DNA of 64,000 nt. It comes from Macrostomum lignano. Its lineage: Eukaryota. Under the pieces are notes generated by a model. That model saw only the letters and a program-made list of their open reading frames with translations, did not search any database and was not told where the DNA came from. Shown here piece after piece: positions 1 through 64,000 of this stretch. The position numbers were made by a program, and so were the translations under genes. Position 1 is the first letter of the stretch, and every line of letters begins with the position of its first letter. The stretch spans positions 372,001 to 436,000 of the forward strand of contig NIVC01000446.1 of the NCBI GenBank assembly GCA_002269645.1. The letters run 5' to 3'.

Positions 1-3000
1 TGTCGCAGCTGCGCGCCGCCGATCTTAGCGACTACGATCAGCTGGAAGATATCTCGGCTAATGAGCACTGTCTGGCTTCTTTGGAGGCGTTCGCTTCTTG
101 TAGGGAAATTGTTTATTGGATTAGGTAAGTTAATAATTGATTTTTAAATGTTTTTATATGAGAAATCGATCAATAGCCTATTCATAGTTTGTAGGATGTA
201 ATAGTAGTTGTCCTGAGATCCCATCCTAACTTGTCCCGAGATCCCGTCTGAACTTGTCCCGTTGTCCCGAGATCCCGTCTGAACTTGTCCCGTTGTCCCG
301 AGATCCCGTCTGAACTTGTCCCGTTGTCCCGAGATCCCGTCTGAACTTGTCCCGTTGTCCCGAGATCCCGTCTGAACTTGTCCCGTTGTCCCGAGATCCC
401 GTCTGAACTTGTCCCGTTGTCCCGAGATCCCGTCTGAACTTGTCCCGTTGTCCCGAGATCCCGTCTGAACTTGTCCCGTTGTCCCGAGATCCCGTCTGAA
501 CTTGTCCCGTTGTCCCGAGATCCCGTCTGAACTTGTCCCGTTGTCCCGAGATCCCGTCTGAACTTGTCCCGTTGTCCCGAGATCCCGTCTGAACTTGTCC
601 CGGGATCCCGTTCTAACTTGTCCAGAGATCCCGTCTGAACTTGTCCTAAGATCCCGTCCCAACTTGTCCAGAGATCCCGTCATAACTTGTCCTAAGATCC
701 CGTCCCAACTTGTTCCGAGATCCCGTCATAACTTGTCTCGAGTTTCATGTCATTGCGCATCTCGAGATCCCACTCCAAATTGTCCTGAGATCCGTTCCGA
801 CTTATCAAAAGGCCCTTCAGTACCCTCAGAGATTAAGCAGTTGCTTTGAAAATGTTACGGCAGCTCTTAAGCTACGCTTGAGTCAATAAAAAATCTGTTT
901 ACTTACCATTTAATTGACTCCTGTTCATGTTCGGTGCTCTTACGTCCTGATCTCTAAGCTAAGCTGCATACCGAAGGAAAATAGCTGCAAATTTTATCTG
1001 TTGGAAAAGATGTACTTTAAAACATACTAGGTCATTCTTAATACCCTGCTCCTGAGGCCGAAAAAACCGAGGAAGGAAAGGAAATTTTAGCTGCCACCTT
1101 AAATTTTAGTGACAATGCGCAGGCAAACTACTTAAGACAGACTTAGACGCTATATTAAAGTACTGTTAAAGATGAATCAACTGTTCCAGCTTTCCACTTT
1201 CATATTTATTTATACCATCTATGCTTGATTTTTGAATACCAAACTAATGCAGGGAAAACATTCCCAAAGCCGATCTAAAAACGTTTTTCGACCTGGCCAT
1301 GATCTACGTCGGCGACGCTGGCGATATGGAGCAGAAACGGGTGGAAAATTTCTACCAAGCCGCTCAAGGCTTCGATTCTCTAATCTACGATATGCTGAGC
1401 GAGCGCTCCCAGCCAATCAGCTTGAATCATTTTCTGCGCCGCTGCGACCGGCCATTCACCAGCGCCAATGCCGATCACAGTCTGCCAGGGAAACTGCGCG
1501 ATGCCGGTAGCAAAGTTGGCTGGTTTAAGACTATCAAAGAGAGTCAGGTGTGTACAACCGAGTTGATGTATTTTAGTTAATTGTTTCGCATCTGAAGGCT
1601 GCGTACGGCTGTTCAGTCTTAGGACTGGGGGGTCGCTACACACACACACCCTCAATTACCCCAGCTAATGCTGACACCCATTTTACAGCTGGGTGAACTG
1701 AAGCAATGCAGATAAAAGTGTCTTTCTCAAGGACAAATTGTTCCCATGGTTGCATATATACTATAAAAATAAAGGCAGCTGAAATGACTTTCATAAGTTT
1801 AAATAAAAGCCCAAAAAGCTTGCAGGCGTAAACAACTTGCTAATTAGTTCAGCAATAATGTACATTGGCCAGTCCACTGAAATGTACATGGCCGCTTTAG
1901 GCTGGAATTCCGAGAAAGGCAATAAAAATTGGACCGGTGCGAGGGATAGTGTGAAAAGGCGCTGTTTAAGCTCTGGGGGTAAGAGCCAATAAAATGAGCC
2001 TTGGCTTTAAAAATACATTGCTTCTGTTTAACTCACTACTGAAATGAAAGTAGCTTACACGCAAATGTTCTAAGTAGGCAAACTAGTCATTGTAGTATCT
2101 GGATGAACTGAAGCAATTAGCATTAAAATTTTAATTCTTCGGCGATCTTGCATAACTTTTTTGATGAAAAATTCGAATTTAATGCTATTAAAGGGCGCTC
2201 AGTTTGGATTTTTAATTCAAGTACCCACCATGGAGGGCTTAGTGCGCTAGTTAATCTTCTAATTTTATTCTACGAGCTAATATATATTAATTTGACAAGA
2301 AAAACTGCCCACTCTGTCCCAGGGCTCCGTTGAGAAGTCTACGCTAAAGAAAATCCAAGAGATACTGGAACGAGGCGAGATGGAAATCGGTTGCGATGTG
2401 CCATTCGACGAGCCATTCCGACTGCTAGTGGCCCCGGACGCTAAGCGGCCAGACGATAAGACGTCCGAGTTTCTATTCGAAGATATTCGAGATCTACAGT
2501 CGAAGCTGATGCTCATCGCCGGTCAGTCAGTCGAGAACGGTAAACTATTTGATCACTTTGTCAATCTGACGGACTCCGCGACTTCTCTGATTGATACCGT
2601 GAAGGAATTCCGGCGGCACTGCTGCTTGCTGTGCGACAGCTTGGTTATTAGGTATGCCAGAGCATTTCCAGCTCAACCAATGATACTAGCCTGAAATCAA
2701 ACCTAGTCCTGGGTCCTAATTCGAAAAGTTCAAAATCAAATAAAATTACCCACACCACTAGCCCATCCTTTACACTGCTGAGTCTCTCTGACCAGACCCG
2801 CAGAAGTTGCTCAAGTTTGACAATTGATAGAACATTGATCGAAGATAGAAGATATTCAACAAAAGAGTAACCGAGCTAACTTAGCCAATATAGCTATTAT
2901 AACATTTATACCTAAGGGCGCCTTCTGATTTTCCATTAACGCTCTTTAATCAAGGGATATTAATTTTATTGTACCATATGACGTTTTTCCCCAAGCCATT

Positions 3001-6000
3001 GTCTTTCTCCCTTCCACCATTCAGTGGACTTTTATTCTATCTTATCTATCTCTCTTCTCAGAGAACCGGCCAAAGAAAAGTCACAAAAATCGGACAAGAA
3101 ATGTCTATGGCCGAAACCCCATTATCGGCTAATGCAATTATCGAGAAATAACGAGAGAGAGCTTGGAATTAACAGGCGACATTGTATATGTATAATAACT
3201 TACTGAAACGAGGAGAATGTCTATGCAGAATCTCCGAGGCGAAGCGGAGAATATTGACCAGATTCGCGGAGATTATGAGTATTCTCCGCTCGCTGTATTC
3301 GCGGGACACGTTTTGTCTGTGGTTTTGTCTACGTTTTGTTCAACCAACCTCACTCTGGTTGGAGATAGACCCAATCACAGTGACTCAATTTGCACCGTTT
3401 CCTTTAAATTGCAGAGCCCACCTGGGCAAGGGCAAGCACAACAATCTAATGCTTGAGCTGCGATCGCACACCATTAATAGCAGCCATAACGAAATCGAAC
3501 CAGCCCTGCAGCAGCTCAGCAGGGTGCTGAAATCCTGCCTGTCCGAGTGGAAGGCATTAATCGATGCAGCCAGACGAAAACACCACGTGCTCAATTATTT
3601 TTTAATGAGTCAAATCAAAGTTCTTCAGACTGAGTTGGCGAAATTTTTTGCTACTATTAATGCCGGACAAGATGTAAGATTTGAGAACTTGTGTCTTGAT
3701 ATTTGTGCTAATAATAGTTAATAATTGATTACACCTGCTCCAATTGGGCCAGTTCAGTCCATGTACTGGAGGGGGTCGTCACACACACACCTTCAATTAC
3801 CCCAGCTAATGCTGGCACCCATTTTACAGTTGGGTGAACTGAAGCAATGCAGAGTTAAGTGTCTTGCTCAAGGACACAAATTGTTCCGAGTCGGATCAGG
3901 AATCGAACCCCAGACCTTCCCCATTCGGCTACAACAATTGTACTATTTATAGTAAAGACTTTAATATATGGCGGAAACTGCTTAATTCTATTTTAATCTA
4001 TTTTCACTCTCAGGTGAGTGTCGGCCTACTCCATTTGCTGTCGCATTTGAAGCCCGACTGCAAAATTGAAGATATTGATGAGGCTGTGGTTCAGGTAATG
4101 ATTAAAAAAGCCAACGAGCAGGTGCTAATTGATCAGCGAGATGCAGTCACAGGTGGCGGAGTTACCAGCAGCGTCTATCAAACAGTTGTCGCTCACCTGG
4201 AGGATAACGGCTACTCTGATCCGAGTGTTATTAAGCAGGTTACCCGGGTGCTATTCCGGCTTCGCAGTGTCTCTGAAAGGGTAAGCGAGTCCTGTTTTTA
4301 GGAACCCCCTAATATCAATGAGGGATAGCCCCGTAAGACACAGAGTCTGCGTGCATGATTAGAAAGTCGGGGCCGCTGTACACCCTGTGTGAGCGTGTGT
4401 ACAAGTGCTTGTCTGCCTGCAGTATGAAAGCTGGCCAAGCCACTCAGGATCTGGGAGGCTGGCCCAGCAACTGAGGATCTGGGAGGCTGGCCCAGCAACT
4501 GAGGATCTGGGAGGCTGGCCCAGTAACTGAGGATCTGGGAGACTAGCCCAGCAACTGAGGATCTGGGAGGGTAGCCTAGTTACTGAGGATCTGGGCCATT
4601 GGCGCTTGTATGCTCAGGAGTCAAAATTATCAAATCCCTCCCCTCCATCCCTGTTCAAATAACAGCAACAGCCGGAAGACTTGCAGCAGCTTCTGGACAA
4701 AGCCAGCCGGTTGGCTCGACACGTAGAAAATCGTGGAGGCGGTGCCGGCATTAGCGAGATTGACATCGACTGCGATGATGCCGGCGACACTGCAACCCGA
4801 CGGGACTGGGCGACGGCCGATGATCATCTGCTTGCGCTGATGGCACCCGCAGGTGACCAGCAGTCAGCTTTGCCTGCTGACCAGGCATTCAACCAGCTGT
4901 GGCGCGCCTTCGTCGACCTGTTGGACGAATCGCATCGGGACTTTCTCAGCTTTGACGATCTCGCCAAACTGCTGGATCGACTGCGGCAAAGACAGTCTGG
5001 CGCCTCTGGCCAAGCGTTCGAGTCTCTATTGGCGGGTGGCTGGCCAGAGGACAAGCCTGTTGCTCTGTGCTTGGAAGAGCGCGAACAATTGCCAGTGACT
5101 CTGCACCTGTTCCGTGCCGCATTCAGCCGCCTGCCGCGCTTAGAAGAGGTGCTATTGTGCAGCGAGGACACCCGCCCGGAGGAGCTGCTAGTTTTTCTGC
5201 AGCGCTGCCTGTGCGACCCCAGCAAAGCCGGCCTGTACGTGATTATGCATGCGGATAGGCTGACCTATGAACTCTCTCGCCAGGCTGAGGCTCGCGTAAA
5301 CGAACTGTTGCAATGGCTGCACCAGCATAGTCGATTGCAAAACTCTAATGTTGTTTTTCTAATGTCCGACGAACAGCAGAAGCGTTTCCCACTGTGCAAC
5401 CTGCTGGCCGAGTACACTCGCGAGCTGCAGATAAAACCGGATCGTGCCGAGCTCTGCCGCTGGGTGTCAAATCGACTTCGTGGCCAACAGCCCGCCAATA
5501 GTCAGGTAGGCACTCGTAGTGGGGCCAAGATTATGTTCTAGATGGCCATTATTCTCTGCTTCTCTGCTCAGCTTGGATCGGTATGCTCTCTGTTTAGCTT
5601 GCGGTTCTATTCTGCCTCTGCTTCTGCTTCTTTTACTGTAAATTTGTTTTGCTCTCTTTACCCGTATAAAAGTAGGACGGTCAGATAGTCAGTTTTGTGA
5701 CCATTTTATGACACCCAAACAACGGTATCACAATTGACCCTTCATTGTGACCCTCAATAGTGACAGCTTATTTGGCTCTCTCATTGGACGGTCACATTGA
5801 CGGTCACACGAGAGACCGTTTATTTGACGGTCGCATTTGATTGTCACATTGGCGCCGTTGGCGGTCACATTATTAACTGACGGTCACATCACTGTCAAGC
5901 GTAACGGTTATCTTGGTCTCAAAAATATTTACAATCTCATACTACTGATGATATATACACATTTGGCCCATGACATTTGACCCAGTGGACCATTTGACCC

Positions 6001-9000
6001 AGAACCCATGACCCAGTGACCCATTTGACCCAGTGAACCTCATTTGACCCAGTGAACCATTTGACCCAGTGAACTCATTTGACCCAGTGACCATTTGACC
6101 CAGTAACCCATGACCCAGTGACCCATTTGACCCAGTGAACCATTTGACCCAGTGAACCATTTGACCCAGTGAACTATTTGACCCAGTGACCCATTTGACC
6201 CAGTGACCCATTTGACCCAGTGAACCCATTTGACCCAGTGAACCATTTGACCCAGTGAACTATTTGACCCAGTGACCCATTTGACCCAGTGACCATTTGA
6301 CCCAGTGAACCATTTGACCCAGTGAACTATTTGACCCAGTGAACCATTTGACCCAGTGAACCTTTTGACCCAGTGACCCACTTGACCCAGTGACCCATTT
6401 GACCCAGTGACCCATTTGACCCAGTGACCCATTTGACCCAGTGAACCATTTGACCCAGTGACCCATTTGACCCAGTGAACTATTTGACCCAGTGACTCAT
6501 TTGACCCAGTGACCCATTTGACCCAGTGAACCTTTTGACCCAGTGAACTATTTGACCCAGTGAACCATTTGACCCAGTGAACCTTTTGACCCAGTGACCC
6601 ACTTGACCCAGTGAACCATTTGACCCAGTGAACTATTTGACCCAGTGACCCATTTGACCCAGTGAACCATTTGACCCAGTGACCCATTTGACCCAGTGAA
6701 CCATTTGACCCAGTGAACTATTTGACCCAGTGACCCATTTGACCCAGTGAACCATTTGACCCAGTGAACCATTTGACCCAGTGAACTATTTGACCCAAAG
6801 CTGACTAAATAGCTGATTGTATATTAATCCTACAGGTGGTGCTAGTCCACTCAGACAGGTCTGGCATGGGCAAATCGCTAATCTGCCAACGCATGGCCGA
6901 AGCTAAACTGCAGGGCAGATGCCAGCAGCCCAGAATCTTTGCCTGGCACGACAGCCATCTGCCTTCGGACCAGCTGTTTCGCTTCTTTGTTGACAATCAG
7001 CTACTGGACGATGCCGCTGCCGGAGCTGCTAGAACCTCCTATTGTGGCCAGGTGTTTCACCTGGACCTAGCCCGCGAGGTGCAAACTGGCCTAGACGCCT
7101 GTCTGACTCAGCTGTTCATCTTTGGCGGCCTTGTCGACTCCACCGGCCGCGTGTGGCGTCGAGACCAGCGCGATCTGTACCTTGTCGAGCATTCGCCGAA
7201 TCTGTTCTGTCGGGATGAATTCCATGTGCTCGCCATGCTGCCAAGAATCCGGTGTCTGGGGCCTGTTGAAGCTCTGCAACGATTGCAGCGCATCAGAGAT
7301 GAGTCAGGCGATGCTGCTAGCTACAATTCACCCTGGGAGCCGCTGTATGATACGGAGAATTTCAAGCAGGGCTGGATGCGCCGGCCCGCATTGGCGCTGG
7401 ATTGCTTCGACCGTGGACTGAATTCGCCGCCACCACTGGCGCCCGGCGTGATGGATCAACCTGTTGAGATTCTGGCCGCTCTGTTGAAGCACTGCGGTCT
7501 GACTGCGCCTGCTTGGCAGGAATTGATCAACTTTGCCAAATTTTTCAATAAACAAATGGAAGACTGCGACAATTCAGTGTTCTGTAGCGAAGTGATGAAG
7601 GACGATTTGCCGGGCTTTAGGGAATTTATTGTTCGGTGTATGCTGCTCATGTCGAAAGATTTTGCTACTAGGTGAGATTGTTAATTGTATTTAAATATGC
7701 ATGTACACAAGCGCGCCAATACTGTACGCAGGCACGCACTCGTACACCCGCTCACCCAGGGTGTACAGCGGCGGCCTTCTGACTTGGCATGTACACAGCT
7801 CTCTTTGCATGGGGGATTCGGCCCTAAAGATGAAATATAGCTACTATTAAGAAGGGGTTTTGCGAGTCACATTTTAGTCATAATCAACCCTTTTTAAGAC
7901 TCGGGGCTCGCCCATTTTGTACACTCGGGCTCGCCCATTTTGTACACTCGGGCTCGCCCATTTTGTACACTCGGGCTCGCCCATTTTGTACACTCGGGCT
8001 CGCCCATTTTGTACACTCGGGCTCGCCCATTTTGTACACTCGGGCTCGCCTATTTTGTACACTCAGGCTCGCCCATTTTGTACACTCGGGCTCGCCCATT
8101 TTGTACACTCGGGCTCGCCCATTTTGTACACTCGGGCTAGCCCATTTTGTACACTCGGGCTAGCCCATTTTGTACACTCGGGCTAGCCCATTTTGTACAC
8201 TCGGGGGCTCGCCCATTTTGTACACTCGGGCTAGCCCATTTTGTACACTCGGGGGCTCGCCCATTTTGTACACTCGGGGGCTCGCCCATTTTGTACACTC
8301 GGGGGCTCGCCCATTTTGTACACTCGGGCTAGCCCATTTTGTACACTCGGGGGCTCGCCCATTTTGTACACTCGGGGCTCGCCCATTTTGTACACTCGGG
8401 GGCTCGCCCATTTTGTACACTCGGGCTAGCCCATTTTGTACACTCGGGCTCGCCCATTTTGTCGATACTATCTGGTACACTGTTGATTAAAAAATAATTA
8501 GGCCGCTGTATGCCCTGTGTAATATTCATGATGATTTGTATTGGTACCATTCTCACTGTTTGCAATTTTCTCTCCAAGGTCGTTAAACATATCGGACGAA
8601 TCTGGCGGTCGCGATGCCCAGTCATCAGCGCCGGCAGCAGTGGCAAGCGGCTCAGCTGAGCAGCTGCTGCAGCAGTATAATCTGAAGCGTCGCTGGGAGC
8701 ACGAGGTGCACCCTTATGTTCTTTTCAATCACGACCGGATGTCTTTCACCTTCTTCGGCTTCGTTATTGACCGCAACGGGAACCTGCTGGACGCCAAGAC
8801 TCGGGCTGTTATTCAGCCGGGCGTTATGCCGCCTCAACTGTTTCGCATTCTGCGCGCTCAACGGGTGCCGCTAGACGAGAATTTTGACACCATCAAGCGG
8901 CCTGATAAAATTGCTCGTTTGAGAACTATACTTGGCTATCAGGTGTGATACTGATTGATTTCTTTTTTACTGTATGTATATGTAGCTTTTAAAGCGTATC

Positions 9001-12000
9001 TCACTCTTTAAGCGTTAAAAAGTAAATTGTCAGTCACTATCACAAAATTGAAATTTCACAAGCTCGATTCTCAACAAGCTCGATTCTTGACAAGCTCGAT
9101 TCTTCATAAGCTTGATTCTTCAAACAAGCTCGATTCTTGACAAGCTCGATTCTTGACAAGCTCGATTCTTGACAAGCTCGATTCTTCATAAGCTTGATTC
9201 TTCAAACAAGCTCGATTCTTGACAAGCTCGATTCTTCATAAGCTTTATTCTTCAAACAAGCTCGATTCTTGACAAGCTCGATTCTTGACAAGCTCGATTC
9301 TTCATAAGCTTGATTCTTCAAACAAGCTCGATTCTTGACAAGCTCGATTCTTCATAAGCTTTATTCTTCAAACAAGCTCGATTCTTGACAAGCTCGATTC
9401 TTGACAAGCTCGATTCTTCATAAGCTTGATTCTTCAAACAAGCTCGATTCTTGACAAGCTCGACTCTTCACAAGCTCGATTCTTCACAAGCTCGACTTTT
9501 CACAAGCTCGGAAGTTTCGCGTACTCAAAATTTTACCTGTCATATACAATCAGGATTTTGAATTTCAAAATTAGACAAGAGACTTTTCGACAATGCAAAG
9601 TTTCGAATTTTAAAAAGCGACCCTAGATGAGCCCGAAGTAAGGCTACAGGTACTGAGCAAACCAACTGCAGCCGATAATTCACTCTGGTCTGAAGAGTTA
9701 TCAATATTGCAGTCGGTTTGATTCTAACATAAAATTAAAGCTGTTAATAAACACTGCACACAATCGCAGACCACCGGTATGGTGCCAGATCCCGATCCCA
9801 GCTACGAGCTGACTCTGGACAATGTGAAGAAAATGCTAGCCATTGTGATGCGCTTCCGCTGCGGCATACCCGTTGTTGTTATGGGCGAAACTGGATGCGG
9901 CAAGACTCGCCTAGTGGAATACTTGGCCAAGCTGATGCGGCCAAGCACGCTCAGGATTGACAATATGATTGTTCTTAAAGTGCACGGCGGCATCACGGAA
10001 GATTCTATCGTTAATGTTGTTCGCAAGGCTGAGAAACTGGCCGACAGAAATTATAAAAGTATGAATAAGGCAAATCGGTCTGGCCAACTCTATACTGTTC
10101 TGTTCTTTGACGAGGTGAGTCGGTTGGCTGCTGATTGTGATAATAGTATTAATAATAATAAAAATAATAATCGCCAGATTTTAGCCTCATAAATTTCTTA
10201 CTCTAAAGAATGTTAGTTAAAAGCGAGTCTGGAACGATATTGCAGGAGCAGAGTAGCTCAACGTCTTACTGCATGCCATGACGCAATGTTTTTTCAGGCT
10301 CACTGGGTCTGGGGTGGCGGTTTTTAATGTTGCTAAATATCCAGCAACAGCGAAGCAAGCCAAATCCAGTGCATGGCAAGCAAGAGAAAAAGGGGTGGCC
10401 CCCCAGCCCTCAGCCAGGCTGATAAGCAGCTGGGCTTTCCTCTTGCCCGCTTGTGTCTGACTTTGCCCTCTCTCCTTACTGCTCTCTCATTGGCTGAGCT
10501 AGATTGGGCCTGCCCCTTACCCGGTTAAAAAAAAGACGGTCGCCAAAATGGCTTGCGACTGTTCATTCCGCGACCGTTGGTCGACCGTATGTCGACCGTT
10601 CGTCGACCGTTGCCTGTCACGCGTCGACCGTTGATTTTCGACCGTCGTTTTCGTCGACCTTTGCGACTAACAATGCGACCGTTTGGGGACCTACTCCTGC
10701 GACCGTTCCTGCGACCGTCCATCGACCGTTCCCACGACCGTCCATCGACCATTCCCGCGACCGTCCATCGACCGTTCCCACGACCGTCTATCGACCGTTC
10801 CCACGACCGTCTATCGACCGTTCCCGCGCCCGTTCCTGCGACCGTCCATCGACCATTCCTGCGACCGTCCATCGATCATTCCTGCGACCGTCCATCGACC
10901 GTTCATCGACTGTTCCTGCGACCGTTCATCGACCGTTCATCGACCGTTCCTGCGACCGTCCATCGACTGTTCATCGACCGTTCCTGCGACCGTTCATCGA
11001 CCGTTCCTGCGACCGTTCATCGACCGTTCCTGCGACCGTTCATCGACCGTTCCTGCGACCGTTCATCGACCGTTCCTGCGACCGTCCATCGACTGTTCAT
11101 CGACCGTTCCTGCGACCGTTCATCGACCGTTCCTGCGACCGTTCATCGACCGTTCCTGCGACCGTCCATCGACTGTTCATCGACCGTTCCTGCGACCGTT
11201 CCTGCGACCGTTCCTGTGACCCGTCCTGCGACCGTTCGTCCTCCTTTCATCGACCGTTCAGCGACTGTTTGGATTGCTCCGGCGACCCTTCGTCGCCCTA
11301 GATCGTATTGTGTTCTAAAAGTCTAAAAATGAAAAAAAGCGTGTAAAGACGGAAACTTTCTTTCGCTACTAATTATTACTTTCGACAAATTGAAGATTTA
11401 ACGCGTCGAAAATGTAGGAAGCGTAGACAGTGTAGACATTCTTCCCTGTTTATTTTCTACTTTTTGTTATCAATAATACCAAAAAACAAAAACATTTGCG
11501 TATATAAACGAAGCGCATAAAGGAACAAATGCCAAAGGAGTGACAGAGAAGTGGCCAGACGGAGGGGAGAGATGAAATTGTAAGATGGGTATTTTAGGTT
11601 AATGCAGTGCTAAATGCTAAACGCCCAGGCGCATGTGTCTCGCATTTTCGGAAACTGCACGTTCAAATTCGTGTGAGCAAGTAATTAATAGCTACATACT
11701 TCACGCTGCTCGCGAACATTTGTGACACTAATTATAACTACTGCTTTAACTGCTATAACTGCTACTGCTATAACTATAACTATTGCTGCTGCTATTTTAC
11801 CCACCACGGCTGCTCCGTGTTGGGCAAGTAGCATAAATTTTTAAATATCGAGCTGGTGCTAGATTTAATGTAGGTGGAGTAAGGGAAAGAAAAAACTGGT
11901 GCTCACATTGCCCAAGTAGGAAATTGCCACGAGCAAGTGTTAGTTTAAGTAGTAAAAAAATAATTCATTTTTTCAATAACTTGCCACACACTGAAGCTGC

Positions 12001-12815
12001 TGCACTTGTTGCCGTTTCGTTGTTGGTTTATTGTGCTGTTCTAGATGAATAAATACATTCGTCACATATATGGAATTCCATCATCTATGGTAGTGTCACT
12101 GAAAGGTGTGGAATAATGGCCACATCGATTAATTATTGCTTCTGGCTAAAAGTATACATACAATGAGAGAACACAAGCGTCAGGTAAAATGCACAGGTTC
12201 GTATAATGGAACAACAAATGTAATTAAGTAGTTGGGCTCCGTAGTAGGATGGGATAAAGCTAGGATAGGCTTAGAAAACGAGGCACAGTTTGCCATGAAT
12301 GAAAAATATACGAATATTTTGTTATGAAAGCAGAAAATGGCAGAAAGGCCCCTTAATTAGAGGCACAAAATGCAGAAAATACTTTTATAAGGGATATAAG
12401 GCTTCAGTAAAAGGGACTTGCAGCATATTGGAAGTTTACCTGGAGCTGATTACACACGTCTATTTTTATAGGATTAGTTTCATTTTCAGGAAGTACTTCC
12501 AATAGACAGTATGCCTTTCTTAATCCCGTAAATATAAGGTAGCATAAAAAACATATAGTTAAAATCGTGACATGGGTCAGCTGGCGTTCTGCAGAAACAA
12601 TTTTCAACGTGTCCCGATCCGATTTCGTAGCTTCCATTGCGAATAGACGACCTGATCATGTGCTTCTTTCCATACGTTGTTGGACATTAAGTCACTTGCA
12701 CTTTTTCATTCTCTAAGTAGCTAAGTAAAGAAAGGGCAAAAACGATGAGTTGGTGAAGCCATCGTGGGGGGGGGCTTCTCAAGGCGGATTTTTCTGCAAC
12801 TGTTTCCACCTGGCT

Positions 12816-12914
<99 letters not shown>

Positions 12915-12955
12915 GACAGAGAGAGAGACAGAGAGGGAGAGAGAGAGATCCAGAG

Positions 12956-13020
<65 letters not shown>

Positions 13021-16000
13021 TAGATAGAGAGAGATCTGTAGAGGGATAGAGGCAGTTCTCCCTCCATCTGGATCTCTCTTTAATGTAGCCAGACTCCGTG
13101 ACATACGGAGGGATCTAGAGTGACAGACGGAAAAGAACATGGACGGTTAATTTATTACGAAACGACTGTGGTAACGTATTCCTTGGGTATATTAAAAGGG
13201 TCGACCTCTACAAACGAGCTCATTACCCTCGTTAGCCTTTTAACCCTCGAGGGTTGTTACTTTTCCACCCATGGTATGTATAACCACGATCAGTTTCTAT
13301 GATGCGACGAAGACGAGGGCCCCATAGGCCTTCCCAGTAGAAACTAAGCCGTCCCCTAGGCGGCTTTGCCGCCTTCGCCAGCACCTCCGACGGTGGCTTC
13401 TGCGCTGACGCTGGCCGCCCGCTCGGCGGCGTTGCCGCCTTCGCTGGCCGCCCCCTCGGCAGTGTTGCCGCCTTCGCTGGCCGCCCCCTCGGCAGCGTTG
13501 CCGCCTTCGCTGGCCGCCACCTCGTCAGCGTTGCCTCCCGAGGATGCTTCACTGACATCGTCGCCGTCGTCGCAGGCGTCGACGCCTGCTTCAGCAGCTG
13601 TGCCATCCGAGGGCTCCGTGGCGGTGGCCGCTTCCCCACGGGAAGTCGCGGCCTGGATGTAGTATGGATTTTGTGAGAAAGCAGTGACACCAGTTATATA
13701 CCGTTTGCTTAATGACATCCGGCAGATGAATTGTAGTCATTGAGCTAAAATACAATTATTCACGTGCCACTCTCTACGGACATTTATGTAGTGTAACTGT
13801 AAACATTCCAGGGCGCTCCGATCGCATATTGACTCACCTTCTTCCGCGAGCGCAGATTAGACTCGGCGACACGCTTGTACGCCAAGGCGTACATCGGAGG
13901 GCGGATGACAACTCCGTGGTTTGAGAGGAAGCTGCAGATGGCCTTCTTCTTCCGCTCGTCCACCGCCGGCTTCCCCAAGCCCTTTGCCGTCTTGCCGGTG
14001 TACGACCTCCTCCGTAGTTCCCGCGGCGTGAAGACGGCCCTGTATGTCTCACGCAGCGCAGCATCGGCCATGCGCTCCACATTAGGCCCTTCTGCACGCT
14101 TTGCACACTTGTACCCGTCCACAGCGGCCATCATGCGCCGATAGGCCAAGTGCGCGACGGTCACACCAGGGTAGGCACGGCTGATGGAGACGCGTTGCTC
14201 GACTACTGGCACGGGCTCCGCGGCTTGGACCTCACTGCGGGCAGGCGGGGTATCGTGGGTCGTGGTCCTGCACGACGTGGCTGTCGTGGCCGACGACGCG
14301 TTGCGGTTCGTCAATGCAGGGACGGTGGAATAGTCGACATGTACGACTCCCGCCATGTCCCACGATACAGGTGCCGTACAAGTATCGTCCCGCTGTAGGG
14401 CGGCCTGCAGGGTTGTAACCGCAGTTTGGCAGCCTGTCTGCAGTTTGGAGCAGTAGGCCATGATGACTGCGGCCTGGTCCGTGGCGTCCTGCGCCGACGC
14501 GTGCCCCTTCGTCGCGGCCTCCTTTGCAGACTCATACGCCTTGCGGTACTCCGCTGCCTCCAACTTTGCAGCTGCCAGCTGGTCCTGCAGGGAGTCCCGA
14601 GCCCGCCGCAGCTCGTTCCGCTCGGCGTCCTGCAGTGCCTCCTGGCTCTGCGCAGCGGCACGTAGGGTCGACAGTTCCTGTGTGTATCGTTCGCACTGCC
14701 TGCATCCCGAGCGAGGCACATGCACTGCGGCCTGCTGGGGGAGGATGGCGAGGCAGGCAGTGAGGCCGGCCTGCGCTGCGGCTTTCGTCGCATGGGGGCC
14801 TCGTACAAGGCGGACGCGATACGCCTTACCGCCCCTTGCACACTTCATGTGCACAATGTCATCCTCCTTGTGTATTGGAGGCTCGCTGGTCGCGCCCTCC
14901 GGTACAATTGCAGCCTCGCTGTAGACACCGATTTTCCCGCCGTCCGCGATGCCAAACTCTACAATCCACCACCGAGGCTTCTCAGGTGGAGTCGTCGCCG
15001 GACGAGCGGCCTTCTTTGCCTGCACAGCGGCCGGCTCGTGCAATGCTCCGCGAGGTCGACGGCCGGCATTTCTCTTTCGAGTCGTGGAGCTCTCGTCCGT
15101 AGACATTGCGGCTGTAGTTCTGCAAAATGAGGGGAGTGTTCCCATTCAGCCTCCCTCTAGATGGAAGCTCTAGCGGATCTGGAGCTTGATCTCCATAATG
15201 TGCCACACATCTATGCACAGGAAACTGTTGATATCGTACTATAGTGTGGGTCCACTTAATGGGCTTATTTCCAAAAAAGACTTCTACGTACCTCATTCAT
15301 CAATCTGCAGTAGCAACAGTTATATTTTACATAGAGGGGAGAGAGGTGAGAGAGACCGGGAGAGAGAGGTGGAAGAAAAATAAACAGGAATAAAGCTGAG
15401 ACGGGAAGTAGACAGGCAGAGAATCTAGCTTGTCTATTCAAAGACTGCGTTTCTTTGCGTCATCAGGGGTACGCCTGATGTCTTCCCTAGTCTGGGTTCG
15501 ACCCTGAATGCAAGTTGCTAAGGAGAAGGACACAGATAGTACATTTGGAAATAAAGCGATTCTGCCTACCCCTATGAAATGTGCAATCAAAGCATTGTGT
15601 CCGGCCTGTACCGGTACACCTACCAGTGCTTTGCATTTATATACGTGTGTGATGCTATATATGGTGGTACCTATATATATATCGGTATATATATACCATG
15701 TGATTCACGATCGTGGATCACATTTGGGGCTGCAGAATTTCGTGTGAATTTCTCCCCTGCTGTACATGCAACAGGCTTTGCGGCAATGGGATAAGTATAT
15801 ATAGTAGACTAACGATGAAACGCTGTGTTCGTTATATAATTCGTTATATTTGTTCGTTATATTTGAAGTATTACTTACAGGTAGATGTAACAACTGGCTC
15901 GAAAATCACAACATATATATGTCTCGCCTGTGTCTGCATTTTCATCTGCTGGAACATCCGTGGGGCCTCCCGGAAGCCCTTTCCTTCCATTCCGTGCTTC

Positions 16001-19000
16001 CTACGCTTATTTCCTACGCCTATCCTACTTCTGCTATATGGTAGAAAATATGTGTATAGAATTCTACGTTTCGAAACGTACTATATATGTGGTACACTGA
16101 TGCTGCGCATGTTCCTGCAGATGAAAATTGCAGACACAGGTGAACAACACAAAAGATGGGATAGTAATTAAGGTGACACGCAAAAATGTGGGTATACAGA
16201 CAGACAAATATTAAGGTTTGAATTACTACTTACAGATAGACGTGAAAAACGAGCGAAAAGCGCAACGTAAAGCACGCAAAAAAGGTAAAAAGCACGCAAT
16301 GGAGGGACAACGCTTCAGCTTCAACCCATAGTCCTCAGTAGGACGATAAAACTGATTGAGGATGTAAGGCGAACTTGGCAGTTATCCAAAAAATATATCT
16401 TGGTAAAGAACTGTGGCTTGAAACATGTGATGAAAATGTATGAAAAATGACGTTGTAAGTGTAATTTACGAAATATTTGTCACGCTCCTTTGAAATGCAT
16501 AGTACTGTTCCACCGAAAATACGTGCCACGACTTACAGAGGTGTACCGTCACAAAAAATGCTACGGTAGACTCACGTCCTACAAGTACTGGCATGACGGG
16601 GTGTAAAGACAAATAACAGACATAGAGAGGCATACAAAGTGTCATAAGCAAGGAGAAATGAGGTGCATAAAAACAGCTGTAAAATGGTGCACCGTGCCCT
16701 TGTAAACCCTTGTGCAATTTAACGAATGAAATGTGCCACGGGAACTTGGGTAAAAAAATTTGGGCAAAAAATTGTGGCATTGGAACACACCGGGCCACAT
16801 GACAGGAAGGGAAGGGGCAGTAAATAGCCCCAAACGCATATGCATATGTGCGCACATATGGCAAGGCCTGGCGCGGCATACCGTATAGCTATGCATAGAT
16901 TGCTGGAATATTGTTGTAAATGCGTAATTATAAATACGTTGACGAGGTGTGGGAAATGCATTGAACACTGTGTGCAGCGTACATGGGAAGCAGGGAATTC
17001 CCTTCGAAACTAGTTTCGAAAGTAGACGCTATCTTGCTTTGGCATGACACAGCTAAGCACAGTTTGCCAAAAGGAAATTAAAGTAGCTGAAATTCCAGCA
17101 GCTGCGGCCGGCGTGTTTCACGACAGAGACAACTTCTTAGTCCGGCCCATATAGTGCGTCACAACCGCTGACGAAATGCAGCAGTGAATGTGACGAAAAG
17201 ATTTACGTGTCCCCAAGAAATTTCGAGCCTGCATAAGCTTAAGCTGTCTTGTATGTCGGCCTTTTATTCGACGGCAACCCAGCCCGACAATGTCCATGAT
17301 TACTATGCACGCACAGTGAGCATGGACAGTCATGCATGTACATGTACATGACATGTCAATCAGTTATGTCACTCAGTCGCTCAGGTGAGCTAGTCATTCA
17401 GCATGGACACTGACTGACTCATTGATGACGAGTCGAGCTCGACTGCTGATCGGCGTGCCGCCATGGAAGCGGCTCCGGGATGGCGACGTGCAGGCGGAAC
17501 GGCCGATCCTGGTTGGCCCCCTCCGTGGCGGCCCGCCACAGATCGACGTTGGTAACGGCCTCCTCCTCCCACGGCCTCAGCCACGACAGCCAGGGACAGC
17601 TATTCGCCAGCTGTGTCAGGACGCATACGGTCAGCCGGACGTCCTGCAGGGAGAGCCGGCGAAGGCCCCTGCCGACGGCACTGGTACACAGGACGACCAC
17701 GCCGTCGTCGGAGAGGTTGGGGCACTGGGCGATGAACAGCTCGTGCAAGTCCGGAAGGCCCAGCTGGACAGGCCGCTCGCCACTTATAGCGGACCAGCCC
17801 TGCGTGGTGACCAGCCGGCAGTCGTCCAGGTGCAGGGTGTGCAGGCGAGGCAGCTGCGTCAGTAGACATTCCAGCAGCGCGTCTGTGCAGCAGATGTCGG
17901 ACAGAGACACGTGGCTGAGTTCTGTGGAATGGGGAATTCCAATTTCCAGTGTTCAGCGACTGGTCCCCCCAGCGCTATGGTTCGTTTACGGTACGGTAAG
18001 GCTCGTACTGACGGCCACGAATGAAACTCACCCCTACAGCCAGTGACTGCATGCACGAAATCGTCACCCGTACAGCGAAGAAACTGGCCGGGCGCGACGG
18101 TCAGGAGCTGCAGGGCCGACGGCATTGGCTGTCGGGCGTGGCCCGAAGCATGGTCGTGGAGGCGGGCTGGCGAGTCGAAATCCGCCAGGATGATGAGCTC
18201 CACCAGCTGCGGCTGACGGGCGGCCAGCAGGTACCCCTCAGCCCGGAGTCGGCGACACCGGAGCAGCGTCAAGCTCCGCAACCCCGGCCACGCCGCGAGA
18301 AGGAGCCGGAGGCCGCGGTCCGTCAGTTGGACGCAGTTCTCGAGGACGCATTTGCGCAGCTGGCTGCCGTTGCGGCCGACGGACCCTGACAGCTGCGCAG
18401 CGAGCTCGTCGCAAATGGTCGTGCCGCCGATGGTCAGCTCCTGCAGGCTGGGCAGACCGGCAGTGACAACCAGCAGTCCTGTGATATTGGTGAATTGTTG
18501 GAGTGAGTAGGAGAGGCATTTAGTATTTTGCCCATAAGTACGAGTGGCATTTTGTAGGAGTCGCATTATGCGCAGGAGAAATAAAATCGCGTACAAATTG
18601 ATCTCCTACACGATGGAACACATACCAGCACTGGCGCCACAGTGATCGACTCTGACAAGGCCGCCCAAACAGCTGCGACATCTGTCCGACTGCAGGGCGT
18701 CGTCGACGGCCGAAAAGCCCTCGAAAGCCAGCCGCACCGACGAAAGCCGGCACAGCAGTCGGCGGAACAGCGGTTCGCAAGTGCAGAGATCCGCCAGGGC
18801 TCCGACATCGTCAAGCTCAATGTGAGCGAGGTGTGGACAGCCGTCTATAAGGGTCCTCAGCGCCTCGGCCGTCAGCATGCCTCGGCAGTCCAGGAGGCGG
18901 AGATGACGCAGACGGGGGCAGCCACGGCCGGCGGCGACCAGCGGATTGACCGCTGACTGGGTGCAGTCAATCGCCGTCAGCAGCAGGCCCCGGAGGTTGG

Positions 19001-22000
19001 GGCAGTCCCTCAGCAGGAGCGACAACTGCTCCATCGTCGCGTCTGTGGGTTGCGAAAGGAAGCCGAATTCGACTTCCCGCACCGAGGCCGCCAGCCTCTC
19101 CGTAACGCGAGTGAGAACGTCCGAGTGCGGGTCGGCCTCGAGTACTGCTGGGTCGAGTCGCAGTCGTGGCCACAGTAGGGGTTGCATTGCCAACTCGTGC
19201 CAGCGACGGCTCACCCGTGCGCACCGCAGGAGGCTCTGTAAATCCAGCGAAGCGAAAATCCGCGTAATCAACTCCGCTGGCAGCGCGTCCATGGTGTAGG
19301 GCTGCAATGTTCGTAGGGATATTCGTTCATTACCGACGAGCGACAAATTTGAGAGGCACACTTTGAAGCAGTGGCGTGTCTAGGGCGATACGGGGATATA
19401 TCCCCCCCATTATAAGAAAATTTTGTATAGCACACATTCTCCGCTAATCAGTAAATAATTTCACCTTTTATAAATTAGACAAATAAATTAAATTGTACAG
19501 GATTCATACTGGTGCCGTTCTGGTACAGCAAGTGGATAATTTCAGCCTAATCATGAGTTTAACTAATTAATCTGGCCCTTTGGTACCACTAATCTATATT
19601 ATCCTTTCTTTCCCGAAATAAACTTTCCAAAAATAGTTATTGTCGTGTTGTGTCGAAAATACAAAAAATCATATACAGTATTTATGTACCCTAATTTTAA
19701 TATATTTCTATATAGATACAAAGCCTAAAACTGTAGAGAAACATTTTACTATGAAGAAACACAAATTTATTACTTTTGAGCAGCATGCTAAGTAACGTAA
19801 GCAGCGAATATACTATCAAGATGAATATTGTCGACCTCCTTTTGGTCTTGTGGCTTTCGAAGTATAAGTACATTTGTACAAAATACAATTCCAGTTACTA
19901 AGCTATTTTGCATGAACTAAAATGAATAGTATTTTAAGCATATTCTAAAAAGCCTATATGCGCTCTAATTACTGTAAGGAACGATCTGCTCAGAATATGG
20001 GATTAGCTCATTCCTAAAACAACACAATTGGAAATAAAAGCATATATAACGATATTTACCAGATACAACAAAACAACTTTAAGCTGCGATAGAAGAATCC
20101 GCTCGGTCTAATATTTCTGCGTTTAATAAATGCCTGCAAAAAAAGCTATTTGCAGTGCAAGTAAACAAGTTCAAATTCTATTTACTATACAGAACATGAT
20201 AAATCCTACGAGTAAATTAAAGCTTAACATAATTTTCATGTCAAAATAGCATAAGTCTAATTTTTACTACACTAGTATATTTTTTAATTGCTGTCTTGCT
20301 GCATAGTAAGATAGTGAGAAGTCATTATGGCCTAATGAGGTTAGTAGTGAACACCAGAGCATGCAAATAAAAATAAAAAAAGAATGCAGATGGAGAAGTC
20401 GTTAGAGAAAAAGGACAGTTTCTTCTCTGAGTATAATAATAAATGTGTAAATGATTGCATTCAGCTAAAGCATCAGGCATAAAAAGAGTTAATAAATAAT
20501 GATGACCATGCAAAAGAGAAGCATACACACACATGCGCGCGCGCAGTTGAGCCACACTGCGGCAATACACCGTGAAGACAGAAGGCAGGTTAACACATTT
20601 TCTTCTAATAAAGAGGGACGAAAACAAGGCAGACAAAAATATTAGTAGAATAAAGGTAGATCCCACGTCAAGAAAAAGGGAAAATAACACAGATCATACA
20701 AACTCTGACACAAAGGATTGGATTTATCCTTCCCTTTTCCTTTTTGCTTTCGTGATGCTGCTATATAGCTATAGTAAAATTGAAAGCATATACATATTGT
20801 TAGGTTTACATTCTAGAAATACATACAGGCAAAAACAGAATGATCTAAAACATCCACAAACATATGTATGTCTATTTTAAATAAGACTTTATTTATAAGA
20901 CGGCTATAGACCGGCTATGGCGGAGTGAGACCTCTAAGTAAAAAATGCCTCAAACAGCATGTCGTTAACTGACTGAGTCCCGGCTGAGTCCCGACTGGGA
21001 CTGCAACTCAGGGGAAATATGCTCTCCTACGCCCCTTTAGCTCCCAGCTGTCCGAAACGGCACGCTAATATTCCTTGTGTATACCGTAATTACTAAGCCG
21101 CTACCGTACCTATATGGTAGCAACATTGGTAGCAGTGTGCCACCGGCTTACAAGGAAAACAATAGCGCAGCAAAAGTAAAATAGCGCAGGTAAAATTTGG
21201 CACCTAAGAACTGTTTTCACCATATATTCACGCACTTTTCCACAAAGGTGGTACAATGCAGCCAAAGATTGTACTCAGAAAGTCGGCAGATCGAACTAGC
21301 CATCTTACAAACAGACCATCAAAGCCTGCTCACTATAAAATAAAAGTTATTCACAAGGGACAATCTATCACTTCACAATTATGACACTACATCACTCCTA
21401 GTTAGCACCCAGCGCGTGGCATTATATACAGATACGTCCATTTACGCCTCTTGGTCACTTGATATTTGCTGTATGGACATGGAATTGGAAATGTGTAATG
21501 ATCAAAAGCCGCTCAAAATCACGATTAACGATTTACGATTAACGATTTAACGGTCATGACGTTCTAATCGCGGTGGAAAATAAACACGGCCAATTTACAT
21601 GGGGGGGACCGGCAGACCGTTCTTACGGCTCCTTACACGAAGTAGAACGGAATGACAAGCAAATAAATGTAAACTACAGGTGCACACATTCCGGTGTCTG
21701 TGTTTAGCTGGACCTGCACTTTCCATCAGTTTTTTTGTGCGTTAAGTGGACCACCCCCAGGGCGAAAGGAATTAGGAGATTATTGAATGAACCTGCCGCA
21801 TCCTGTATGCTTATATTATGTGACTCTCATAGGCTTTAGTCAATAAAAAAATTTCATGACGTCATTTGCCCTCGATTGCGTGGACCACGCTTATTATATA
21901 ACTAGTCAGTTGTAGCTGTGTACTGTGCACAATGTGCACAATGTCTAATGGGATTTAGATACATCGATTATTGTACTTGCGCCTCTGTTACCATCACGTG

Positions 22001-25000
22001 ATTAATATTACAGATTCCAGGCCATTCATTGGGGTCCCAATAAACTACAATGAAAGCAGCCAGAAAGGCAAAAACGGGTAATGTACGTAAGGAGTCCAGG
22101 TGAACGGAGAGGTCTAGCTAGACCGGAAAAATCTGATGAAAAGTGCACGTAAACACACACACCAACACGAGGGACTCGTACAGTTCCAAAGGAAGGTTTG
22201 CACAGGTGGCACAGTCAATTGGCAGACGCAGGATGTCAAGCCGAAAAGGAAAATTGCACATGCGGAAGGAACGCGACAGCCGAGTTGGAGACGCAGCAGC
22301 TGGCCACCACCGTGCCCGCCAGTGGGTCCAGGTCGAAATAATACTGCGACACGCGGACGAACGGGTCGTGAACGAGGCGCCGCACGTGAGCTAGGGCGCA
22401 CCCACCCTGCAGCCGGTTACCGCTGAACTGGTACAGTGGGTTATCCCGTGGCTCAACGTGTTTCTCCGTTAGCAATGGGCGCATACGAAGTGTGACGCGC
22501 TCGCGGTCGTCCAAGTTGATGGTCTCGATGCGAGCAAAGTGGAACTGCAGCAGAGGCTCGGACCGCGTGGCGTAGGCTATGAAGCATGACGCGAACTTGG
22601 CAAATCGAAGCTGAGGTCGGAACACCTCGAACGTCATTCCGCCGGGCAGCGTTACCCGGGTGTAGGCGCGGCGGGTGCGCGCCCGTCGGTAAAGACGCGC
22701 GCCTTCTGCGGTGACAACGGCCGGACGACCTACTGCTCTGCTCTTGGAGAACGGCGACTCCACACCCAGCTCCGCCGCCAGATGACGATGAGCAACCTAA
22801 ATGTGAGCACGAGATAGGGATAGGGGGATGGCCAGCTCCACTCCCTCGTCGGCAACGTAGAATGCCCCACCCCCACCAGTCAGACTGTGAGACATATTGC
22901 AGACAATATATAGGATTAAGCATCATTTGGCCTCACGTGCCGCGTGATCAGCCGTACGGCCTGCGCTGCCACGTGTCGCGAGCCGTGAATACGCGCCCGA
23001 AGCCTCGCATGGTGCGATTCGAAGAGGCCGGCCGACAGACGGTGAATGGGACCGAACAGGTGTGCGAAGGAAACAAAATGTTGACACACTTGATGGGCGT
23101 TGTAGGTCATAGAGCTCTCCGTGTACAGGGCCCGCAGATTGACGTAAAAATGCTGCAGTGACGCCTGCGCCCTCAGCACCTGCATCAGCGGCCCGCCGTC
23201 CAGTGACAGCCAGAAGATGCTGGCAGAGAGCAGCATGAAGTGCTGATAATACCTGGCCAGGTATGGATATGGGGTATGACGGGTACTATGTGTACTGTGT
23301 GTAACTAAATAGCTACGGACAGGGTACTAACAATTTACTTACTGAATTGTTAGTAAATTGTTCGTACCTTGTCCAGTAGCAACTTAGTAACAGATGGCAC
23401 GTGTGTGCGACACTTGACAGTACTGTCAAGTGTCGCACACACTTGTCATCTGTCCTGGAATGCATGTATCCATGGTACATAAAGTCCGGCGCGCAGCTTT
23501 AAAATCTAGATAAATTTACCTACGCTCCAGAAGGGACTCGAGCACGATGGGCCCGTAGACGAAAAGCCATGCCTCCAGTTCGTGACCACGCCAGTGACCC
23601 AACTCGCGAAGTGTTCGCGGCGCTCGCTGGTGACTCACAGGAACGTGGATACCAGACATGATTGCGTCCGCCTCCGCGATACGGCGGGATAGGTCGGGCG
23701 CCGGGCAGTTCCTGCATTAAATGCGAGGCAGCTCGTTGTTGGTTACTTTGCAACATAGCACGTATATGCATACCCACGTCAGGCCAAAAGGGTGAATCAT
23801 GCCATTTAGGTCATATTCCTATGAAATGCTACGACGGTTACATTATCAGTATGGAAACGCTCAAATACGTAGGAGCAGGCACTTACTTCGACGGTTTATT
23901 TTTAGGCGTAAGAAACAGCTGCCTGAGAAGCCACCCCACGAGACCGGCGCACAGCTGGTGCAGATAGCACGGTGGACAGGACATGATGTAATCGAAGCCA
24001 TGCAGCTCGATTAGAGGCGAGACAGCCATGACGCCCAGGTTGTCGTCCTTGCCGGGCGGCTTGGTGCGGTGCAGCATGATGGTGTCCGCGAGTTCCCGCA
24101 CCTCCGGTCGCTGTACGCCAGCGTCCACTGCCAGCTTCCTTGCAGCTGCCGACACCATCTCGGGATAGTAGCGGGAGTTTACTGCTGGTAGAGGGACCGT
24201 CATGGTGTAGCAGCTGCCGCACCCATGCTTGCCGTTGTGCTGCCGAAGTCCCGTAGCCTCAGCACGCTGAGGAGCGTCAAAGATGAACAGTAGGGGATGC
24301 AGACGAAGCCTACCGGCACGTGTCCCATCGGGCCCGCCGCCCCTGCTGTATGCCACGCCTGCGTTGCGAAGTTCGTTCAGAGCCGGGACTAACCGTGGCA
24401 GAAAGGCGGTGGAGCGGACTTTATGTTTGCAGGCCAACAAGCCGCAGATGACCATAAAGCGGCTCTTCATCTCTTCGGCAAGTTCGACGATGCTGAGGTA
24501 CACTGGAAACAGTTGCATGACGGTATTGCCAAACACAGGAAATCCGTCGACGTTCACGGCGTAAGTGAGGTCGGAGCGCTCTGCAAGGTGAATCGTCCGC
24601 TTGAAAGCCGTGTAGCAGGCACTACTTCCCAAGTGGAGACGGTCTAGGCAGATGGGCTGATCTACAGGGTAGACAACATGGCGCAGCATCCCACCAACCT
24701 CAATGTGGAGTCGGAGCTGCGCCGCGAAGTCGAATAGCCAGAACTTGGCGACGTTAGTGTCACCTAACGGTGCGTGGCACTGTGGACAAGTATTTGCACA
24801 GGGTTCATCAAGCTGGCTGCCACAATGCATACAAAACGAAGACGCATGGCTCCGCGCAAGGGACGAGCATTTCAAGAACTGGCTCAGATGGTACACGCTT
24901 GTAGGGATGTCTGCACCCTCCGGTAGTACAGCCTGTGTGTAGCACAGCAGGTTGCGAACTCCGCGTTGCGACAGGTTCTCCACGTCACTGAACATGTGCA

Positions 25001-28000
25001 GTAGCGTAGCGATTGTAGCGTAGGACTGTCGGGCTCCCTGGTAGGCGGTTCTGTTGCACAGTACACGCAACTGCGCCTCAGCATCGAGGCCTTCCGCGGC
25101 AGCCTCATCGTCGACTGCACCGTCGTCGCTACTCGGTGCCAGTTCCGCGTCACTATCAGCGCTGGACGCGCTTGCCTCGGCGTCGGAGGCCTCGGCGTCG
25201 GAGGCCTCGGCGTCGCTGGCTGCGTCTGAGGCCTCGGCGTCGCTGGCTGCGTCTGAGGCCTCGACGTCGCTGGCTGCGTCGGAGGCCTCGGCGTCGCTGG
25301 CTGCGTCGGAAGCCTTGGCGTCGCTGGCCTCGGCGTCGGAGGCCTCGGCGTCGCTGGCCTCGGCGTCGGAGGCCTCGGCGTCGGAGGCCTCGGCGTCGCT
25401 GGCCTCGGCGTCGGAGGCCTCGGCGTCGCTGGCTGCGTCTGAGGCCTCGGCGTCGCTGGCTGCGTCTGAGGCCTCGGCGTCGCTGGCTGCGTCTGAGGCC
25501 TCGGCGTCGCTGGCCGCGTCGGAAGCCTCGGCGTCGCTGGCCTCGGCGTCGGAGGCCTCGGCGTCGCTGGCCGCGGCGTCGGAGGCCTCGGCGTCGCTGG
25601 CCTCGGCGTCGGAGGCCTCGGCGTCGCTGCTGGCTGCGTCGGCTACATTCCCCGGACGACACGCATCAGTGAGTAGGCGCAGTTTTTTGGACATGCGGTA
25701 GCGCTGCTGCCGTAACCGTGCTGCAAACCGTTTTCTGTCATTGCGCACGGCATTTCCGTTTTCTGAGGGCTGTGACATTTCCCAAATGGCTGGAAGGGAA
25801 ATTAGGTAGACGACTGGAGATCTTCATTTGTAGCTTGAACCAGTCAGCCGTTGAACGACTCAAGCCAGTCAGACTGCCCTCTATGTTTTTCTATCACTGA
25901 CCATCTGTACATGCATATTACCAATGTAAACAGCCAGTTGACTACCAAGTCAAGGTTAGTCCCTTATATATTCTAATGGTTATACAGCTCTCTGTACGAA
26001 CGACTTATTAGATGGTAGCTGCGATCTGGAATAATTTGTTCAGACAGGGAGCTATAGATGGATCCACAGATCAAGCCTCACAACGCTAAAACGCTTCATA
26101 CTAAACAGTCAAAATACACTGAAAACCCCAAATTCAAAATCCTGCAAAAACCCTGATGACAAATTTTCAGTACCATTCCTATTCACCGTGCCAACATTCA
26201 GTTCACGGAAGCCTTATTTGTATCATTTATTTTACAGAGTTCCAGTTTTCCATTGTCACAAACAGTTTAGCTGCTTCTGTCACAAAAGTTTCGCTAGCAT
26301 ATATCTTACGTAGAAACTTTCCTATACCGTCCTATACAGTCTTCCACGGAACAGAAATTTAACAATTTCAATATATCTATGACAGGGATTCAGGGAAACC
26401 TTTACATTATCAACTTTTTTACTATTAATCTTAATAGTTGGCAAGAACTGCAACACCGATCCTGAGGCCTTCAGTACATGTCACTTATACTAAATTAGTA
26501 AATACTTATATGCTGCTGGTCCCTTTGCCTACAAATACTGTCTACAAATCTCTACAAATGCTGTATAAAAGACCTTGTCTGTCGACTACACACTACTCAA
26601 CTCACTCACTGACAGCCGACTGTGCTTCCGCATTTCCAGCTTCGTTAGGTACTGGGTTTGCAAAGAAACGAAAGGACTTCACCATAAAACCAACTGTTTT
26701 TGGCTCACAGATGGTCACAAAAACCGTTACACAGAAAAGTTCTACAACAGTGGCAGCGGTAGAAATGGTCGAAGAACTGTACCACAAGGGGTCCAAAATG
26801 GTGTGAAAGTGTCTGAGGAGGGTGTGAAAATGGTTCGAAAAACAGCCGAGAGAGGGTCGAAAACGGTAGAAAAAACGGTCGACAAAAGCCCAAAAAACAG
26901 TCGAAGTGGAGGGATGGTGGACGGTGAAACCGTGGTGGGAAAAACGGTCGAAAGAGTGGTCGATAAAACGGTCGACGGACGGTCGACGAAACGGTCGACG
27001 GACGGTCGACAGAACAGTGGACAGAACGGTCGACAGATGGTCGCAGAGACGGTCGCCGAGATGGTCGACAAGACGGTCGACAGAACGGTCGGCAAGCCGG
27101 TCGGCAAAACGGTCGACAAAACGGTCGACAGACGGTCGACAGACGGTCGACAGACGGTCGCAGAGACGGTCGCAGACAAGGTCGCAGACAAGGTCGCAGA
27201 GATGGTCGAAGTAACGGTCGCAGATACGGTCGCAGAGACGGTCGCAGAAGAACGGTCGCAAAAACAGTCGACGGAACAGTCGCTACCAACGGTCGCATGC
27301 CACGGTCGCAAGAATTAGTCGCACAGTCGCACACATCGACCGTGCAGAATGGTCGACTACTCGGTCGTTCACATGGTCGCATCCGGCGACCGTGCTTAAC
27401 GGGCGCTGGAATGGTCGCAATAATAGTCGACGCCGGCCATCACGGTCGCAGGACGGTCGAGGGCCCTGAAATGCGACCGTTATTTTTTTAACCGGGTTAG
27501 GCTGGGTTTCGTCCGTCTGACTGTGACCCTCTCTTCTTACTGCTCTCTCATTGGCTGAGCGAGATTGGGCCTGCTCCCTAGGCTGGGTTTGGTCCTTCTG
27601 ACTTTGACCTCTCCTTACTGCTCTCTCATTGGCTGAGCTAGATTGGGCCTGCCCCTTAGGCTGGGTTTCGTCCGTCTGACTGTGACCCTCTCTTCTTACT
27701 GCTCTCTCATTGGCTGAGCGAGATTGGGCCTGCTCCCTAGGCTGGGTTTGGTCCTTCTGACTTTGACCTCTCCTTACTGCTCTCTCATTGGCTGAGCTAG
27801 ATTGGGCCTGCCCCTTAGGCTGGGTTTCGTCCGTCTGACTGTGACCCTCTCTTCTTACTGCTCTCTCATTGGCTGAGCGAGATTGGGCCTGCTCCCTAGG
27901 CTGGGTTTGGTCCTTCTGACTTTGACCTCTCCTTACTGCTCTCTCATTGGCTAAGCTAGATTGGGCCTGCCCCCCTAGACTGAGTTTCGTCCGTTTGACT

Positions 28001-31000
28001 TTGAACTCTCCTTACTGCTCTCTCATTGGCTGAGCTAGATTGGGCCTGCCCACCCCTTGGCCGATTTTCGTCCATCTTGCGTTTGTGTGTGCACATCGAG
28101 TTGAATGCTTGATCATTCTTAACTCAAATACTCCCGAGGCCACCAACACCGAGGAAGAAGAGGAAATTTTAGCTGCCACATTAAATGAAGTGACACTGCG
28201 CAGACAAACTACTGAAAAAAGAGTAGACTTGTAAACAGCTTGGCTATGAACCATATCAATAAATAGCATAAAAAATAACACTTTTGCACAACAATACTCC
28301 AGGTAAACACAACCAGCGCAGTCGGCCTAATCAAAGAGATCATGTGCGACGGTCGGGTTCACGGCCGTCCCATTAACTTCACTAGCGGCCTGCGCTGTGT
28401 GGCTGCCTGCAACCCGTACAGGCAGCACTCTGAGGCCATGATCCAGCGTCTGGAGAACAGCGGCCTGGGCTATTGGGTGCGCAAAGATGCGACTCAGGAT
28501 CGATTCGGTGCGATCCCCATGCGCCACCTTGTCTATCGAGTCAAACCCCTGCCGCTTAGCCTTATCAATGTGCTGTGGGATTTCGGCAACCTGTCTGAGG
28601 ATGCTGAGGCCAAGTATATTCAGCGCATGATTGAGGCTCGCGTTCACGAGCTGGTGCAGCCGCACTGCGGACACTTGGCCGAGCTGGTTCGCTTTTCCCA
28701 GGTATATTGCATCTTTGATTATTAAACTGCTGTAATCAAGTTAATCTGGCCGAAATATAACATCTAAAATGGCATTTTGTTGTATATATTAGGTACCAAA
28801 TAGTGAATCGAAAGATTAAAACAATTAAAAAAATTGTTTAATTTAGTAGATTTCACTGAATGGAATTCCAGTGAGTGGGATTCCAGTGAGTGGGATTTCA
28901 CTGAGTGGGATTCCAGTGAGTGGGATTCCAGTGAGTGGGATTTCACTGAGTGGGATTCCAGTGAGTGGGATTCCAGTGAGTGGGATTCCAGTGAGTGGGA
29001 TTTCACTGAGTGGGATTCCAGTGAGTGGGATTCCAGTGAGTGGGATTTTACTGAGTGGGATTCCAGTGAGTGGGATTTCACTGAGTGGGATTCCAGTGAG
29101 TAGGATTTCACTGAGTGGGATTCCAGTGAGTGGGATTCCAGTAAGTGGGATTCCAGTGAGTGGGATTTCACTGAGTGGGATTCCAGTGAGTGGGATTCCA
29201 GTGAGTGGGATTCCAGTGAGTGGGATTCCAGTGAGTGGATTTCACTGAGTGGGATTCCAGTGAGTGGGATTTCACTGAGTGGGATTCCAGTGAGTGGGAT
29301 TCCAGTGAGTGGGATTCCAGTGAGTGGGATTCCAGTGAGTGGGATTTCACTGAGTGGGATTCCAGTGAGTGGGATTCCACTGAGTGGGATTTCACTGAGT
29401 GGGATTCCAGTGAGTGGGATTCCAGTGAGTGGGATTCCAGTGAGTGGATTTCACTGAGTGGGATTCCAGTGAGTGGGATTTCACTGAGTGGGATTCCAGT
29501 GAGTGGGATTCCAGTGAGTGGGATTCCAGTGAGTGGGATTTCACTGAGTGGGATTTCACTGAGTGGGATTCCAGTGAGTGGGATTCCAGTGAGTGGGATT
29601 TCACTGAGTGGGATTCCAGTGAGTGGGATTCCAGTGAGTGGGATTCCAGTGAGTGGGATTCCAGTGAGTGGGATTTCACTGAGTGGGATTCCAGTGAGTG
29701 GGATTTCACTGAGTGGGATTCCAGTGAGTGGGATTCCAGTGAGTGGGATTTCACTGAGTGGGATTCCAGTGAGTGGGATTTCACTGAGTGGGATTCCAGT
29801 GAGTGGGATTTCACTGAGTGGGATTCCAGTGAGTGGGATTTCACTGAGTGGAATTCCGTGGGATTCCAGTGAGTGGGATTCCAGTGAGTGGGATTTCACT
29901 GAGTGGGATTCCAGTGAGTGGGATTTCACTGAGTGGGATTCCAGTGAGTGGGATTCCAGTGAGTGGGATTTCACTGAGTGGGATTCCAGTGAGTGGGATT
30001 TCACTGAGTGGGATTCCAGTGAGTGGGATTTCACTGAGTGGGATTCCAGTGAGTGGGATTCCAGTGAGTGGGATTTCACTGAGTGGGATTCCAGTGAGTG
30101 GGATTTCACTGAGTGGAATTCCGTGGGATTCCAGTGAGTGGGATTCCAGTGAGTGGGATTTCACTGAGTGGGATTCCAGTGAGTGGGATTCCAGTGAGTG
30201 GGATTCCAGTGAGTGGGATTCCAGTGAGTGGGATTCCAGTGAGTGGGATTTTACTGAGTGGGATTCCAGTGAGTGGGATTCCAGTGAGTGGGATTTCATT
30301 AAATGGGATTCCAGTGAGTGGGATTTCATTAAATGGGATTCCAAGAAGTGGGATTTCTCACTGTATGAGATTCCAAGGAGTGGGATTTCTCACAATATGA
30401 GATTCCAAGGAGTGGGATTTCACTGCCTAGGTGTAGGATTTCACTGTTTGCATAGTTTTTGTCTTGCTAGATATTCGCTCGTAATTTAACACATTTATTT
30501 CAACTCCTCAAGGCCTTCATGCGTCGAATCAACGATGAGACCAAGTTTGTGTCGCTGCGAGAAGTGGAAAAAGTCATCCAAGTGGTGAACTGGCTCATCG
30601 ATTTTCAACAGATTATTGTTAAAAACATTGTGAATGAGCCCGATGATCATTTAGCGGTGCCGGCTATCACAGACTACACACGGGCTGCACTGCTGACTGC
30701 TGCCATCTGCTATTATAGCCGTCTGTCATACGAGAATAAGCAGATTTACCTGACTGAACTGGCCGCCAGATTGTGCGACACAGCTGGCCGGCCCCTCACT
30801 GATCGTGATCTCTACCGGGAGATCTACAGGTGAACCGGCTTGTTACCGACTTGGATAGCATTTAAACATTTTTCAGACTATTAGAGACATTACGATTAAA
30901 ATCTTTATTCGTCTACTTTTCTCAGTAGTCTCAATTGAATCTTTTAATCGTTTCTTAAGAAACCGGTCAGCGAAAACTAAAGAGTCTTAGACAACAAAGA

Positions 31001-34000
31001 CAGGATGGACCATAGACAGAAGCCCAAAACCAATCAAATCAAGCTCAGATTTAGCGGTTTTGGCCATAGACAGAAGCCCAGAACCAATCAAATCAAGCTC
31101 GGATTTGTCAGTCTTGGCCATAGACAGAAGCCCAGAACCTATCAAATCAAGCTCAGATTTGTCAGTCTTGGCCATAGACAGAAGCCCAAAACCAATCAAA
31201 TCAAGCTCAGATTTAGCGGTTTTGGCCATAGACAGAAGCCCAGAACCAATCAAATCAAGCTCAGATTTGTCAGTCTTGGCCATAGACAGAAGCCCAGAAC
31301 CAATCAAATCAAGCTCAGATTTAGCGGTTTTGGCCATAGACAGAAGCTCAGAACCAATCAAATCAAGCTCGGATTTGTCAGTCTTGGCCATAGACAGAAG
31401 CCCGGAACCAATCAATTCAAGCTCAGATTTGTCGGTTTGGGCCATAGACAGAAGCCCAGAACCAATCAATTCAAGCTCAGATTTGGCGGTTTTAGCCATA
31501 GACAGAAGCCCAGAACCAATCAAATCAAGCTCAGATTTGTCAGTCTTGGCCATAGACAGAAGCCCAGAACCTATCAAATCAAGCTCAGATTTATCAGTTT
31601 TTGTCATAGACAAAAGCCCAGAACCAACCAAATCAAGTTCAGATTCGTCAGTCTTGGCCATAGACAGAAGCCCAGAACCAATCAAATCAAGCTCAGATTT
31701 GTCAGTCTTGGCGATAGACAGAAGCCTAGAACCAACCAAGTCAAGCTCAGATTACGATTAACTACACAATGAGTCTGTTGTAAATTGTACATTCATAAAT
31801 ACAAAAAAATATATAAATGTATCCCTCCAATTTCAAGGTGTCAAGAGGCCTTTCTAAACAGCGCTAAACTGCCAGATTTTATTGCCAAAAATGACGCTCT
31901 ACGCGAGAACCTATTTATGATGATTGTGTGCATCAAACTGCGAATTCCGCTCTTTGTTGTCGGCAAGCCGGGTAGCTCCAAGTCTCTGGCTAAAACCATT
32001 GTCAAGAGCAATATGCTGGGCGCTGATTCTCAGTCAAATCTGTTCAAAGAGCTTCCAGGTACTCATATGCTGAGCTTTCAGTGCTCACCTTGGAGCACAT
32101 CTGACAGTATTATTAAGACATTTAGTCAGTGCTCTCGCCTGCAGGACGAAAAGGATCTTAGCAAGTAAGTTCGAATTGAAATTTCCTGTCAAACTACTCT
32201 TGTGTTGTTGGTCATATTTATCTGTGGGTGATTTTTATCACGTCAGAGTCCTAGCGCCATACTCGTAGAATAGATTTTAGCGTCAATCTAGCGCCATAGA
32301 ATAGGTTTTAGCGCCAATAAAGCGCCATAGAATAGGTTTTAGCGCCAATCTAGCGCCATTGAATAGGTTTTAGCGCCAATAAAGCGCCATAGAATAGGTT
32401 TTAGCGTCAATCTAGCGCCATTGAATAGGTTTTAGCGCCAATAAAGCGCCATAGAATAGGTTTTAGCGTCAATCTAGCGCCATTGAATAGGTTTTAGCGC
32501 CACTCTAGCGCTTAAGATTAGGTTTAGCGCCAATCTAGCGTCATTGAATAGGTTTTAGCGCCACTCTAGCGCTTAAGATTAGGTTTTAGCGCCAATCTAG
32601 CGTCATTGAATAGGTTTTAGCGCCAATCTAGCGCTTTGGACCAGGTTTTAGCGCCAATCTAGCGCCATAGAATATGGGTTTTAGCGCCAACTAGCGCTTT
32701 GGACCAGGTTTTAGCGCCAATCTAGCGCCATAGAATATGGGTTTTAGCGCCAACTAGCGCTTTGGACCAGGTTTTAGCGCCAATCTAGCGCCATAGAATA
32801 TAGGTTTTAGCGCCAATCTAGCGCGATAGAATATAGGTTTTAGCGCCAACTAGCGCTTTGGACCTGGTTTTAGCGCCAATATAGCGCCATAGAATATAGG
32901 TTTTAGCGCCAACTAGCGCTTTGGACCAGGCTTTAGCGCCAATCTAGCGCGATAGAATATAGGTTTTAGCGCCAACTAGCGCTTTGGACCAGGCTTTAGC
33001 GCCAATCTAGCGCCTTAGGCCAGATTTTCTCCAGAAAACAAGATACCTCACTTTCACTAAGGGAAGAGACTCCCTTGACCTCCTTATGAAGTAAAATCCA
33101 GGAAAGTGCATCAGTTTCCTTTTCATGTGCTAACTTTGTAACTCAAATCTTCAACATCAAAGATTTGTGTCCGTGATCATTTTGGACGAGATCGGCCTGG
33201 CCGAGGACAGTCCCAGCATGCCGTTGAAGACTCTGCATCCACTGCTAGAGGACGGCTTCATCAACGGTGACGGACTCACAGCTGAGGAGAAGCTGCGCAA
33301 AAAGATTGGCTTCATCGGCATATCTAACTGGGCGCTGGATCCGGCCAAGATGAACCGCGGTCTCTATGTTCAGCGCGACGTGCCAACCGAGGACGAGCTG
33401 GTTGAAACTGCCAAAGGAATCTGCGGTCGCGACGATGCGGGCCCAATTGTTAACTACTTGGAGCCGCTAGCCAAGTTCTACAGGGCTATCTATAAGGTAG
33501 GGAATCGTAGAGTCATTATAACGAGTCGCGAAATAGTCTTTCTACTAACTCATCAAGTAGAGTGAATAGAGTTTTTATAATTCATAAAAAAACGCGATTC
33601 TAGCACGCCTGAGATACGACTCTACAGCCCCAGAGCAAGGACTACTCAAGTAGAAGGACGGGACACTACGTTTCTTAGAAAGTGTTTATGAAGCTGGTCT
33701 TCGCCGAAAAATACACTACGGAGATAGGAGTTTTCATTTTTTATCACAAAAATTGTTATTGCTTTCGATAGGAGGCAGACCCAGTGTTCATCTTTTGATA
33801 TGCTGTGCCTTTCTTATTGCTCTATTGAATCGATATTCATAGAGCTTTTAGTTGAGAAAATTAGGATTAGGATGAGTCTATTTTATCATTCTTAGCTGAC
33901 TGTGACAGAGATGATAAAATAGATTCATAAAACCAAAGATTTGAGCTGTGTCATGCATTTTAATGATTTTAAGGTACAGGAAATGTACGTAGAATACAAA

Positions 34001-37000
34001 ATGAACATAGAATCCTGATTTTCTGAACGAAAAGCTTTATGAATATCGATAGAGCAATAAGAAAGGCACAGCATATCAAAAGATGAACACTGGATCTGCC
34101 TCCTATCGAAAGCAATAACAATTTTTTATGCTGAAAAATGAAAACTTCCAAGCTCCGAAGAGTATCTTTCGGCGAAAGTTGCCTTCAAAAAATTGCCAAT
34201 GATTTTGAGTGTTGCGTCCTTCTACTTAAATTCTCCTTGCCCATAGTCACCTGCGTCGCCCCAAAGTTTAGATTAGTGTATTTGTTCTCAAACAAATGGC
34301 CATACCACATTCAGCGCCATATGCAAAATACCGAGTAGGGCGTAGAAAATAATCTAAAAATTACCCAGATGGCTACCAAGGTCTCTTATATCTACTCAGC
34401 TTCAAGTTGGGGCCTAAAATATCCTCATTTTGATTTATGCTACAGGAGACGCTAAAAGTTCGAGAATTTTTCGGTTTGCGCGATTTCTTCAGCCTAGTGA
34501 AACACCTGGCCGCCTGGTCAAAAGCCAGTCAGACTAGCCAACCCAGCCTAGTTGGCAGCCTGTCAGATGAGCTACTGACAACTGCTCTGCTGCGGAACTT
34601 CAGCGGCTTCGATATTAATCCTGTGAAGCTGTACGCCCGTCTAGTGGGACCGGACAACAGCGGGACACTTCACAAACTGGCCAATCGATCTGTGGTTGCC
34701 GAGGCTCTGGCCAGCCGGGGCGAACTGGACCAGCGGTATCTGCTGTTTATCACTGAGAATTATTCCGGATTTCGGGTGGTACTTCGCCAGATTACTGGCC
34801 CGGCTAGTGTCATCTTTGGTAGCAGCTTTCCTCGCGATCAGGTAAGGTTGGGTAGGATTGTAGTCACAGATACTAGAATAACTAGATGTGTCACTCGCAA
34901 AAAATGCGTTTCTCTACTCTTTTTTCAGTAGCAAAATTAGCGTTTTTTGCCTTTATAAAAGTGAAATTAAAATTTATCTACTTTCAAACGAAATTGAAAG
35001 TTTTTAAAGCTGCAAAATATGTCTGTGCCTAATTCTACAAGCAGGCTAATTATTGTACATAAGCATGTCTGCTGAGTTTTACCGGCTCAAAAATAAACGA
35101 ATTTAAGACTTAAGACTGTAGAAAACTATAAAAATTTAAAATTCCCAAATTCAGTGCTTGGCATAGAGAGCAAGAGAGAATTAGTGCTGGCGCCCAGACA
35201 TCTCTCTACTGCTCTCTCATTGGCTGAGCTAGATTGGGCCTGCCCCCTCCCCCCCTAGGCTGAGTTTCGTCCGTCTTGCGTTCATTTGTGTACATTGAGT
35301 TAAAAAATGCTTGTTCATTCTTAGCCCCATTTGCTCTTCCATGAGGAAGGAAAGGAATTTTACATCAAATTTAAATTACATTAGCGTGACAACTACTGAA
35401 AAAAAAGAGGAGAGGCTTTACTTTTTCACAATTTTAATTGCGAGTGACACATCTAGTTATTCTAGTATCTGTGGGATTGTATAGGAAACCAAACCTTAAA
35501 CCAGGGACTACTCAAGTAGGAGAACGGGAAACTATGTTTCTTAGAAAATAGAAAATATCTTAGAAAAATGCACGGCGTAGGTCGACTCTGGTTTTATGAA
35601 TCTATTTTATCATTTCTGTTACACATACTGTTACACAGTCAGCTGAGAATGACAAAATAGACTCATAAAACCAATCAGCCGAGCCGTGTCATTTTTAATG
35701 GTTTTTAGGCACGGGACATGTGCAATTTGTACATAGAATAAAGCAGTACCATAGAATCCTAGTTTTCTGAACGAAAAGCTTTATGAATATCGATAGAGCT
35801 ATAAGAAAGGCACAGCATATCAAAAGATGAACACTGAGTCTGCCTCCTATCGAAAGCAATAACAATTTTTGTGCTGAAAAATGAAATCTTCCTATCTCCG
35901 TAGTGTATTTTTCGGCGAAGACCAGCCTGATCTTTATCAGAGCAAGCGTTATTAGTACCAAAAAATCCTTGACAATATTAAATATCTTCATTTCTCTTTT
36001 TCCCCAGGCCTACACGAAGATTTGCAAGGACATCAACCGGATCAAGATCTGTATGGAGCGCGGTGAAACTGTAGTGCTGATGAACATGGACTCGCTCTAC
36101 GAGTCGCTATACGATGTGCTCAATCAGTATTACGAAAGCTGCGGCGAGGACCGCTTTGTCGATCTTGGCCTTGGCACGCATCGGCTAAAGTGCAAGGTGC
36201 ACTCGCACTTCCGCATTGTGGTCATTGCAGAACGGGACACCGTCATGAATAAATTCCCTATCCCGCTAATCAACCGGATGGAGAAGCACCGGCTGTCCTG
36301 TGAGTCGCTGCTCAATTCTGAAGATGCTCAACTATGCGCCCAGCTGCTCGAGTGGGCGCGCAGTTTTCTGCCAACAAATTCAACTAGCAATCAAAATAAA
36401 CAAAAAGTGACTGCTAAGCAACTAAACACCGTGTTTGTTGGCTATCACGAAGATGTTGTGCCATCGCTGCTGATCGAGTTTGCCAACCTGGCCAATCCGG
36501 AACGCGTACGGGCAGTCCAGCACGCTCTGCTGGCAGCTTGCACACCTGAGAGTCTTGTACGACTCGACCAGACTCCACTGGCTGGACAGAAGGATGCTCT
36601 GAGTCGTTTGTATCATAATGACGATCGGCACTCGGGTCTGGAGAAATTCCTGAGCTGTCGAGCCTATGGCGACAAGCAGTTCGTGCAGGTGAGTTATTCT
36701 GCGCACAAGCCCCAGATGAATGTGGCAGGGGCCCTGGTTCGATTCCGTTCGATCATATTGCCGATGTGTACACTTCGCTGAAAGTATTGCTATTATTTTC
36801 TCCATCAAAAAGGTCCTTTATTTTCCTTTTATTGAATACGTCAGACTCAATATGTTTCGCCTTGCCCAACCCAGGTGACCACATTTGACCGGCTGCTGTC
36901 GAAGGCAGAATTATCCGAACTCTCGGCTCGATTCGGCCCCAATCTGGGCCTTCTGCAGGACAACAATTTAAACGATTTTGACACGGAGATTCAGTTTACT

Positions 37001-40000
37001 AACTACCTGAATCAGTTCTTCAAGTGCCCCGAGCCTACCTGGCTTATACTGCAATTCGAAGCACTTCGTCCCGGCTACCAGAACCGGGTCTCCTGCGCCA
37101 AGTACCTGGTTGAAGATTTTGCCAAACAGCCAACCGCTCACGCCGCTAATAAACTTGTCATTCTAGTTGTCAAGCTAATCCGATCTCATACTAATCCATT
37201 TACTGGCTTTGAATGCGGTCACTGGTGCTCCGCTCACCTGGAGGAGCTGGTTGCCTCCAGCAAGATTGCCGTTGGCTGTCTCGGCCGCCGTCGGGTGCAC
37301 GAGCTGTTCGCTACGGGTCAGCCAATGGAGGTGGACAGCGAACCGTCTGGCTCTGCCCAGCCAGAAGCCATCGACATTCGCCTGCTATTGCTGCAAAGTT
37401 TGCACGCCGCTTTGGCTATGCTGGCCGAAGGCGGCGGTGGCGGCGGCGTGTTGGATGCGCGATCAACTAAGCGCTATTCAATTCTGGCGAATGCTTTGAA
37501 TGGTTAGTGTACTGACTAACTGACTGACTGACTGACTGACTGACTGACTGACTGACTGACTGACTGACTGACTGACTGACTGACTGACTGACTGACTGAC
37601 TGACTGACTGACTGACTGACTGACTGACTGACTGACTGACTGACTGACTGACTGACTGACTGACTGACTGACTGACTGACTGACTGACTGACTGACTGAC
37701 TGACTGACTGACTGACTGACTGACTGACTGACTGACTGACTGACTGACTGACTGACTGACTGACTGACTGACTGACTGACTGACTGACTGACTGACTGAC
37801 TGACTGACTGACTGACTGACTGACTGACTGACTGACTGACTGACTGACTGACTGACTGACTGACTGACTGACTGACTGACTGACTGACTGAGTGGCTGAC
37901 TGACTGACTGACTGACTGACTGACTGGCTGACTGACTGACTGACTGACTGACTGACTGACTGACTGACTGACTGACTGACTGACTGACTGACTGACTGAC
38001 TGACTGACTGACTGACTGACTGACTGACTGACTGACTGACTGACTGACTGACTGACTGACTGACTGACTGACTGACTGACTGACTGACTGACTGACTGAC
38101 TGACTTGAGTGGCTGACTGACTGACTGACTGACTGACTGACTGGCTGACTGACTGACTGACTGACTGACTGACTGACTGGCTGACTGACTGACTGACTGA
38201 CTGACTGACTGACTGACTGACTGACTGACTGACGAAAACAAAACACAATAGTCTATGGTAATTGGCTGGGTGGGGTTTTTATACCTGCATAATTGGTTGT
38301 CAAACTAAGTCACTACGACGATCGCCATTTAATCCTTCACAGACCAGGAGTTCCTGGCAGCACTCAATGAGTACATAGTGTCCGCTCTGGAGCATAGAGA
38401 ATCAAACTCCTATGCCAACTACAATCCAAACGATTGGCTCAGCTTCGAGGCCGCTAAAGATGAGAATGTTACAGAGGCTGGTACATTTATGTGAGTTTTT
38501 CTACTGTTGTATTATTGTATTTATCTATGGGCTGCTGATTTAAAGTACATCGCGCCCTGTTTTTAACAACATCAATCCATGCAGGGAGAGCGCTTGGCGC
38601 AATGTTAAACGCAAAGTCATCCCAGCCCTGGCCTGCTTTGTGGCCTTCGTTGACAAGGAAGACAATTTGGACGGCTATTCGCTGCACCGGCGCCTGTGGC
38701 TGCGCTGCCTTCGGCCCGCGGCTAATCGCGACCAGCTGACCGCCAGCTATCATCAGGGAACCGGCGAGCTGCAACGGATTGACGTCCCGAGTTCGAGTCT
38801 GGACGGGCACCGATTCGTCGGCGCATTCCCGTTCGCCTGGTGCTTCGCCGAGCAGCTGCGCTCCCTTGCCCAGGCCTTGCCAACCGCTGTGCAGTCTGCC
38901 TCAGCTGAGGAGGCCATGGCTCTGGATTTGGCCCGACTACTGTCCGAGACTCCCTGCGGCAGGGCGTTGATTGACAGCTGCGACACCGGGATGACAGACA
39001 ATGTCACTGGCCTGTGGAATCAGTTCCTGCACGATCTTCTTCACATTGAGGTGCCATCGGCCACTGAGGACGACGTTGCCGTCCTGACTCCTGTGATCTC
39101 CGCCTCGGTGGCTGGTATGGAATCGGCGGATGTTGCGCAATATGGCGAAGACCCTGAAGGTCTTCAGCAGTCAACCAGTCTGGAGAGAATCCGGTCCGGT
39201 TCGCACAGCCTTCTGTTGGCCATCTGTCGCGTCTATGTAGCCGTCTCCGGTGCCAAGCCGCACCTGACCTGCGCCATGCGGCTGCTGCACCGCGTCAAAG
39301 GTCTCCAGCTGCCGCCTGTTGACGCATGCGTTGGTGGACCGGCCGCGTTGCCACTGGTAAGTAAACTGCAGTGCTGCCGCAGTGCCGCAGCCTCATACCC
39401 CTCCAGAATCTCCGCTCATGCCCTGCCAGAATCTCCCCTCGTGCCCCGCTAGAATCTCCCCTCATACCCCTCCAGAATCTCCGCTCATGCCCTGCCAGAA
39501 TCTCCCCTCGTGCCCCGCTAGAATCTCCCCTCATACCCCTCCAGAATCTCCGCTCATGCCCTGCCAGAATCTCCCCTCGTGCCCCGCTAGAATCTCCCCT
39601 CATACCCCTCCAAAATCTCCCCTCATGCCCCGCCAGAATCTCGCCTCATGCCCCTCCAGAATCTCCCCTCATGCTTCACTAGAATCGCCCCTCATGCCCC
39701 ACTAGAATCCCCCCTCATGCTCCGCCAGAATCTCCTCTCATGCCCCACTAGAATCTTCCATCATGCCCCACTAGAATCGCCCCTCAATGCCTCACTAGAA
39801 TCGCCCCTCAATGCCTCACTAGAATCGCCCTTCAATGCCTCACTAGAATTGCCCTTCAATGCCCCACTAGAATCGCCCTTTAATGCCTCACTAGAATCGC
39901 CCTTTAATGCCTCACTAGAATCGCCCTTCAATACCTCACTAGAATCGCCCCTCAATGCTTCACTAGAATCGCCCTTCAATGCCTCACTAGAATCGCCCCT

Positions 40001-43000
40001 CAATGCCTCACTAGAATCGCCCTTCAATACCTCACTAGAATCGCCCCTCAATGCTTCACTAGAATCGCCCCTCAATGCCTCACTAGAATCGCCCTTTAAT
40101 GCCTCACTAGAATCGCCCTTCAATGCCTCACTAGAATCGCCCTTCAATGCCTCACTAGAATCGCCCCTCAATGCCTACTAGAATTGCCCTTCAATGCCTC
40201 ACTAGAATCGCCCCTCAATGCCTACTAGAATTGCCCTTCAATGCCTCACTAAAATCGCTCCTCAATGCTTCTCTAGAATCGCCCTTCAATGCCTCACTAG
40301 AATCGCCCTTCAATGCCTCTTAGAATCGCCCCTCAATGCCTCTTAGAATCGCCCCTCAATGCCTCACTAGAATCGCCCTTCAATGCTTCACTAGAATCGC
40401 CCTTCAATGCTTCACTAGAATCGCCCCTCAATGCCTCTTAGAATCGCCCTTCAATGCCTCACTAGAATCGCCCCTCAATGCCTCTTAGAATCGCCCCTCA
40501 ATGTCTCACTAGAATCGCCCCTCAATGCCTCTTAGAATCGCCCCTCAATGCCTCACTAGAATCGCCCTTCAATGCTTCACTAGAATCGCCCTTCAATGCT
40601 TCACTAGAATCGCCCTTCAATGCTTCACTAGAATCGCCCTTCAATGCCTCACTAGAATCGCCCCTCAATGCCTCTTAGTATCGCCCCTCAATGCCTCACT
40701 AGAATCGCCCCTCAATGCCTCTTAGTATCGCCCCTCAATGCCTCACTAGAATCGCCCCTCAATGCCTCTTAGTATCGCCCCTCAATGCCTCACTAGAATC
40801 GCCCCTCAATGCCTCTTAGAATCGCCCTTCAATGCTTCACTAGAATCGCCCTTCAATGCCTCACTAGAATCGCCCCTCAATGCCTCTTAGAATCGCCCTT
40901 CAATGCCTCACTAGAATCGCCCCTCAATGCCTCTTAGAATCGCCCCTCAATGCCTCACTAGAATCGCCCCTCAATGCCTCTTAGAATCGCCCCTCAATGC
41001 CTCACTAGAATCGCCCTTCAATGCTTCACTAGAATCGCCCTTCAATGCTTCACTAGAATCGCCCTTCAATGCTTCACTAGAATCGCCCTTCAATGCTTCA
41101 CTAGAATCGCCCTTCAATGCCTCACTAAAATCGCCCTTCAATGCTTCACTAGAATCGCCCTTCAATGCCTCACTAGAATCGCCCCTCAATGCCTCTTAGT
41201 ATCGCCCCTCAATGCCTCACTAGAATCGCCCCTCAATGCCTCTTAGAATCGCCCCTCAATGCCTCACTAGAATCGCCCTTCAATGCTTCACTAGAATCGC
41301 CCTTCAATGCTTCACTAGAATCGCCCTTCAATGCCTCACTAAAATCGCCCTTCAATGCTTCACTAGAATCGCCCTTCAATGCCTCACTAGAATCGCCCTT
41401 CAATGCTTCACTAGAATCGCCCCTCAATGCCTCACTAGAATCGCCCCTCAATGCCTCTTAGAATCGCCCCTCAATGCCTCACTAGAATCGCCCTTCAATG
41501 CTTCACTAGAATCGCCCTTCAATGCTTCACTAGAATCGCCCTTCAATGCCTCACTAGAATCGCCCCTCAATGCCTCTTAGAATCGCCCCTCAATGCCTCA
41601 CTAGAATCGCCCCTCAATGCCTCTTAGAATCGCCCCTCAATGCCTCACTAGAATCGCCCTTCAATGCTTCACTAGAATCGCCCTTCAATGCTTCACTAGA
41701 ATCGCCCTTCAATGCTTCACTAGAATCGCCCTTCAATGCTTCACTAGAATCGCCCTTCAATGCCTCACTAAAATCGCCCTTCAATGCTTCACTAGAATCG
41801 CCCCTCAATGCCTCACTAGAATCGCCCTTCAATGCTTCACTAGAATCGCCCTTCAATGCTTCACTAGAATCGCCCTTCAATGCTTCACTAGAATCGCCCT
41901 TCAATGCTTCACTAGAATCGCCCTTCAATGCTTCACTAGAATCGCCCTTCAATGCCTCACTAGAATCGCCCCTCAATGCCTCTTAGAATCGCCCCTCAAT
42001 GCCTCACTAGAATCGCCCCTCAATGCCTCTTAGAATCGCCCCTCAATGCCTCACTAGAATCGCCCCTCAATGCTTCACTAGAATTGCTCCTCTTTGAGTC
42101 ATGAAATAGCTCTACTATACTATAATGCGCAGCCCTGAATGCCCCCATTATCCAGATCCTATTCGAGTCATTCTACCAGCAGCTAAACAAGAGCAGGTAC
42201 GATCTGAACAAGCCGCATACCCGGGCCCGCTGGATGGCTCAGGTGTCCAATTGTCAGAGCGTTGTGCAGTCGATACTAGATCAGTACTGTACAAACCCGC
42301 GGGACTCCCATCGCCAGCTGTGGGACCGGGTTCAGTGCGTGACATTCTTCTTGCGCCACGTTTCCATGCCGTTTGATGCCGAGCATGAACTGGAAGACTT
42401 TCTTATTAAGCCTATTCAGCTTTGGAGTGTGAGTGAATTTCTGTTCACTGATTAATAACACATTAATAAAATTGGATTTGTCACCATTTTAGCATGCGAT
42501 CGTTCTCTGGACGGTCACCCAGTAACGCTTAAAAAATTATTGTCACAGACTAAAGCTGCATTATCAAGAGGGTCAAAAACTAAGATTGCATTATCACCCG
42601 TATAAAAGTCGGACCGTCACATTTTGTCTATGTGACCACTCACTCAAATGTGACAGTCAAATAAACTGTCCCACTTTTATACGGGTCAAGGTCATAAACT
42701 GAGGCTGCATTATCAATAAGGTCATAGACTGAGGCTGCATTATCGAGAGGGTCATTAACTAAGGCTGCATTATCGAGAGAGTCATAAACTAAGGCTGCAT
42801 TATCAAAAGGGTCATAAACTAAGGCTGCATTATCAAAAGGGTCATAAACTGAGGCTGCATTATCAATAAGGTCATAAACTAAGGCTGCATTATCAATAAG
42901 GTCATAAACTGAGGCTGCATTATCAATAAGGTCATAAACTAAGGCTGCATTATCGAGAGGGTCATTAACTAAGGCTGCATTATCGAGAGAGTCATAAACT

Positions 43001-46000
43001 AAGGCTGCATTATCAAAAGGGTCATAAACTAAGGCTGCATTATCAAAAGGGTCATAAACTAAGGCTGTATTATCAAAAGGGTCATAAACTAAGGCTGCAT
43101 TATCAAAAGGGTCATAAACTAAGGCTGCATTATCGAGAGAGTCATAAACTAAGGCTGCATTATCGAGAGGGTCATTAACTAAGGCTGCATTATCGAGAGA
43201 GTCATAAACTAAGGCTGCATTATCGAGAGGGTCATAAACTAAGGCTGTATTACCAAAAGGGTCATAAACTAAGGCTGCATTATCAAAAGGGTCATAAACT
43301 AAGGCTGCATTATCGAGAGGGTCATAAACTAAGGCTGCATTATCGAGAGGGTCATTAACTAAGGCTGCATTATCGAGAGGGTCATAAACTAAGGCTGCAT
43401 TATCGAGAGGGTCATTAACTAAGGCTGCATTATCGAGAGAGTCATAAACTAAGGCTGCATTATCAAAAGGGTCATAAACTAAGGCTGCATTATCGACTAT
43501 CGAGAGGGTCATAAACTAAGGCTGCATTATCAAAAGGGTCATAAACTAAGGCTGCATTATCGAGAGGGTCATTAACTAAGGCTGCATTATCGAGAGAGTC
43601 ATAAACTAAGGCTGCATTATCAAAAGGGTCATAAACTAAGGCTGCATTATCGACTATCGAGAGGGTCATAAACTAAGGCTGCATTATCAAAAGGGTCATA
43701 AACTAAGGCTGCATTATCGACTATCGAGAGGGTCATAAACTAAGGCTGCATTATCGAGAGGGTCATTAACTAAGGCTGCATTATCAAGAGGGTCATAAAC
43801 TAAGGCTGCATTATCAAAAGGGTCATAAACTAAGGCTGCATTATCGACTATCGAGAGGGTCATAAACTAAGTCTGCATTATCAAAAGGGTCATAAACTAA
43901 GGCTGCATTATCGAGAGGGTCATTAACTAAGGCTGCATCAGACCGTTTATGATCATGATAACACAGATACGCTCAAACTTTTACGACCTATTGCATTTTA
44001 CCCGATGTTTCTGTTCAACACCTGTAGTTGCTTGAGCGCGAAAAAATAGCATTCCAAGAGGCCGAGTGCATCAAATCTTTGGAAAGAATTCTTGAAAATG
44101 CAAACGAATCGGTGCGCGCGAAAGTTATGAGGTAAGTATTGCTATATACTAAATTAAAATGATGATAAAATCACAATAAACTTACTTTCTTAGTTTCTTA
44201 GAAGCATGAAAACTTTTATCGAAATCTGTTGTCTTCTATTTATCAATGAAAGTTTCTATCTATCCTCGCCAATTCTCAGGGTCACAAGGTGTCAGCTTTG
44301 CGAGGACTCGCGTAGCACCATCGCGGCGTTGAGCTGCGGCGATCATCTCTGCGGTCGGTGCCTTCGTCTGGCAGTTTCTGGCGGCCACAAAACCAAGAAC
44401 TCCTGTCCGCGCTGCCGCAAACAGCTCACCGAATCGGACGCTAAGAAAGCCGCTAAAGCCGCCGCTGGACCGCATCCTTTATTAGAAAAGTTTAGAAATC
44501 GATGCAACGCCTTCCTAATGGACGTCGTGTCCCGGTTATGCTTCGGATCTAACATGCGCCAGGCGCCCAAACCAGAACTATGTGCCTATCTGCTTAACTA
44601 TGTCACTCGGTTGGTGGAAATATTTATTTTTACTTATCTATTAAACGGTTTCTCAGATAATCTTCTTCAGGAGTCTCTTCACTGATTGAGTTAAAGACGG
44701 CATCTCAGCAACTCCCCCGTTGAGCCAATTGGCATCTGAGCAACTCCCCCTATTGAGCCAATTGGCATCTCAGCAACTCCCCCCATTGAGCCAATTGGCA
44801 TCTCAGCAACTCCCCCCATTGAGCCAATTGGCATCTCAGCAACTCCCCCCATTGAGCCAATTGGCATCTCAGCAACTCCCCCCATTGAGCCAATTGGCAT
44901 CTGAGCAACTCCCCCCATTGAGCCAATTGGCATCTCAGCAACTCCCCCCATTGAGCCAATTGGCATCTCAGCAACTCCCCCCATGGAGCCAATTGGCATC
45001 TCAGCAACTCCCCATTGAGCCAATTGGCATCTCAGCAACTCCCCCCATTGAGCCAATTGGCATCTCAGCAACTCCCCCCATTGAGCCAATTGGCATCTGA
45101 GCAACTCCCCCCATTGAGCCAATTGGCATCTCAGCAACTCCCCCCATTGAGCCAATTGGCATCTCAGCAACTCCCCCCATGGAGCCAATTGGCATCTCAG
45201 CAACTGTTCCATGAGATACCACAAACTTACTGTTTAGTATACATAAACATTTCATTTAGCTTATTTAGCTTTATATGCTGATACAAAACTTGTATAAAAG
45301 TTCAGCGTCCCTTATATAAGAATTGTTGACGAGTTGTATTTTATTAATTTCGGAAACAAGCCTAGTTAAATAATTTGCCGTATTGTAATTTCAGGTGCAG
45401 TCCCGACGACAATTTTGGCTTCTTCCAAGACCGCTCAGACGGTGAAGGCGTGGTTTTCCGGTCTTATGTACTGCAGTTACTACTGTCCTATCATCATGAA
45501 CTAGTAGTAGAGCAACTCACTGAGCACTTAACTCATGTGCTGATCTTAATTCAGCCTGAGGAGGAATTCCATCTGCGGCTAATTATATTGCACTGCTTTG
45601 AAGATGCCTGTTTGGTTGAATTGACGAGGTAAGCGCTATTTCATTTGAGTGGGGCGCCGTTTCATTTGAGTGAGGCGCCGTTTCATTTGAGTGGGCGCCG
45701 TTTCATTTGAGTGAGGCGCCGTTTCATTTGAGTGGGGCGCCGTTTCATTTGAGTGGAGCGCTGTTTCATTTGAGTGGGGCGCCGTTTCATTTGAGTGGAG
45801 CGCTGTTTCATTTGAGTGGGGCGCCGTTTCATTTGAGTGGAGCGCTGTTTCATTTGAGTGGGGCGCCGTTTCATTTGAGTGAGGCGCCGTTTCATTTGAG
45901 TGAGGCGCCGTTTCATTTGAGTGGGGCGCCGTTTCATTTGAGTGAGCGCCGTTTCACGTGGAGGCGCCGTTTCATTTGAGTGGGGCGCCGTTTCATTTGA

Positions 46001-49000
46001 GTGGGGCGCCGTTTCATTTAAGTGAGGCGCCGTTTCATTTGAGTGGGGCGCCGTTTCATTTGAGTGAGCGCCGTTTCACGTGGAGGGCGCTATTTCATTT
46101 GAATGGGGGCGCCGTTTCACGTGGGGGGCGCTATTTCATTTGAATGGGGGCGCTATTTCATTTGAATGGGGGCGCCGTTTCACGTGGGGGGCGCTATTTC
46201 ATTTGAATGGGGGCGCTATTTCATTTGAATGGGGGCGCCGTTTCACGTGGGGGGCGCTATTTCATTTGAATGGGGGCGCCGTTTCATTTGAGTAGAGTGC
46301 TGTTTCACGTGGGGGGCGCTTTTTCATTTGAGCGGGGACACAATCTCATTTGAGTTGGGGACACAATCTCGTTTGAGTGGAGACACAATCTCATTTGAGT
46401 TGGGGACACAATCTCATTTGAGTTGGGGACACAATCTCATTTGAGTTGGGGACACAATCTCATTTGAGTTGGGGACACAATCTCATTTGAGTTGGGGACA
46501 CAATCTCATTTGAGTTGGGGACACAATCTCATTTGAGTTGGGGACACAATCTCATTTGAGTTGGGGACACAATCTCATTTGAGTTGGGGACACAATCTCA
46601 TTTGAGTTGGAGACACAATCTCATTTGAGTTGGGGACACAATCTCATTTGAGTTGGAGACACAATCTCATTTGAGTTGGAGACACAATCTCATTTGAGTT
46701 AGAGACACAATCTCGTTTGAGTGGAGACACAATCTCATTTGAGTTGGAGACAAAATCTCATTTGAGTTAGAGACACAATCTCGTTTGAGTGGAGACACAA
46801 TCTCATTTGAGTTGGAGACAAAATCTCATTTGAGCGGGGACACAATATTATTTGAGTTGTGGAAACAATCTTATTTGAGTTGGAGACAATCTTATTTGAG
46901 TTGGGGAAACAATCTCATTTGAGTTGGGACACAATCTCATTTGAGTTGGGGAAACAATCTTATTTGAGTTGTGGAAACAATCTTATTTGAGTTGTGAAAA
47001 CAATCTTATTTGAGTTGTGAAAACAATCTTATTTGAGTTGTGGAAACAATCTTATTTGAGTTGGAGACAATCTTATTTGAGTTGGGGAAACAATCTTATT
47101 TGAGTTGGGACACAATCTTATTTGAGTTGGGGAAACAATCTTATTTGAGTTGGGACACAATCTTATTTGAGTTGTGGAAACAATCTTATTTGAATTGTGG
47201 AAACAATCTTATTTAAGTTGGGGAAACAATCTTATTTGAGTTGTGGAAACAATCTTATTTGAGTTGTGGAAACAATCTTATTTGAGTTGGGACACAATCT
47301 TATTTGAGTTGGGGAAACAATCTTATTTGAGTTGTGGAAACAATCTTATTTGAGTTGGGGAAACAATCTTATTTGAGTTGGGGAAACAATCTTATTTGAG
47401 TTGGGACACAATCTTATTTGAGTGAGGACACAATCTTATTTGAGTTGGAGACAATCTTATTTGAGTTGGGGAAACAATCTTATTTGAGTTGGGACACAAT
47501 CTTATTTGAGTGGAGACAATCTTATTTGAGTTGGAGACAATCTTATTTGAGTTGTGGAAACAATCTCATTTGAGTTACAGACAATCTCATTTGAGTTACA
47601 GACCATCGCCATCTAAATGGGTCTTTTGCGGCGCCAAATGTCATAATTTTGGAACAGAACCCCACCTTGGCCGCGCCCCTTGCTCCTACTGATGCCAGAC
47701 ACAATCGCCTCGTCACACACTCAGGATGGACCCCGAGCGCCGCTGGCGTCAAGCTCTCGACTGGCTGTCCACCAATCTGCCGCAGCCATTGCCGCCAGCT
47801 GTTAGCGCCGGGTCCAACTCAGTCACGCCAGCCTTTGTGTCCAGCCTGATTGGACAGCTGCGTCGACTCGCCACGTGGCGTATTGGCCTTGCCCTGCTGG
47901 CTAACAGAATCATTGCCAGCGGGTCTGTTGCTTCAGCTCTGGGCAGTGCCGATCTTCTCCAGCGGCTGGCAGACAAGCATCAGGTATATCATTATAGCCG
48001 TTGTGTTAGCGCTTTACTTTCTACGAGTATTCATTTCAAGTAGACTCAACAGAGTCGTTATAAATTCGAAATGCGTTTCTAAATTCATTAAGTCACACAG
48101 ATGCGCTTTAGATGCAACCACAGAATAACTAGATGGGCCAGTCAGCACATTTGCGTGTAAGCTACTGTCAGTTCAGTAGTATGTTAAACCGGAGCATTTT
48201 TATGTATTTTTAAAAGCCAAGGCTCATTTATTGGCTCTTTCCCCACAGCTGAAACCCTCCAACCGCGCCTTTCCACTCTACCCCCCCCCCCTGCCCTGCC
48301 CCAATTTTTATTGCTTTTCTCGGAATTCCAGCTTAAAGCGGCCATGTACATTTCAGTGGACTGGCCAATGTACATTATTGCTGAACCAATTAGCAAGTTG
48401 TTTACGCCTGCAAGCTTTTGGGGCTTCTAAACTTATCAAAGTAATTTCAGCTGCCTTTATTTTTATAAAATAGCTTATGTATTCTTCTTTGCTACTGAAC
48501 TGAAAGTAGAAAGCTGTTTTACTAAGTATTTATGCCTGAGTTGCCCATCTAGTTATTTTAGTATCTGTGGACGCAACTCAGACAACTCAAACGACGTTGG
48601 GCCTATAGCACATGTAGATAGAAAGAAACGCCTACTAATTGACAGGCCTGGCCTCGTATCTACCTGCTCCGCTGCCTGTGCCGTCGGCTCGGCGTGTCAG
48701 CTGGCCTGGCAGCTCTGCGCCGCGATCCCACAGGCCTCGGCGTCGTCTTTGCCGCCGAGCTGAGAAGCCTCGAAGGCCGCTGTCAGGAGCCCGAGCTGCT
48801 GCTCTGTCTGTCGCCTGCTTATCGAAAACTGCGTGACGCTTTTTGGACCGGCTATTTGTCTGGAAAGCCCGAGTTCTGGGCCGCGATGAAGGTGGGTTGC
48901 AAATCATTTCGGATTTTATTCGGATTTACTAAACCGTAGCGGCCCCTGGTTCAATTCAAGGACTACTAAAGTACGAGTAGAAGGACGCAACACTCGAAAT

Positions 49001-52000
49001 CTATGGAACATGTTTTGAAGGCCAATTTTCGTCGAAAACTACGCAACGGAGATAGGAAGCTTTTATTTTTAAGCACAGAAATTGTTATTGCTTTTGATAG
49101 GAGGCAGATCCAGTGTTCATCTTTTGATATGCTGTGCCTTTCTCATAGCTCTACTGATATTCATAAAGCTTTTCGTTCAGAAAATTAGGATTCTTCCTGT
49201 TAATTTTGTATTCTACGTACATTTCCTGTACCTAAAAATCATTAAAATTCATGACACAGCTCAAATCTTTGGTTTTATAAATCTATTTTATCATCTGTCA
49301 CACATACTGTTACACAGTCAGCTGAGAATGACAAAATAGACTTATAAAAACCCATAAGATGAGCCGTGCCATTTTTATTGGTTTTTAGGCAAGGGACATG
49401 TGCAATTTGTACGTAGAATACAAATTAACATAGAATCCTGATTCTCTGAACGAAAAGCTCTATGAATATCAATAGAGCTATAAGAGAGGCTCAGCCCTCC
49501 TATCGAAAGCAAGCAATAACAATCTTTGTGCTGAAAAAATGAAAACTTCCTATCTCCTTAGTGTATTTTTCTGCGAAAAGCGGCCTTCAAAACATTTTCC
49601 CTAGATTTCGAGTTTTGCGTCCTTTATATACGTTGCTTTAGTTGTCCTTGGTTTGATTGCGTGGGCGGCCACATTCATTTATGTGTCCTGTGCACAATGC
49701 ATTGCAACTCATTTCTATATCTACATGCTTGTACTCTTAATCAACTCATCCCCGCAGAAGATAAAGCTAAATAAGTCCGATGGGCATCTGATTGCTCTGG
49801 CAACCGCGGCCGGAGTGTACAAAGCTCGGCATATTGAAAGCGACTGTAGTAATCAAAATCTGGCCAATGCTGTGGAACTCATGGCTGAGCACATGTCAAA
49901 AAGAGCCAAGGTAACTGGGGGCATATTTGTACTGCTGTCTGTATTAGCTGGAGTGTCCTCCAAGGCACTGAGACCCTGTGTGAGCAGTCTAGAGTATAGA
50001 CATGACTGCTAGCCTCCAATAATATAATTAAGATAGGTGTGCAACCGACAGCTCAGCCGCAGCAATTGCGCGGCGCTTCTGAAGGCTGCGTACGGCTGTT
50101 CAATCCAAAGATTCGGGGTCGCCACACACCCTCGATTACCCCAGCTAATGCTGGCACCCATTTTATAACCATACCCGTTATTTAATAAAGTCATGGGTAA
50201 ACGGCAAGAGCAATTCGAAACCATGCCTGGTCAGCTAATTAGTAATCCTCGACTCAACTCCAGGAGATTTATGAGCAGCGCCTGCAGCCCATACTGGATG
50301 CCAGCTGGAACGGTGCCCACTCTCTAGCCTGCCTGGCACTTCACATGGCCTATACTCTGGCTATTAAACGCGATACTGAAGACATATTAGTAAAACTATT
50401 TGTTGCCATGGCAACCGACGACGTGTCGGCCTACTATTTGCCCTGCATGCCGCACGATCAGCTGCACGAGCTCTACAGAGCTGTCCGCAAGCAGAAGGGT
50501 GTGGAAGGCGATAACCCTACTGTCTACTGTGAGTAATAGCTTGTGCATATAGTTTTTTTAAGACCATGCAGTATGAAATCAAAACCTCTTATAGTCTTTT
50601 TTGTATTTCGATATATTCCTTTCAAATTTTAGTTTGCCCAAATGGTCATCCATACTATATTGGAAATGTAAGTTTTTTCTGTTATTCTATGTTGAATTAA
50701 CTTCATGTTAGCTTTAACATCTCAACAAGTCAGCAAGTAAACATCTCAGCAACTCCCAACAAGTCACACTGCTGACAGTCACACTGCTGACAGTCACACT
50801 GCTGACAGTCACACTGCTGACAGTCACACTGCTGACAGTCACACTGCTGACAGTCACACTGCTGACAGTCACACTGCTGACAGTCACACTACTGACAGTC
50901 ACACTGCTGACAGTCACATTGCTGATAGTCACATTGCTGACAGTCACATTGCTTACAGTCACATTGCTGACAGTCACATTGCTGACAGTCACATTGCTTA
51001 CAGTCACATTGCTGACAGTCAAACTGCTGACAATCAAACTACTGACAGTTACACTGCTGACAGTCACACTGCTGACAGTCACATTGCTGATAGTCACATT
51101 GCTGACAGTCACATTGCTTACAGTCACATTGCTGACAGTCACATTGCTGACAGTCACATTGCTTACAGTCACATTGCTGACAGTCAAACTGCTGACAATC
51201 AAACTACTGACAGTTACACTGCTGACAGTCACACTGCTGACAGTCACATTGCTGACAGTCACATTGCTTACAGTCACATTGCTGACAGTCAAACTGCTGA
51301 CAATCAAACTACTGACAGTTACACTGCTGACAGTCACACTGCTGACAGTCAAACTGCTGACAGTCACATTGCTGACAGTCACATTGCTTACAGTCACATT
51401 GCTGACAGTCAAACTGCTGACAATCACGCTGCTGACAATCAAACTACTGACAGTCACGCTGCTGACAGTCAGATTGCAAAAAGCATTTCTCAGCTGGCTA
51501 AGCCGCACGGCCCCCACCCCATAACCCGCAGTGCGGCCGCCCCATGGAGCTGGCCACCTGCCCGGACTGTTCCGCCCCCATTGGCGGCTCGCAGCACAAC
51601 TCGGCCGCTGGCAACAACCCGCTGCTAGCCCGCGACGATCAGAGCCCACGCGGCTTTGTGGACCTCAACACCACTGGCCAAGCGCAGTCAGTCCGCAACC
51701 TCACTCCCGTGGCAGTCGCACTGACCCGCATGCTGTTGTCTCTGGCCTCCCTAGCTGGCCGACCGGAGGCCGCCAACGCCGACTCAATGCGGCATCACTT
51801 TCAACGCGACTCGGCCAGATTCTGTCAGGCTAGCGGGCACAGCAGCGAGGATGCCTGTCTGGCTATTCATCTGGCTCTCGGTGCGCTAGCCGAAGCTCAT
51901 AGTCGGCCTGGTCAACTGCAGCTGGCTACTCAGGATCAGCGCCGCGAGACTGAGAATCTACTGCGAGATCGGATTCTAGCTGCTGTCATTGAGAAACTGG

Positions 52001-55000
52001 CGGAACGGCTGCAGACTGCTAATAGGCAACTGGCCGATGTACAGGTCAGTTTTGCACCCTGAGAGACTGAAATAGTATAATAACGATATAGTATTTAAAC
52101 AAAATAATATCTTATGCTGGTCGTCAGTCCTTCAGTCCCGGTCCTTCTTTTCCAGTCCATCAGTCCCGACCCTTCATTTCCAGTCCAGTCCCAGTCCATC
52201 AGTCCCGGTCCTTCATTCCCAGTCCATCAGTCCCGGTCCTTCATTCCCAGTCCATCAGTCCCGGTCCTTCATTCCCAGTCCATCAGTCCCGGCCCTTCAT
52301 TCCCAGTCCATCAGTCCCGGTCCTTCATTCCCAGTCCATCAGTCCCGGTCCTTCATTCCCAGTCCATCAGTCCCGGTCCTTCATTCCCAGTCCATCAGTC
52401 CCAGTCCATTAGTCCCGGTCCTTCAGTCCCAGTCCATTAGTCCCGGTCCTTCAGTCCCACTCCATCAGTCCCGGTCCTTCAGTCCTGACACTTCAGTCCC
52501 GATCCTTCAGTCCTGACACTTCAGTCCCGATCCTTCAGTCCATCAGTCCCGGTCCTTCATTCCCAGTCCATCAGTCCCGGTCCTTCATTCCCAGTCCATC
52601 AGTCCCAGTCCTTCATTCCCAGTCCATCAGTCCCGGTCCTTCATTCCCAGTCCATCAGTCCCGGTCCTTCATTCCCAGTCCATCAGTCCCGGTCCTTCAT
52701 TCCCAGTCCATCAGTCCCGGTCCTTCAGTCCCAGTCCATCAGTCCCGGTCCTTCATTCCCAGTCCATCAGTCCCGGTCCTTCATTCCCAGTCCATCAGTC
52801 CCGGTCCTTCAGTCCCAGTCCATCAGTCCCGGTCCTTCATTCCCAGTCCATCAGTCCCGGTCCTTCATTCCCAGTCCATCAGTCCCGGTCCTTCATTCCC
52901 AGTCCATCAGTCCCGGTCCTTCAGTCCCAGTCCATCAGTCCCAGTCCTTCATTCCCAGTCCATCAGTCCCGGTCCTTCATTCCCAGTCCATCAGTCCCGG
53001 TCCTTCATTCCCAGTCCATCAGTCCCGGTCCTTCATTCCCAGTCCATCAGTCCCGGTCCTTCAGTCCCGGTCCTTCAGTCCCAGTCCATCAGTCCCGGTC
53101 CTTCATTCCCAGTCCATCAGTCCCGGTCCTTCATTCCCAGTCCATCAGTCCCAGTCCATTAGTCCCGGTCCTTCAGTCCCACTCCATCAGTCCCGGTCCT
53201 TCAGTCCTGACACTTCAGTCCCGATCCTTCATTCTCAATCCTTCAGTCCTAAATTGTTTAGTCTCCAACCCTTCAGTCCCAATCCTTCAGTCCCGATTCC
53301 AGTCCTTCAGTCCCAATTCTTCCATCTCCAACCCTTCAGTCCACAGTCCTTCAGTCCCAATTCTTCCATCTCCAACCCTTTAGTTCCCAATCCTTCAGTC
53401 CCAGTCCTGCGGTCCCAGTCCTTAACTTTTCGACCCGTTTCGGCACTATAAATGGCCATCTCAATACTCTTTAATTTAGTTCTACATATATAATGCCGCC
53501 AACGCATTGAGACGTGATCGAACTAGCTAAAAACGCACAAACAGAGATATACAGGTGATGAGTGCTGCTGACAGGGATGACGACAGTTGGATCAGTTACG
53601 CTGTTTTTGATACGTCTTCTTATAATAATGAATCGACGCCGTCAGAAACTTTCATCACCTGCCCGATGATGGCATTTCAACTTTTACTTTTCAACATCCC
53701 TGCGCTTCTGAATTCCAATAATTATAATTTCAATTCTCTCAGGTGAGCAACACCAGCTCGCTAGTGAGTCTGGTACACGAGACTAGCCGAGTAGACAGTG
53801 AGCAGCCTGAGCAGGCGGCTGTCTGGCGCTACCGTCAGGTTGTCACCGTTGAACACGCGGCCCAGCGATTGCGCGAGCTCAGCGGCGCTGCCACGGACGA
53901 GTTCGCGTTGGTGCGCGAGTTCTTCGACTTGGAGCCGGTGCTGCGGCACATCCGCTCGCTGCCGATTCTGGCTTGGCTGGCTGCGGATCTTGTCGCCATG
54001 CATAGCGGCAATTTGAGCTTCGCTGAGGCCGAGTCAACCTCAGCCACCATCGACAGTCTGCGAACCAGGCGCAACGGGCGTTGGACAGAGGCGGTGAAAG
54101 TGTTCCAGGTAGTTTGGAACGACCTGCGCGATCGGTTGAGCTACGCCAAGTACAAAGACTCGGGCAGATTGGCGCTTGATAAAGCTGGAGTTGAATGCAC
54201 CGGCTCTTGGCCTGTTGCAGCCCTACTGCCTAGCAGGTGCGCTGTTTGTTTCATTAATTGCTTAATGAATTCCTTCGGCGGACATTCCGCTGTTAGTTTT
54301 AGAAGTCAGGGGCCATGTGCACCCTGGCGCACTCTGAGCGCCACATTGTCACACAACCGGCGAGAGGCATTGCTGTCCATTCCGTCGACTCCCCTGAGCA
54401 GGCACACACTCACACAGGAGTGTACAGCGGCCCTGACTTTATTTATCGTTAGGCATGTACACTTCACTGTGCCTTGGGGGTTGGCCTTCAAGGCTGTGAA
54501 TCGCACGACAGCCCCTTGAGCCAATTTCCGTGAACAAGCACGGACTCGAATTGGATGTTTAGTTAACACTTGTCATACCTGCAGCACTGATGTTGATCAA
54601 CAGGTTTTGAATAAAATATTTTCCTTGACCGTTCCAGGCGCCAGTGGGGCCGCTGTATAGTGGCGCTGCTGCAGCTCCTGGCTGACACACAGAACCGCCT
54701 GCTAGAGCTGGCCAACTTGGGCCCGGAGATTGCCGAACCCGTAGATCTCGGCGCTGTTGGCGAGGGCGAAGGCGAGAGCGGCTTGACACAGTCGGCTGTG
54801 ATCACTTACGACGCTGAACGCGACCTGCTGCCGCTGTTGCTAGGCAACGCCGCCTATTCGCTGCGGGTAGGCGAAGGCGGCCGGCTTGAATACAATTTCA
54901 CCGGCCTGCAGACCCAGCTAGCCGATCGGTGCCTTCGCGGGCGTCGCCGAATTGTTGGCCATCCCAGGCTGATCATCTACAAGGAGGAGTTCAACGTCAA

Positions 55001-55649
55001 GGAGCTGCTTGATAGGCTCCGGCGCTGCGTGCCCGGCCAGTCGGAGCGGCTGGACCTCGGCCTTGAGCAGGACCTGTTGAACGGCCTCGGCTCCGACCTG
55101 GCCACAGTTACCGGCCTAGTTGAGGACACTCTGCTCACCGTTATCAAGTTCCTCTGCGTCATGCAGCCGGAGTCTCCCGCCAGCCTAGAGCTCAGCCGCT
55201 TCTCTGCCGAGGTGCTTCGCATGCCGTCGACTTCGTCAGCTGATTCCGGCGCTGCTAACGGCTTGCCGGATTGCCTACGCGCCGCTCGCGTCACCGACGC
55301 CCGGGCCCTCTGGCTGCGTCTGGACCGGCTGCGCTGGCAGCTGCTGCTCAATGCCGGCATGCTTGAGCACTGCCTGCCCGACGCCTGTCGGGGCGAGCGT
55401 CAGCTGCCGATCGCGTCACCGGATTCGCCCCTGCCCAGCGGCATGTCGGGCAGGCGGGATCTGCTTAGCGAGCGCCTTCACCAGCTGCTGGCGCTGGACC
55501 TGCGCAGCGAGACCGCCCTGTCCGACTATCCGTTGTGCGAACTCGGCGACATCTCGGACGAGTACGTGGGCGTGTTTGACCGCTTCGACAAGCGACTGCT
55601 GTGCCGACACGCTGGCCTGCTGTGGGTCTGGCTTAACCGCAACGATTAA
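1..55649 (+). CDS. RNF213: RNF213 (mysterin)-like giant AAA+ ATPase / E3 ubiquitin ligase, 5'-incomplete, 30 exons in window (~3,860 codons)
   Basis: Hand-built exon chain, all GT-AG with matching phases: <1-124, 1253-1547, 2323-2651, 3415-3673, 4014-4280, 4666-5505, 6836-7671, 8579-8942, 9770-10114, 28303-28701, 30513-30829, 31838-32164, 33163-33496, 34446-34841, 36008-36688, 36875-37502, 38343-38490, 38585-39356, 42156-42428, 44028-44131, 44280-44609, 45395-45628, 47725-47983, 48646-48891, 49758-49910, 50264-50528, 50633-50667, 51532-52044, 53743-54236, 54638-55649 (TAA). Motifs match RNF213 as I recall it: SDRSGMGKS, YELTLDN..MRFRCGIPVVVMGETGCGKT, AACNPYR, LVYRV, GKPGSSKS, ILDEIGLAEDSPSMPLKTLHPLLEDG, NWALDPAKMNRG, GSSFPRDQ, RING, and RZ finger CPNGH..CGRP..CPDC..IGG..H. 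Confidence 0.93.
222..790. repeat. Intronic minisatellite, 31-bp unit TGTCCCGAGATCCCGTCTGAACTTGTCCCGT
   Basis: About 12 near-perfect copies plus degenerate flanks. Confidence 0.95.
1590..1745 (-). mobile_element. SINE copy, 5'-truncated
   Basis: Shares GAAGGCTGCGTACGGCTGTTCA and CCTCAATTACCCCAGCTAATGCTG..CACCCATTTTA with the other copies. Confidence 0.72.
3770..3925 (-). mobile_element. SINE copy (same family as 61591-61800)
   Basis: Reverse complement of the SINE body, including the B box (GGAATCGAACCCC on +). Confidence 0.75.
4440..4595. repeat. Intronic minisatellite, 28-bp unit CTGAGGATCTGGGAGGCTGGCCCAGCAA
   Basis: About 5 copies, degenerating toward the 3' end. Confidence 0.9.
5661..5920 (+). 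mobile_element. One-ended or truncated CACTA-type element of the same family as 42597-42685
   Basis: Begins CCCGTATAAAAGTAGGAC, followed by repeated TGACGGTCACA motifs; no right TIR found. Confidence 0.6.
5975..6797. repeat. Intronic minisatellite, 17-18-bp unit TTTGACCCAGTGA(A)CCA
   Basis: Direct inspection. Confidence 0.95.
6836..7671 (+). CDS. RNF213: RNF213-like exon with first P-loop-like motif (SDRSGMGKS)
   Basis: Acceptor TACAG|GTG at 6835/6836 and donor AG|GTGAGA at 7671; translation VVLVHSDRSGMGKS...DFATR. Confidence 0.9.
7903..8460. repeat. Intronic minisatellite, 23-bp unit GGGCTCGCCCATTTTGTACACTC
   Basis: Direct inspection; variants differ in G-run length. Confidence 0.95.
9057..9510. 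repeat. Intronic minisatellite, 16-18-bp unit CAAGCTCGATTCTT(GA/CAT/CAAA)
   Basis: Direct inspection. Confidence 0.95.
9770..10114 (+). CDS. RNF213: RNF213-like AAA+ exon: Walker A GETGCGKT and Walker B VLFFDE
   Basis: ORF 9779-10192 translation; donor GAG|GTGAGT at 10114 directly after the Walker B Glu. Confidence 0.92.
10560..11300 (+). repeat. Left subterminal repeat array of the giant element (CGACCGT motif)
   Basis: Dozens of (G/T)CGACCGT units, e.g. TCATCGACCGTTCCTGCGACCG, just inside the left TIR. Confidence 0.9.
12811..13035 (+). repeat. (AG)n microsatellite inside the giant element
   Basis: Long GA dinucleotide run with AC interruptions. Confidence 0.95.
13356..15145 (-). CDS. Transposon accessory protein: N-terminal beta-rich domain, coiled coil, BEN-like domain, acidic tail; 2 exons
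   Basis: ORF 13784-15145 (start at 15145 or 15106), donor AAG|GTGAGT at 13838, acceptor ATCCAG|GCC at 13652, stop at 13356. Coiled-coil segment (YTQELSTLRAA..ELRRARDSLQDQLAAAKLEAAEYRK). AVFTPRELRRRSYTGKTAKGLGKPAVDERKKKAICSFL fits the BEN pattern (F+..EL...S+.G......KP.LD..+...I). Confidence 0.72.
17419..19292 (-). CDS. F-box/LRR-repeat protein (FBXL-like) inside the transposon, 3 exons, ~538 aa
   Basis: ATG in ACCATGG context at 19292. F-box MDALPAELITRIFASLDLQSLLRCARVSRRWHELAMQPLLW followed by Cys-containing LRRs (CPNLRGLLL, CPRLRHLRLLDC, CPHLAHIEL, LRKCVLENCVQLTDRGL, LHTLHLDDCRLVT, CPNLSDDGV). Exons 19292-18626, 18478-18032, 17921-17419 with canonical splice sites and consistent phases. 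Confidence 0.88.
22236..25778 (-). CDS. CACTA/EnSpm-type DDE transposase (TnpD-like), 4 exons, ~986 aa
   Basis: Exons 25778-23887, 23711-23520, 23252-22937, 22796-22236 (GT-AG, phases fit; last exon least certain). Motifs: CxxC..CxxC (FCMHC..CPQC), NVDGFP (D1), IFDAPQRA (D2), HNGKHGCGSC, CYLH ([C/D]xxH), RAPRTLRELGHWRGHELEAWLFVY, YYQHFMLL, LYTESSMTYNAH, FGPIHRLSAGLFE (E). Confidence 0.88.
25160..25640 (-). repeat. In-frame coding tandem repeat in the transposase N-terminus (A-S-D-A-E/A units)
   Basis: Translation ASDAEASDAA... repeated over ~160 aa without breaking the frame. Confidence 0.9.
26865..27480 (-). repeat. Right subterminal repeat array of the giant element (ACGGTCG = inverted CGACCGT)
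   Basis: Dozens of ACGGTCG(A/C) units leading into the right TIR; mirror image of the left array. Confidence 0.9.
27500..28050 (+). repeat. Tandem array of alternating 81- and 78-bp units (159-bp higher-order repeat); target of the giant insertion; the other part of the interrupted unit lies at ~10460-10519
   Basis: Units share TTACTGCTCTCTCATTGGCTGAGC(G/T)AGATTGGGCCTG; A and B variants alternate about 3.5 times. Related single copy at ~35205-35270. Confidence 0.88.
28050..28220 (+). repeat. Dispersed repeat (GAGGAAG..GGAAATTTTAGCTGCCAC..AAACTACT); related copies at ~1030-1140 and ~35270-35405
   Basis: Visible similarity among the three loci; at 28050 and 35270 it directly follows the 78/81-bp unit. 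Confidence 0.6.
28303..28701 (+). CDS. RNF213: RNF213-like AAA+ exon continuing after the 18.2-kb intron (VNTT..IKEIMCD..AACNPYR..LVYRV..WDFG)
   Basis: Acceptor CTCCAG|GTAAAC (phase 0) joins FFDE to VNTT; ORF 28342-28725 translation. Confidence 0.92.
28850..30430. repeat. Intronic minisatellite, 15-bp units GAGTGGGATTCCAGT / GAGTGGGATTTCACT
   Basis: About 100 copies of two interspersed variants. Confidence 0.95.
31007..31755. repeat. Intronic minisatellite, 54-bp unit CCATAGACAGAAGCCCAGAACCAATCAAATCAAGCTCAGATTTGTCAGTCTTGG
   Basis: About 14 copies. Confidence 0.95.
31838..33496 (+). CDS. RNF213: RNF213-like AAA+ exons with Walker A GKPGSSKS (31838-32164) and Walker B IILDE (33163-33496)
   Basis: ORFs 31785-32168 and 33167-33565; splice phases are consistent. 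Confidence 0.92.
32250..33020. repeat. Intronic minisatellite, ~31-35-bp unit TTTTAGCGCCAATCTAGCGCCATAGAATAGG
   Basis: Direct inspection. Confidence 0.93.
33636..34239. mobile_element. Foldback/MITE family copy 1 (long imperfect inverted arms; CAAGGA...TCCTTG ends)
   Basis: The arm GATAGGAGGCAGACCCAGTGTTCATCTTTTGATATGCTGTGCC (~33767) is reverse-complemented at ~34065-34106; flanks CCCAGAG / CCCATAG. Confidence 0.75.
35502..35971. mobile_element. Foldback/MITE family copy 2 (internally deleted or degenerate)
   Basis: Starts CAGGGACTACTCAAGTAG and shares the right-arm sequence with copies 1 and 3. Confidence 0.65.
37510..38232. repeat. (CTGA)n tetranucleotide microsatellite, ~720 bp
   Basis: Fills most of the intron between exons ending at 37502 and starting at 38343. 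Confidence 0.97.
39395..42085. repeat. Intronic minisatellite, 23-24-bp unit (CACTAGAATCGCCC(C/T)TCAATGC(C/T)T), with a GC-richer 23-bp variant at the 5' end
   Basis: About 2.7 kb, over 100 copies. Confidence 0.95.
42550..43940. repeat. Intronic minisatellite, 30-bp unit GGGTCATAAACTAAGGCTGCATTATCAAAA
   Basis: Direct inspection; interrupted by the 89-bp MITE. Confidence 0.95.
42597..42685. mobile_element. 89-bp non-autonomous CACTA-type MITE
   Basis: TIRs CCCGTATAAAAGTCGGAC / CCCGTATAAAAGTGGGAC (17/18); TCA is duplicated at 42594-42596 and 42686-42688; inserted in the 30-bp minisatellite. Confidence 0.85.
44280..44609 (+). CDS. RNF213: RNF213-like RING-finger exon (CQLC..CGDHLCGRC..CPRC)
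   Basis: ORF 44206-44685 translation; acceptor TTCTCAG at 44279. Confidence 0.88.
44695..45205. repeat. Intronic minisatellite, 33-bp unit GAGCCAATTGGCATCTCAGCAACTCCCCCCATT
   Basis: About 15 copies, each with the palindrome GCCAATTGGC. Confidence 0.95.
45632..47600. repeat. Intronic compound minisatellite (21-bp to 23-bp units sharing the core ATTTGA(G/A)T)
   Basis: GCGCCGTTTCATTTGAGTGGG, then GACACAATCTCATTTGAGTTGGG, then GAAACAATCTTATTTGAGTTG(T/G)G. Confidence 0.93.
48158..48510. mobile_element. MITE-like element with ~20-bp TIR (GCTACT(G/T)TCAGTTCAGTAG); inverted copy at ~1765-2070 and a shorter element with the same TIRs at ~55655-55819
   Basis: About 160 bp of internal sequence at 1769-1930 is the reverse complement of ~48300-48470; the TIR core ACTTTCAGTTCAGTAG / CTACTGAACTGAAAGT also brackets 55655-55819. 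Confidence 0.65.
48957..49650. mobile_element. Foldback/MITE family copy 3
   Basis: CAAGGACTACTAAAG ... CTTTAGTTGTCCTTG ends; flanks GTTCAATT / GTTTGATT (6/8). A further related end occurs at ~63503. Confidence 0.75.
50068..50168 (-). mobile_element. SINE 3' fragment
   Basis: Same GAAGGCTGCGTACGGCTGTTCA..ATTACCCCAGCTAATGCTGGCACCCATTTTA segment. Confidence 0.7.
50264..52044 (+). CDS. RNF213: RNF213-like RZ finger split over three exons (50264-50528, micro-exon 50633-50667, 51532-52044)
   Basis: Spliced translation VYFCPNGHPYYIGN|CGRPMELATCPDCSAPIGGSQH matches the RZ-finger pattern CxxxH..C..CxxC..H. Confidence 0.9.
50760..51470. repeat. Intronic minisatellite, 15-bp unit CTGACAGTCACA(C/T)TG
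   Basis: Direct inspection; lies between the RZ-finger micro-exon and the exon starting with the putative catalytic Cys. Confidence 0.95.
52120..53420. repeat. Intronic minisatellite, 28-bp unit CAGTCCCGGTCCTTCATTCCCAGTCCAT
   Basis: Direct inspection. Confidence 0.95.
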
Positions 55650-55985
55650 TTAGTAGCTAGACTTTCAGTTCAGTAGTAGGTAAGAATATGTAAGCTAATT
55701 TTTAATTAAAAAGTGAACAGCATTAAGGAGTGACTTATCTGATTGCTAATTAGTGCAGTTGGTAGTGTGCATTAATTAGGGTTGACATTGTAACTTGCTA
55801 CTGAACTGAAAGTAGCTTACAACAGTGACAAATAAAAGTACATTGTGCTCTACTATTTCTGTGTTATTCAGTACGAGTCTAAAATTCACCTTTTCTTGTT
55901 GAGGTTTTCTATACTGCCTATAGTGTTTACCCGGTTTTAAACAAATTTCTATTATTGTTTTTTATCCCAGACATTGCCTGGCAAT

Positions 55986-58900
55986 CAGTGTTGCCACTTG
56001 TGGCGTTTTTTAACGCTGGCGTTTTTTTTTGGCGTTAGGCGTTTTTTTTCTCCAAATTCTCACTTTCTGGCGTTTTTTCTTGAATGGTTCATTGATCCTT
56101 GTAATATTTTTGTACTGCACTCAAATAACAGTAATGCTAATAATAAACACTGTACAAAATACAATTTAAAGAACTCGCTTTTGCTTTCCTGCTTAGTAAC
56201 ATTTAGAAACCACTAAAAATACCCCACAGAATTGCCCTTGAACCCACAGAACCGCCCTCAACACCACAGAATCGCCCTCACCCAATACCATAGGTTATTA
56301 TTAGCATACCTGACATTGCCATTTTAACTTAAGTATTTTCATATGCATTTCAATCATAAGCTGATTTTAAACTCCAGACAACAACAACAAAGAATAATTT
56401 CTGTGAGCATGAGCACTGCGTCGAACGATTCAAAGCGAACTCGGCTAACAACTTTCGACGCCGCTTGGATTGTTTCCCTAGAAGCAGAGAAATGGTTGAC
56501 GAAGGGTAAAGTCAATACAGACGCGTTCTGCCTTTTCTGCGATAGACCGATACATGTTGGAAGCGGTGGAATTTCCGCCATCAAACAGCACATGAAAGCA
56601 AAAATTCACGAAGCAAATGCAGCTACAGCACTGCAGCAGAAGCAGAAGTCAATCGCATCCTTCTGCACTAAACAGAAAGATCCAGCAGCTAGTAGTAGCG
56701 ATGACAAGTCAATCAAAACGACTGCAGCCGAAATTCGCTGGGTGTGGAACTCGGCATACAAATCGAAGAGCTTTAACACGGAGGACGACAGCCCTGATTT
56801 ATTCCGAGCCATGTTTTCGGATTCTAAAATCGCTGCAAGCTTTTCTTGTGCCCGCACCAAGCAGGCCTACTTGCTGTCATTCGCGATCGTTCCTTTTGTG
56901 CAGCAAAAAATAACTGAGTCGATTGTGGGTGTGGATGCACTAGAATCGTCATTCGGCTTTTACTCCATCAGCTATGATGAGAGTGACGGTCTTATGATGA
57001 TTTGCGTACGTTATCTTAATTCTGAGGGCAGTGTTGTGGTCGAGATGCTCAACCAACTTCCTCTGGAAGGCCACGACGCTGCTTCATGTGCGCAACTAAT
57101 TCGACAGTGCGTTTTGGACAGCAAGCTCCCTTTATCGAAATGGATTGGAAATTTTTCCGATGGTTGCAGCGTGATGGTTGGCGAACACGCCGGCGTGTCT
57201 GCAATCTTGCGTCAAACTCCTGAGCTCGAACATCTACTTGACATAGGTAGCTGCACACTGCACATTGTTGCCAACGCATTTCGAAAGGCTTCAGACTGTC
57301 ATCTTTCTGAAGTGTCCGACCTTGCTGACGACATTTTTGCCTGCTTCAGCAGAAGCATTACTCGTCGAAAGGAATTCAAGGCCCTGCAAGAACAAATTGG
57401 CATGGCACAGCTTTCCTTCAAGCGGAACGTGGAGTTACGATGGCTCATTCTCCTTCCCTGCTTGGAGCGCATAGAGGAGCAGTGGGTTCCTCTATCTCTC
57501 TTCCTTTCGCAATCTGACGACAATTCTGACCGCATACGAAGACTCCGAGCTGCCATCCAAAACCCGGACACACTGGTTTGCGTCCGATTTATGATCCACG
57601 CTCTAAAGCTTGCAAGCCGCTTTGAGAAACTGCTCCAAGAAAGCTGTACAGTCCTAATTCACCGGCTGCATCCGGAGATGACCGCCTTGCTTGAAGCCAT
57701 TGCCATCCAGTTTATACAACCATCTGCCTTTGAGAAGAAGTCGGTTGCATTCGTCGACTTTAAAGATCAAAGTCTGCATTTACCCATGACAAAGATTGTA
57801 ATTGGCCAGCAAGCTACTCTGCCTGATCGGCAAAAGCCGCTACTTTTTCGCTTTAAGCAGTTTTACCTAGCGGTGGCAACCTACTTGCAGGGGAAGCTGC
57901 CGCTCAAGAAGAAAGTTCTGCGCTGCATGAAGTTTCTGGACTTCACAACTGAAGTCGATGAAGAGGCTGTGCTGTTCGTTGCTAAAAAGCTTCCTCTAGT
58001 CGTTCCAGCTAGCGACATTAGTAGCCTCCAAACTGAGGTTAGGCTACTAAATCTGCGAACCAACGCCGGCGATCTCCTTTTGCCTGACAATCACGACATT
58101 GCTGGTGGTTGGAGGAAGGCTGCCAAGACTGGTCGATACCCGCTTTTATCGCGTCTTGCTTCTGCATGCTGCACCCTGTTTCATGGAAACGCAGATGCAG
58201 AGCGGTTCATCGGAAAGTCCCACGACGCTAGCGCCAATCCAAAGCGAAATCGACTCTCGGACGAAAAGCTCCGAGACTCACTTTTAGCTCGCAGCTTTTT
58301 GTGTGCTCGTAGCCTTAAACCAAAAAATGTGCCGATTCCTGATGAACTAATCCAGGCCGCTTTAAAGGCGAGTTCCGAGTACAAGCAGCGAATGGCTGCT
58401 GAAAAAAAGGCAAGTGAACTGGCAGCAATTAAAAAGGCAGCTGAAGCAGAACAAGAGAAGTTGCGCCGAGAAGCTGAGAAGGTAAAAACATTCCGTGAAA
58501 ACATTAATTACTTTTTATAATGAATTTATATTACTGTATTTAATTCAATATTTCCCGCAACATTATAGAACGCTGAGCGAAAAGATGCACTCGAACGCCT
58601 CGCTCAGGAACAGAGCCAGCAGGTCGCGAAAAAATCGGAGACTACGGCAAAGTGCATTGAAGCCGAGCGAGACGTTCAAATTGCGATTGACAGGCTGCGC
58701 AAAGCACAGGGAGAAGATACGGCCGTTTCTGTTCGGCTGTCACAATTTGAGTCTGAGCGGCTTGTCATTGAACAGCGTGCAATGGACCAAGTCGTTCAGC
58801 GCACAGCCGAGGAAGCAGCAAGGCTGAAGCGACAAGCGGAGAACGCTGCTCTTGCACGCCTTCCCCATGTGCCTAAGAAGAAGAAAAACTAATTATTATA

Positions 58901-59144
58901 ATTTTTGCTCGAAATTTGCTAACAAGTAACTACTGGTTTTTCGTCTTTGGCATTTTTGGAATGAGTGCCGCTGTGTCAGAAGTCACCAGACACAATATAC
59001 GTGCAATAGATACAATATAAGTACAATATTCGAATCCGGTAACAGTGATACGGCTAGCAAGGAAGTCCTTTTTATGAGAAAAAAAGTTGGCGTTATTTTT
59101 TTCGGCCTGCGTTTTTTTTTCGAAATCAGTCAGTGGCAACACTG
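55986..59144 (+). mobile_element. hAT-superfamily DNA transposon (~3.16 kb)
   Basis: 13-bp TIR CAGTGTTGCCACT (55986-55998) and AGTGGCAACACTG (59132-59144) bracketing a hAT-type transposase. No matching 8-bp TSD seen (CTGGCAAT vs GTACACTG). Confidence 0.78.
56343..58892 (+). CDS. hAT-type transposase (BED-like zinc finger, DDE core, C-terminal dimerisation motif) with a spliced second exon
   Basis: 725-aa ORF: FCLFC..KQHMKAKIH (BED-like), YSISYDES, FSDGCSVMVG, SCTLHIV (CxxH), YPLLSRLA..HGNADAERF..KRNRL. Donor AAG|GTAAAA at 58481, acceptor TATAG|AAC at 58569; the 108-codon exon ends PKKKKN* at 58892. Confidence 0.85.
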
Positions 59145-59469
59145 GTACACTGATTTTTCTGCACTATGTAGCCCTGTCAAATTCTCATAGCTGATCGTCC
59201 GTCAGACCCACAGTTTTTTCCGCGATTTCACAAATTGATCTAACTACAGTCTACGGTAGCAGAAAACACTTATTAGTTTTGTCAGACTGTTTCGAGTTTC
59301 TACACAAAATCAATATATAAAAAGGATTGTTAGACCGCCCCTTGTTTTATTCCGAATTCGAGTTTTGTTTTTTTCATTTCCATTTTTGTGTCTTTGCTGC
59401 TTCGTTGTTGCTTCTTTTACAAGCTTTGAGGGATCAAAACTTGTGGGCTTGAAATATTGTTGGATGTTT

Positions 59470-59588
59470 AGATAGATAGATGGGTAGGTAGATAGATGGG
59501 TAGGTAGATAGATAGACAGATAAGTAGATACTCGTACATAGATAGATAGTTAGATAGACAGACAGACAGATAAATAGATAGATGGATG

Positions 59589-59685
<97 letters not shown>

Positions 59686-59686
59686 G

Positions 59687-59737
<51 letters not shown>
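59470..59737. repeat. (GATA)n microsatellite
   Basis: Direct inspection. Confidence 0.97.
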
Positions 59738-60762
59738 CTGTTCTTTATCACTCAGCTTAAGTTGCCGCTTGTTCAATCTGGTTCGGCTGGCGTACTAACC
59801 GCCACCAACTCTGCTTAACTTGGAATCAACATATTCAGCAGGATTATCCTGTGCAAAACTTGTGCATCTCTTATGCCGGCAGTCTTCAGTGTCCGTGTTG
59901 TGCCGTGGAAACGTGTCAAAGCACCATTCCATCCTTTGGTCTGCTGCACGAACGCCGCTGTTCAGGTCAACAGAGAGCGTGAAACCGTTGTTGTCTTGTG
60001 TTGCTTTTTTAACGGCACAGATCGCGGCTGAACAAACTTCAACAGCTGTTGCTGCCAGTCTTGCATATGCCGCACTGGTGATCGTATCGGGACTCTCCTT
60101 CTCTCGCTTGAACCGAAATCCAAAAGTGATGGGATTTTTGTAGGATGGCACAGTCGAACCAAAGAAAAGCAGCTCGCAACTTTTGATAGAGTTAAAAATA
60201 AATAACAATTTTTGCCTTCAACGATCTATCGAACACACCACTATATTGAATTTATTGATCTATTGAATTTTTAATCACGGCTGGTTGTCAATCACACGAA
60301 AACCCTGGCCAAATTGTTGTTCACAATTGTACCAGGGGTCACGGTGGCGCAACAGTCAACAGTCAAGCGTCCGGGATAATGAACGAAGTTGGAGCTTGAA
60401 CTTATTTAATGATTAGTGCTTGCGGATTGTTTCTAAATATCCAAATTGCTTCCAGATGTAACACTGTTTAACAATTTATGCATCTATACTCGTACATTTA
60501 AAGCATCGAGGTCAGGCCAATTAAGTACGAGTTATGTAAAATCGCCAAAATTGGTATAATTATGCAACAAGTTGTGTCCCAAGTGCCAGGAGATAATTTA
60601 CACTGTATAACATACAATTTGGATATTTCATCCTTCCTGTATGAATATGTACAATTTTTACACCCTAAACTGCTAGTTGGTATATGTGGTAATGTTCTGC
60701 ACTTCCCACTGAAGTACATGTAGTGTTTTATATGACGCAGGGGCTTGTTATTCAGCAACCAC

Positions 60763-61056
60763 CATGGATGAATAATATAACTGGATCGCCAGAAGCTCGA
60801 TTTTTTTGGTCCTAGCCATAGACAAGCACCAGCATCACAAGACGCTCAGAATGCCGTACTTTCACACAGACAAATAGCCGCTGCAGAAGCTGCAAACCTT
60901 TATTTATAAGTATTCTATTTTATGTCCAAGCACATGCTCGCAATATATGCAGGGTGAAAGTACGGCATTCTGAGCTTCTTGTGATGCTGGTGCTTGTCTA
61001 TGGCTAGGACCAAAAAAATCGAGCTTCTGGCGATCCAGTTATATTATTCATCCATG
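60763..61056. mobile_element. 294-bp MITE with 103-bp TIRs and 8-bp TSD, P-element-like termini
   Basis: TIRs 60763-60865 and 60954-61056 differ at 1 of 103 positions; GCAACCAC is duplicated at 60755-60762 and 61057-61064; the terminus is CATGGATGAATAATATAAC. Confidence 0.9.
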
Positions 61057-61590
61057 GCAACCACAGCTTCAGTCTATAACTTATCGCACTTTTGTACCAT
61101 GACCTTTGTGCCCGCTGGGCACTTATTCTTGCCTTTTAATGCCATAAACTACATTTAAGCCCGCTTGCAGGAGTCACACTTACTTTAATGCAAATTAGCG
61201 GGCAGTTAATGACATTTAACGCCCGATTGTCTATTTCACACTTACTCTAATGCAAATTAGCGGGCAGTTAATATCGTTAACTGCCCGCTAATTTTGTCCC
61301 ACTTTGTCAAGGACGCAATGTCTATGGCACAATAATAGTAATACCCATGCTTTAAGGGCGTTAATGGGAAAATCAGAGGGGACTATTATTAAATTCCAGC
61401 AGCCAATGAAATTCATGGGGGAATGCCCAATTTTTAGTAGGTTTTGGCCATAGACTCGCTTTCAGATGAGCGATCCTTTCTTTTCCTTCATCCGTGTCTG
61501 TAGTGCATTCTTTTAGACCCAATTTGTCTGTGGCCAAACCATTCAGTGCTGTGCAAAACAGCAAATCTAGATGTAATTGTTCTGTGGTAC

Positions 61591-61800
61591 GGGTTTTAGC
61601 CTAGTGGTTAGAGCGTCAGACTCGCGACTGAAAGCTGTCCCGGGTTCGATTCTCGACTCACTCGGAACAATTTGTGTCCTTGAGCAAGACAGTTAACTCA
61701 GCATTGCTTCAGTCAGCACTAGCTGGGGTAATTGAGGGTGTGTGGCTACCCCCCTCCCCACTCAGTCCCTGGACTGAACAGCCGTACGCAGCTTTCAATA
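61591..61800 (+). mobile_element. tRNA-derived SINE
   Basis: A box TAGCCTAGTGG (61597-61607) and B box GGTTCGATTC (61643-61652), followed by a non-tRNA body (TGTGTCCTTGAGCAAGACA..TTAAC, GCTGGGGTAATTGAGGGTGTG) that recurs elsewhere in the window. Confidence 0.8.
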
Positions 61801-61980
61801 CCATTAGGGCAGTTATACTCATTCCTTTAGATAACTTGTCAACGATTGGTTAGGCCAGAGGCTCAGCAAATCAGCATTAGTCTAAGGTTGGAGGAATGAT
61901 CTTTAACTACAAAAGTGCCAGACAAACTGGTTTTGGAATTCACTGACTAAAGATATTACATCTCGACTTCCAACTGAACA

Positions 61981-62839
61981 ATGGAGAGCTCTAATTCTAT
62001 GGTCAGTACAGCTATGGCGAATTCTAGCGAAAACAGCAGCTGCTCTGACAGCCTCCAGCTAGACAGGTGGTCATTGGCCACCGCGCTTGCATTGGGAGCG
62101 ATCTCGTTTGCCACTGTCTTCGGCAACTCCTTGGTACTTCTCGCTGTCCTGCTGCACACATCGCTGCGCTCTACCACCGTCATCTTTGTCTCTAACCTGG
62201 CCGTTGCTGACCTGTTGCTAGGGGTCTGCGTTCTGCCTCTGAGCAGCGTGCTGGAAATTACCCACGGCTGCTGGCTGTTCGGGCCGCTGCTCTGCGACCT
62301 GTGGGCCTCAATTGACGTGCTGTGCTGCACCGCCAGCATCATGTCGCTGTGCGCCATCTCAATGGATCGCTACGTCGGAGTGACCCGGCCGCTGCAGAGG
62401 GGCCGTATTGTCAGCAAGCGGCGGGCCTGCGTCATTGTCCTGTGCGTCTGGTTGCTGTCAGGCCTCGTGTCAGTCGGCCCGCTTATTGGCTGGCGAGACC
62501 AGCAGCAGCAGCAGGCAGCAGACGGCGATCACCAGCAGTGCGCGGTGTCCGACAATCCGTCCTACATTATGTTCTCCTCGCTGTTCTCGTTCTATCTGCC
62601 GCTTGGCATTGTCGTGTTCTTCTACATCCGGGTCTACCAGGCGGCGGCGCGCCAGACTCGCTTCCTCGCCTCCGGGGTCAAGACGACTCGAGCGACCGGC
62701 CACGGTTCCTCCAATGCCTCGCATGCCACTGCGTCTGACACCGTCACGCTGCGGGTACATCGCGGCGGCGCCGGAGCTGGTGGCGGCCGCGGCGGTCCAT
62801 CGGGTGACCTGCAGTTCAGCTCGCGACTGCTCGCAGCAG
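61981..62839 (+). CDS. Rhodopsin-class aminergic GPCR (alpha-1 adrenergic / alpha-octopamine-like), first coding exon (TM1-TM5), 3'-incomplete
   Basis: GNSLV (TM1), SNLAVADLLLG (TM2), CDLWASIDVLCCTASIMSLCAISMDRYVGV (TM3, with Asp3.32 and DRY), WLLS (TM4), FSSLFSFYLPL (TM5 serines); donor GCAG|GTGAAG at 62839. Confidence 0.9.
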
Positions 62840-63084
62840 GTGAAGATTTTGGCTGTAAAATGCATTACCGAGATTAGGAAGCTTTCAGGTTTTTTTAGCA
62901 CTTTTTCTAAGCAAGAATTCGCTGTCTTGCACAGCGCTGAATGGGCTTTGGCTATAGACAATCTCGGTTTAGAAACAATACAGCAAGACAGTAACAACTG
63001 AAATTTTGCTTGCTTGCGTTGTCTTGTAGCATTTAAAAATTAATTGAACTCTCAATAGACAATCGTCTCTATACCTCATACTGG

Positions 63085-63385
63085 CGCCCCTGGTGCTGGA
63101 ACCCCTGGTGCTAAAGCCCCTGGTGCTAAAGCCCCCTGTTGCTAAAGCCCCTGTTGCTAAAGCCCCTGGTGCTAAAGCCCCCTTTTGCTAAAGCCCCTGT
63201 TGCTAAAGCCCCTGGTGCTAAAGCCCCTGGTGCTAAAGCCCCCTGTTGCTAAAGCCCCTGTTGCTAAAGCCCCTGTTGCTAAAGCCCCTGTTGCTAAAGC
63301 CCCTGGTGCTAAAGCCCCCTGTTGCTAAAGCCCCTGTTGCTAAAGCCCCTGGTGCAAAAGCCCCTGTGCAAAAGCCTTTGGTGCT
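63085..63385. repeat. Minisatellite in the GPCR intron, 15-16-bp unit GCTAAAGCCCCT(G)(G/T)T
   Basis: Direct inspection. Confidence 0.93.
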
Positions 63386-64000
63386 GGCGCCGAGTTTCAT
63401 TTATAGCTACGAGAAACAGTCAGCTTACAAGTAAAAAGCAGTCCCAATTCAAGTCTATGCAGAAATGTGACGTCATTCTCCTACGTATAGAACCTATGCG
63501 ACAGGGACTACTAAAACATCGGGACGGGAAACAAGGCAAATCATGGCGAAGTTTTTACGAGGCTGGTTAAATCTATGGCCGCGTCAATGCAGCAGTAGCT
63601 ATTTCAATATTTTAATAAATATTATACTTTATTATATCTGTGAATTTTTATATTCAGGTGCTTCTATGAACTGTGTATATTTATTTGAAAGTTCATTGGA
63701 AAAATATTTCATAAAACATATAAGGTAACATTGAGGGCTATTTGTAAGGGCCGTTAATAGTGAATGTCTGCACTCTCGTTGCACAAACGGGTGAGTGGGC
63801 AGTTAAGCGTCGCTCCCCCTCAACCGAGTACATGCCAACAACACAAGCAGAAAAATCTGGCTAGTCCTATCCGTCGTCACCATTCTCATGGGCAGTAGTT
63901 AACCGGTTAATTACTGGGTTAACCGCCTCCTGTCGTCGTCGCTAACTTTGGCGTTGACTCGCGGACCTGCCATACAGAACGTAATACGACTTGGCAAACT

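What the first reader, a model, noticed from the sequence alone, without database searches (positions are those of the whole stretch)
10517..27499. 17-kb three-gene CACTA/EnSpm 'cargo' transposon, apparently intact, nested in an RNF213 intron
Seen: near-perfect 24-bp CCCGG TIRs, an exact TTA duplication that restores the interrupted repeat, mirrored subterminal arrays, and three co-oriented spliced genes (transposase, F-box/LRR, BEN-like), none with a visible frameshift or premature stop. Established: CACTA/EnSpm elements make 3-bp TSDs, have subterminal repeats, and in plants encode a transposase (TnpD) plus a DNA-binding helper (TnpA). Inference: this is a recent, possibly still mobile giant animal CMC family that carries an extra ubiquitin-pathway gene as a stable module. 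I do not know of such an architecture being described.
Basis: partly seen in the sequence, partly recalled or inferred. Interest (0 to 1): 0.9.

Follow-up and report, generated by a model that had tools for sequence, protein, structure and literature searches.

The report
Young three-gene flatworm DNA transposon
This is a real, very recently mobile 17-kb cut-and-paste transposon of the flatworm Macrostomum lignano. Besides its transposase it carries a helper gene with a weakly supported BEN-like domain and a complete F-box/LRR ubiquitin-ligase adaptor gene. A divergent sister family carries the same adaptor gene, which suggests the transposon uses the host's protein-degradation machinery.

Summary
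Window 10520-27496 is a 16,977-bp element with 22/24-bp terminal inverted repeats (TIRs) starting CCCGG and a TTA target-site duplication (TSD). It has mirrored subterminal CGACCGT arrays and three intact, co-oriented, GT-AG-spliced genes on the minus strand, antisense to the host RNF213 gene.

The window is Macrostomum lignano NIVC01000446.1. A second copy on NIVC01000227.1 differs by 0.2% in substitutions. It has the same TIRs but a different 3-bp TSD (TAC), so the family transposed very recently.

The transposase has no direct Pfam hit. It matches proteins that pass Pfam Transposase_21 (E down to 7e-37) and carries the CMC (CACTA/EnSpm-Mirage-Chapaev) signature: DDE plus C(2)C plus H(4)H. 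The termini are CCC, as in animal CACTA-like elements, not CACTA.

A sister family shares 44-48% transposase identity and has the same order: transposase, F-box/LRR, ORF3. Four more distant relatives have only transposase plus ORF3. The F-box gene therefore looks like a single acquisition that was kept.

ORF3 has a coiled coil and a weakly supported BEN-like domain. I infer that it binds the family-specific subterminal repeats, as TnpA does. The role of the F-box protein is unknown. I found no description of this architecture, but Repbase and Dfam could not be searched.

Verdict: a new variant of a known kind.

The parts
10517..10519 (.). Left copy of the 3-bp target-site duplication (TTA)
   Evidence: Intact units of the flanking minisatellite show the empty-site sequence.
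10520..10543 (+). Left TIR, CCCGGTTAAAAAAAAGACGGTCGC
   Evidence: only two matches in the window, 0 expected. It matches the right TIR at 22/24 positions. It contains one ACGGTCG motif, inverted relative to the adjacent subterminal array.
10571..11269 (+). Left subterminal array: 47 copies of CGACCGT in 11-12-bp (23/46-bp) periodic repeats. Proposed binding sites for ORF3 and/or the transposase.
13359..15145 (-). ORF3 gene, 2 exons (15145-13838, 13652-13359), 533 aa. It has an N-terminal beta-rich 'WWIVEF' region, a CxxC motif plus a long coiled coil, a C-terminal BEN-like helical domain and an acidic repeat tail. Proposed DNA-binding helper.
   Evidence: An identical partial protein is annotated in M. 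lignano (P0151).
17419..19292 (-). F-box/LRR (FBXL-type) gene, 3 exons (19292-18626, 18478-18032, 17921-17419), 538 aa
   Evidence: Pfam F-box-like E 1.1e-13 and LRR_At5g56370 at 29.9 bits (cutoff 27). PDB FBXL2 E 5.5e-19, plus Skp2 and FBXL17. Gene model.
19823..22062 (.). 2.24-kb AT-richer intergenic segment, present in this copy and absent from the second copy. The junction has GAA microhomology.
22236..25778 (-). Transposase gene, 4 exons (25778-23887, 23711-23520, 23252-22937, 22796-22236), 986 aa. It has an N-terminal (ASDAE)n low-complexity repeat and a CxxC..CxxC zinc ribbon (C316-C334). The catalytic residues are D411, D501 and E773, with C(2)C at 520/523 and H(4)H at 748/753.
26875..27459 (-). 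Right subterminal array: 25 copies of CGACCGT on the minus strand, mirror image of the left array
27473..27496 (-). Right TIR; reverse complement reads CCCGGTTAAAAAAATAACGGTCGC
27497..27499 (.). Right copy of the target-site duplication (TTA)
9728..10189 (+). Open frame holding the upstream flanking RNF213 exon (AAA Walker-A region, ends ...LFFDEV). The element lies in the intron that follows.
28279..28722 (+). Open frame holding the downstream flanking RNF213 exon

Best explanation
Window 10520-27496 is an intact, autonomous copy of a very young CMC-superfamily (CACTA/EnSpm-Mirage-Chapaev) cut-and-paste DNA transposon of Macrostomum lignano. It sits antisense in an RNF213 intron.

Shown:
- The 986-aa DDE transposase carries the CMC signature (D411, D501, C(2)C, H(4)H, E773).
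- The family makes 3-bp TSDs with no fixed sequence (TTA, TAC; AAG in a related family).
- Two copies at unrelated loci differ by 0.2%.
- The order transposase, F-box/LRR, ORF3 is shared with a sister family. More distant relatives carry only transposase plus ORF3.

Inferred:
- The transposase recognises the CCCG-type TIRs and cuts with a 3-nt stagger.
- ORF3 oligomerises through its coiled coil. Its BEN-like domain binds the dozens of 7-bp subterminal motifs and brings the two ends together. This is the job TnpA does for maize En/Spm, without homology to TnpA.
- The F-box/LRR protein binds host Skp1 and so forms an SCF E3 ligase that serves the element. Most likely it removes a host factor that restricts transposition or expression. 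Less likely, it tunes the levels of the element's own proteins.

The F-box gene was probably acquired once, in the common ancestor of the two families that carry it, and then retained.
For: Structure: TIRs, TSD and mirrored arrays. Three open reading frames with canonical splice sites.

Identity of the locus: L006 equals window 8021-28389 at 100% identity, on M. lignano NIVC01000446.1 (names).

Mobility: the second copy (L007 2912-17263, NIVC01000227.1) has identical TIRs and a TAC/TAC TSD inside a different minisatellite in a different gene. It differs by 31 substitutions over about 14.3 kb aligned.

Superfamily: phmmer against 1.84 billion representatives gave 5360 hits. Hits P0009 and P0012 (E 7e-37 and 4e-35 to the query) pass the Pfam Transposase_21 gathering score, and P0010 also touches Plavaka. 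D, D, C(2)C, H(4)H and E are invariant in a 14-sequence alignment. That is the CMC signature as stated in PMC12730594. CCC termini match the animal CACTA-like 'TRC' elements (PMC1636069).

Module conservation: L001 has all three genes in the same order. Its TIR is CCCGATTGAAAATC at both ends, with 11 TCGGCAC on the left and 30 GTGCCGA on the right. The window and L001 transposases are sisters with 91% NJ bootstrap, inside a six-member clade with 100% support.

Two-gene relatives without an F-box gene: L002, L003, L004 and L008. L008 has TIR CCCGCTGGAAAA and TSD AAG/AAG.

ORF3: a profile of six C-terminal domains hits only two PDB sequences out of 177,635, and both are BEN domains (BEND6 E 0.29, Bsg25A E 0.86). 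Both align on the LLxxLFTxEELxxxSxTG motif. Pfam BEN is the top family for 2 of the 6 homologues (best E 0.0031). A coiled coil is predicted with pLDDT 70-80. The subterminal motif differs between families (CGACCGT, TCGGCAC, TTTACGC), as expected if a fast-evolving element-encoded binding protein recognises it.

F-box/LRR.
Against: - The window transposase has no direct Pfam hit. Membership rests on transitive homology and motifs.
- The termini are not CACTA or CA..TG.
- The window's own ORF3 does not hit Pfam BEN even at E 10. The BEN evidence is sub-significant, and the single-sequence AlphaFold model was too poor to use (pLDDT 45).
- Nothing shows that ORF3 binds the repeats, that the F-box protein binds Skp1, or that it has a substrate.
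- Only two copies of this exact family were seen, so activity today is not demonstrated.
- The L001 copy has no matching TSD (CAG vs TCA) and a frameshift inside its F-box. The conservation argument therefore rests on one other family, represented by a slightly damaged copy.
- The genomic context of a third F-box/LRR relative (P0152, 38% identity) is unknown. A host origin or host paralogues cannot be described.
Confidence: 0.85

Rival explanations
1. The F-box/LRR gene is a passive passenger. A host gene was captured by chance, as in plant Pack-CACTA or Pack-MULE elements, does nothing for the transposon, and is simply too young to have decayed.
For: Gene capture by CACTA elements is documented (PMC6379663, listed). 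The two copies of the window family are so young (0.2% divergence) that intactness within the family says nothing about selection. The L001 copy has a frameshift in its F-box. Four related elements do without the gene.
Against: The gene holds the same position and orientation in two families whose transposases are only 44-48% identical and whose F-box/LRR proteins are 36% identical. tblastn segment boundaries fall at the same exon breaks, and apart from that one frameshift the three coding segments stay open. The two families are sisters (91% bootstrap). A dead passenger would not stay open over that much divergence. It is a complete gene with an F-box and a full LRR domain, not a fragment.
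Confidence: 0.15
2. It is a PIF/Harbinger-type element. The TTA duplication fits the TWA target of that superfamily, which also uses a second, DNA-binding protein.
For: The window TSD is TTA. The element has more than one gene.
Against: The second copy has TSD TAC, and the related L008 element has AAG. The transposase is homologous to Transposase_21/Plavaka-type proteins, has the CMC C(2)C/H(4)H signature, and has no DDE_Tnp_4 hit. ORF3 has no Myb/SANT hit.
Confidence: 0.01
3. The element is not an autonomous unit. It is a chance composite or a segmental duplication, with host F-box and BEN-like genes lying between two unrelated repeat arrays.
For: No direct evidence. The annotation of this assembly does not recognise the transposase or the F-box/LRR gene here, and instead calls an antisense 122-aa ORF.
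Against: The similarity between the two loci starts and stops exactly at the TIRs. Each copy is flanked by its own 3-bp duplication within a different minisatellite and a different host gene. The same architecture recurs in L001 with different sequence.
Confidence: 0.02
4. The family is intact-looking but no longer mobile. It may be silenced, or lack a needed host factor, and the two copies are simply the last insertions.
For: Only two loci carry the exact marker ORF that I could look up. The second copy carries a 2.24-kb deletion and a 1-bp deletion in ORF3.
Against: Divergence of 0.2% and a fully open master copy make recent activity certain and present activity plausible. The ORF3 1-bp deletion lies in a G5 run and may be a long-read assembly error. 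From memory, annotated gene names in this assembly derive from transcript clusters, which suggests ORF3 is transcribed.
Confidence: 0.35

Closest known systems
Maize En/Spm and plant CACTA elements (TnpD transposase plus TnpA helper)
   Same: The DDE transposase belongs to the same superfamily (Transposase_21 relatives; C(2)C and H(3-4)H motifs). Both make 3-bp TSDs, have short TIRs followed by long arrays of a short subterminal motif in mirrored orientation, are large (10-20 kb), have spliced genes, and place the transposase upstream of a second protein that probably binds the subterminal repeats.
   Different: The termini are CCCGG, not CACTA. The helper (ORF3) has no similarity to TnpA, no Pfam Transposase_24 hit, and instead a coiled coil plus a BEN-like domain. 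The genes look like separate units rather than alternative splice forms, though this was not tested. A complete F-box/LRR gene sits between them. The host is an animal.
SmTRC1 of Schistosoma mansoni and other animal 'TRC' CACTA-superfamily elements (PMC1636069)
   Same: These are animal hosts, flatworms included. They have a Transposase_21-type transposase and TIRs that start with CCC rather than CACTA.
   Different: SmTRC1 is about 4.7 kb with 54-bp TIRs, 2-bp TSDs and a single ORF region. The present element is 17 kb with 24-bp TIRs, 3-bp TSDs, subterminal arrays and two extra genes.
Fungal DNA transposons carrying a TET/JBP dioxygenase gene (Kyakuja/Dileera/Zisupton, Plavaka, EnSpm, hAT and others; PMC12730594)
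   Same: These are cut-and-paste transposons, some from the CMC/CMCT group, that stably carry an accessory host-type gene alongside the transposase. The accessory gene plausibly acts on host control of the element.
   Different: The accessory gene there is a DNA-demethylation enzyme in fungi. Here it is an SCF substrate adaptor in an animal. I found no report of an F-box accessory gene.
VANDAL (Mutator-like) elements with the VANC anti-silencing protein in Arabidopsis (PMC5735166, PMC10398659)
   Same: There, an element-encoded accessory protein recognises family-specific short repeats in the element's own non-coding regions, and protein and motifs co-evolve. That resembles the family-specific subterminal motifs here. 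It is also the precedent for a transposon-encoded counter-defence.
   Different: The superfamily, the proteins and the kingdom all differ. No anti-silencing activity has been shown here.
Viral F-box proteins (polerovirus P0, poxvirus ankyrin/PRANC proteins, nanovirus Clink; from my own knowledge, not checked here)
   Same: A genetic parasite encodes its own F-box protein to redirect the host SCF ubiquitin ligase against host defence or cell-cycle proteins. This is the model for the proposed role of the element's F-box/LRR protein.
   Different: Those are viruses. Here the carrier is a chromosomal cut-and-paste transposon, and neither substrate nor Skp1 binding is known.

Membership tests
CMC (CACTA/EnSpm-Mirage-Chapaev) superfamily of DNA transposons | Transposase homologous to TnpD-type (Pfam Transposase_21) transposases | tested here: met
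   There is no direct Pfam hit. However, phmmer links the window protein at E 7e-37 and 4e-35 to P0009 and P0012, which pass the Transposase_21 gathering score. Three further relatives hit below it, and P0010 also touches Plavaka. The feature is met by transitive homology only.
CMC (CACTA/EnSpm-Mirage-Chapaev) superfamily of DNA transposons | [quoted passage not shown] | tested here: met
   D411, D501, C520-x2-C523, H748-x4-H753 and E773 are invariant across 14 aligned sequences, including the Transposase_21-positive ones.
CMC (CACTA/EnSpm-Mirage-Chapaev) superfamily of DNA transposons | Short TSD (2-5 bp; 3 bp for EnSpm/CACTA) | tested here: met
   TTA/TTA in the window, TAC/TAC in the second copy, AAG/AAG in related L008. 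L001 shows no matching TSD.
CMC (CACTA/EnSpm-Mirage-Chapaev) superfamily of DNA transposons | Termini 5'-CACTA (plants) or 5'-CA...TG-3' (most CMCT lineages) | tested here: not met
   The termini are CCCGG...CCGGG. This matches the CCC core reported for animal CACTA-like elements (PMC1636069). It argues against the literal name 'CACTA', not against the superfamily.
CMC (CACTA/EnSpm-Mirage-Chapaev) superfamily of DNA transposons | Assignment to EnSpm vs Mirage vs Chapaev by phylogeny with reference (Repbase) transposases | not testable with these tools
   No Repbase or Dfam library was available. Relatives hit both Transposase_21 and DUF1258.
En/Spm-type two-protein system (TnpD + TnpA) | Second protein homologous to TnpA | tested here: not met
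   ORF3 has no Pfam hit at E 0.1 as a whole. Neither its N-terminal 300 aa nor its C-terminal 123 aa hits a TnpA-type family (Transposase_24) at E up to 10. The similarity is in position, in the presence of subterminal repeat arrays and in the inferred role.
En/Spm-type two-protein system (TnpD + TnpA) | Arrays of a short subterminal motif in opposite orientation at the two ends | tested here: met
   47 plus 25 CGACCGT motifs, mirrored. L001 has 11 plus 30 TCGGCAC motifs, mirrored.
BEN domain (Pfam PF10523) | Significant match of the ORF3 C-terminal domain to the BEN profile or to solved BEN structures | tested here: inconclusive
   The window ORF3 has no hit even at E 10. Two of six homologues hit BEN, best E 0.0031. 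The six-sequence profile finds only BEN domains in the PDB, but at E 0.29 and 0.86. The structure model was too poor for a fold search.
F-box/LRR (FBXL) substrate adaptors of SCF ligases | N-terminal F-box followed by leucine-rich repeats | tested here: met
   F-box-like 51.2 bits (cutoff 24.3), F-box 36.8 bits (cutoff 20.5), LRR_At5g56370 29.9 bits (cutoff 27). Best PDB matches are FBXL2 at E 5.5e-19, then Skp2 and FBXL17.
F-box/LRR (FBXL) substrate adaptors of SCF ligases | Binding to Skp1 and recruitment of a substrate | not testable with these tools
   This needs a pull-down or a co-folding and interaction assay.
PIF/Harbinger | TWA target duplication, DDE_Tnp_4-type transposase, Myb/SANT partner protein | tested here: not met
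   TSDs TAC and AAG occur in the family and a related family. There are no such Pfam hits.
Pack-type (gene-fragment-capturing, non-autonomous) CACTA elements | Non-autonomous element carrying fragments of host genes | tested here: not met
   The element encodes its own full transposase, and the F-box/LRR gene is complete and conserved in a sister family.

The most novel reading that the evidence does not exclude
The element-encoded F-box/LRR protein is a counter-defence factor. It plugs into the flatworm's Skp1-Cullin ligase and sends a host transposon-control protein to the proteasome, for example a piRNA-pathway, chromatin-silencing or DNA-repair factor. This is what some viruses do with their own F-box proteins. 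It would be the first such ubiquitin-hijacking module described in a eukaryotic cut-and-paste transposon. It would sit beside a previously unrecognised BEN-type end-binding helper that defines a new CMC lineage found in Macrostomum and in marine and other metagenome contigs of unknown source.
Probability: 0.2. Interest if true: 0.85.

Novelty: new variant of a known kind. Interest (0 to 1): 0.66.

Why it matters
Cut-and-paste transposons of animals are usually thought of as one-gene parasites. This family has three genes and was active so recently that a master copy is still fully open. It lives in a laboratory model with transgenesis and RNAi (from memory).

The conserved F-box/LRR gene makes a concrete question testable: do transposons, like viruses, recruit the host ubiquitin system against host control?

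The ORF3 helper and its family-specific repeat motifs offer a natural system for studying how element-encoded DNA-binding proteins co-evolve with their sites. They may also indicate a transposon origin for some BEN-domain proteins.

Practically, an intact 17-kb-capacity transposon from Macrostomum could become a large-cargo vector for that model. It also shows that the current annotation of this genome misses or mis-calls these genes.

Tried and rejected
- Pfam on the transposase exons and on the spliced protein gave only weak zinc-ribbon hits.
- The word-indexed protein search found nothing for the transposase. It found one hit each for ORF3 and for the F-box/LRR protein. It is too insensitive for this family.
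- Exact look-ups of the exon-1 transposase ORF and the ORF3 ORF found nothing. P0004, P0006 and P0152 are not on record, so the context of the third F-box/LRR relative stays unknown.
- The useful trick was to look up the 122-aa antisense ORF that the assembly's annotation calls inside F-box/LRR exon 2. This returned both genomic copies.
The single-sequence model was poor (pLDDT 45), so I ran no fold search.
- PIF/Harbinger was considered because of the TTA duplication and rejected.
- A nested insertion was considered for the 2.24-kb segment missing from copy 2. I rejected it because the segment has no inverted ends, and GAA microhomology suggests a deletion.
- No TSD could be found for the L001 element.
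- Literature searches for CMC/EnSpm elements in Macrostomum, for transposon-borne F-box genes and for BEN domains in DNA transposons found nothing relevant.
- The phage, plasmid and E. coli collections and the prokaryotic contig scans were not used. They cannot hold this sequence.

Full report
**1. What is in the sequence**

The left end reads GCCCC-TTA-CCCGGTTAAAAAAAAGACGGTCGC. The right end reads GCGACCGTTATTTTTTTAACCGGG-TTA-GGCTGGG. The 24-bp terminal inverted repeats (TIRs) agree at 22 of 24 positions. The TIR pattern, searched with up to three mismatches, occurs only at these two places in the 64-kb window, against none expected. The element proper is 10520-27496 (16,977 bp).

It is flanked by a TTA target-site duplication (TSD) and sits inside a 78/159-bp minisatellite. 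Intact units of that minisatellite read ...GCCTGCTCCCTAGGCTGGG. Removing the element and one TTA therefore restores a repeat unit.

The heptamer CGACCGT occurs 77 times in the window against 3.4 expected. There are 47 copies on the + strand at 10571-11257 and 25 on the - strand at 26875-27459. The single motif inside each TIR is inverted relative to the neighbouring array.

**2. The genes**

All three genes are on the minus strand. The host gene is on the plus strand and is RNF213. One of its exons matches solved RNF213 structures at E 1e-49. The assembly's annotation has a 5501-aa AAA/RZ-finger gene spanning the locus.

I built explicit gene models. Every junction is GT-AG and keeps the reading frame.
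- Transposase: 25778-23887, 23711-23520, 23252-22937, 22796-22236; 986 aa.
- F-box/LRR protein: 19292-18626, 18478-18032, 17921-17419; 538 aa.
- ORF3: 15145-13838, 13652-13359; 533 aa.

No frame contains a stop or a frameshift.

**3. Where the window comes from, and a second copy**

ORF3 is 100% identical to a partial protein annotated in Macrostomum lignano. The assembly's annotation calls a 122-aa ORF antisense to F-box/LRR exon 2. Looking that ORF up returned two loci in assembly GCA_002269645.1.

L006 (NIVC01000446.1:380021-400389) is identical to window 8021-28389. The element therefore lies at about 382520-399496 of that contig.

L007 (NIVC01000227.1) holds a second copy at L007 2912-17263 (14,352 bp). 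It has the same two TIRs but is flanked by TAC on both sides. It lies inside a different, roughly 31-bp minisatellite in an intron of a PARP/VIT/VWA-domain gene, again antisense to the host gene. Neighbouring units of that minisatellite read AAATACTTGG, which is the empty site.

Aligned over about 14.3 kb, the copies differ by 31 substitutions (0.2%), spread evenly over coding and non-coding parts. Copy 2 lacks 2,240 bp of the transposase-F-box/LRR spacer (window 19823-22062; GAA microhomology at the junction) and 251 bp near 16385. It also has a 1-bp deletion in ORF3. That deletion lies in a run of five G and could be a long-read assembly error.

So the ends occur together elsewhere with an independent 3-bp duplication. 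The family moved very recently, and the window copy is the intact one.

**4. What kind of transposase**

Pfam finds nothing significant in the window protein. A full phmmer search against 1.84 billion representative proteins gave 5360 hits at E<=1e-3.

Five full-length relatives at 35-44% identity form the immediate family. Thousands of proteins at about 25% identity follow. Of five of these that I scanned, two pass the gathering score of Pfam Transposase_21, the TnpD family of En/Spm. Three more hit it below threshold, and one also touches Plavaka.

In a 14-sequence alignment the following residues are invariant: D411, D501, C520-x2-C523, H748-x4-H753, E773, and an N-terminal CxxC..CxxC zinc ribbon. 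[quoted passage not shown]

The 3-bp duplications fit EnSpm. The termini are CCCGG rather than CACTA. CCC termini were noted for animal CACTA-superfamily elements, including the flatworm element SmTRC1 (PMC1636069).

I therefore file the element in the CMC superfamily, with two caveats. The homology is transitive, and the sub-lineage cannot be assigned without Repbase references. PIF/Harbinger, suggested by the TTA, is excluded by the transposase and by the TAC and AAG duplications.

**5. Is the three-gene layout a stable module?**

The closest relative, P0001, is M. lignano PAA59085.1. It lies on NIVC01002297.1 (locus L001). tblastn with the three window proteins finds, in the same order and orientation, a transposase (48% identity by tblastn over its main segment; 44% in the full-length phmmer alignment), an F-box/LRR gene (about 36%, in three segments that break at the same places as the window exons) and an ORF3 (26%).

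That element runs from L001 9053 to 22906 (13.9 kb). Both ends read CCCGATTGAAAATC. It has its own mirrored subterminal motif, with 11 TCGGCAC on the left and 30 GTGCCGA on the right. It shows no matching TSD (CAG vs TCA), and its F-box is interrupted by a frameshift. This particular copy is therefore not pristine.

Four further relatives carry the transposase followed directly by an ORF3 homologue, with no F-box gene:
- L002, a marine metagenome contig.
- L003 and L004, two contigs from a JGI metagenome.
- L008, a third M. lignano family. Its transposase cluster holds 12 near-identical annotated proteins, with gene suffixes up to g17.

L008 is a 9.1-kb element (7391-16488) with TIR CCCGCTGGAAAA, TSD AAG/AAG and TTTACGC subterminal motifs.

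In a neighbour-joining tree the six transposases form a clade with 100% bootstrap support. The two F-box-carrying families are sisters at 91%.

The simplest reading has three parts:
- Transposase plus ORF3 is the ancestral layout of this lineage.
- The F-box/LRR gene was acquired once, in the common ancestor of the window and L001 families.
- It has been kept while the proteins diverged to 36-48% identity.

**6. What the accessory proteins are**

The 538-aa protein is a standard FBXL-type adaptor. F-box-like scores 51 bits (cutoff 24), and an LRR family scores above its cutoff. The best PDB matches are FBXL2 (E 5.5e-19), Skp2 and FBXL17. The only other relative found is an M. lignano UniRef protein (P0152, 38% identity, annotated with an extra histone-H1 domain). 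Its genomic context could not be retrieved.

ORF3 homologues share three parts: a beta-rich N-terminal region (WWIVEF...), a CxxC motif followed by a long coiled coil, and a helical C-terminal domain with the motif LLxxLFTxEELxxxSxTG. The L008-family ORF3 replaces the N-terminal region with a zinc finger.

A profile of six C-terminal domains matches just two of 177,635 PDB sequences. Both are BEN domains (BEND6 at E 0.29, Bsg25A at E 0.86), and both align on that motif. Scanned singly, two of the six domains hit Pfam BEN (best E 0.0031), but the window protein does not. A single-sequence AlphaFold model was confident only for the coiled coil.

'BEN-like' is thus plausible but not established.

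**7. How it most likely works**

Shown: a DDE transposase of the CMC type, 3-bp duplications without a fixed sequence, and very recent movement.

Inferred:
- The transposase recognises the CCCG-type TIRs and makes 3-nt staggered target cuts.
- ORF3 oligomerises through its coiled coil and binds the many 7-bp subterminal sites, pairing the ends. TnpA does this for En/Spm, although the two proteins are unrelated. The change of subterminal motif from family to family (CGACCGT, TCGGCAC, TTTACGC), alongside fast ORF3 divergence, fits a cognate protein-site pair.
- The F-box/LRR protein would bind host Skp1 and direct SCF-dependent ubiquitination. Its long retention suggests it benefits the element. 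The most attractive idea is removal of a host restriction or silencing factor, by analogy with viral F-box proteins (my own knowledge) and with transposon-encoded anti-silencing proteins such as VANC (PMC5735166). Self-regulation of transposase levels is an alternative. Neither has any direct support yet.

**8. Novelty and verdict**

Large multi-gene CACTA elements, animal CMC elements with CCC termini, and DNA transposons carrying accessory host-type genes (for example TET/JBP in fungi, PMC12730594) are all known.

Full-text searches turned up no report of three things: a CMC lineage whose second gene is a coiled-coil/BEN-like protein; an animal cut-and-paste transposon with a conserved, complete F-box/LRR gene; or any account of these Macrostomum elements. 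Repbase and Dfam could not be consulted.

I rate it a new variant of a known kind. It is of real interest to transposon biologists because it is young, intact, in a tractable model, and poses a testable host-manipulation hypothesis.

Noticed in passing
window 10400-10519 and 27497-28051; L007 2870-2911 and 17264-17340: Both copies of the element sit inside minisatellite arrays within introns of very large genes (RNF213; a PARP/VIT/VWA gene). Both are antisense to the host gene. This may reflect a target preference or survivorship.
   Followed up: partly
window 18021-18389 (+): The public annotation of this assembly calls a 122-aa ORF antisense to F-box/LRR exon 2 as a gene. At these loci it annotates neither the F-box/LRR gene nor the transposase, and ORF3 only as a partial protein at the second copy. 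The element's genes are mis-annotated.
   Followed up: partly
window 10536-10542 and 27474-27480: The single CGACCGT motif inside each TIR points the opposite way from the motifs of the adjacent subterminal array.
   Followed up: no
L001 9053-9277 and 22330-22906; L008 7391-7800 and 16300-16488: Related families keep a similar TIR start (CCCG-N-T-N-R-AAAA). Each has its own subterminal heptamer: TCGGCAC in L001, TTTACGC in L008, CGACCGT in the window.
   Followed up: partly
window 23390-23453: A 64-bp near-perfect palindrome (two 32-nt arms, 94% complementary, no spacer) lies inside intron 2 of the transposase gene.
   Followed up: no
window 25174-25626: The N-terminal part of the transposase is a long (ASDAE)n acidic low-complexity repeat encoded by a 15/27/213-bp tandem array. 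The two copies differ here by in-frame indels. ORF3 also ends in an acidic repeat (13409-13535), and the L001 proteins have comparable repeats.
   Followed up: partly
window 55986-59144: A 730-aa open frame with no internal stop (56328-58517, +; no Pfam hit at E 1e-3) is bracketed by a perfect 13-bp inverted repeat, CAGTGTTGCCACT / AGTGGCAACACTG. It looks like another DNA transposon, hAT-like by eye, but no 8-bp TSD is visible.
   Followed up: partly
window 61978-62874 (+): An open frame encoding a rhodopsin-family GPCR (7tm_1, E 1.7e-51) lies downstream of RNF213.
   Followed up: partly
window 1-64000, e.g. 147-725, 6043-6717, 28849-30400, 30981-31770, 37470-38300, 39300-42030, 42643-43515, 44690-45233, 50717-51664, 52076-53448: The RNF213 introns are packed with long minisatellite arrays of many different unit sequences. 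The window has an unusually high tandem-repeat load.
   Followed up: no
P0152 (UniRef A0A1I8F2G2, M. lignano): A third F-box/LRR relative (38% identity) is annotated with an N-terminal linker-histone H1/H5 domain. Whether it lies in another element or is a host gene could not be determined.
   Followed up: partly
P0004, P0158-P0163 (M. lignano UniRef models); P0006: Older gene models fuse the transposase and ORF3 of the Mlig001703 family into single 1200-1800-aa 'C2H2-type domain-containing' proteins. Another transposase relative is fused to a 'guanylate cyclase domain' model. These are probably annotation chimeras.
   Followed up: no

Follow-up and report, generated by a model that had tools for sequence, protein, structure and literature searches.

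Why does a complete F-box/LRR gene reside within a transposon? We analyzed a 64,000-nt stretch of flatworm DNA (hereafter, the window) in which a gene at 17419–19292 had been predicted, from the sequence, to be carried by a transposon and to act as an effector, with passive, Pack-type capture of a host gene as the alternative. Our results support a reading, to which we assign a probability of about 60%, in which an autonomous cut-and-paste DNA transposon has conserved this gene as accessory (cargo) and retained it as an SCF adaptor. The element itself appears to have kept the gene, because it is found at the corresponding place in a distant relative that occurs in several copies in Macrostomum lignano.

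The transposon and its genes

The F-box/LRR gene of the window is transposon-borne. The window shows TIRs, a TSD and an empty site (Table 1), matching the description of a Class II TIR cut-and-paste element. The TIRs are perfect over the first 14 nt (CCCGGTTAAAAAAA) and match at 22 of the first 24 positions; the termini read 5'-CCCGG...CCGGG-3' in the window and begin CCCGA... in the M. lignano relative. A reconstructed 26-mer empty site occurs intact at 27645 and 27804 in the adjacent minisatellite, and the presence of these intact units in the flanking repeat confirms the insertion. One copy of the element from the window's own genome entered the comparisons. The ~17-kb transposon is inserted, in antisense orientation, into an intron of the flatworm's RNF213 gene; the two RNF213 exons that flank the insertion align jointly, with no break, to RNF213 residues 2021–2239 (E = 7e-63).

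Table 1. Positions of the transposon, its genes and the flanking host exons in the window
Feature	Position	Strand	Remarks
Host RNF213 exon, just upstream of the insertion	9779–10192	+	AAA Walker A and B motifs; mechanical ORF range, true exon shorter
Left TSD copy, TTA	10517–10519	.	3 bp, read at the element's left edge
Whole autonomous DNA transposon	10520–27496	- (gene strand)	16,977 bp; TIRs at both ends, TTA TSD outside
TIR, element's 3' end relative to the genes	10520–10543	+	CCCGGTTAAAAAAAAGACGGTCGC
Subterminal tandem repeats	10560–11290	+	11–23-nt periods, CGACCGT(T/C) core; direct reading; repeat family D14
Third element gene	13784–15145	-	453-aa ORF, coiled-coil middle; predicted as BEN-like
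AATAAA polyadenylation signal	17263–17268	-	150 nt past the F-box/LRR stop codon
F-box/LRR exon 3	17419–17921	-	aa 372–538 and stop codon, including the C-terminal tail
F-box/LRR exon 2	18032–18478	-	aa 223–371; GT-AG gene model
F-box/LRR exon 1	18626–19292	-	aa 1–222; F-box aa 2–46 at 19289–19155
Transposase exon 3	22236–22796	-	ends ...FLPHVQFSFSA, then stop codon
Transposase exon 2	22937–23252	-	H(4)H motif HQVCQH and FGP..SAGLFES; 53% identity to the M. lignano copy
Transposase exon 1	23887–25778	-	acidic ASDAE-repeat N-terminus, zinc ribbon, VNVDGFPVF, LFIFDAPQR, C(2)C motif
Subterminal tandem repeats	26900–27460	-	CGACCGT core as at the other end, but in inverted orientation; direct reading
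TIR, element's 5' end, upstream of the transposase	27473–27496	-	CCCGGTTAAAAAAATAACGGTCGC
Right TSD copy, TTA	27497–27499	.	3 bp, read at the element's right edge
Host RNF213 exon, next one downstream of the insertion	28342–28725	+	mechanical ORF range

Three genes lie on the minus strand within the TIRs and encode a transposase, the F-box/LRR protein and a third protein, so that the F-box/LRR gene sits, as predicted, between the transposase (25778–22236) and the third ORF (15145–13784) of a single element. The three exons, canonical splice sites and ACCATGG-type start that had been proposed all hold at 17419–19292. The CDS of 1617 nt encodes 538 aa and contains no internal stops, all splice sites are GT-AG (donors GTATGT and GTGAGT, both acceptors CACAG), and the start codon context is ACACCATGG.

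The gene is of the complete F-box/LRR type, in agreement with the original prediction of an F-box and many Cys-type LRRs. Pfam F-box-like (PF12937) matches aa 2–46 with E = 1.1e-13 over model positions 2–46 of 47, and Pfam F-box (PF00646, E = 3e-9) and LRR_At5g56370 (E = 5.5e-7) match as well; about 16 Cys-type LRRs follow the F-box. The hallmarks of FBXL proteins, an N-terminal three-helix F-box of ~45 aa and a C-terminal Cys-containing LRR solenoid, are thus both present. An AF2 model (mean pLDDT 86.7, pTM 0.83) predicts three F-box helices (6–13, 18–24 and 29–35) and a solenoid of 17 β strands in which strand and helix alternate about 16–17 times. In a sequence search of the PDB, FBXL2 ranks first (E = 5.5e-19, with the alignment covering the LRRs), followed by SKP2 and FBXL17. 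Foldseek places SKP1-bound F-box/LRR receptors at the top of its PDB matches (6o60_C, E = 5.8e-17), the best being FBXL2, COI1, FBXL17, TIR1, MAX2 and SKP2. These domain and structure matches are far above chance.

The transposase-like gene is intact, with three exons encoding 922 aa. A motif order VNVDGF...FIFDAPQR...GC(GS/DH)C...HQVC(Q/E)H...GLFES is conserved in the window and M. lignano lineages. The gene probably encodes a DDE-type transposase with CMC-like motifs, its catalytic residues being assigned by eye and not by alignment to known CMC transposases. A Pfam search at a cut-off of E = 10, which is nominal because HMMER filters drop most matches above about 0.1, reported no CACTA/KDZ family (Transposase_21, DUF4218, KDZ). 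PDB searches with the single transposase sequence and with a two-sequence profile returned no match, RAG1/Transib included, nor did a word-indexed search of 5.8 billion proteins.

The third gene has a homologue in the M. lignano element, where it likewise follows the F-box gene, and the two proteins share a conserved C-terminal motif, VFT.(R/E)E....S(Y/F)TG...........E.K..AI..FLS. Neither the transposase nor the third protein matched any Pfam or PDB profile. The third protein may at most resemble a BEN domain at the motif level; Pfam BEN matched neither the window ORF nor its C-terminus nor the M. lignano homologue, a PDB sequence search found nothing, and a single-sequence AF2 model (pLDDT 40) is too low in confidence for use. 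The protein may bind the subterminal repeats of the element.

A related M. lignano element and possible roles of the putative adaptor

The related M. lignano element measures 12.7–14.5 kb and is identical to the window element in gene order and strand (transposase, F-box/LRR, third gene). At least three independent insertions have both ends read, with TSDs CAG, ATC and TTA; together with the window, the TSD is 3 bp in four of four such insertions. The 14-bp TIR common to the M. lignano insertions, CCCGATTGAAAATC, agrees with the window TIR at 10 of 14 positions by eye. Similarity between copies ends exactly at the TIRs, and L003, L005 and L006 have unrelated flanks and 3-bp TSDs of different sequence; another copy, L007, shares its flanks with L005 and represents the same insertion. 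One insertion lies antisense within a Neur_chan gene. An identical protein is encoded on six M. lignano contigs, with at least three different flanks among those with both ends read, and the copies diverge by 0–0.8%. Between the window and M. lignano, the transposases share 43–54% amino acid identity over most of their length (31% in the last exon), the F-box/LRR proteins about 36%, and the third proteins 26–30%. The F-box/LRR gene has therefore been retained across divergent lineages.

Spliced GenBank models cover the F-box gene of the M. lignano element (P0003, P0156) and the gene downstream of it. Since M. lignano gene models derive from genome-guided RNA-seq assembly (PMC5730564), these models imply that the M. 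lignano counterpart is transcribed, in line with the spliced transcripts anticipated by the original prediction.

The most likely mechanism of a retained adaptor would be docking onto host SKP1-CUL1-RBX1, as suggested by the canonical F-box consensus, while the solenoid of ~16 repeats and the C-terminal tail would present a protein for ubiquitination to the benefit of the element. In favor of this reading, M. lignano expresses SKP1 in proliferating and germline cells (PMC9740662). Candidate substrates would be host factors that act in silencing or chromatin, in the DNA-damage response or in the cell cycle, and proteins of the element itself.

A more specific role, possible but on balance unlikely, is that of an anti-silencing effector: the SCF adaptor would degrade a PIWI/AGO, piRNA-pathway or heterochromatin factor in neoblasts or the germline and relieve silencing of the element. 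All support for a retained SCF adaptor applies equally here, and precedents exist in the F-box-like polerovirus P0, which targets AGO1 (PMC6593998), in many viral F-box proteins (PMC3588083), and in TET/JBP dioxygenase genes, the probable counter-silencing cargo of fungal CMCT, KDZ and hAT elements (PMC12730594). M. lignano silences transposons via Macpiwi1, as Zhou et al., 2015 are quoted in PMC9740662, and expresses SKP1 in its proliferating and germline cells (PMC9740662). However, no sequence feature singles out a silencing factor, or any other particular protein, as the substrate, the protein lacks similarity to P0 or VANC, and proteins of the element or DNA-repair, DNA-damage-response and cell-cycle factors are equally plausible targets; neither expression nor small-RNA data on these elements came to light. 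The broader proposal that an animal transposon lineage encodes an SCF substrate receptor as a counter-defence, recruiting SKP1-CUL1 in neoblasts or germ cells against a piRNA-pathway, heterochromatin or host restriction factor, is likewise unlikely, if slightly more so. Were it true, an arms race would follow in which the large and rapidly evolving F-box/LRR family of Macrostomum is either the host side or a by-product that became domesticated.

Self-regulation or conditioning of the host is a more doubtful role still. The adaptor would ubiquitinate the transposase or the third protein and thereby limit or time transposition, or it would act on a factor of the DNA-damage response or cell cycle and make breaks left by excision tolerable. 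Self-limitation is common among DNA transposons, and in both lineages the F-box gene is co-linear with the transposase and third genes and shares their strand, as expected of cooperating proteins. In M. lignano, polycistronic precursors that trans-splicing resolves make up about 7% of transcripts (PMC5730564), which makes co-expression of the element's genes feasible.

Origin and retention of the F-box/LRR gene

Macrostomum carries a large family of similar host F-box/LRR genes arranged in tandem arrays. In a neighbor-joining tree of 13 sequences, the two element-borne F-box proteins are sisters (bootstrap 86), and the pair nests inside a Macrostomum-specific F-box/LRR family. The original prediction had posed an element-specific clade against recent capture, and the tree favors the former. 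Most likely, the gene entered the element once, as genomic DNA with introns, from this family, and would afterwards have been maintained by selection acting on the element; transfer may have run from host to element or from element to host, because the position of the pair within the host family is poorly supported (26–65%). In the window and M. lignano genes the positions of the last intron coincide, and those of the other intron differ by no more than six alignment columns. Both element-borne proteins end in a tail, N(V/I)(D/E)(L/M)W..A....N..R...L...(I/L)PE, that is missing from the two non-element relatives aligned (P0001 and P0161). The ten top-ranked matches of an exhaustive search for which the source was looked up were all M. 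lignano paralogues. Orthology to a named FBXL (FBXL2/FBXL20) was rejected, as these match only with E of about 1e-15 and about 25% identity.

The gene also bears marks of coding constraint, for which the original prediction had proposed dN/dS as a measure. Between the two lineages pN (0.46) is lower than pS (0.63), with a dN/dS of about 0.5 that is rough because dS is saturated. Two nearly identical M. lignano copies, L005 and L003, differ by one substitution in 4976 coding nt vs 28 in 6045 non-coding nt (Fisher p = 1.3e-6), and their F-box CDS alone has none in 1707 nt (p = 0.002), a contrast to which gene conversion, or non-coding DNA that is rich in repeats and prone to mutation, could have contributed.

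These data bear on passive, Pack-type cargo, in which a host F-box/LRR gene was caught by chance, confers no benefit and looks intact only since the copies are young. Capture of host gene fragments is frequent in CACTA-type and Mutator-type elements, the Macrostomum tandem arrays offer possible donors, and the M. lignano copies are indeed very young. Yet the gene is complete and has kept its introns in an autonomous element with an intact transposase; its position is unchanged between two lineages that share only about 45% identity in their transposases; and the similarity of the element-borne F-box genes stopped short of intron sequence in the one alignment inspected. Nor was a near-identical parental gene, the expected mark of such capture, seen in M. 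lignano, where the nearest annotated paralogue among the 13 sequences of the tree reaches no more than 31% identity to the protein of the element. The same-order M. lignano element, the sister F-box pair and the depletion of substitutions in coding DNA together argue against Pack-type capture, which we regard as improbable, and favor an accessory SCF adaptor that has been retained. Although the M. lignano DV1 assembly is highly redundant (180–312 Mb duplicated; PMC5730564) and L005 and L007 are one insertion, duplication of an ordinary host gene cluster, whether segmental or of the whole genome, is refuted by the TIR-exact limits of similarity, the unrelated flanks and differing TSDs of L003, L005 and L006, and the empty-site equivalent in the window.

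Comparison with known systems

Animal FBXL proteins that serve as SCF receptors (FBXL2/FBXL20, SKP2, FBXL17) resemble the window protein in combining a canonical F-box at the N-terminus with a solenoid of Cys-containing LRRs after it. Unlike them, the window protein, about 25% identical, belongs to a Macrostomum-specific expansion and is longer (about 16 LRRs), and its gene lies inside a transposon and encodes an element-specific C-terminal tail.

Other autonomous TIR elements also keep a non-transposase gene that probably manipulates the host. VANDAL elements of Arabidopsis carry VANC, and MULE and CACTA elements carry a ULP1 protease. TET/JBP dioxygenase genes are carried by fungal CMCT, KDZ, hAT and Harbinger elements (PMC12730594). 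Here, in contrast, the cargo is a predicted ubiquitin-ligase adaptor and the host is an animal, a flatworm; our literature search found no report of an F-box cargo gene in a DNA transposon. Pack-MULE and Pack-CACTA elements differ in being non-autonomous and in carrying fragments of host genes with a closely similar parental gene, whereas the window element is autonomous and its gene complete.

Among transposon groups, CMC (CACTA/EnSpm-Mirage-Chapaev) elements resemble the window element in their 3-bp TSDs, long subterminal repeat arrays beside the TIRs, large size and more than one gene; the 3-bp TSDs of the four insertions fall within the 2–4 bp of CMC (3 bp in CACTA). The transposase may also follow the motif order D...D...C(2)C...H(4)H...E described for the group (PMC12730594), with residues placed by eye. 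The window element differs in having termini CCC...GGG rather than the CA...TG of CACTA, and its transposase has no Pfam CACTA/KDZ or PDB RAG1/Transib match. The transposon may represent a new or very divergent lineage.

F-box genes have been physically associated with DNA-transposon sequence before, in host F-box genes into which TE domains were recruited (Caenorhabditis F-box::Mariner-HTH and zebrafish F-box::KDZ CxC7; PMC12062965). The direction there is the opposite: TE domains were joined to a host polypeptide, whereas the F-box gene described here is complete and separate, and it is the mobile element that carries it. The closest functional analogy is with the F-box proteins of parasites (polerovirus P0, nanovirus Clink, poxvirus Ank/PRANC, baculovirus LEF-7 and Agrobacterium VirF), genetic parasites that encode their own F-box adaptors and redirect the host SCF (PMC3588083, PMC6593998). 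Those proteins are viral or bacterial, often with a minimal F-box-like motif and other substrate domains, and have no sequence relationship to the window protein; here, a full eukaryotic FBXL-type gene with introns is carried by a cut-and-paste transposon.

The F-box/LRR gene and the element that carries it

The original prediction of a three-exon gene for an F-box/LRR protein at 17419–19292 is borne out by gene model, Pfam and fold. The introns are GT-AG (donors GTATGT and GTGAGT; acceptor CACAG in both), the start codon lies in the context ACACCATGG, and an AATAAA is located 150 nt beyond the stop codon. The 1617-nt CDS encodes 538 aa with no internal stops. Pfam reports a full-length F-box (PF12937, E = 1.1e-13, aa 2–46; PF00646, E = 3e-9) as well as LRRs, and the entire F-box consensus, LP.EL...IF..L....L..C..VS..W..L......LW, is kept. 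The closest solved structures by sequence are FBXL2 (E = 5.5e-19), followed by SKP2 and FBXL17. An AlphaFold2 model computed from an alignment of 50 sequences is confident (mean pLDDT 86.7, pTM 0.83) and comprises three F-box helices followed by ~16–17 strand-helix LRR units. Foldseek comparison with the PDB ranks SKP1-bound F-box/LRR receptors first, led by FBXL2 (6o60_C, E = 5.8e-17), then COI1, FBXL17, TIR1, MAX2/D3, and SKP2.

Exons and open reading frames of the window element
Feature	Position	Strand	Remark
F-box/LRR exon 1	19292–18626	minus	
F-box/LRR exon 2	18478–18032	minus	
F-box/LRR exon 3	17921–17419	minus	
Transposase, three exons	25778–23887, 23252–22937, 22796–22236	minus	upstream of F-box gene; spliced model
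Third ORF, 453 aa	15145–13784	minus	downstream of F-box gene

The transposase is intact (922 aa). Inverted termini were found by reading the ends: CCCGGTTAAAAAAAAGACGGTCGC starts at 10520 and a near-perfect inverted copy ends at 27496, which delimits an element of 16,977 bp. The first 14 nt of the two termini are identical and 22 of 24 match; inside each, subterminal tandem repeats with a CGACCGT core extend for hundreds of bases in inverted orientation. TTA flanks both termini, and the insertion target is a minisatellite. Both flanks joined through one TTA form the 26-mer GGGCCTGCCCCTTAGGCTGGGTTTCG, which is present intact at 27645 and 27804 in adjacent repeat units; as these units represent an internal empty site, the 3-bp target-site duplication (TSD) is proven. 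One copy of the window element was seen in its genome.

The element lies antisense within an intron of an RNF213 orthologue, whose exons at 9779–10192 and 28342–28725 give an unbroken alignment to RNF213 residues 2021–2239 (E = 7e-63). This RNF213/mysterin gene occupies nearly all of the window (1 to ~55650, plus strand); its joined exons match RNF213 with E = 1e-187 and include a RING-like exon at 44206–44685. Its introns are crowded with minisatellites (periods 8–54 nt), and short inverted-repeat or MITE-like families occur in the introns and 3' of the gene (60762–61057; 33688–35931 vs 48976–49624; 1757–2091 vs 48124–48472), one example having 104-nt arms of 99% identity with 88 nt between them. 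An intact single-exon ORF of 725 aa at 56343–58520 (plus strand), with weak matches to a hAT-dimerisation domain (E = 0.015) and to zinc fingers, is bracketed by the perfect 13-nt inverted repeat CAGTGTTGCCACT at 55986–55998 and 59132–59144. A hAT-like element and a domesticated gene are both conceivable, and the repeats showed no matching 8-bp TSD. Exact-sequence look-up of this ORF and of the third ORF of the element returned no protein record. A further ORF at 61981–62877 (plus strand) resembles a seven-transmembrane receptor of the aminergic type and contains a DRY-like motif, MDRY.

Acceptor-like AG dinucleotides (ttgcag, ttccag) precede the F-box and transposase ATGs by 9–11 nt (19301–19312 and 25790–25800, minus strand). 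Since M. lignano resolves polycistronic precursors by SL trans-splicing (PMC5730564), expression of all three same-strand genes from a single precursor is conceivable, albeit speculative.

A related transposon in M. lignano and the affinities of its genes

The F-box/LRR protein was searched exhaustively with HMMER against 1.84 billion representative proteins; of 863 matches, only three had E < 1e-30. Sources were traced for ten top-ranked matches, all of which proved to be Macrostomum lignano F-box proteins (34–43% identical), and the next tier consists of generic FBXL2/FBXL20 proteins (E ~1e-15). One M. lignano F-box protein, P0003 (full-length form P0156, 568 aa), is identically encoded on six contigs. 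In tblastn searches with the window proteins, its loci contain the three genes of the window element with gene order and strand unchanged. Identity between the two elements is 43–54% over most of the transposase and 31% in its final exon, and 35–37% for the F-box protein; the third gene encodes 605–653 aa in M. lignano, with a first exon 26–30% identical to the window ORF.

Similarity among the M. lignano copies, which measure 12.7–14.5 kb, ends exactly at a 14-bp TIR, CCCGATTGAAAATC. By eye it matches the window TIR at 10 of 14 positions; the exact M. lignano TIR is absent from the window. Three insertions have unrelated flanks and TSDs of CAG (L005), ATC (L003), and TTA (L006), and one copy lies antisense within a ligand-gated channel gene. 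TIR-bounded similarity, unrelated flanks and differing TSDs thus identify these units as bona fide mobile elements, with the F-box gene inside in both lineages. Segmental duplication as the origin of the copies is ruled out by the exact stop at the TIRs and the different TSDs.

For five other M. lignano F-box proteins (P0002, P0004, P0009, P0161, and P0163), neither the transposase nor the third gene has a homologue within 10 kb; several are encoded in tandem F-box arrays, and they resemble an ordinary host gene family. Arrays of F-box/LRR paralogues outside elements pack as many as four genes into 12 kb (locus L008, 10001–22469; also L009 and L010). These arrays are a lineage-specific expansion of the F-box/LRR family that includes the element gene. 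P0001 (A0A1I8F2G2), the one M. lignano protein nearest to the window protein, is annotated as a fusion of a linker-histone H1/H5 domain with F-box/LRR; nothing in the window corresponds to its linker-histone exon.

No CACTA or KDZ transposase family was reported by Pfam for the window transposase at a cut-off of E = 10, where only weak zinc-ribbon or coiled-coil noise appeared. No PDB chain, RAG1 and Transib included, was matched by the single sequence or a two-sequence profile, and a word-indexed search of 5.8 billion proteins gave no match. Both lineages keep, in order, the motifs VN(V/I)D(G/A)F, HPLLF..DAPQR, GC..C, SCPPCYLHQ, MTYNAHQVC.H, and FGP...SAGLFES. Transposases of the CMC/CMCT clade have the layout D...D...C(2)C...H(3-4)H...E (PMC12730594). 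With catalytic residues assigned by eye, the motif order resembles this layout, and a 3-bp TSD, extended subterminal repeats and several genes per element also agree with the clade. Termini of the form CCC...GGG and the absence of a profile match disagree with it, and we describe the element as CMC-like without assigning membership. The finding also bears on how to classify this transposase, which current profiles fail to match. A long tandem array of acidic ASDAE units forms the transposase N-terminus (25100–25650, minus strand; aa ~45–215) and resembles an acidic tail; the corresponding part of the M. lignano transposase is a different stretch, rich in Gly/Ala/Asp.

The third gene is conserved along with the element; its product has a coiled coil in the middle and a motif conserved at the C-terminus. 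Its earlier label, BEN-like, gained no confirmation: Pfam gave no BEN match at a cut-off of E = 10, only weak zinc-ribbon or coiled-coil noise, and sequence and profile searches of the PDB matched nothing. A single-sequence structure model has a pLDDT of 40, too low to use. By analogy with TnpA of En/Spm, the subterminal repeats, different in the window and M. lignano elements, may be the binding site of the third protein.

Probable acquisition and retention of the F-box gene

In a neighbor-joining tree (13 sequences, 377 trimmed columns, 200 bootstraps) the window and M. lignano element proteins are sisters with 86% support, which favors an element-specific clade over recent capture. The pair is nested in a Macrostomum-specific family, apart from FBXL2-type outgroups. 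P0001 joins it weakly (65%). Deeper nodes have only 26–65% support, so the tree does not fix the direction of transfer. Window intron 2 occupies the position of an intron in the F-box gene of the M. lignano element, and intron 1 lies at most six alignment columns from a second intron of that gene. A C-terminal tail is common to both element-borne proteins and missing from P0001 and P0161, two of the non-element relatives aligned with them.

Between lineages, the F-box gene has pN = 0.46 and pS = 0.63 (Nei-Gojobori), a dN/dS of ~0.5 that is probably lower in truth because dS is saturated; the transposase gives 0.15–0.43 and the third gene 0.46. Divergence among the M. lignano copies is 0–0.8%, hence they are very young. 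The proposed dN/dS among them was not computable (zero coding changes); the contrast of coding with non-coding sequence, used instead, revealed coding depletion. L005 and L003 differ by substitution at 1 of 4976 coding and 28 of 6045 non-coding nt (Fisher p = 1.3e-6), with all three genes avoided; for the F-box CDS alone the count is 0 of 1707 nt (p = 0.002). A first BLAST of L003 against L005 gave 99.9% identity for the F-box segment and 97% for its neighbours (L003-L006 element, ~9558–12660 in locus coordinates). In a global alignment this gap came mostly from repeat indels; the coding/non-coding substitution contrast persisted.

For the M. lignano assembly, the gene models in GenBank derive from genome-guided RNA-seq assembly (PMC5730564). 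They include a four-exon model for the element F-box gene and a model for the downstream gene, which indicates that both are transcribed and spliced. The clade, the shared introns and tail, the coding depletion and the transcribed models disfavor recent, passive Pack-type capture, the alternative raised with the original prediction. The sequence comparisons favor a single old acquisition of the F-box gene, since maintained by selection.

Proposed role and comparison with known systems

On the most likely reading, the transposon supplies an SCF substrate receptor of its own. The LRR solenoid and C-terminal tail would hold a substrate, and host SKP1-CUL1-RBX1 would ubiquitinate the substrate so presented. 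Proliferating and germline cells of M. lignano express SKP1, which is required for spermatogenesis (PMC9740662). According to Zhou et al. 2015, as cited there, transposons in this species are silenced in a PIWI-dependent manner. An anti-silencing role of the element F-box protein, as first envisaged, is unlikely but the foremost of the specific alternatives; self-regulation of the element, or control of DNA damage or the cell cycle, is less probable still. That the gene is cargo without function is very improbable.

The role of a transposon's ubiquitin-ligase adaptor is directly testable in M. lignano, which offers RNAi, transgenesis, PIWI-based transposon defence and a characterised SKP1. Two divergent lineages of the element keep a complete FBXL-type gene at an equivalent position; the M. 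lignano lineage is young, multi-copy and transcribed. Full-text literature, with Repbase and most subscription journals outside reach, reported no cut-and-paste transposon with a conserved complete F-box/LRR gene, and no mention of the gene id Mlig022939 was found there. Among plant DNA transposons, VANC is an accessory, probable counter-silencing gene; to our knowledge, examples from animal transposons are scarce. Fungal DNA transposons carry TET/JBP as accessory, probable counter-silencing genes (PMC12730594). Caenorhabditis and zebrafish have host F-box genes with captured TE domains (PMC12062965), and the present element bears on how lineage-specific F-box families expand, whether spread by elements or captured by hosts. 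Viruses and bacteria are well known to deploy F-box proteins of their own as parasites (PMC3588083, PMC6593998); SCF hijack by such means, not familiar for eukaryotic cut-and-paste transposons as far as we found, is an established strategy of viruses and intracellular bacteria.
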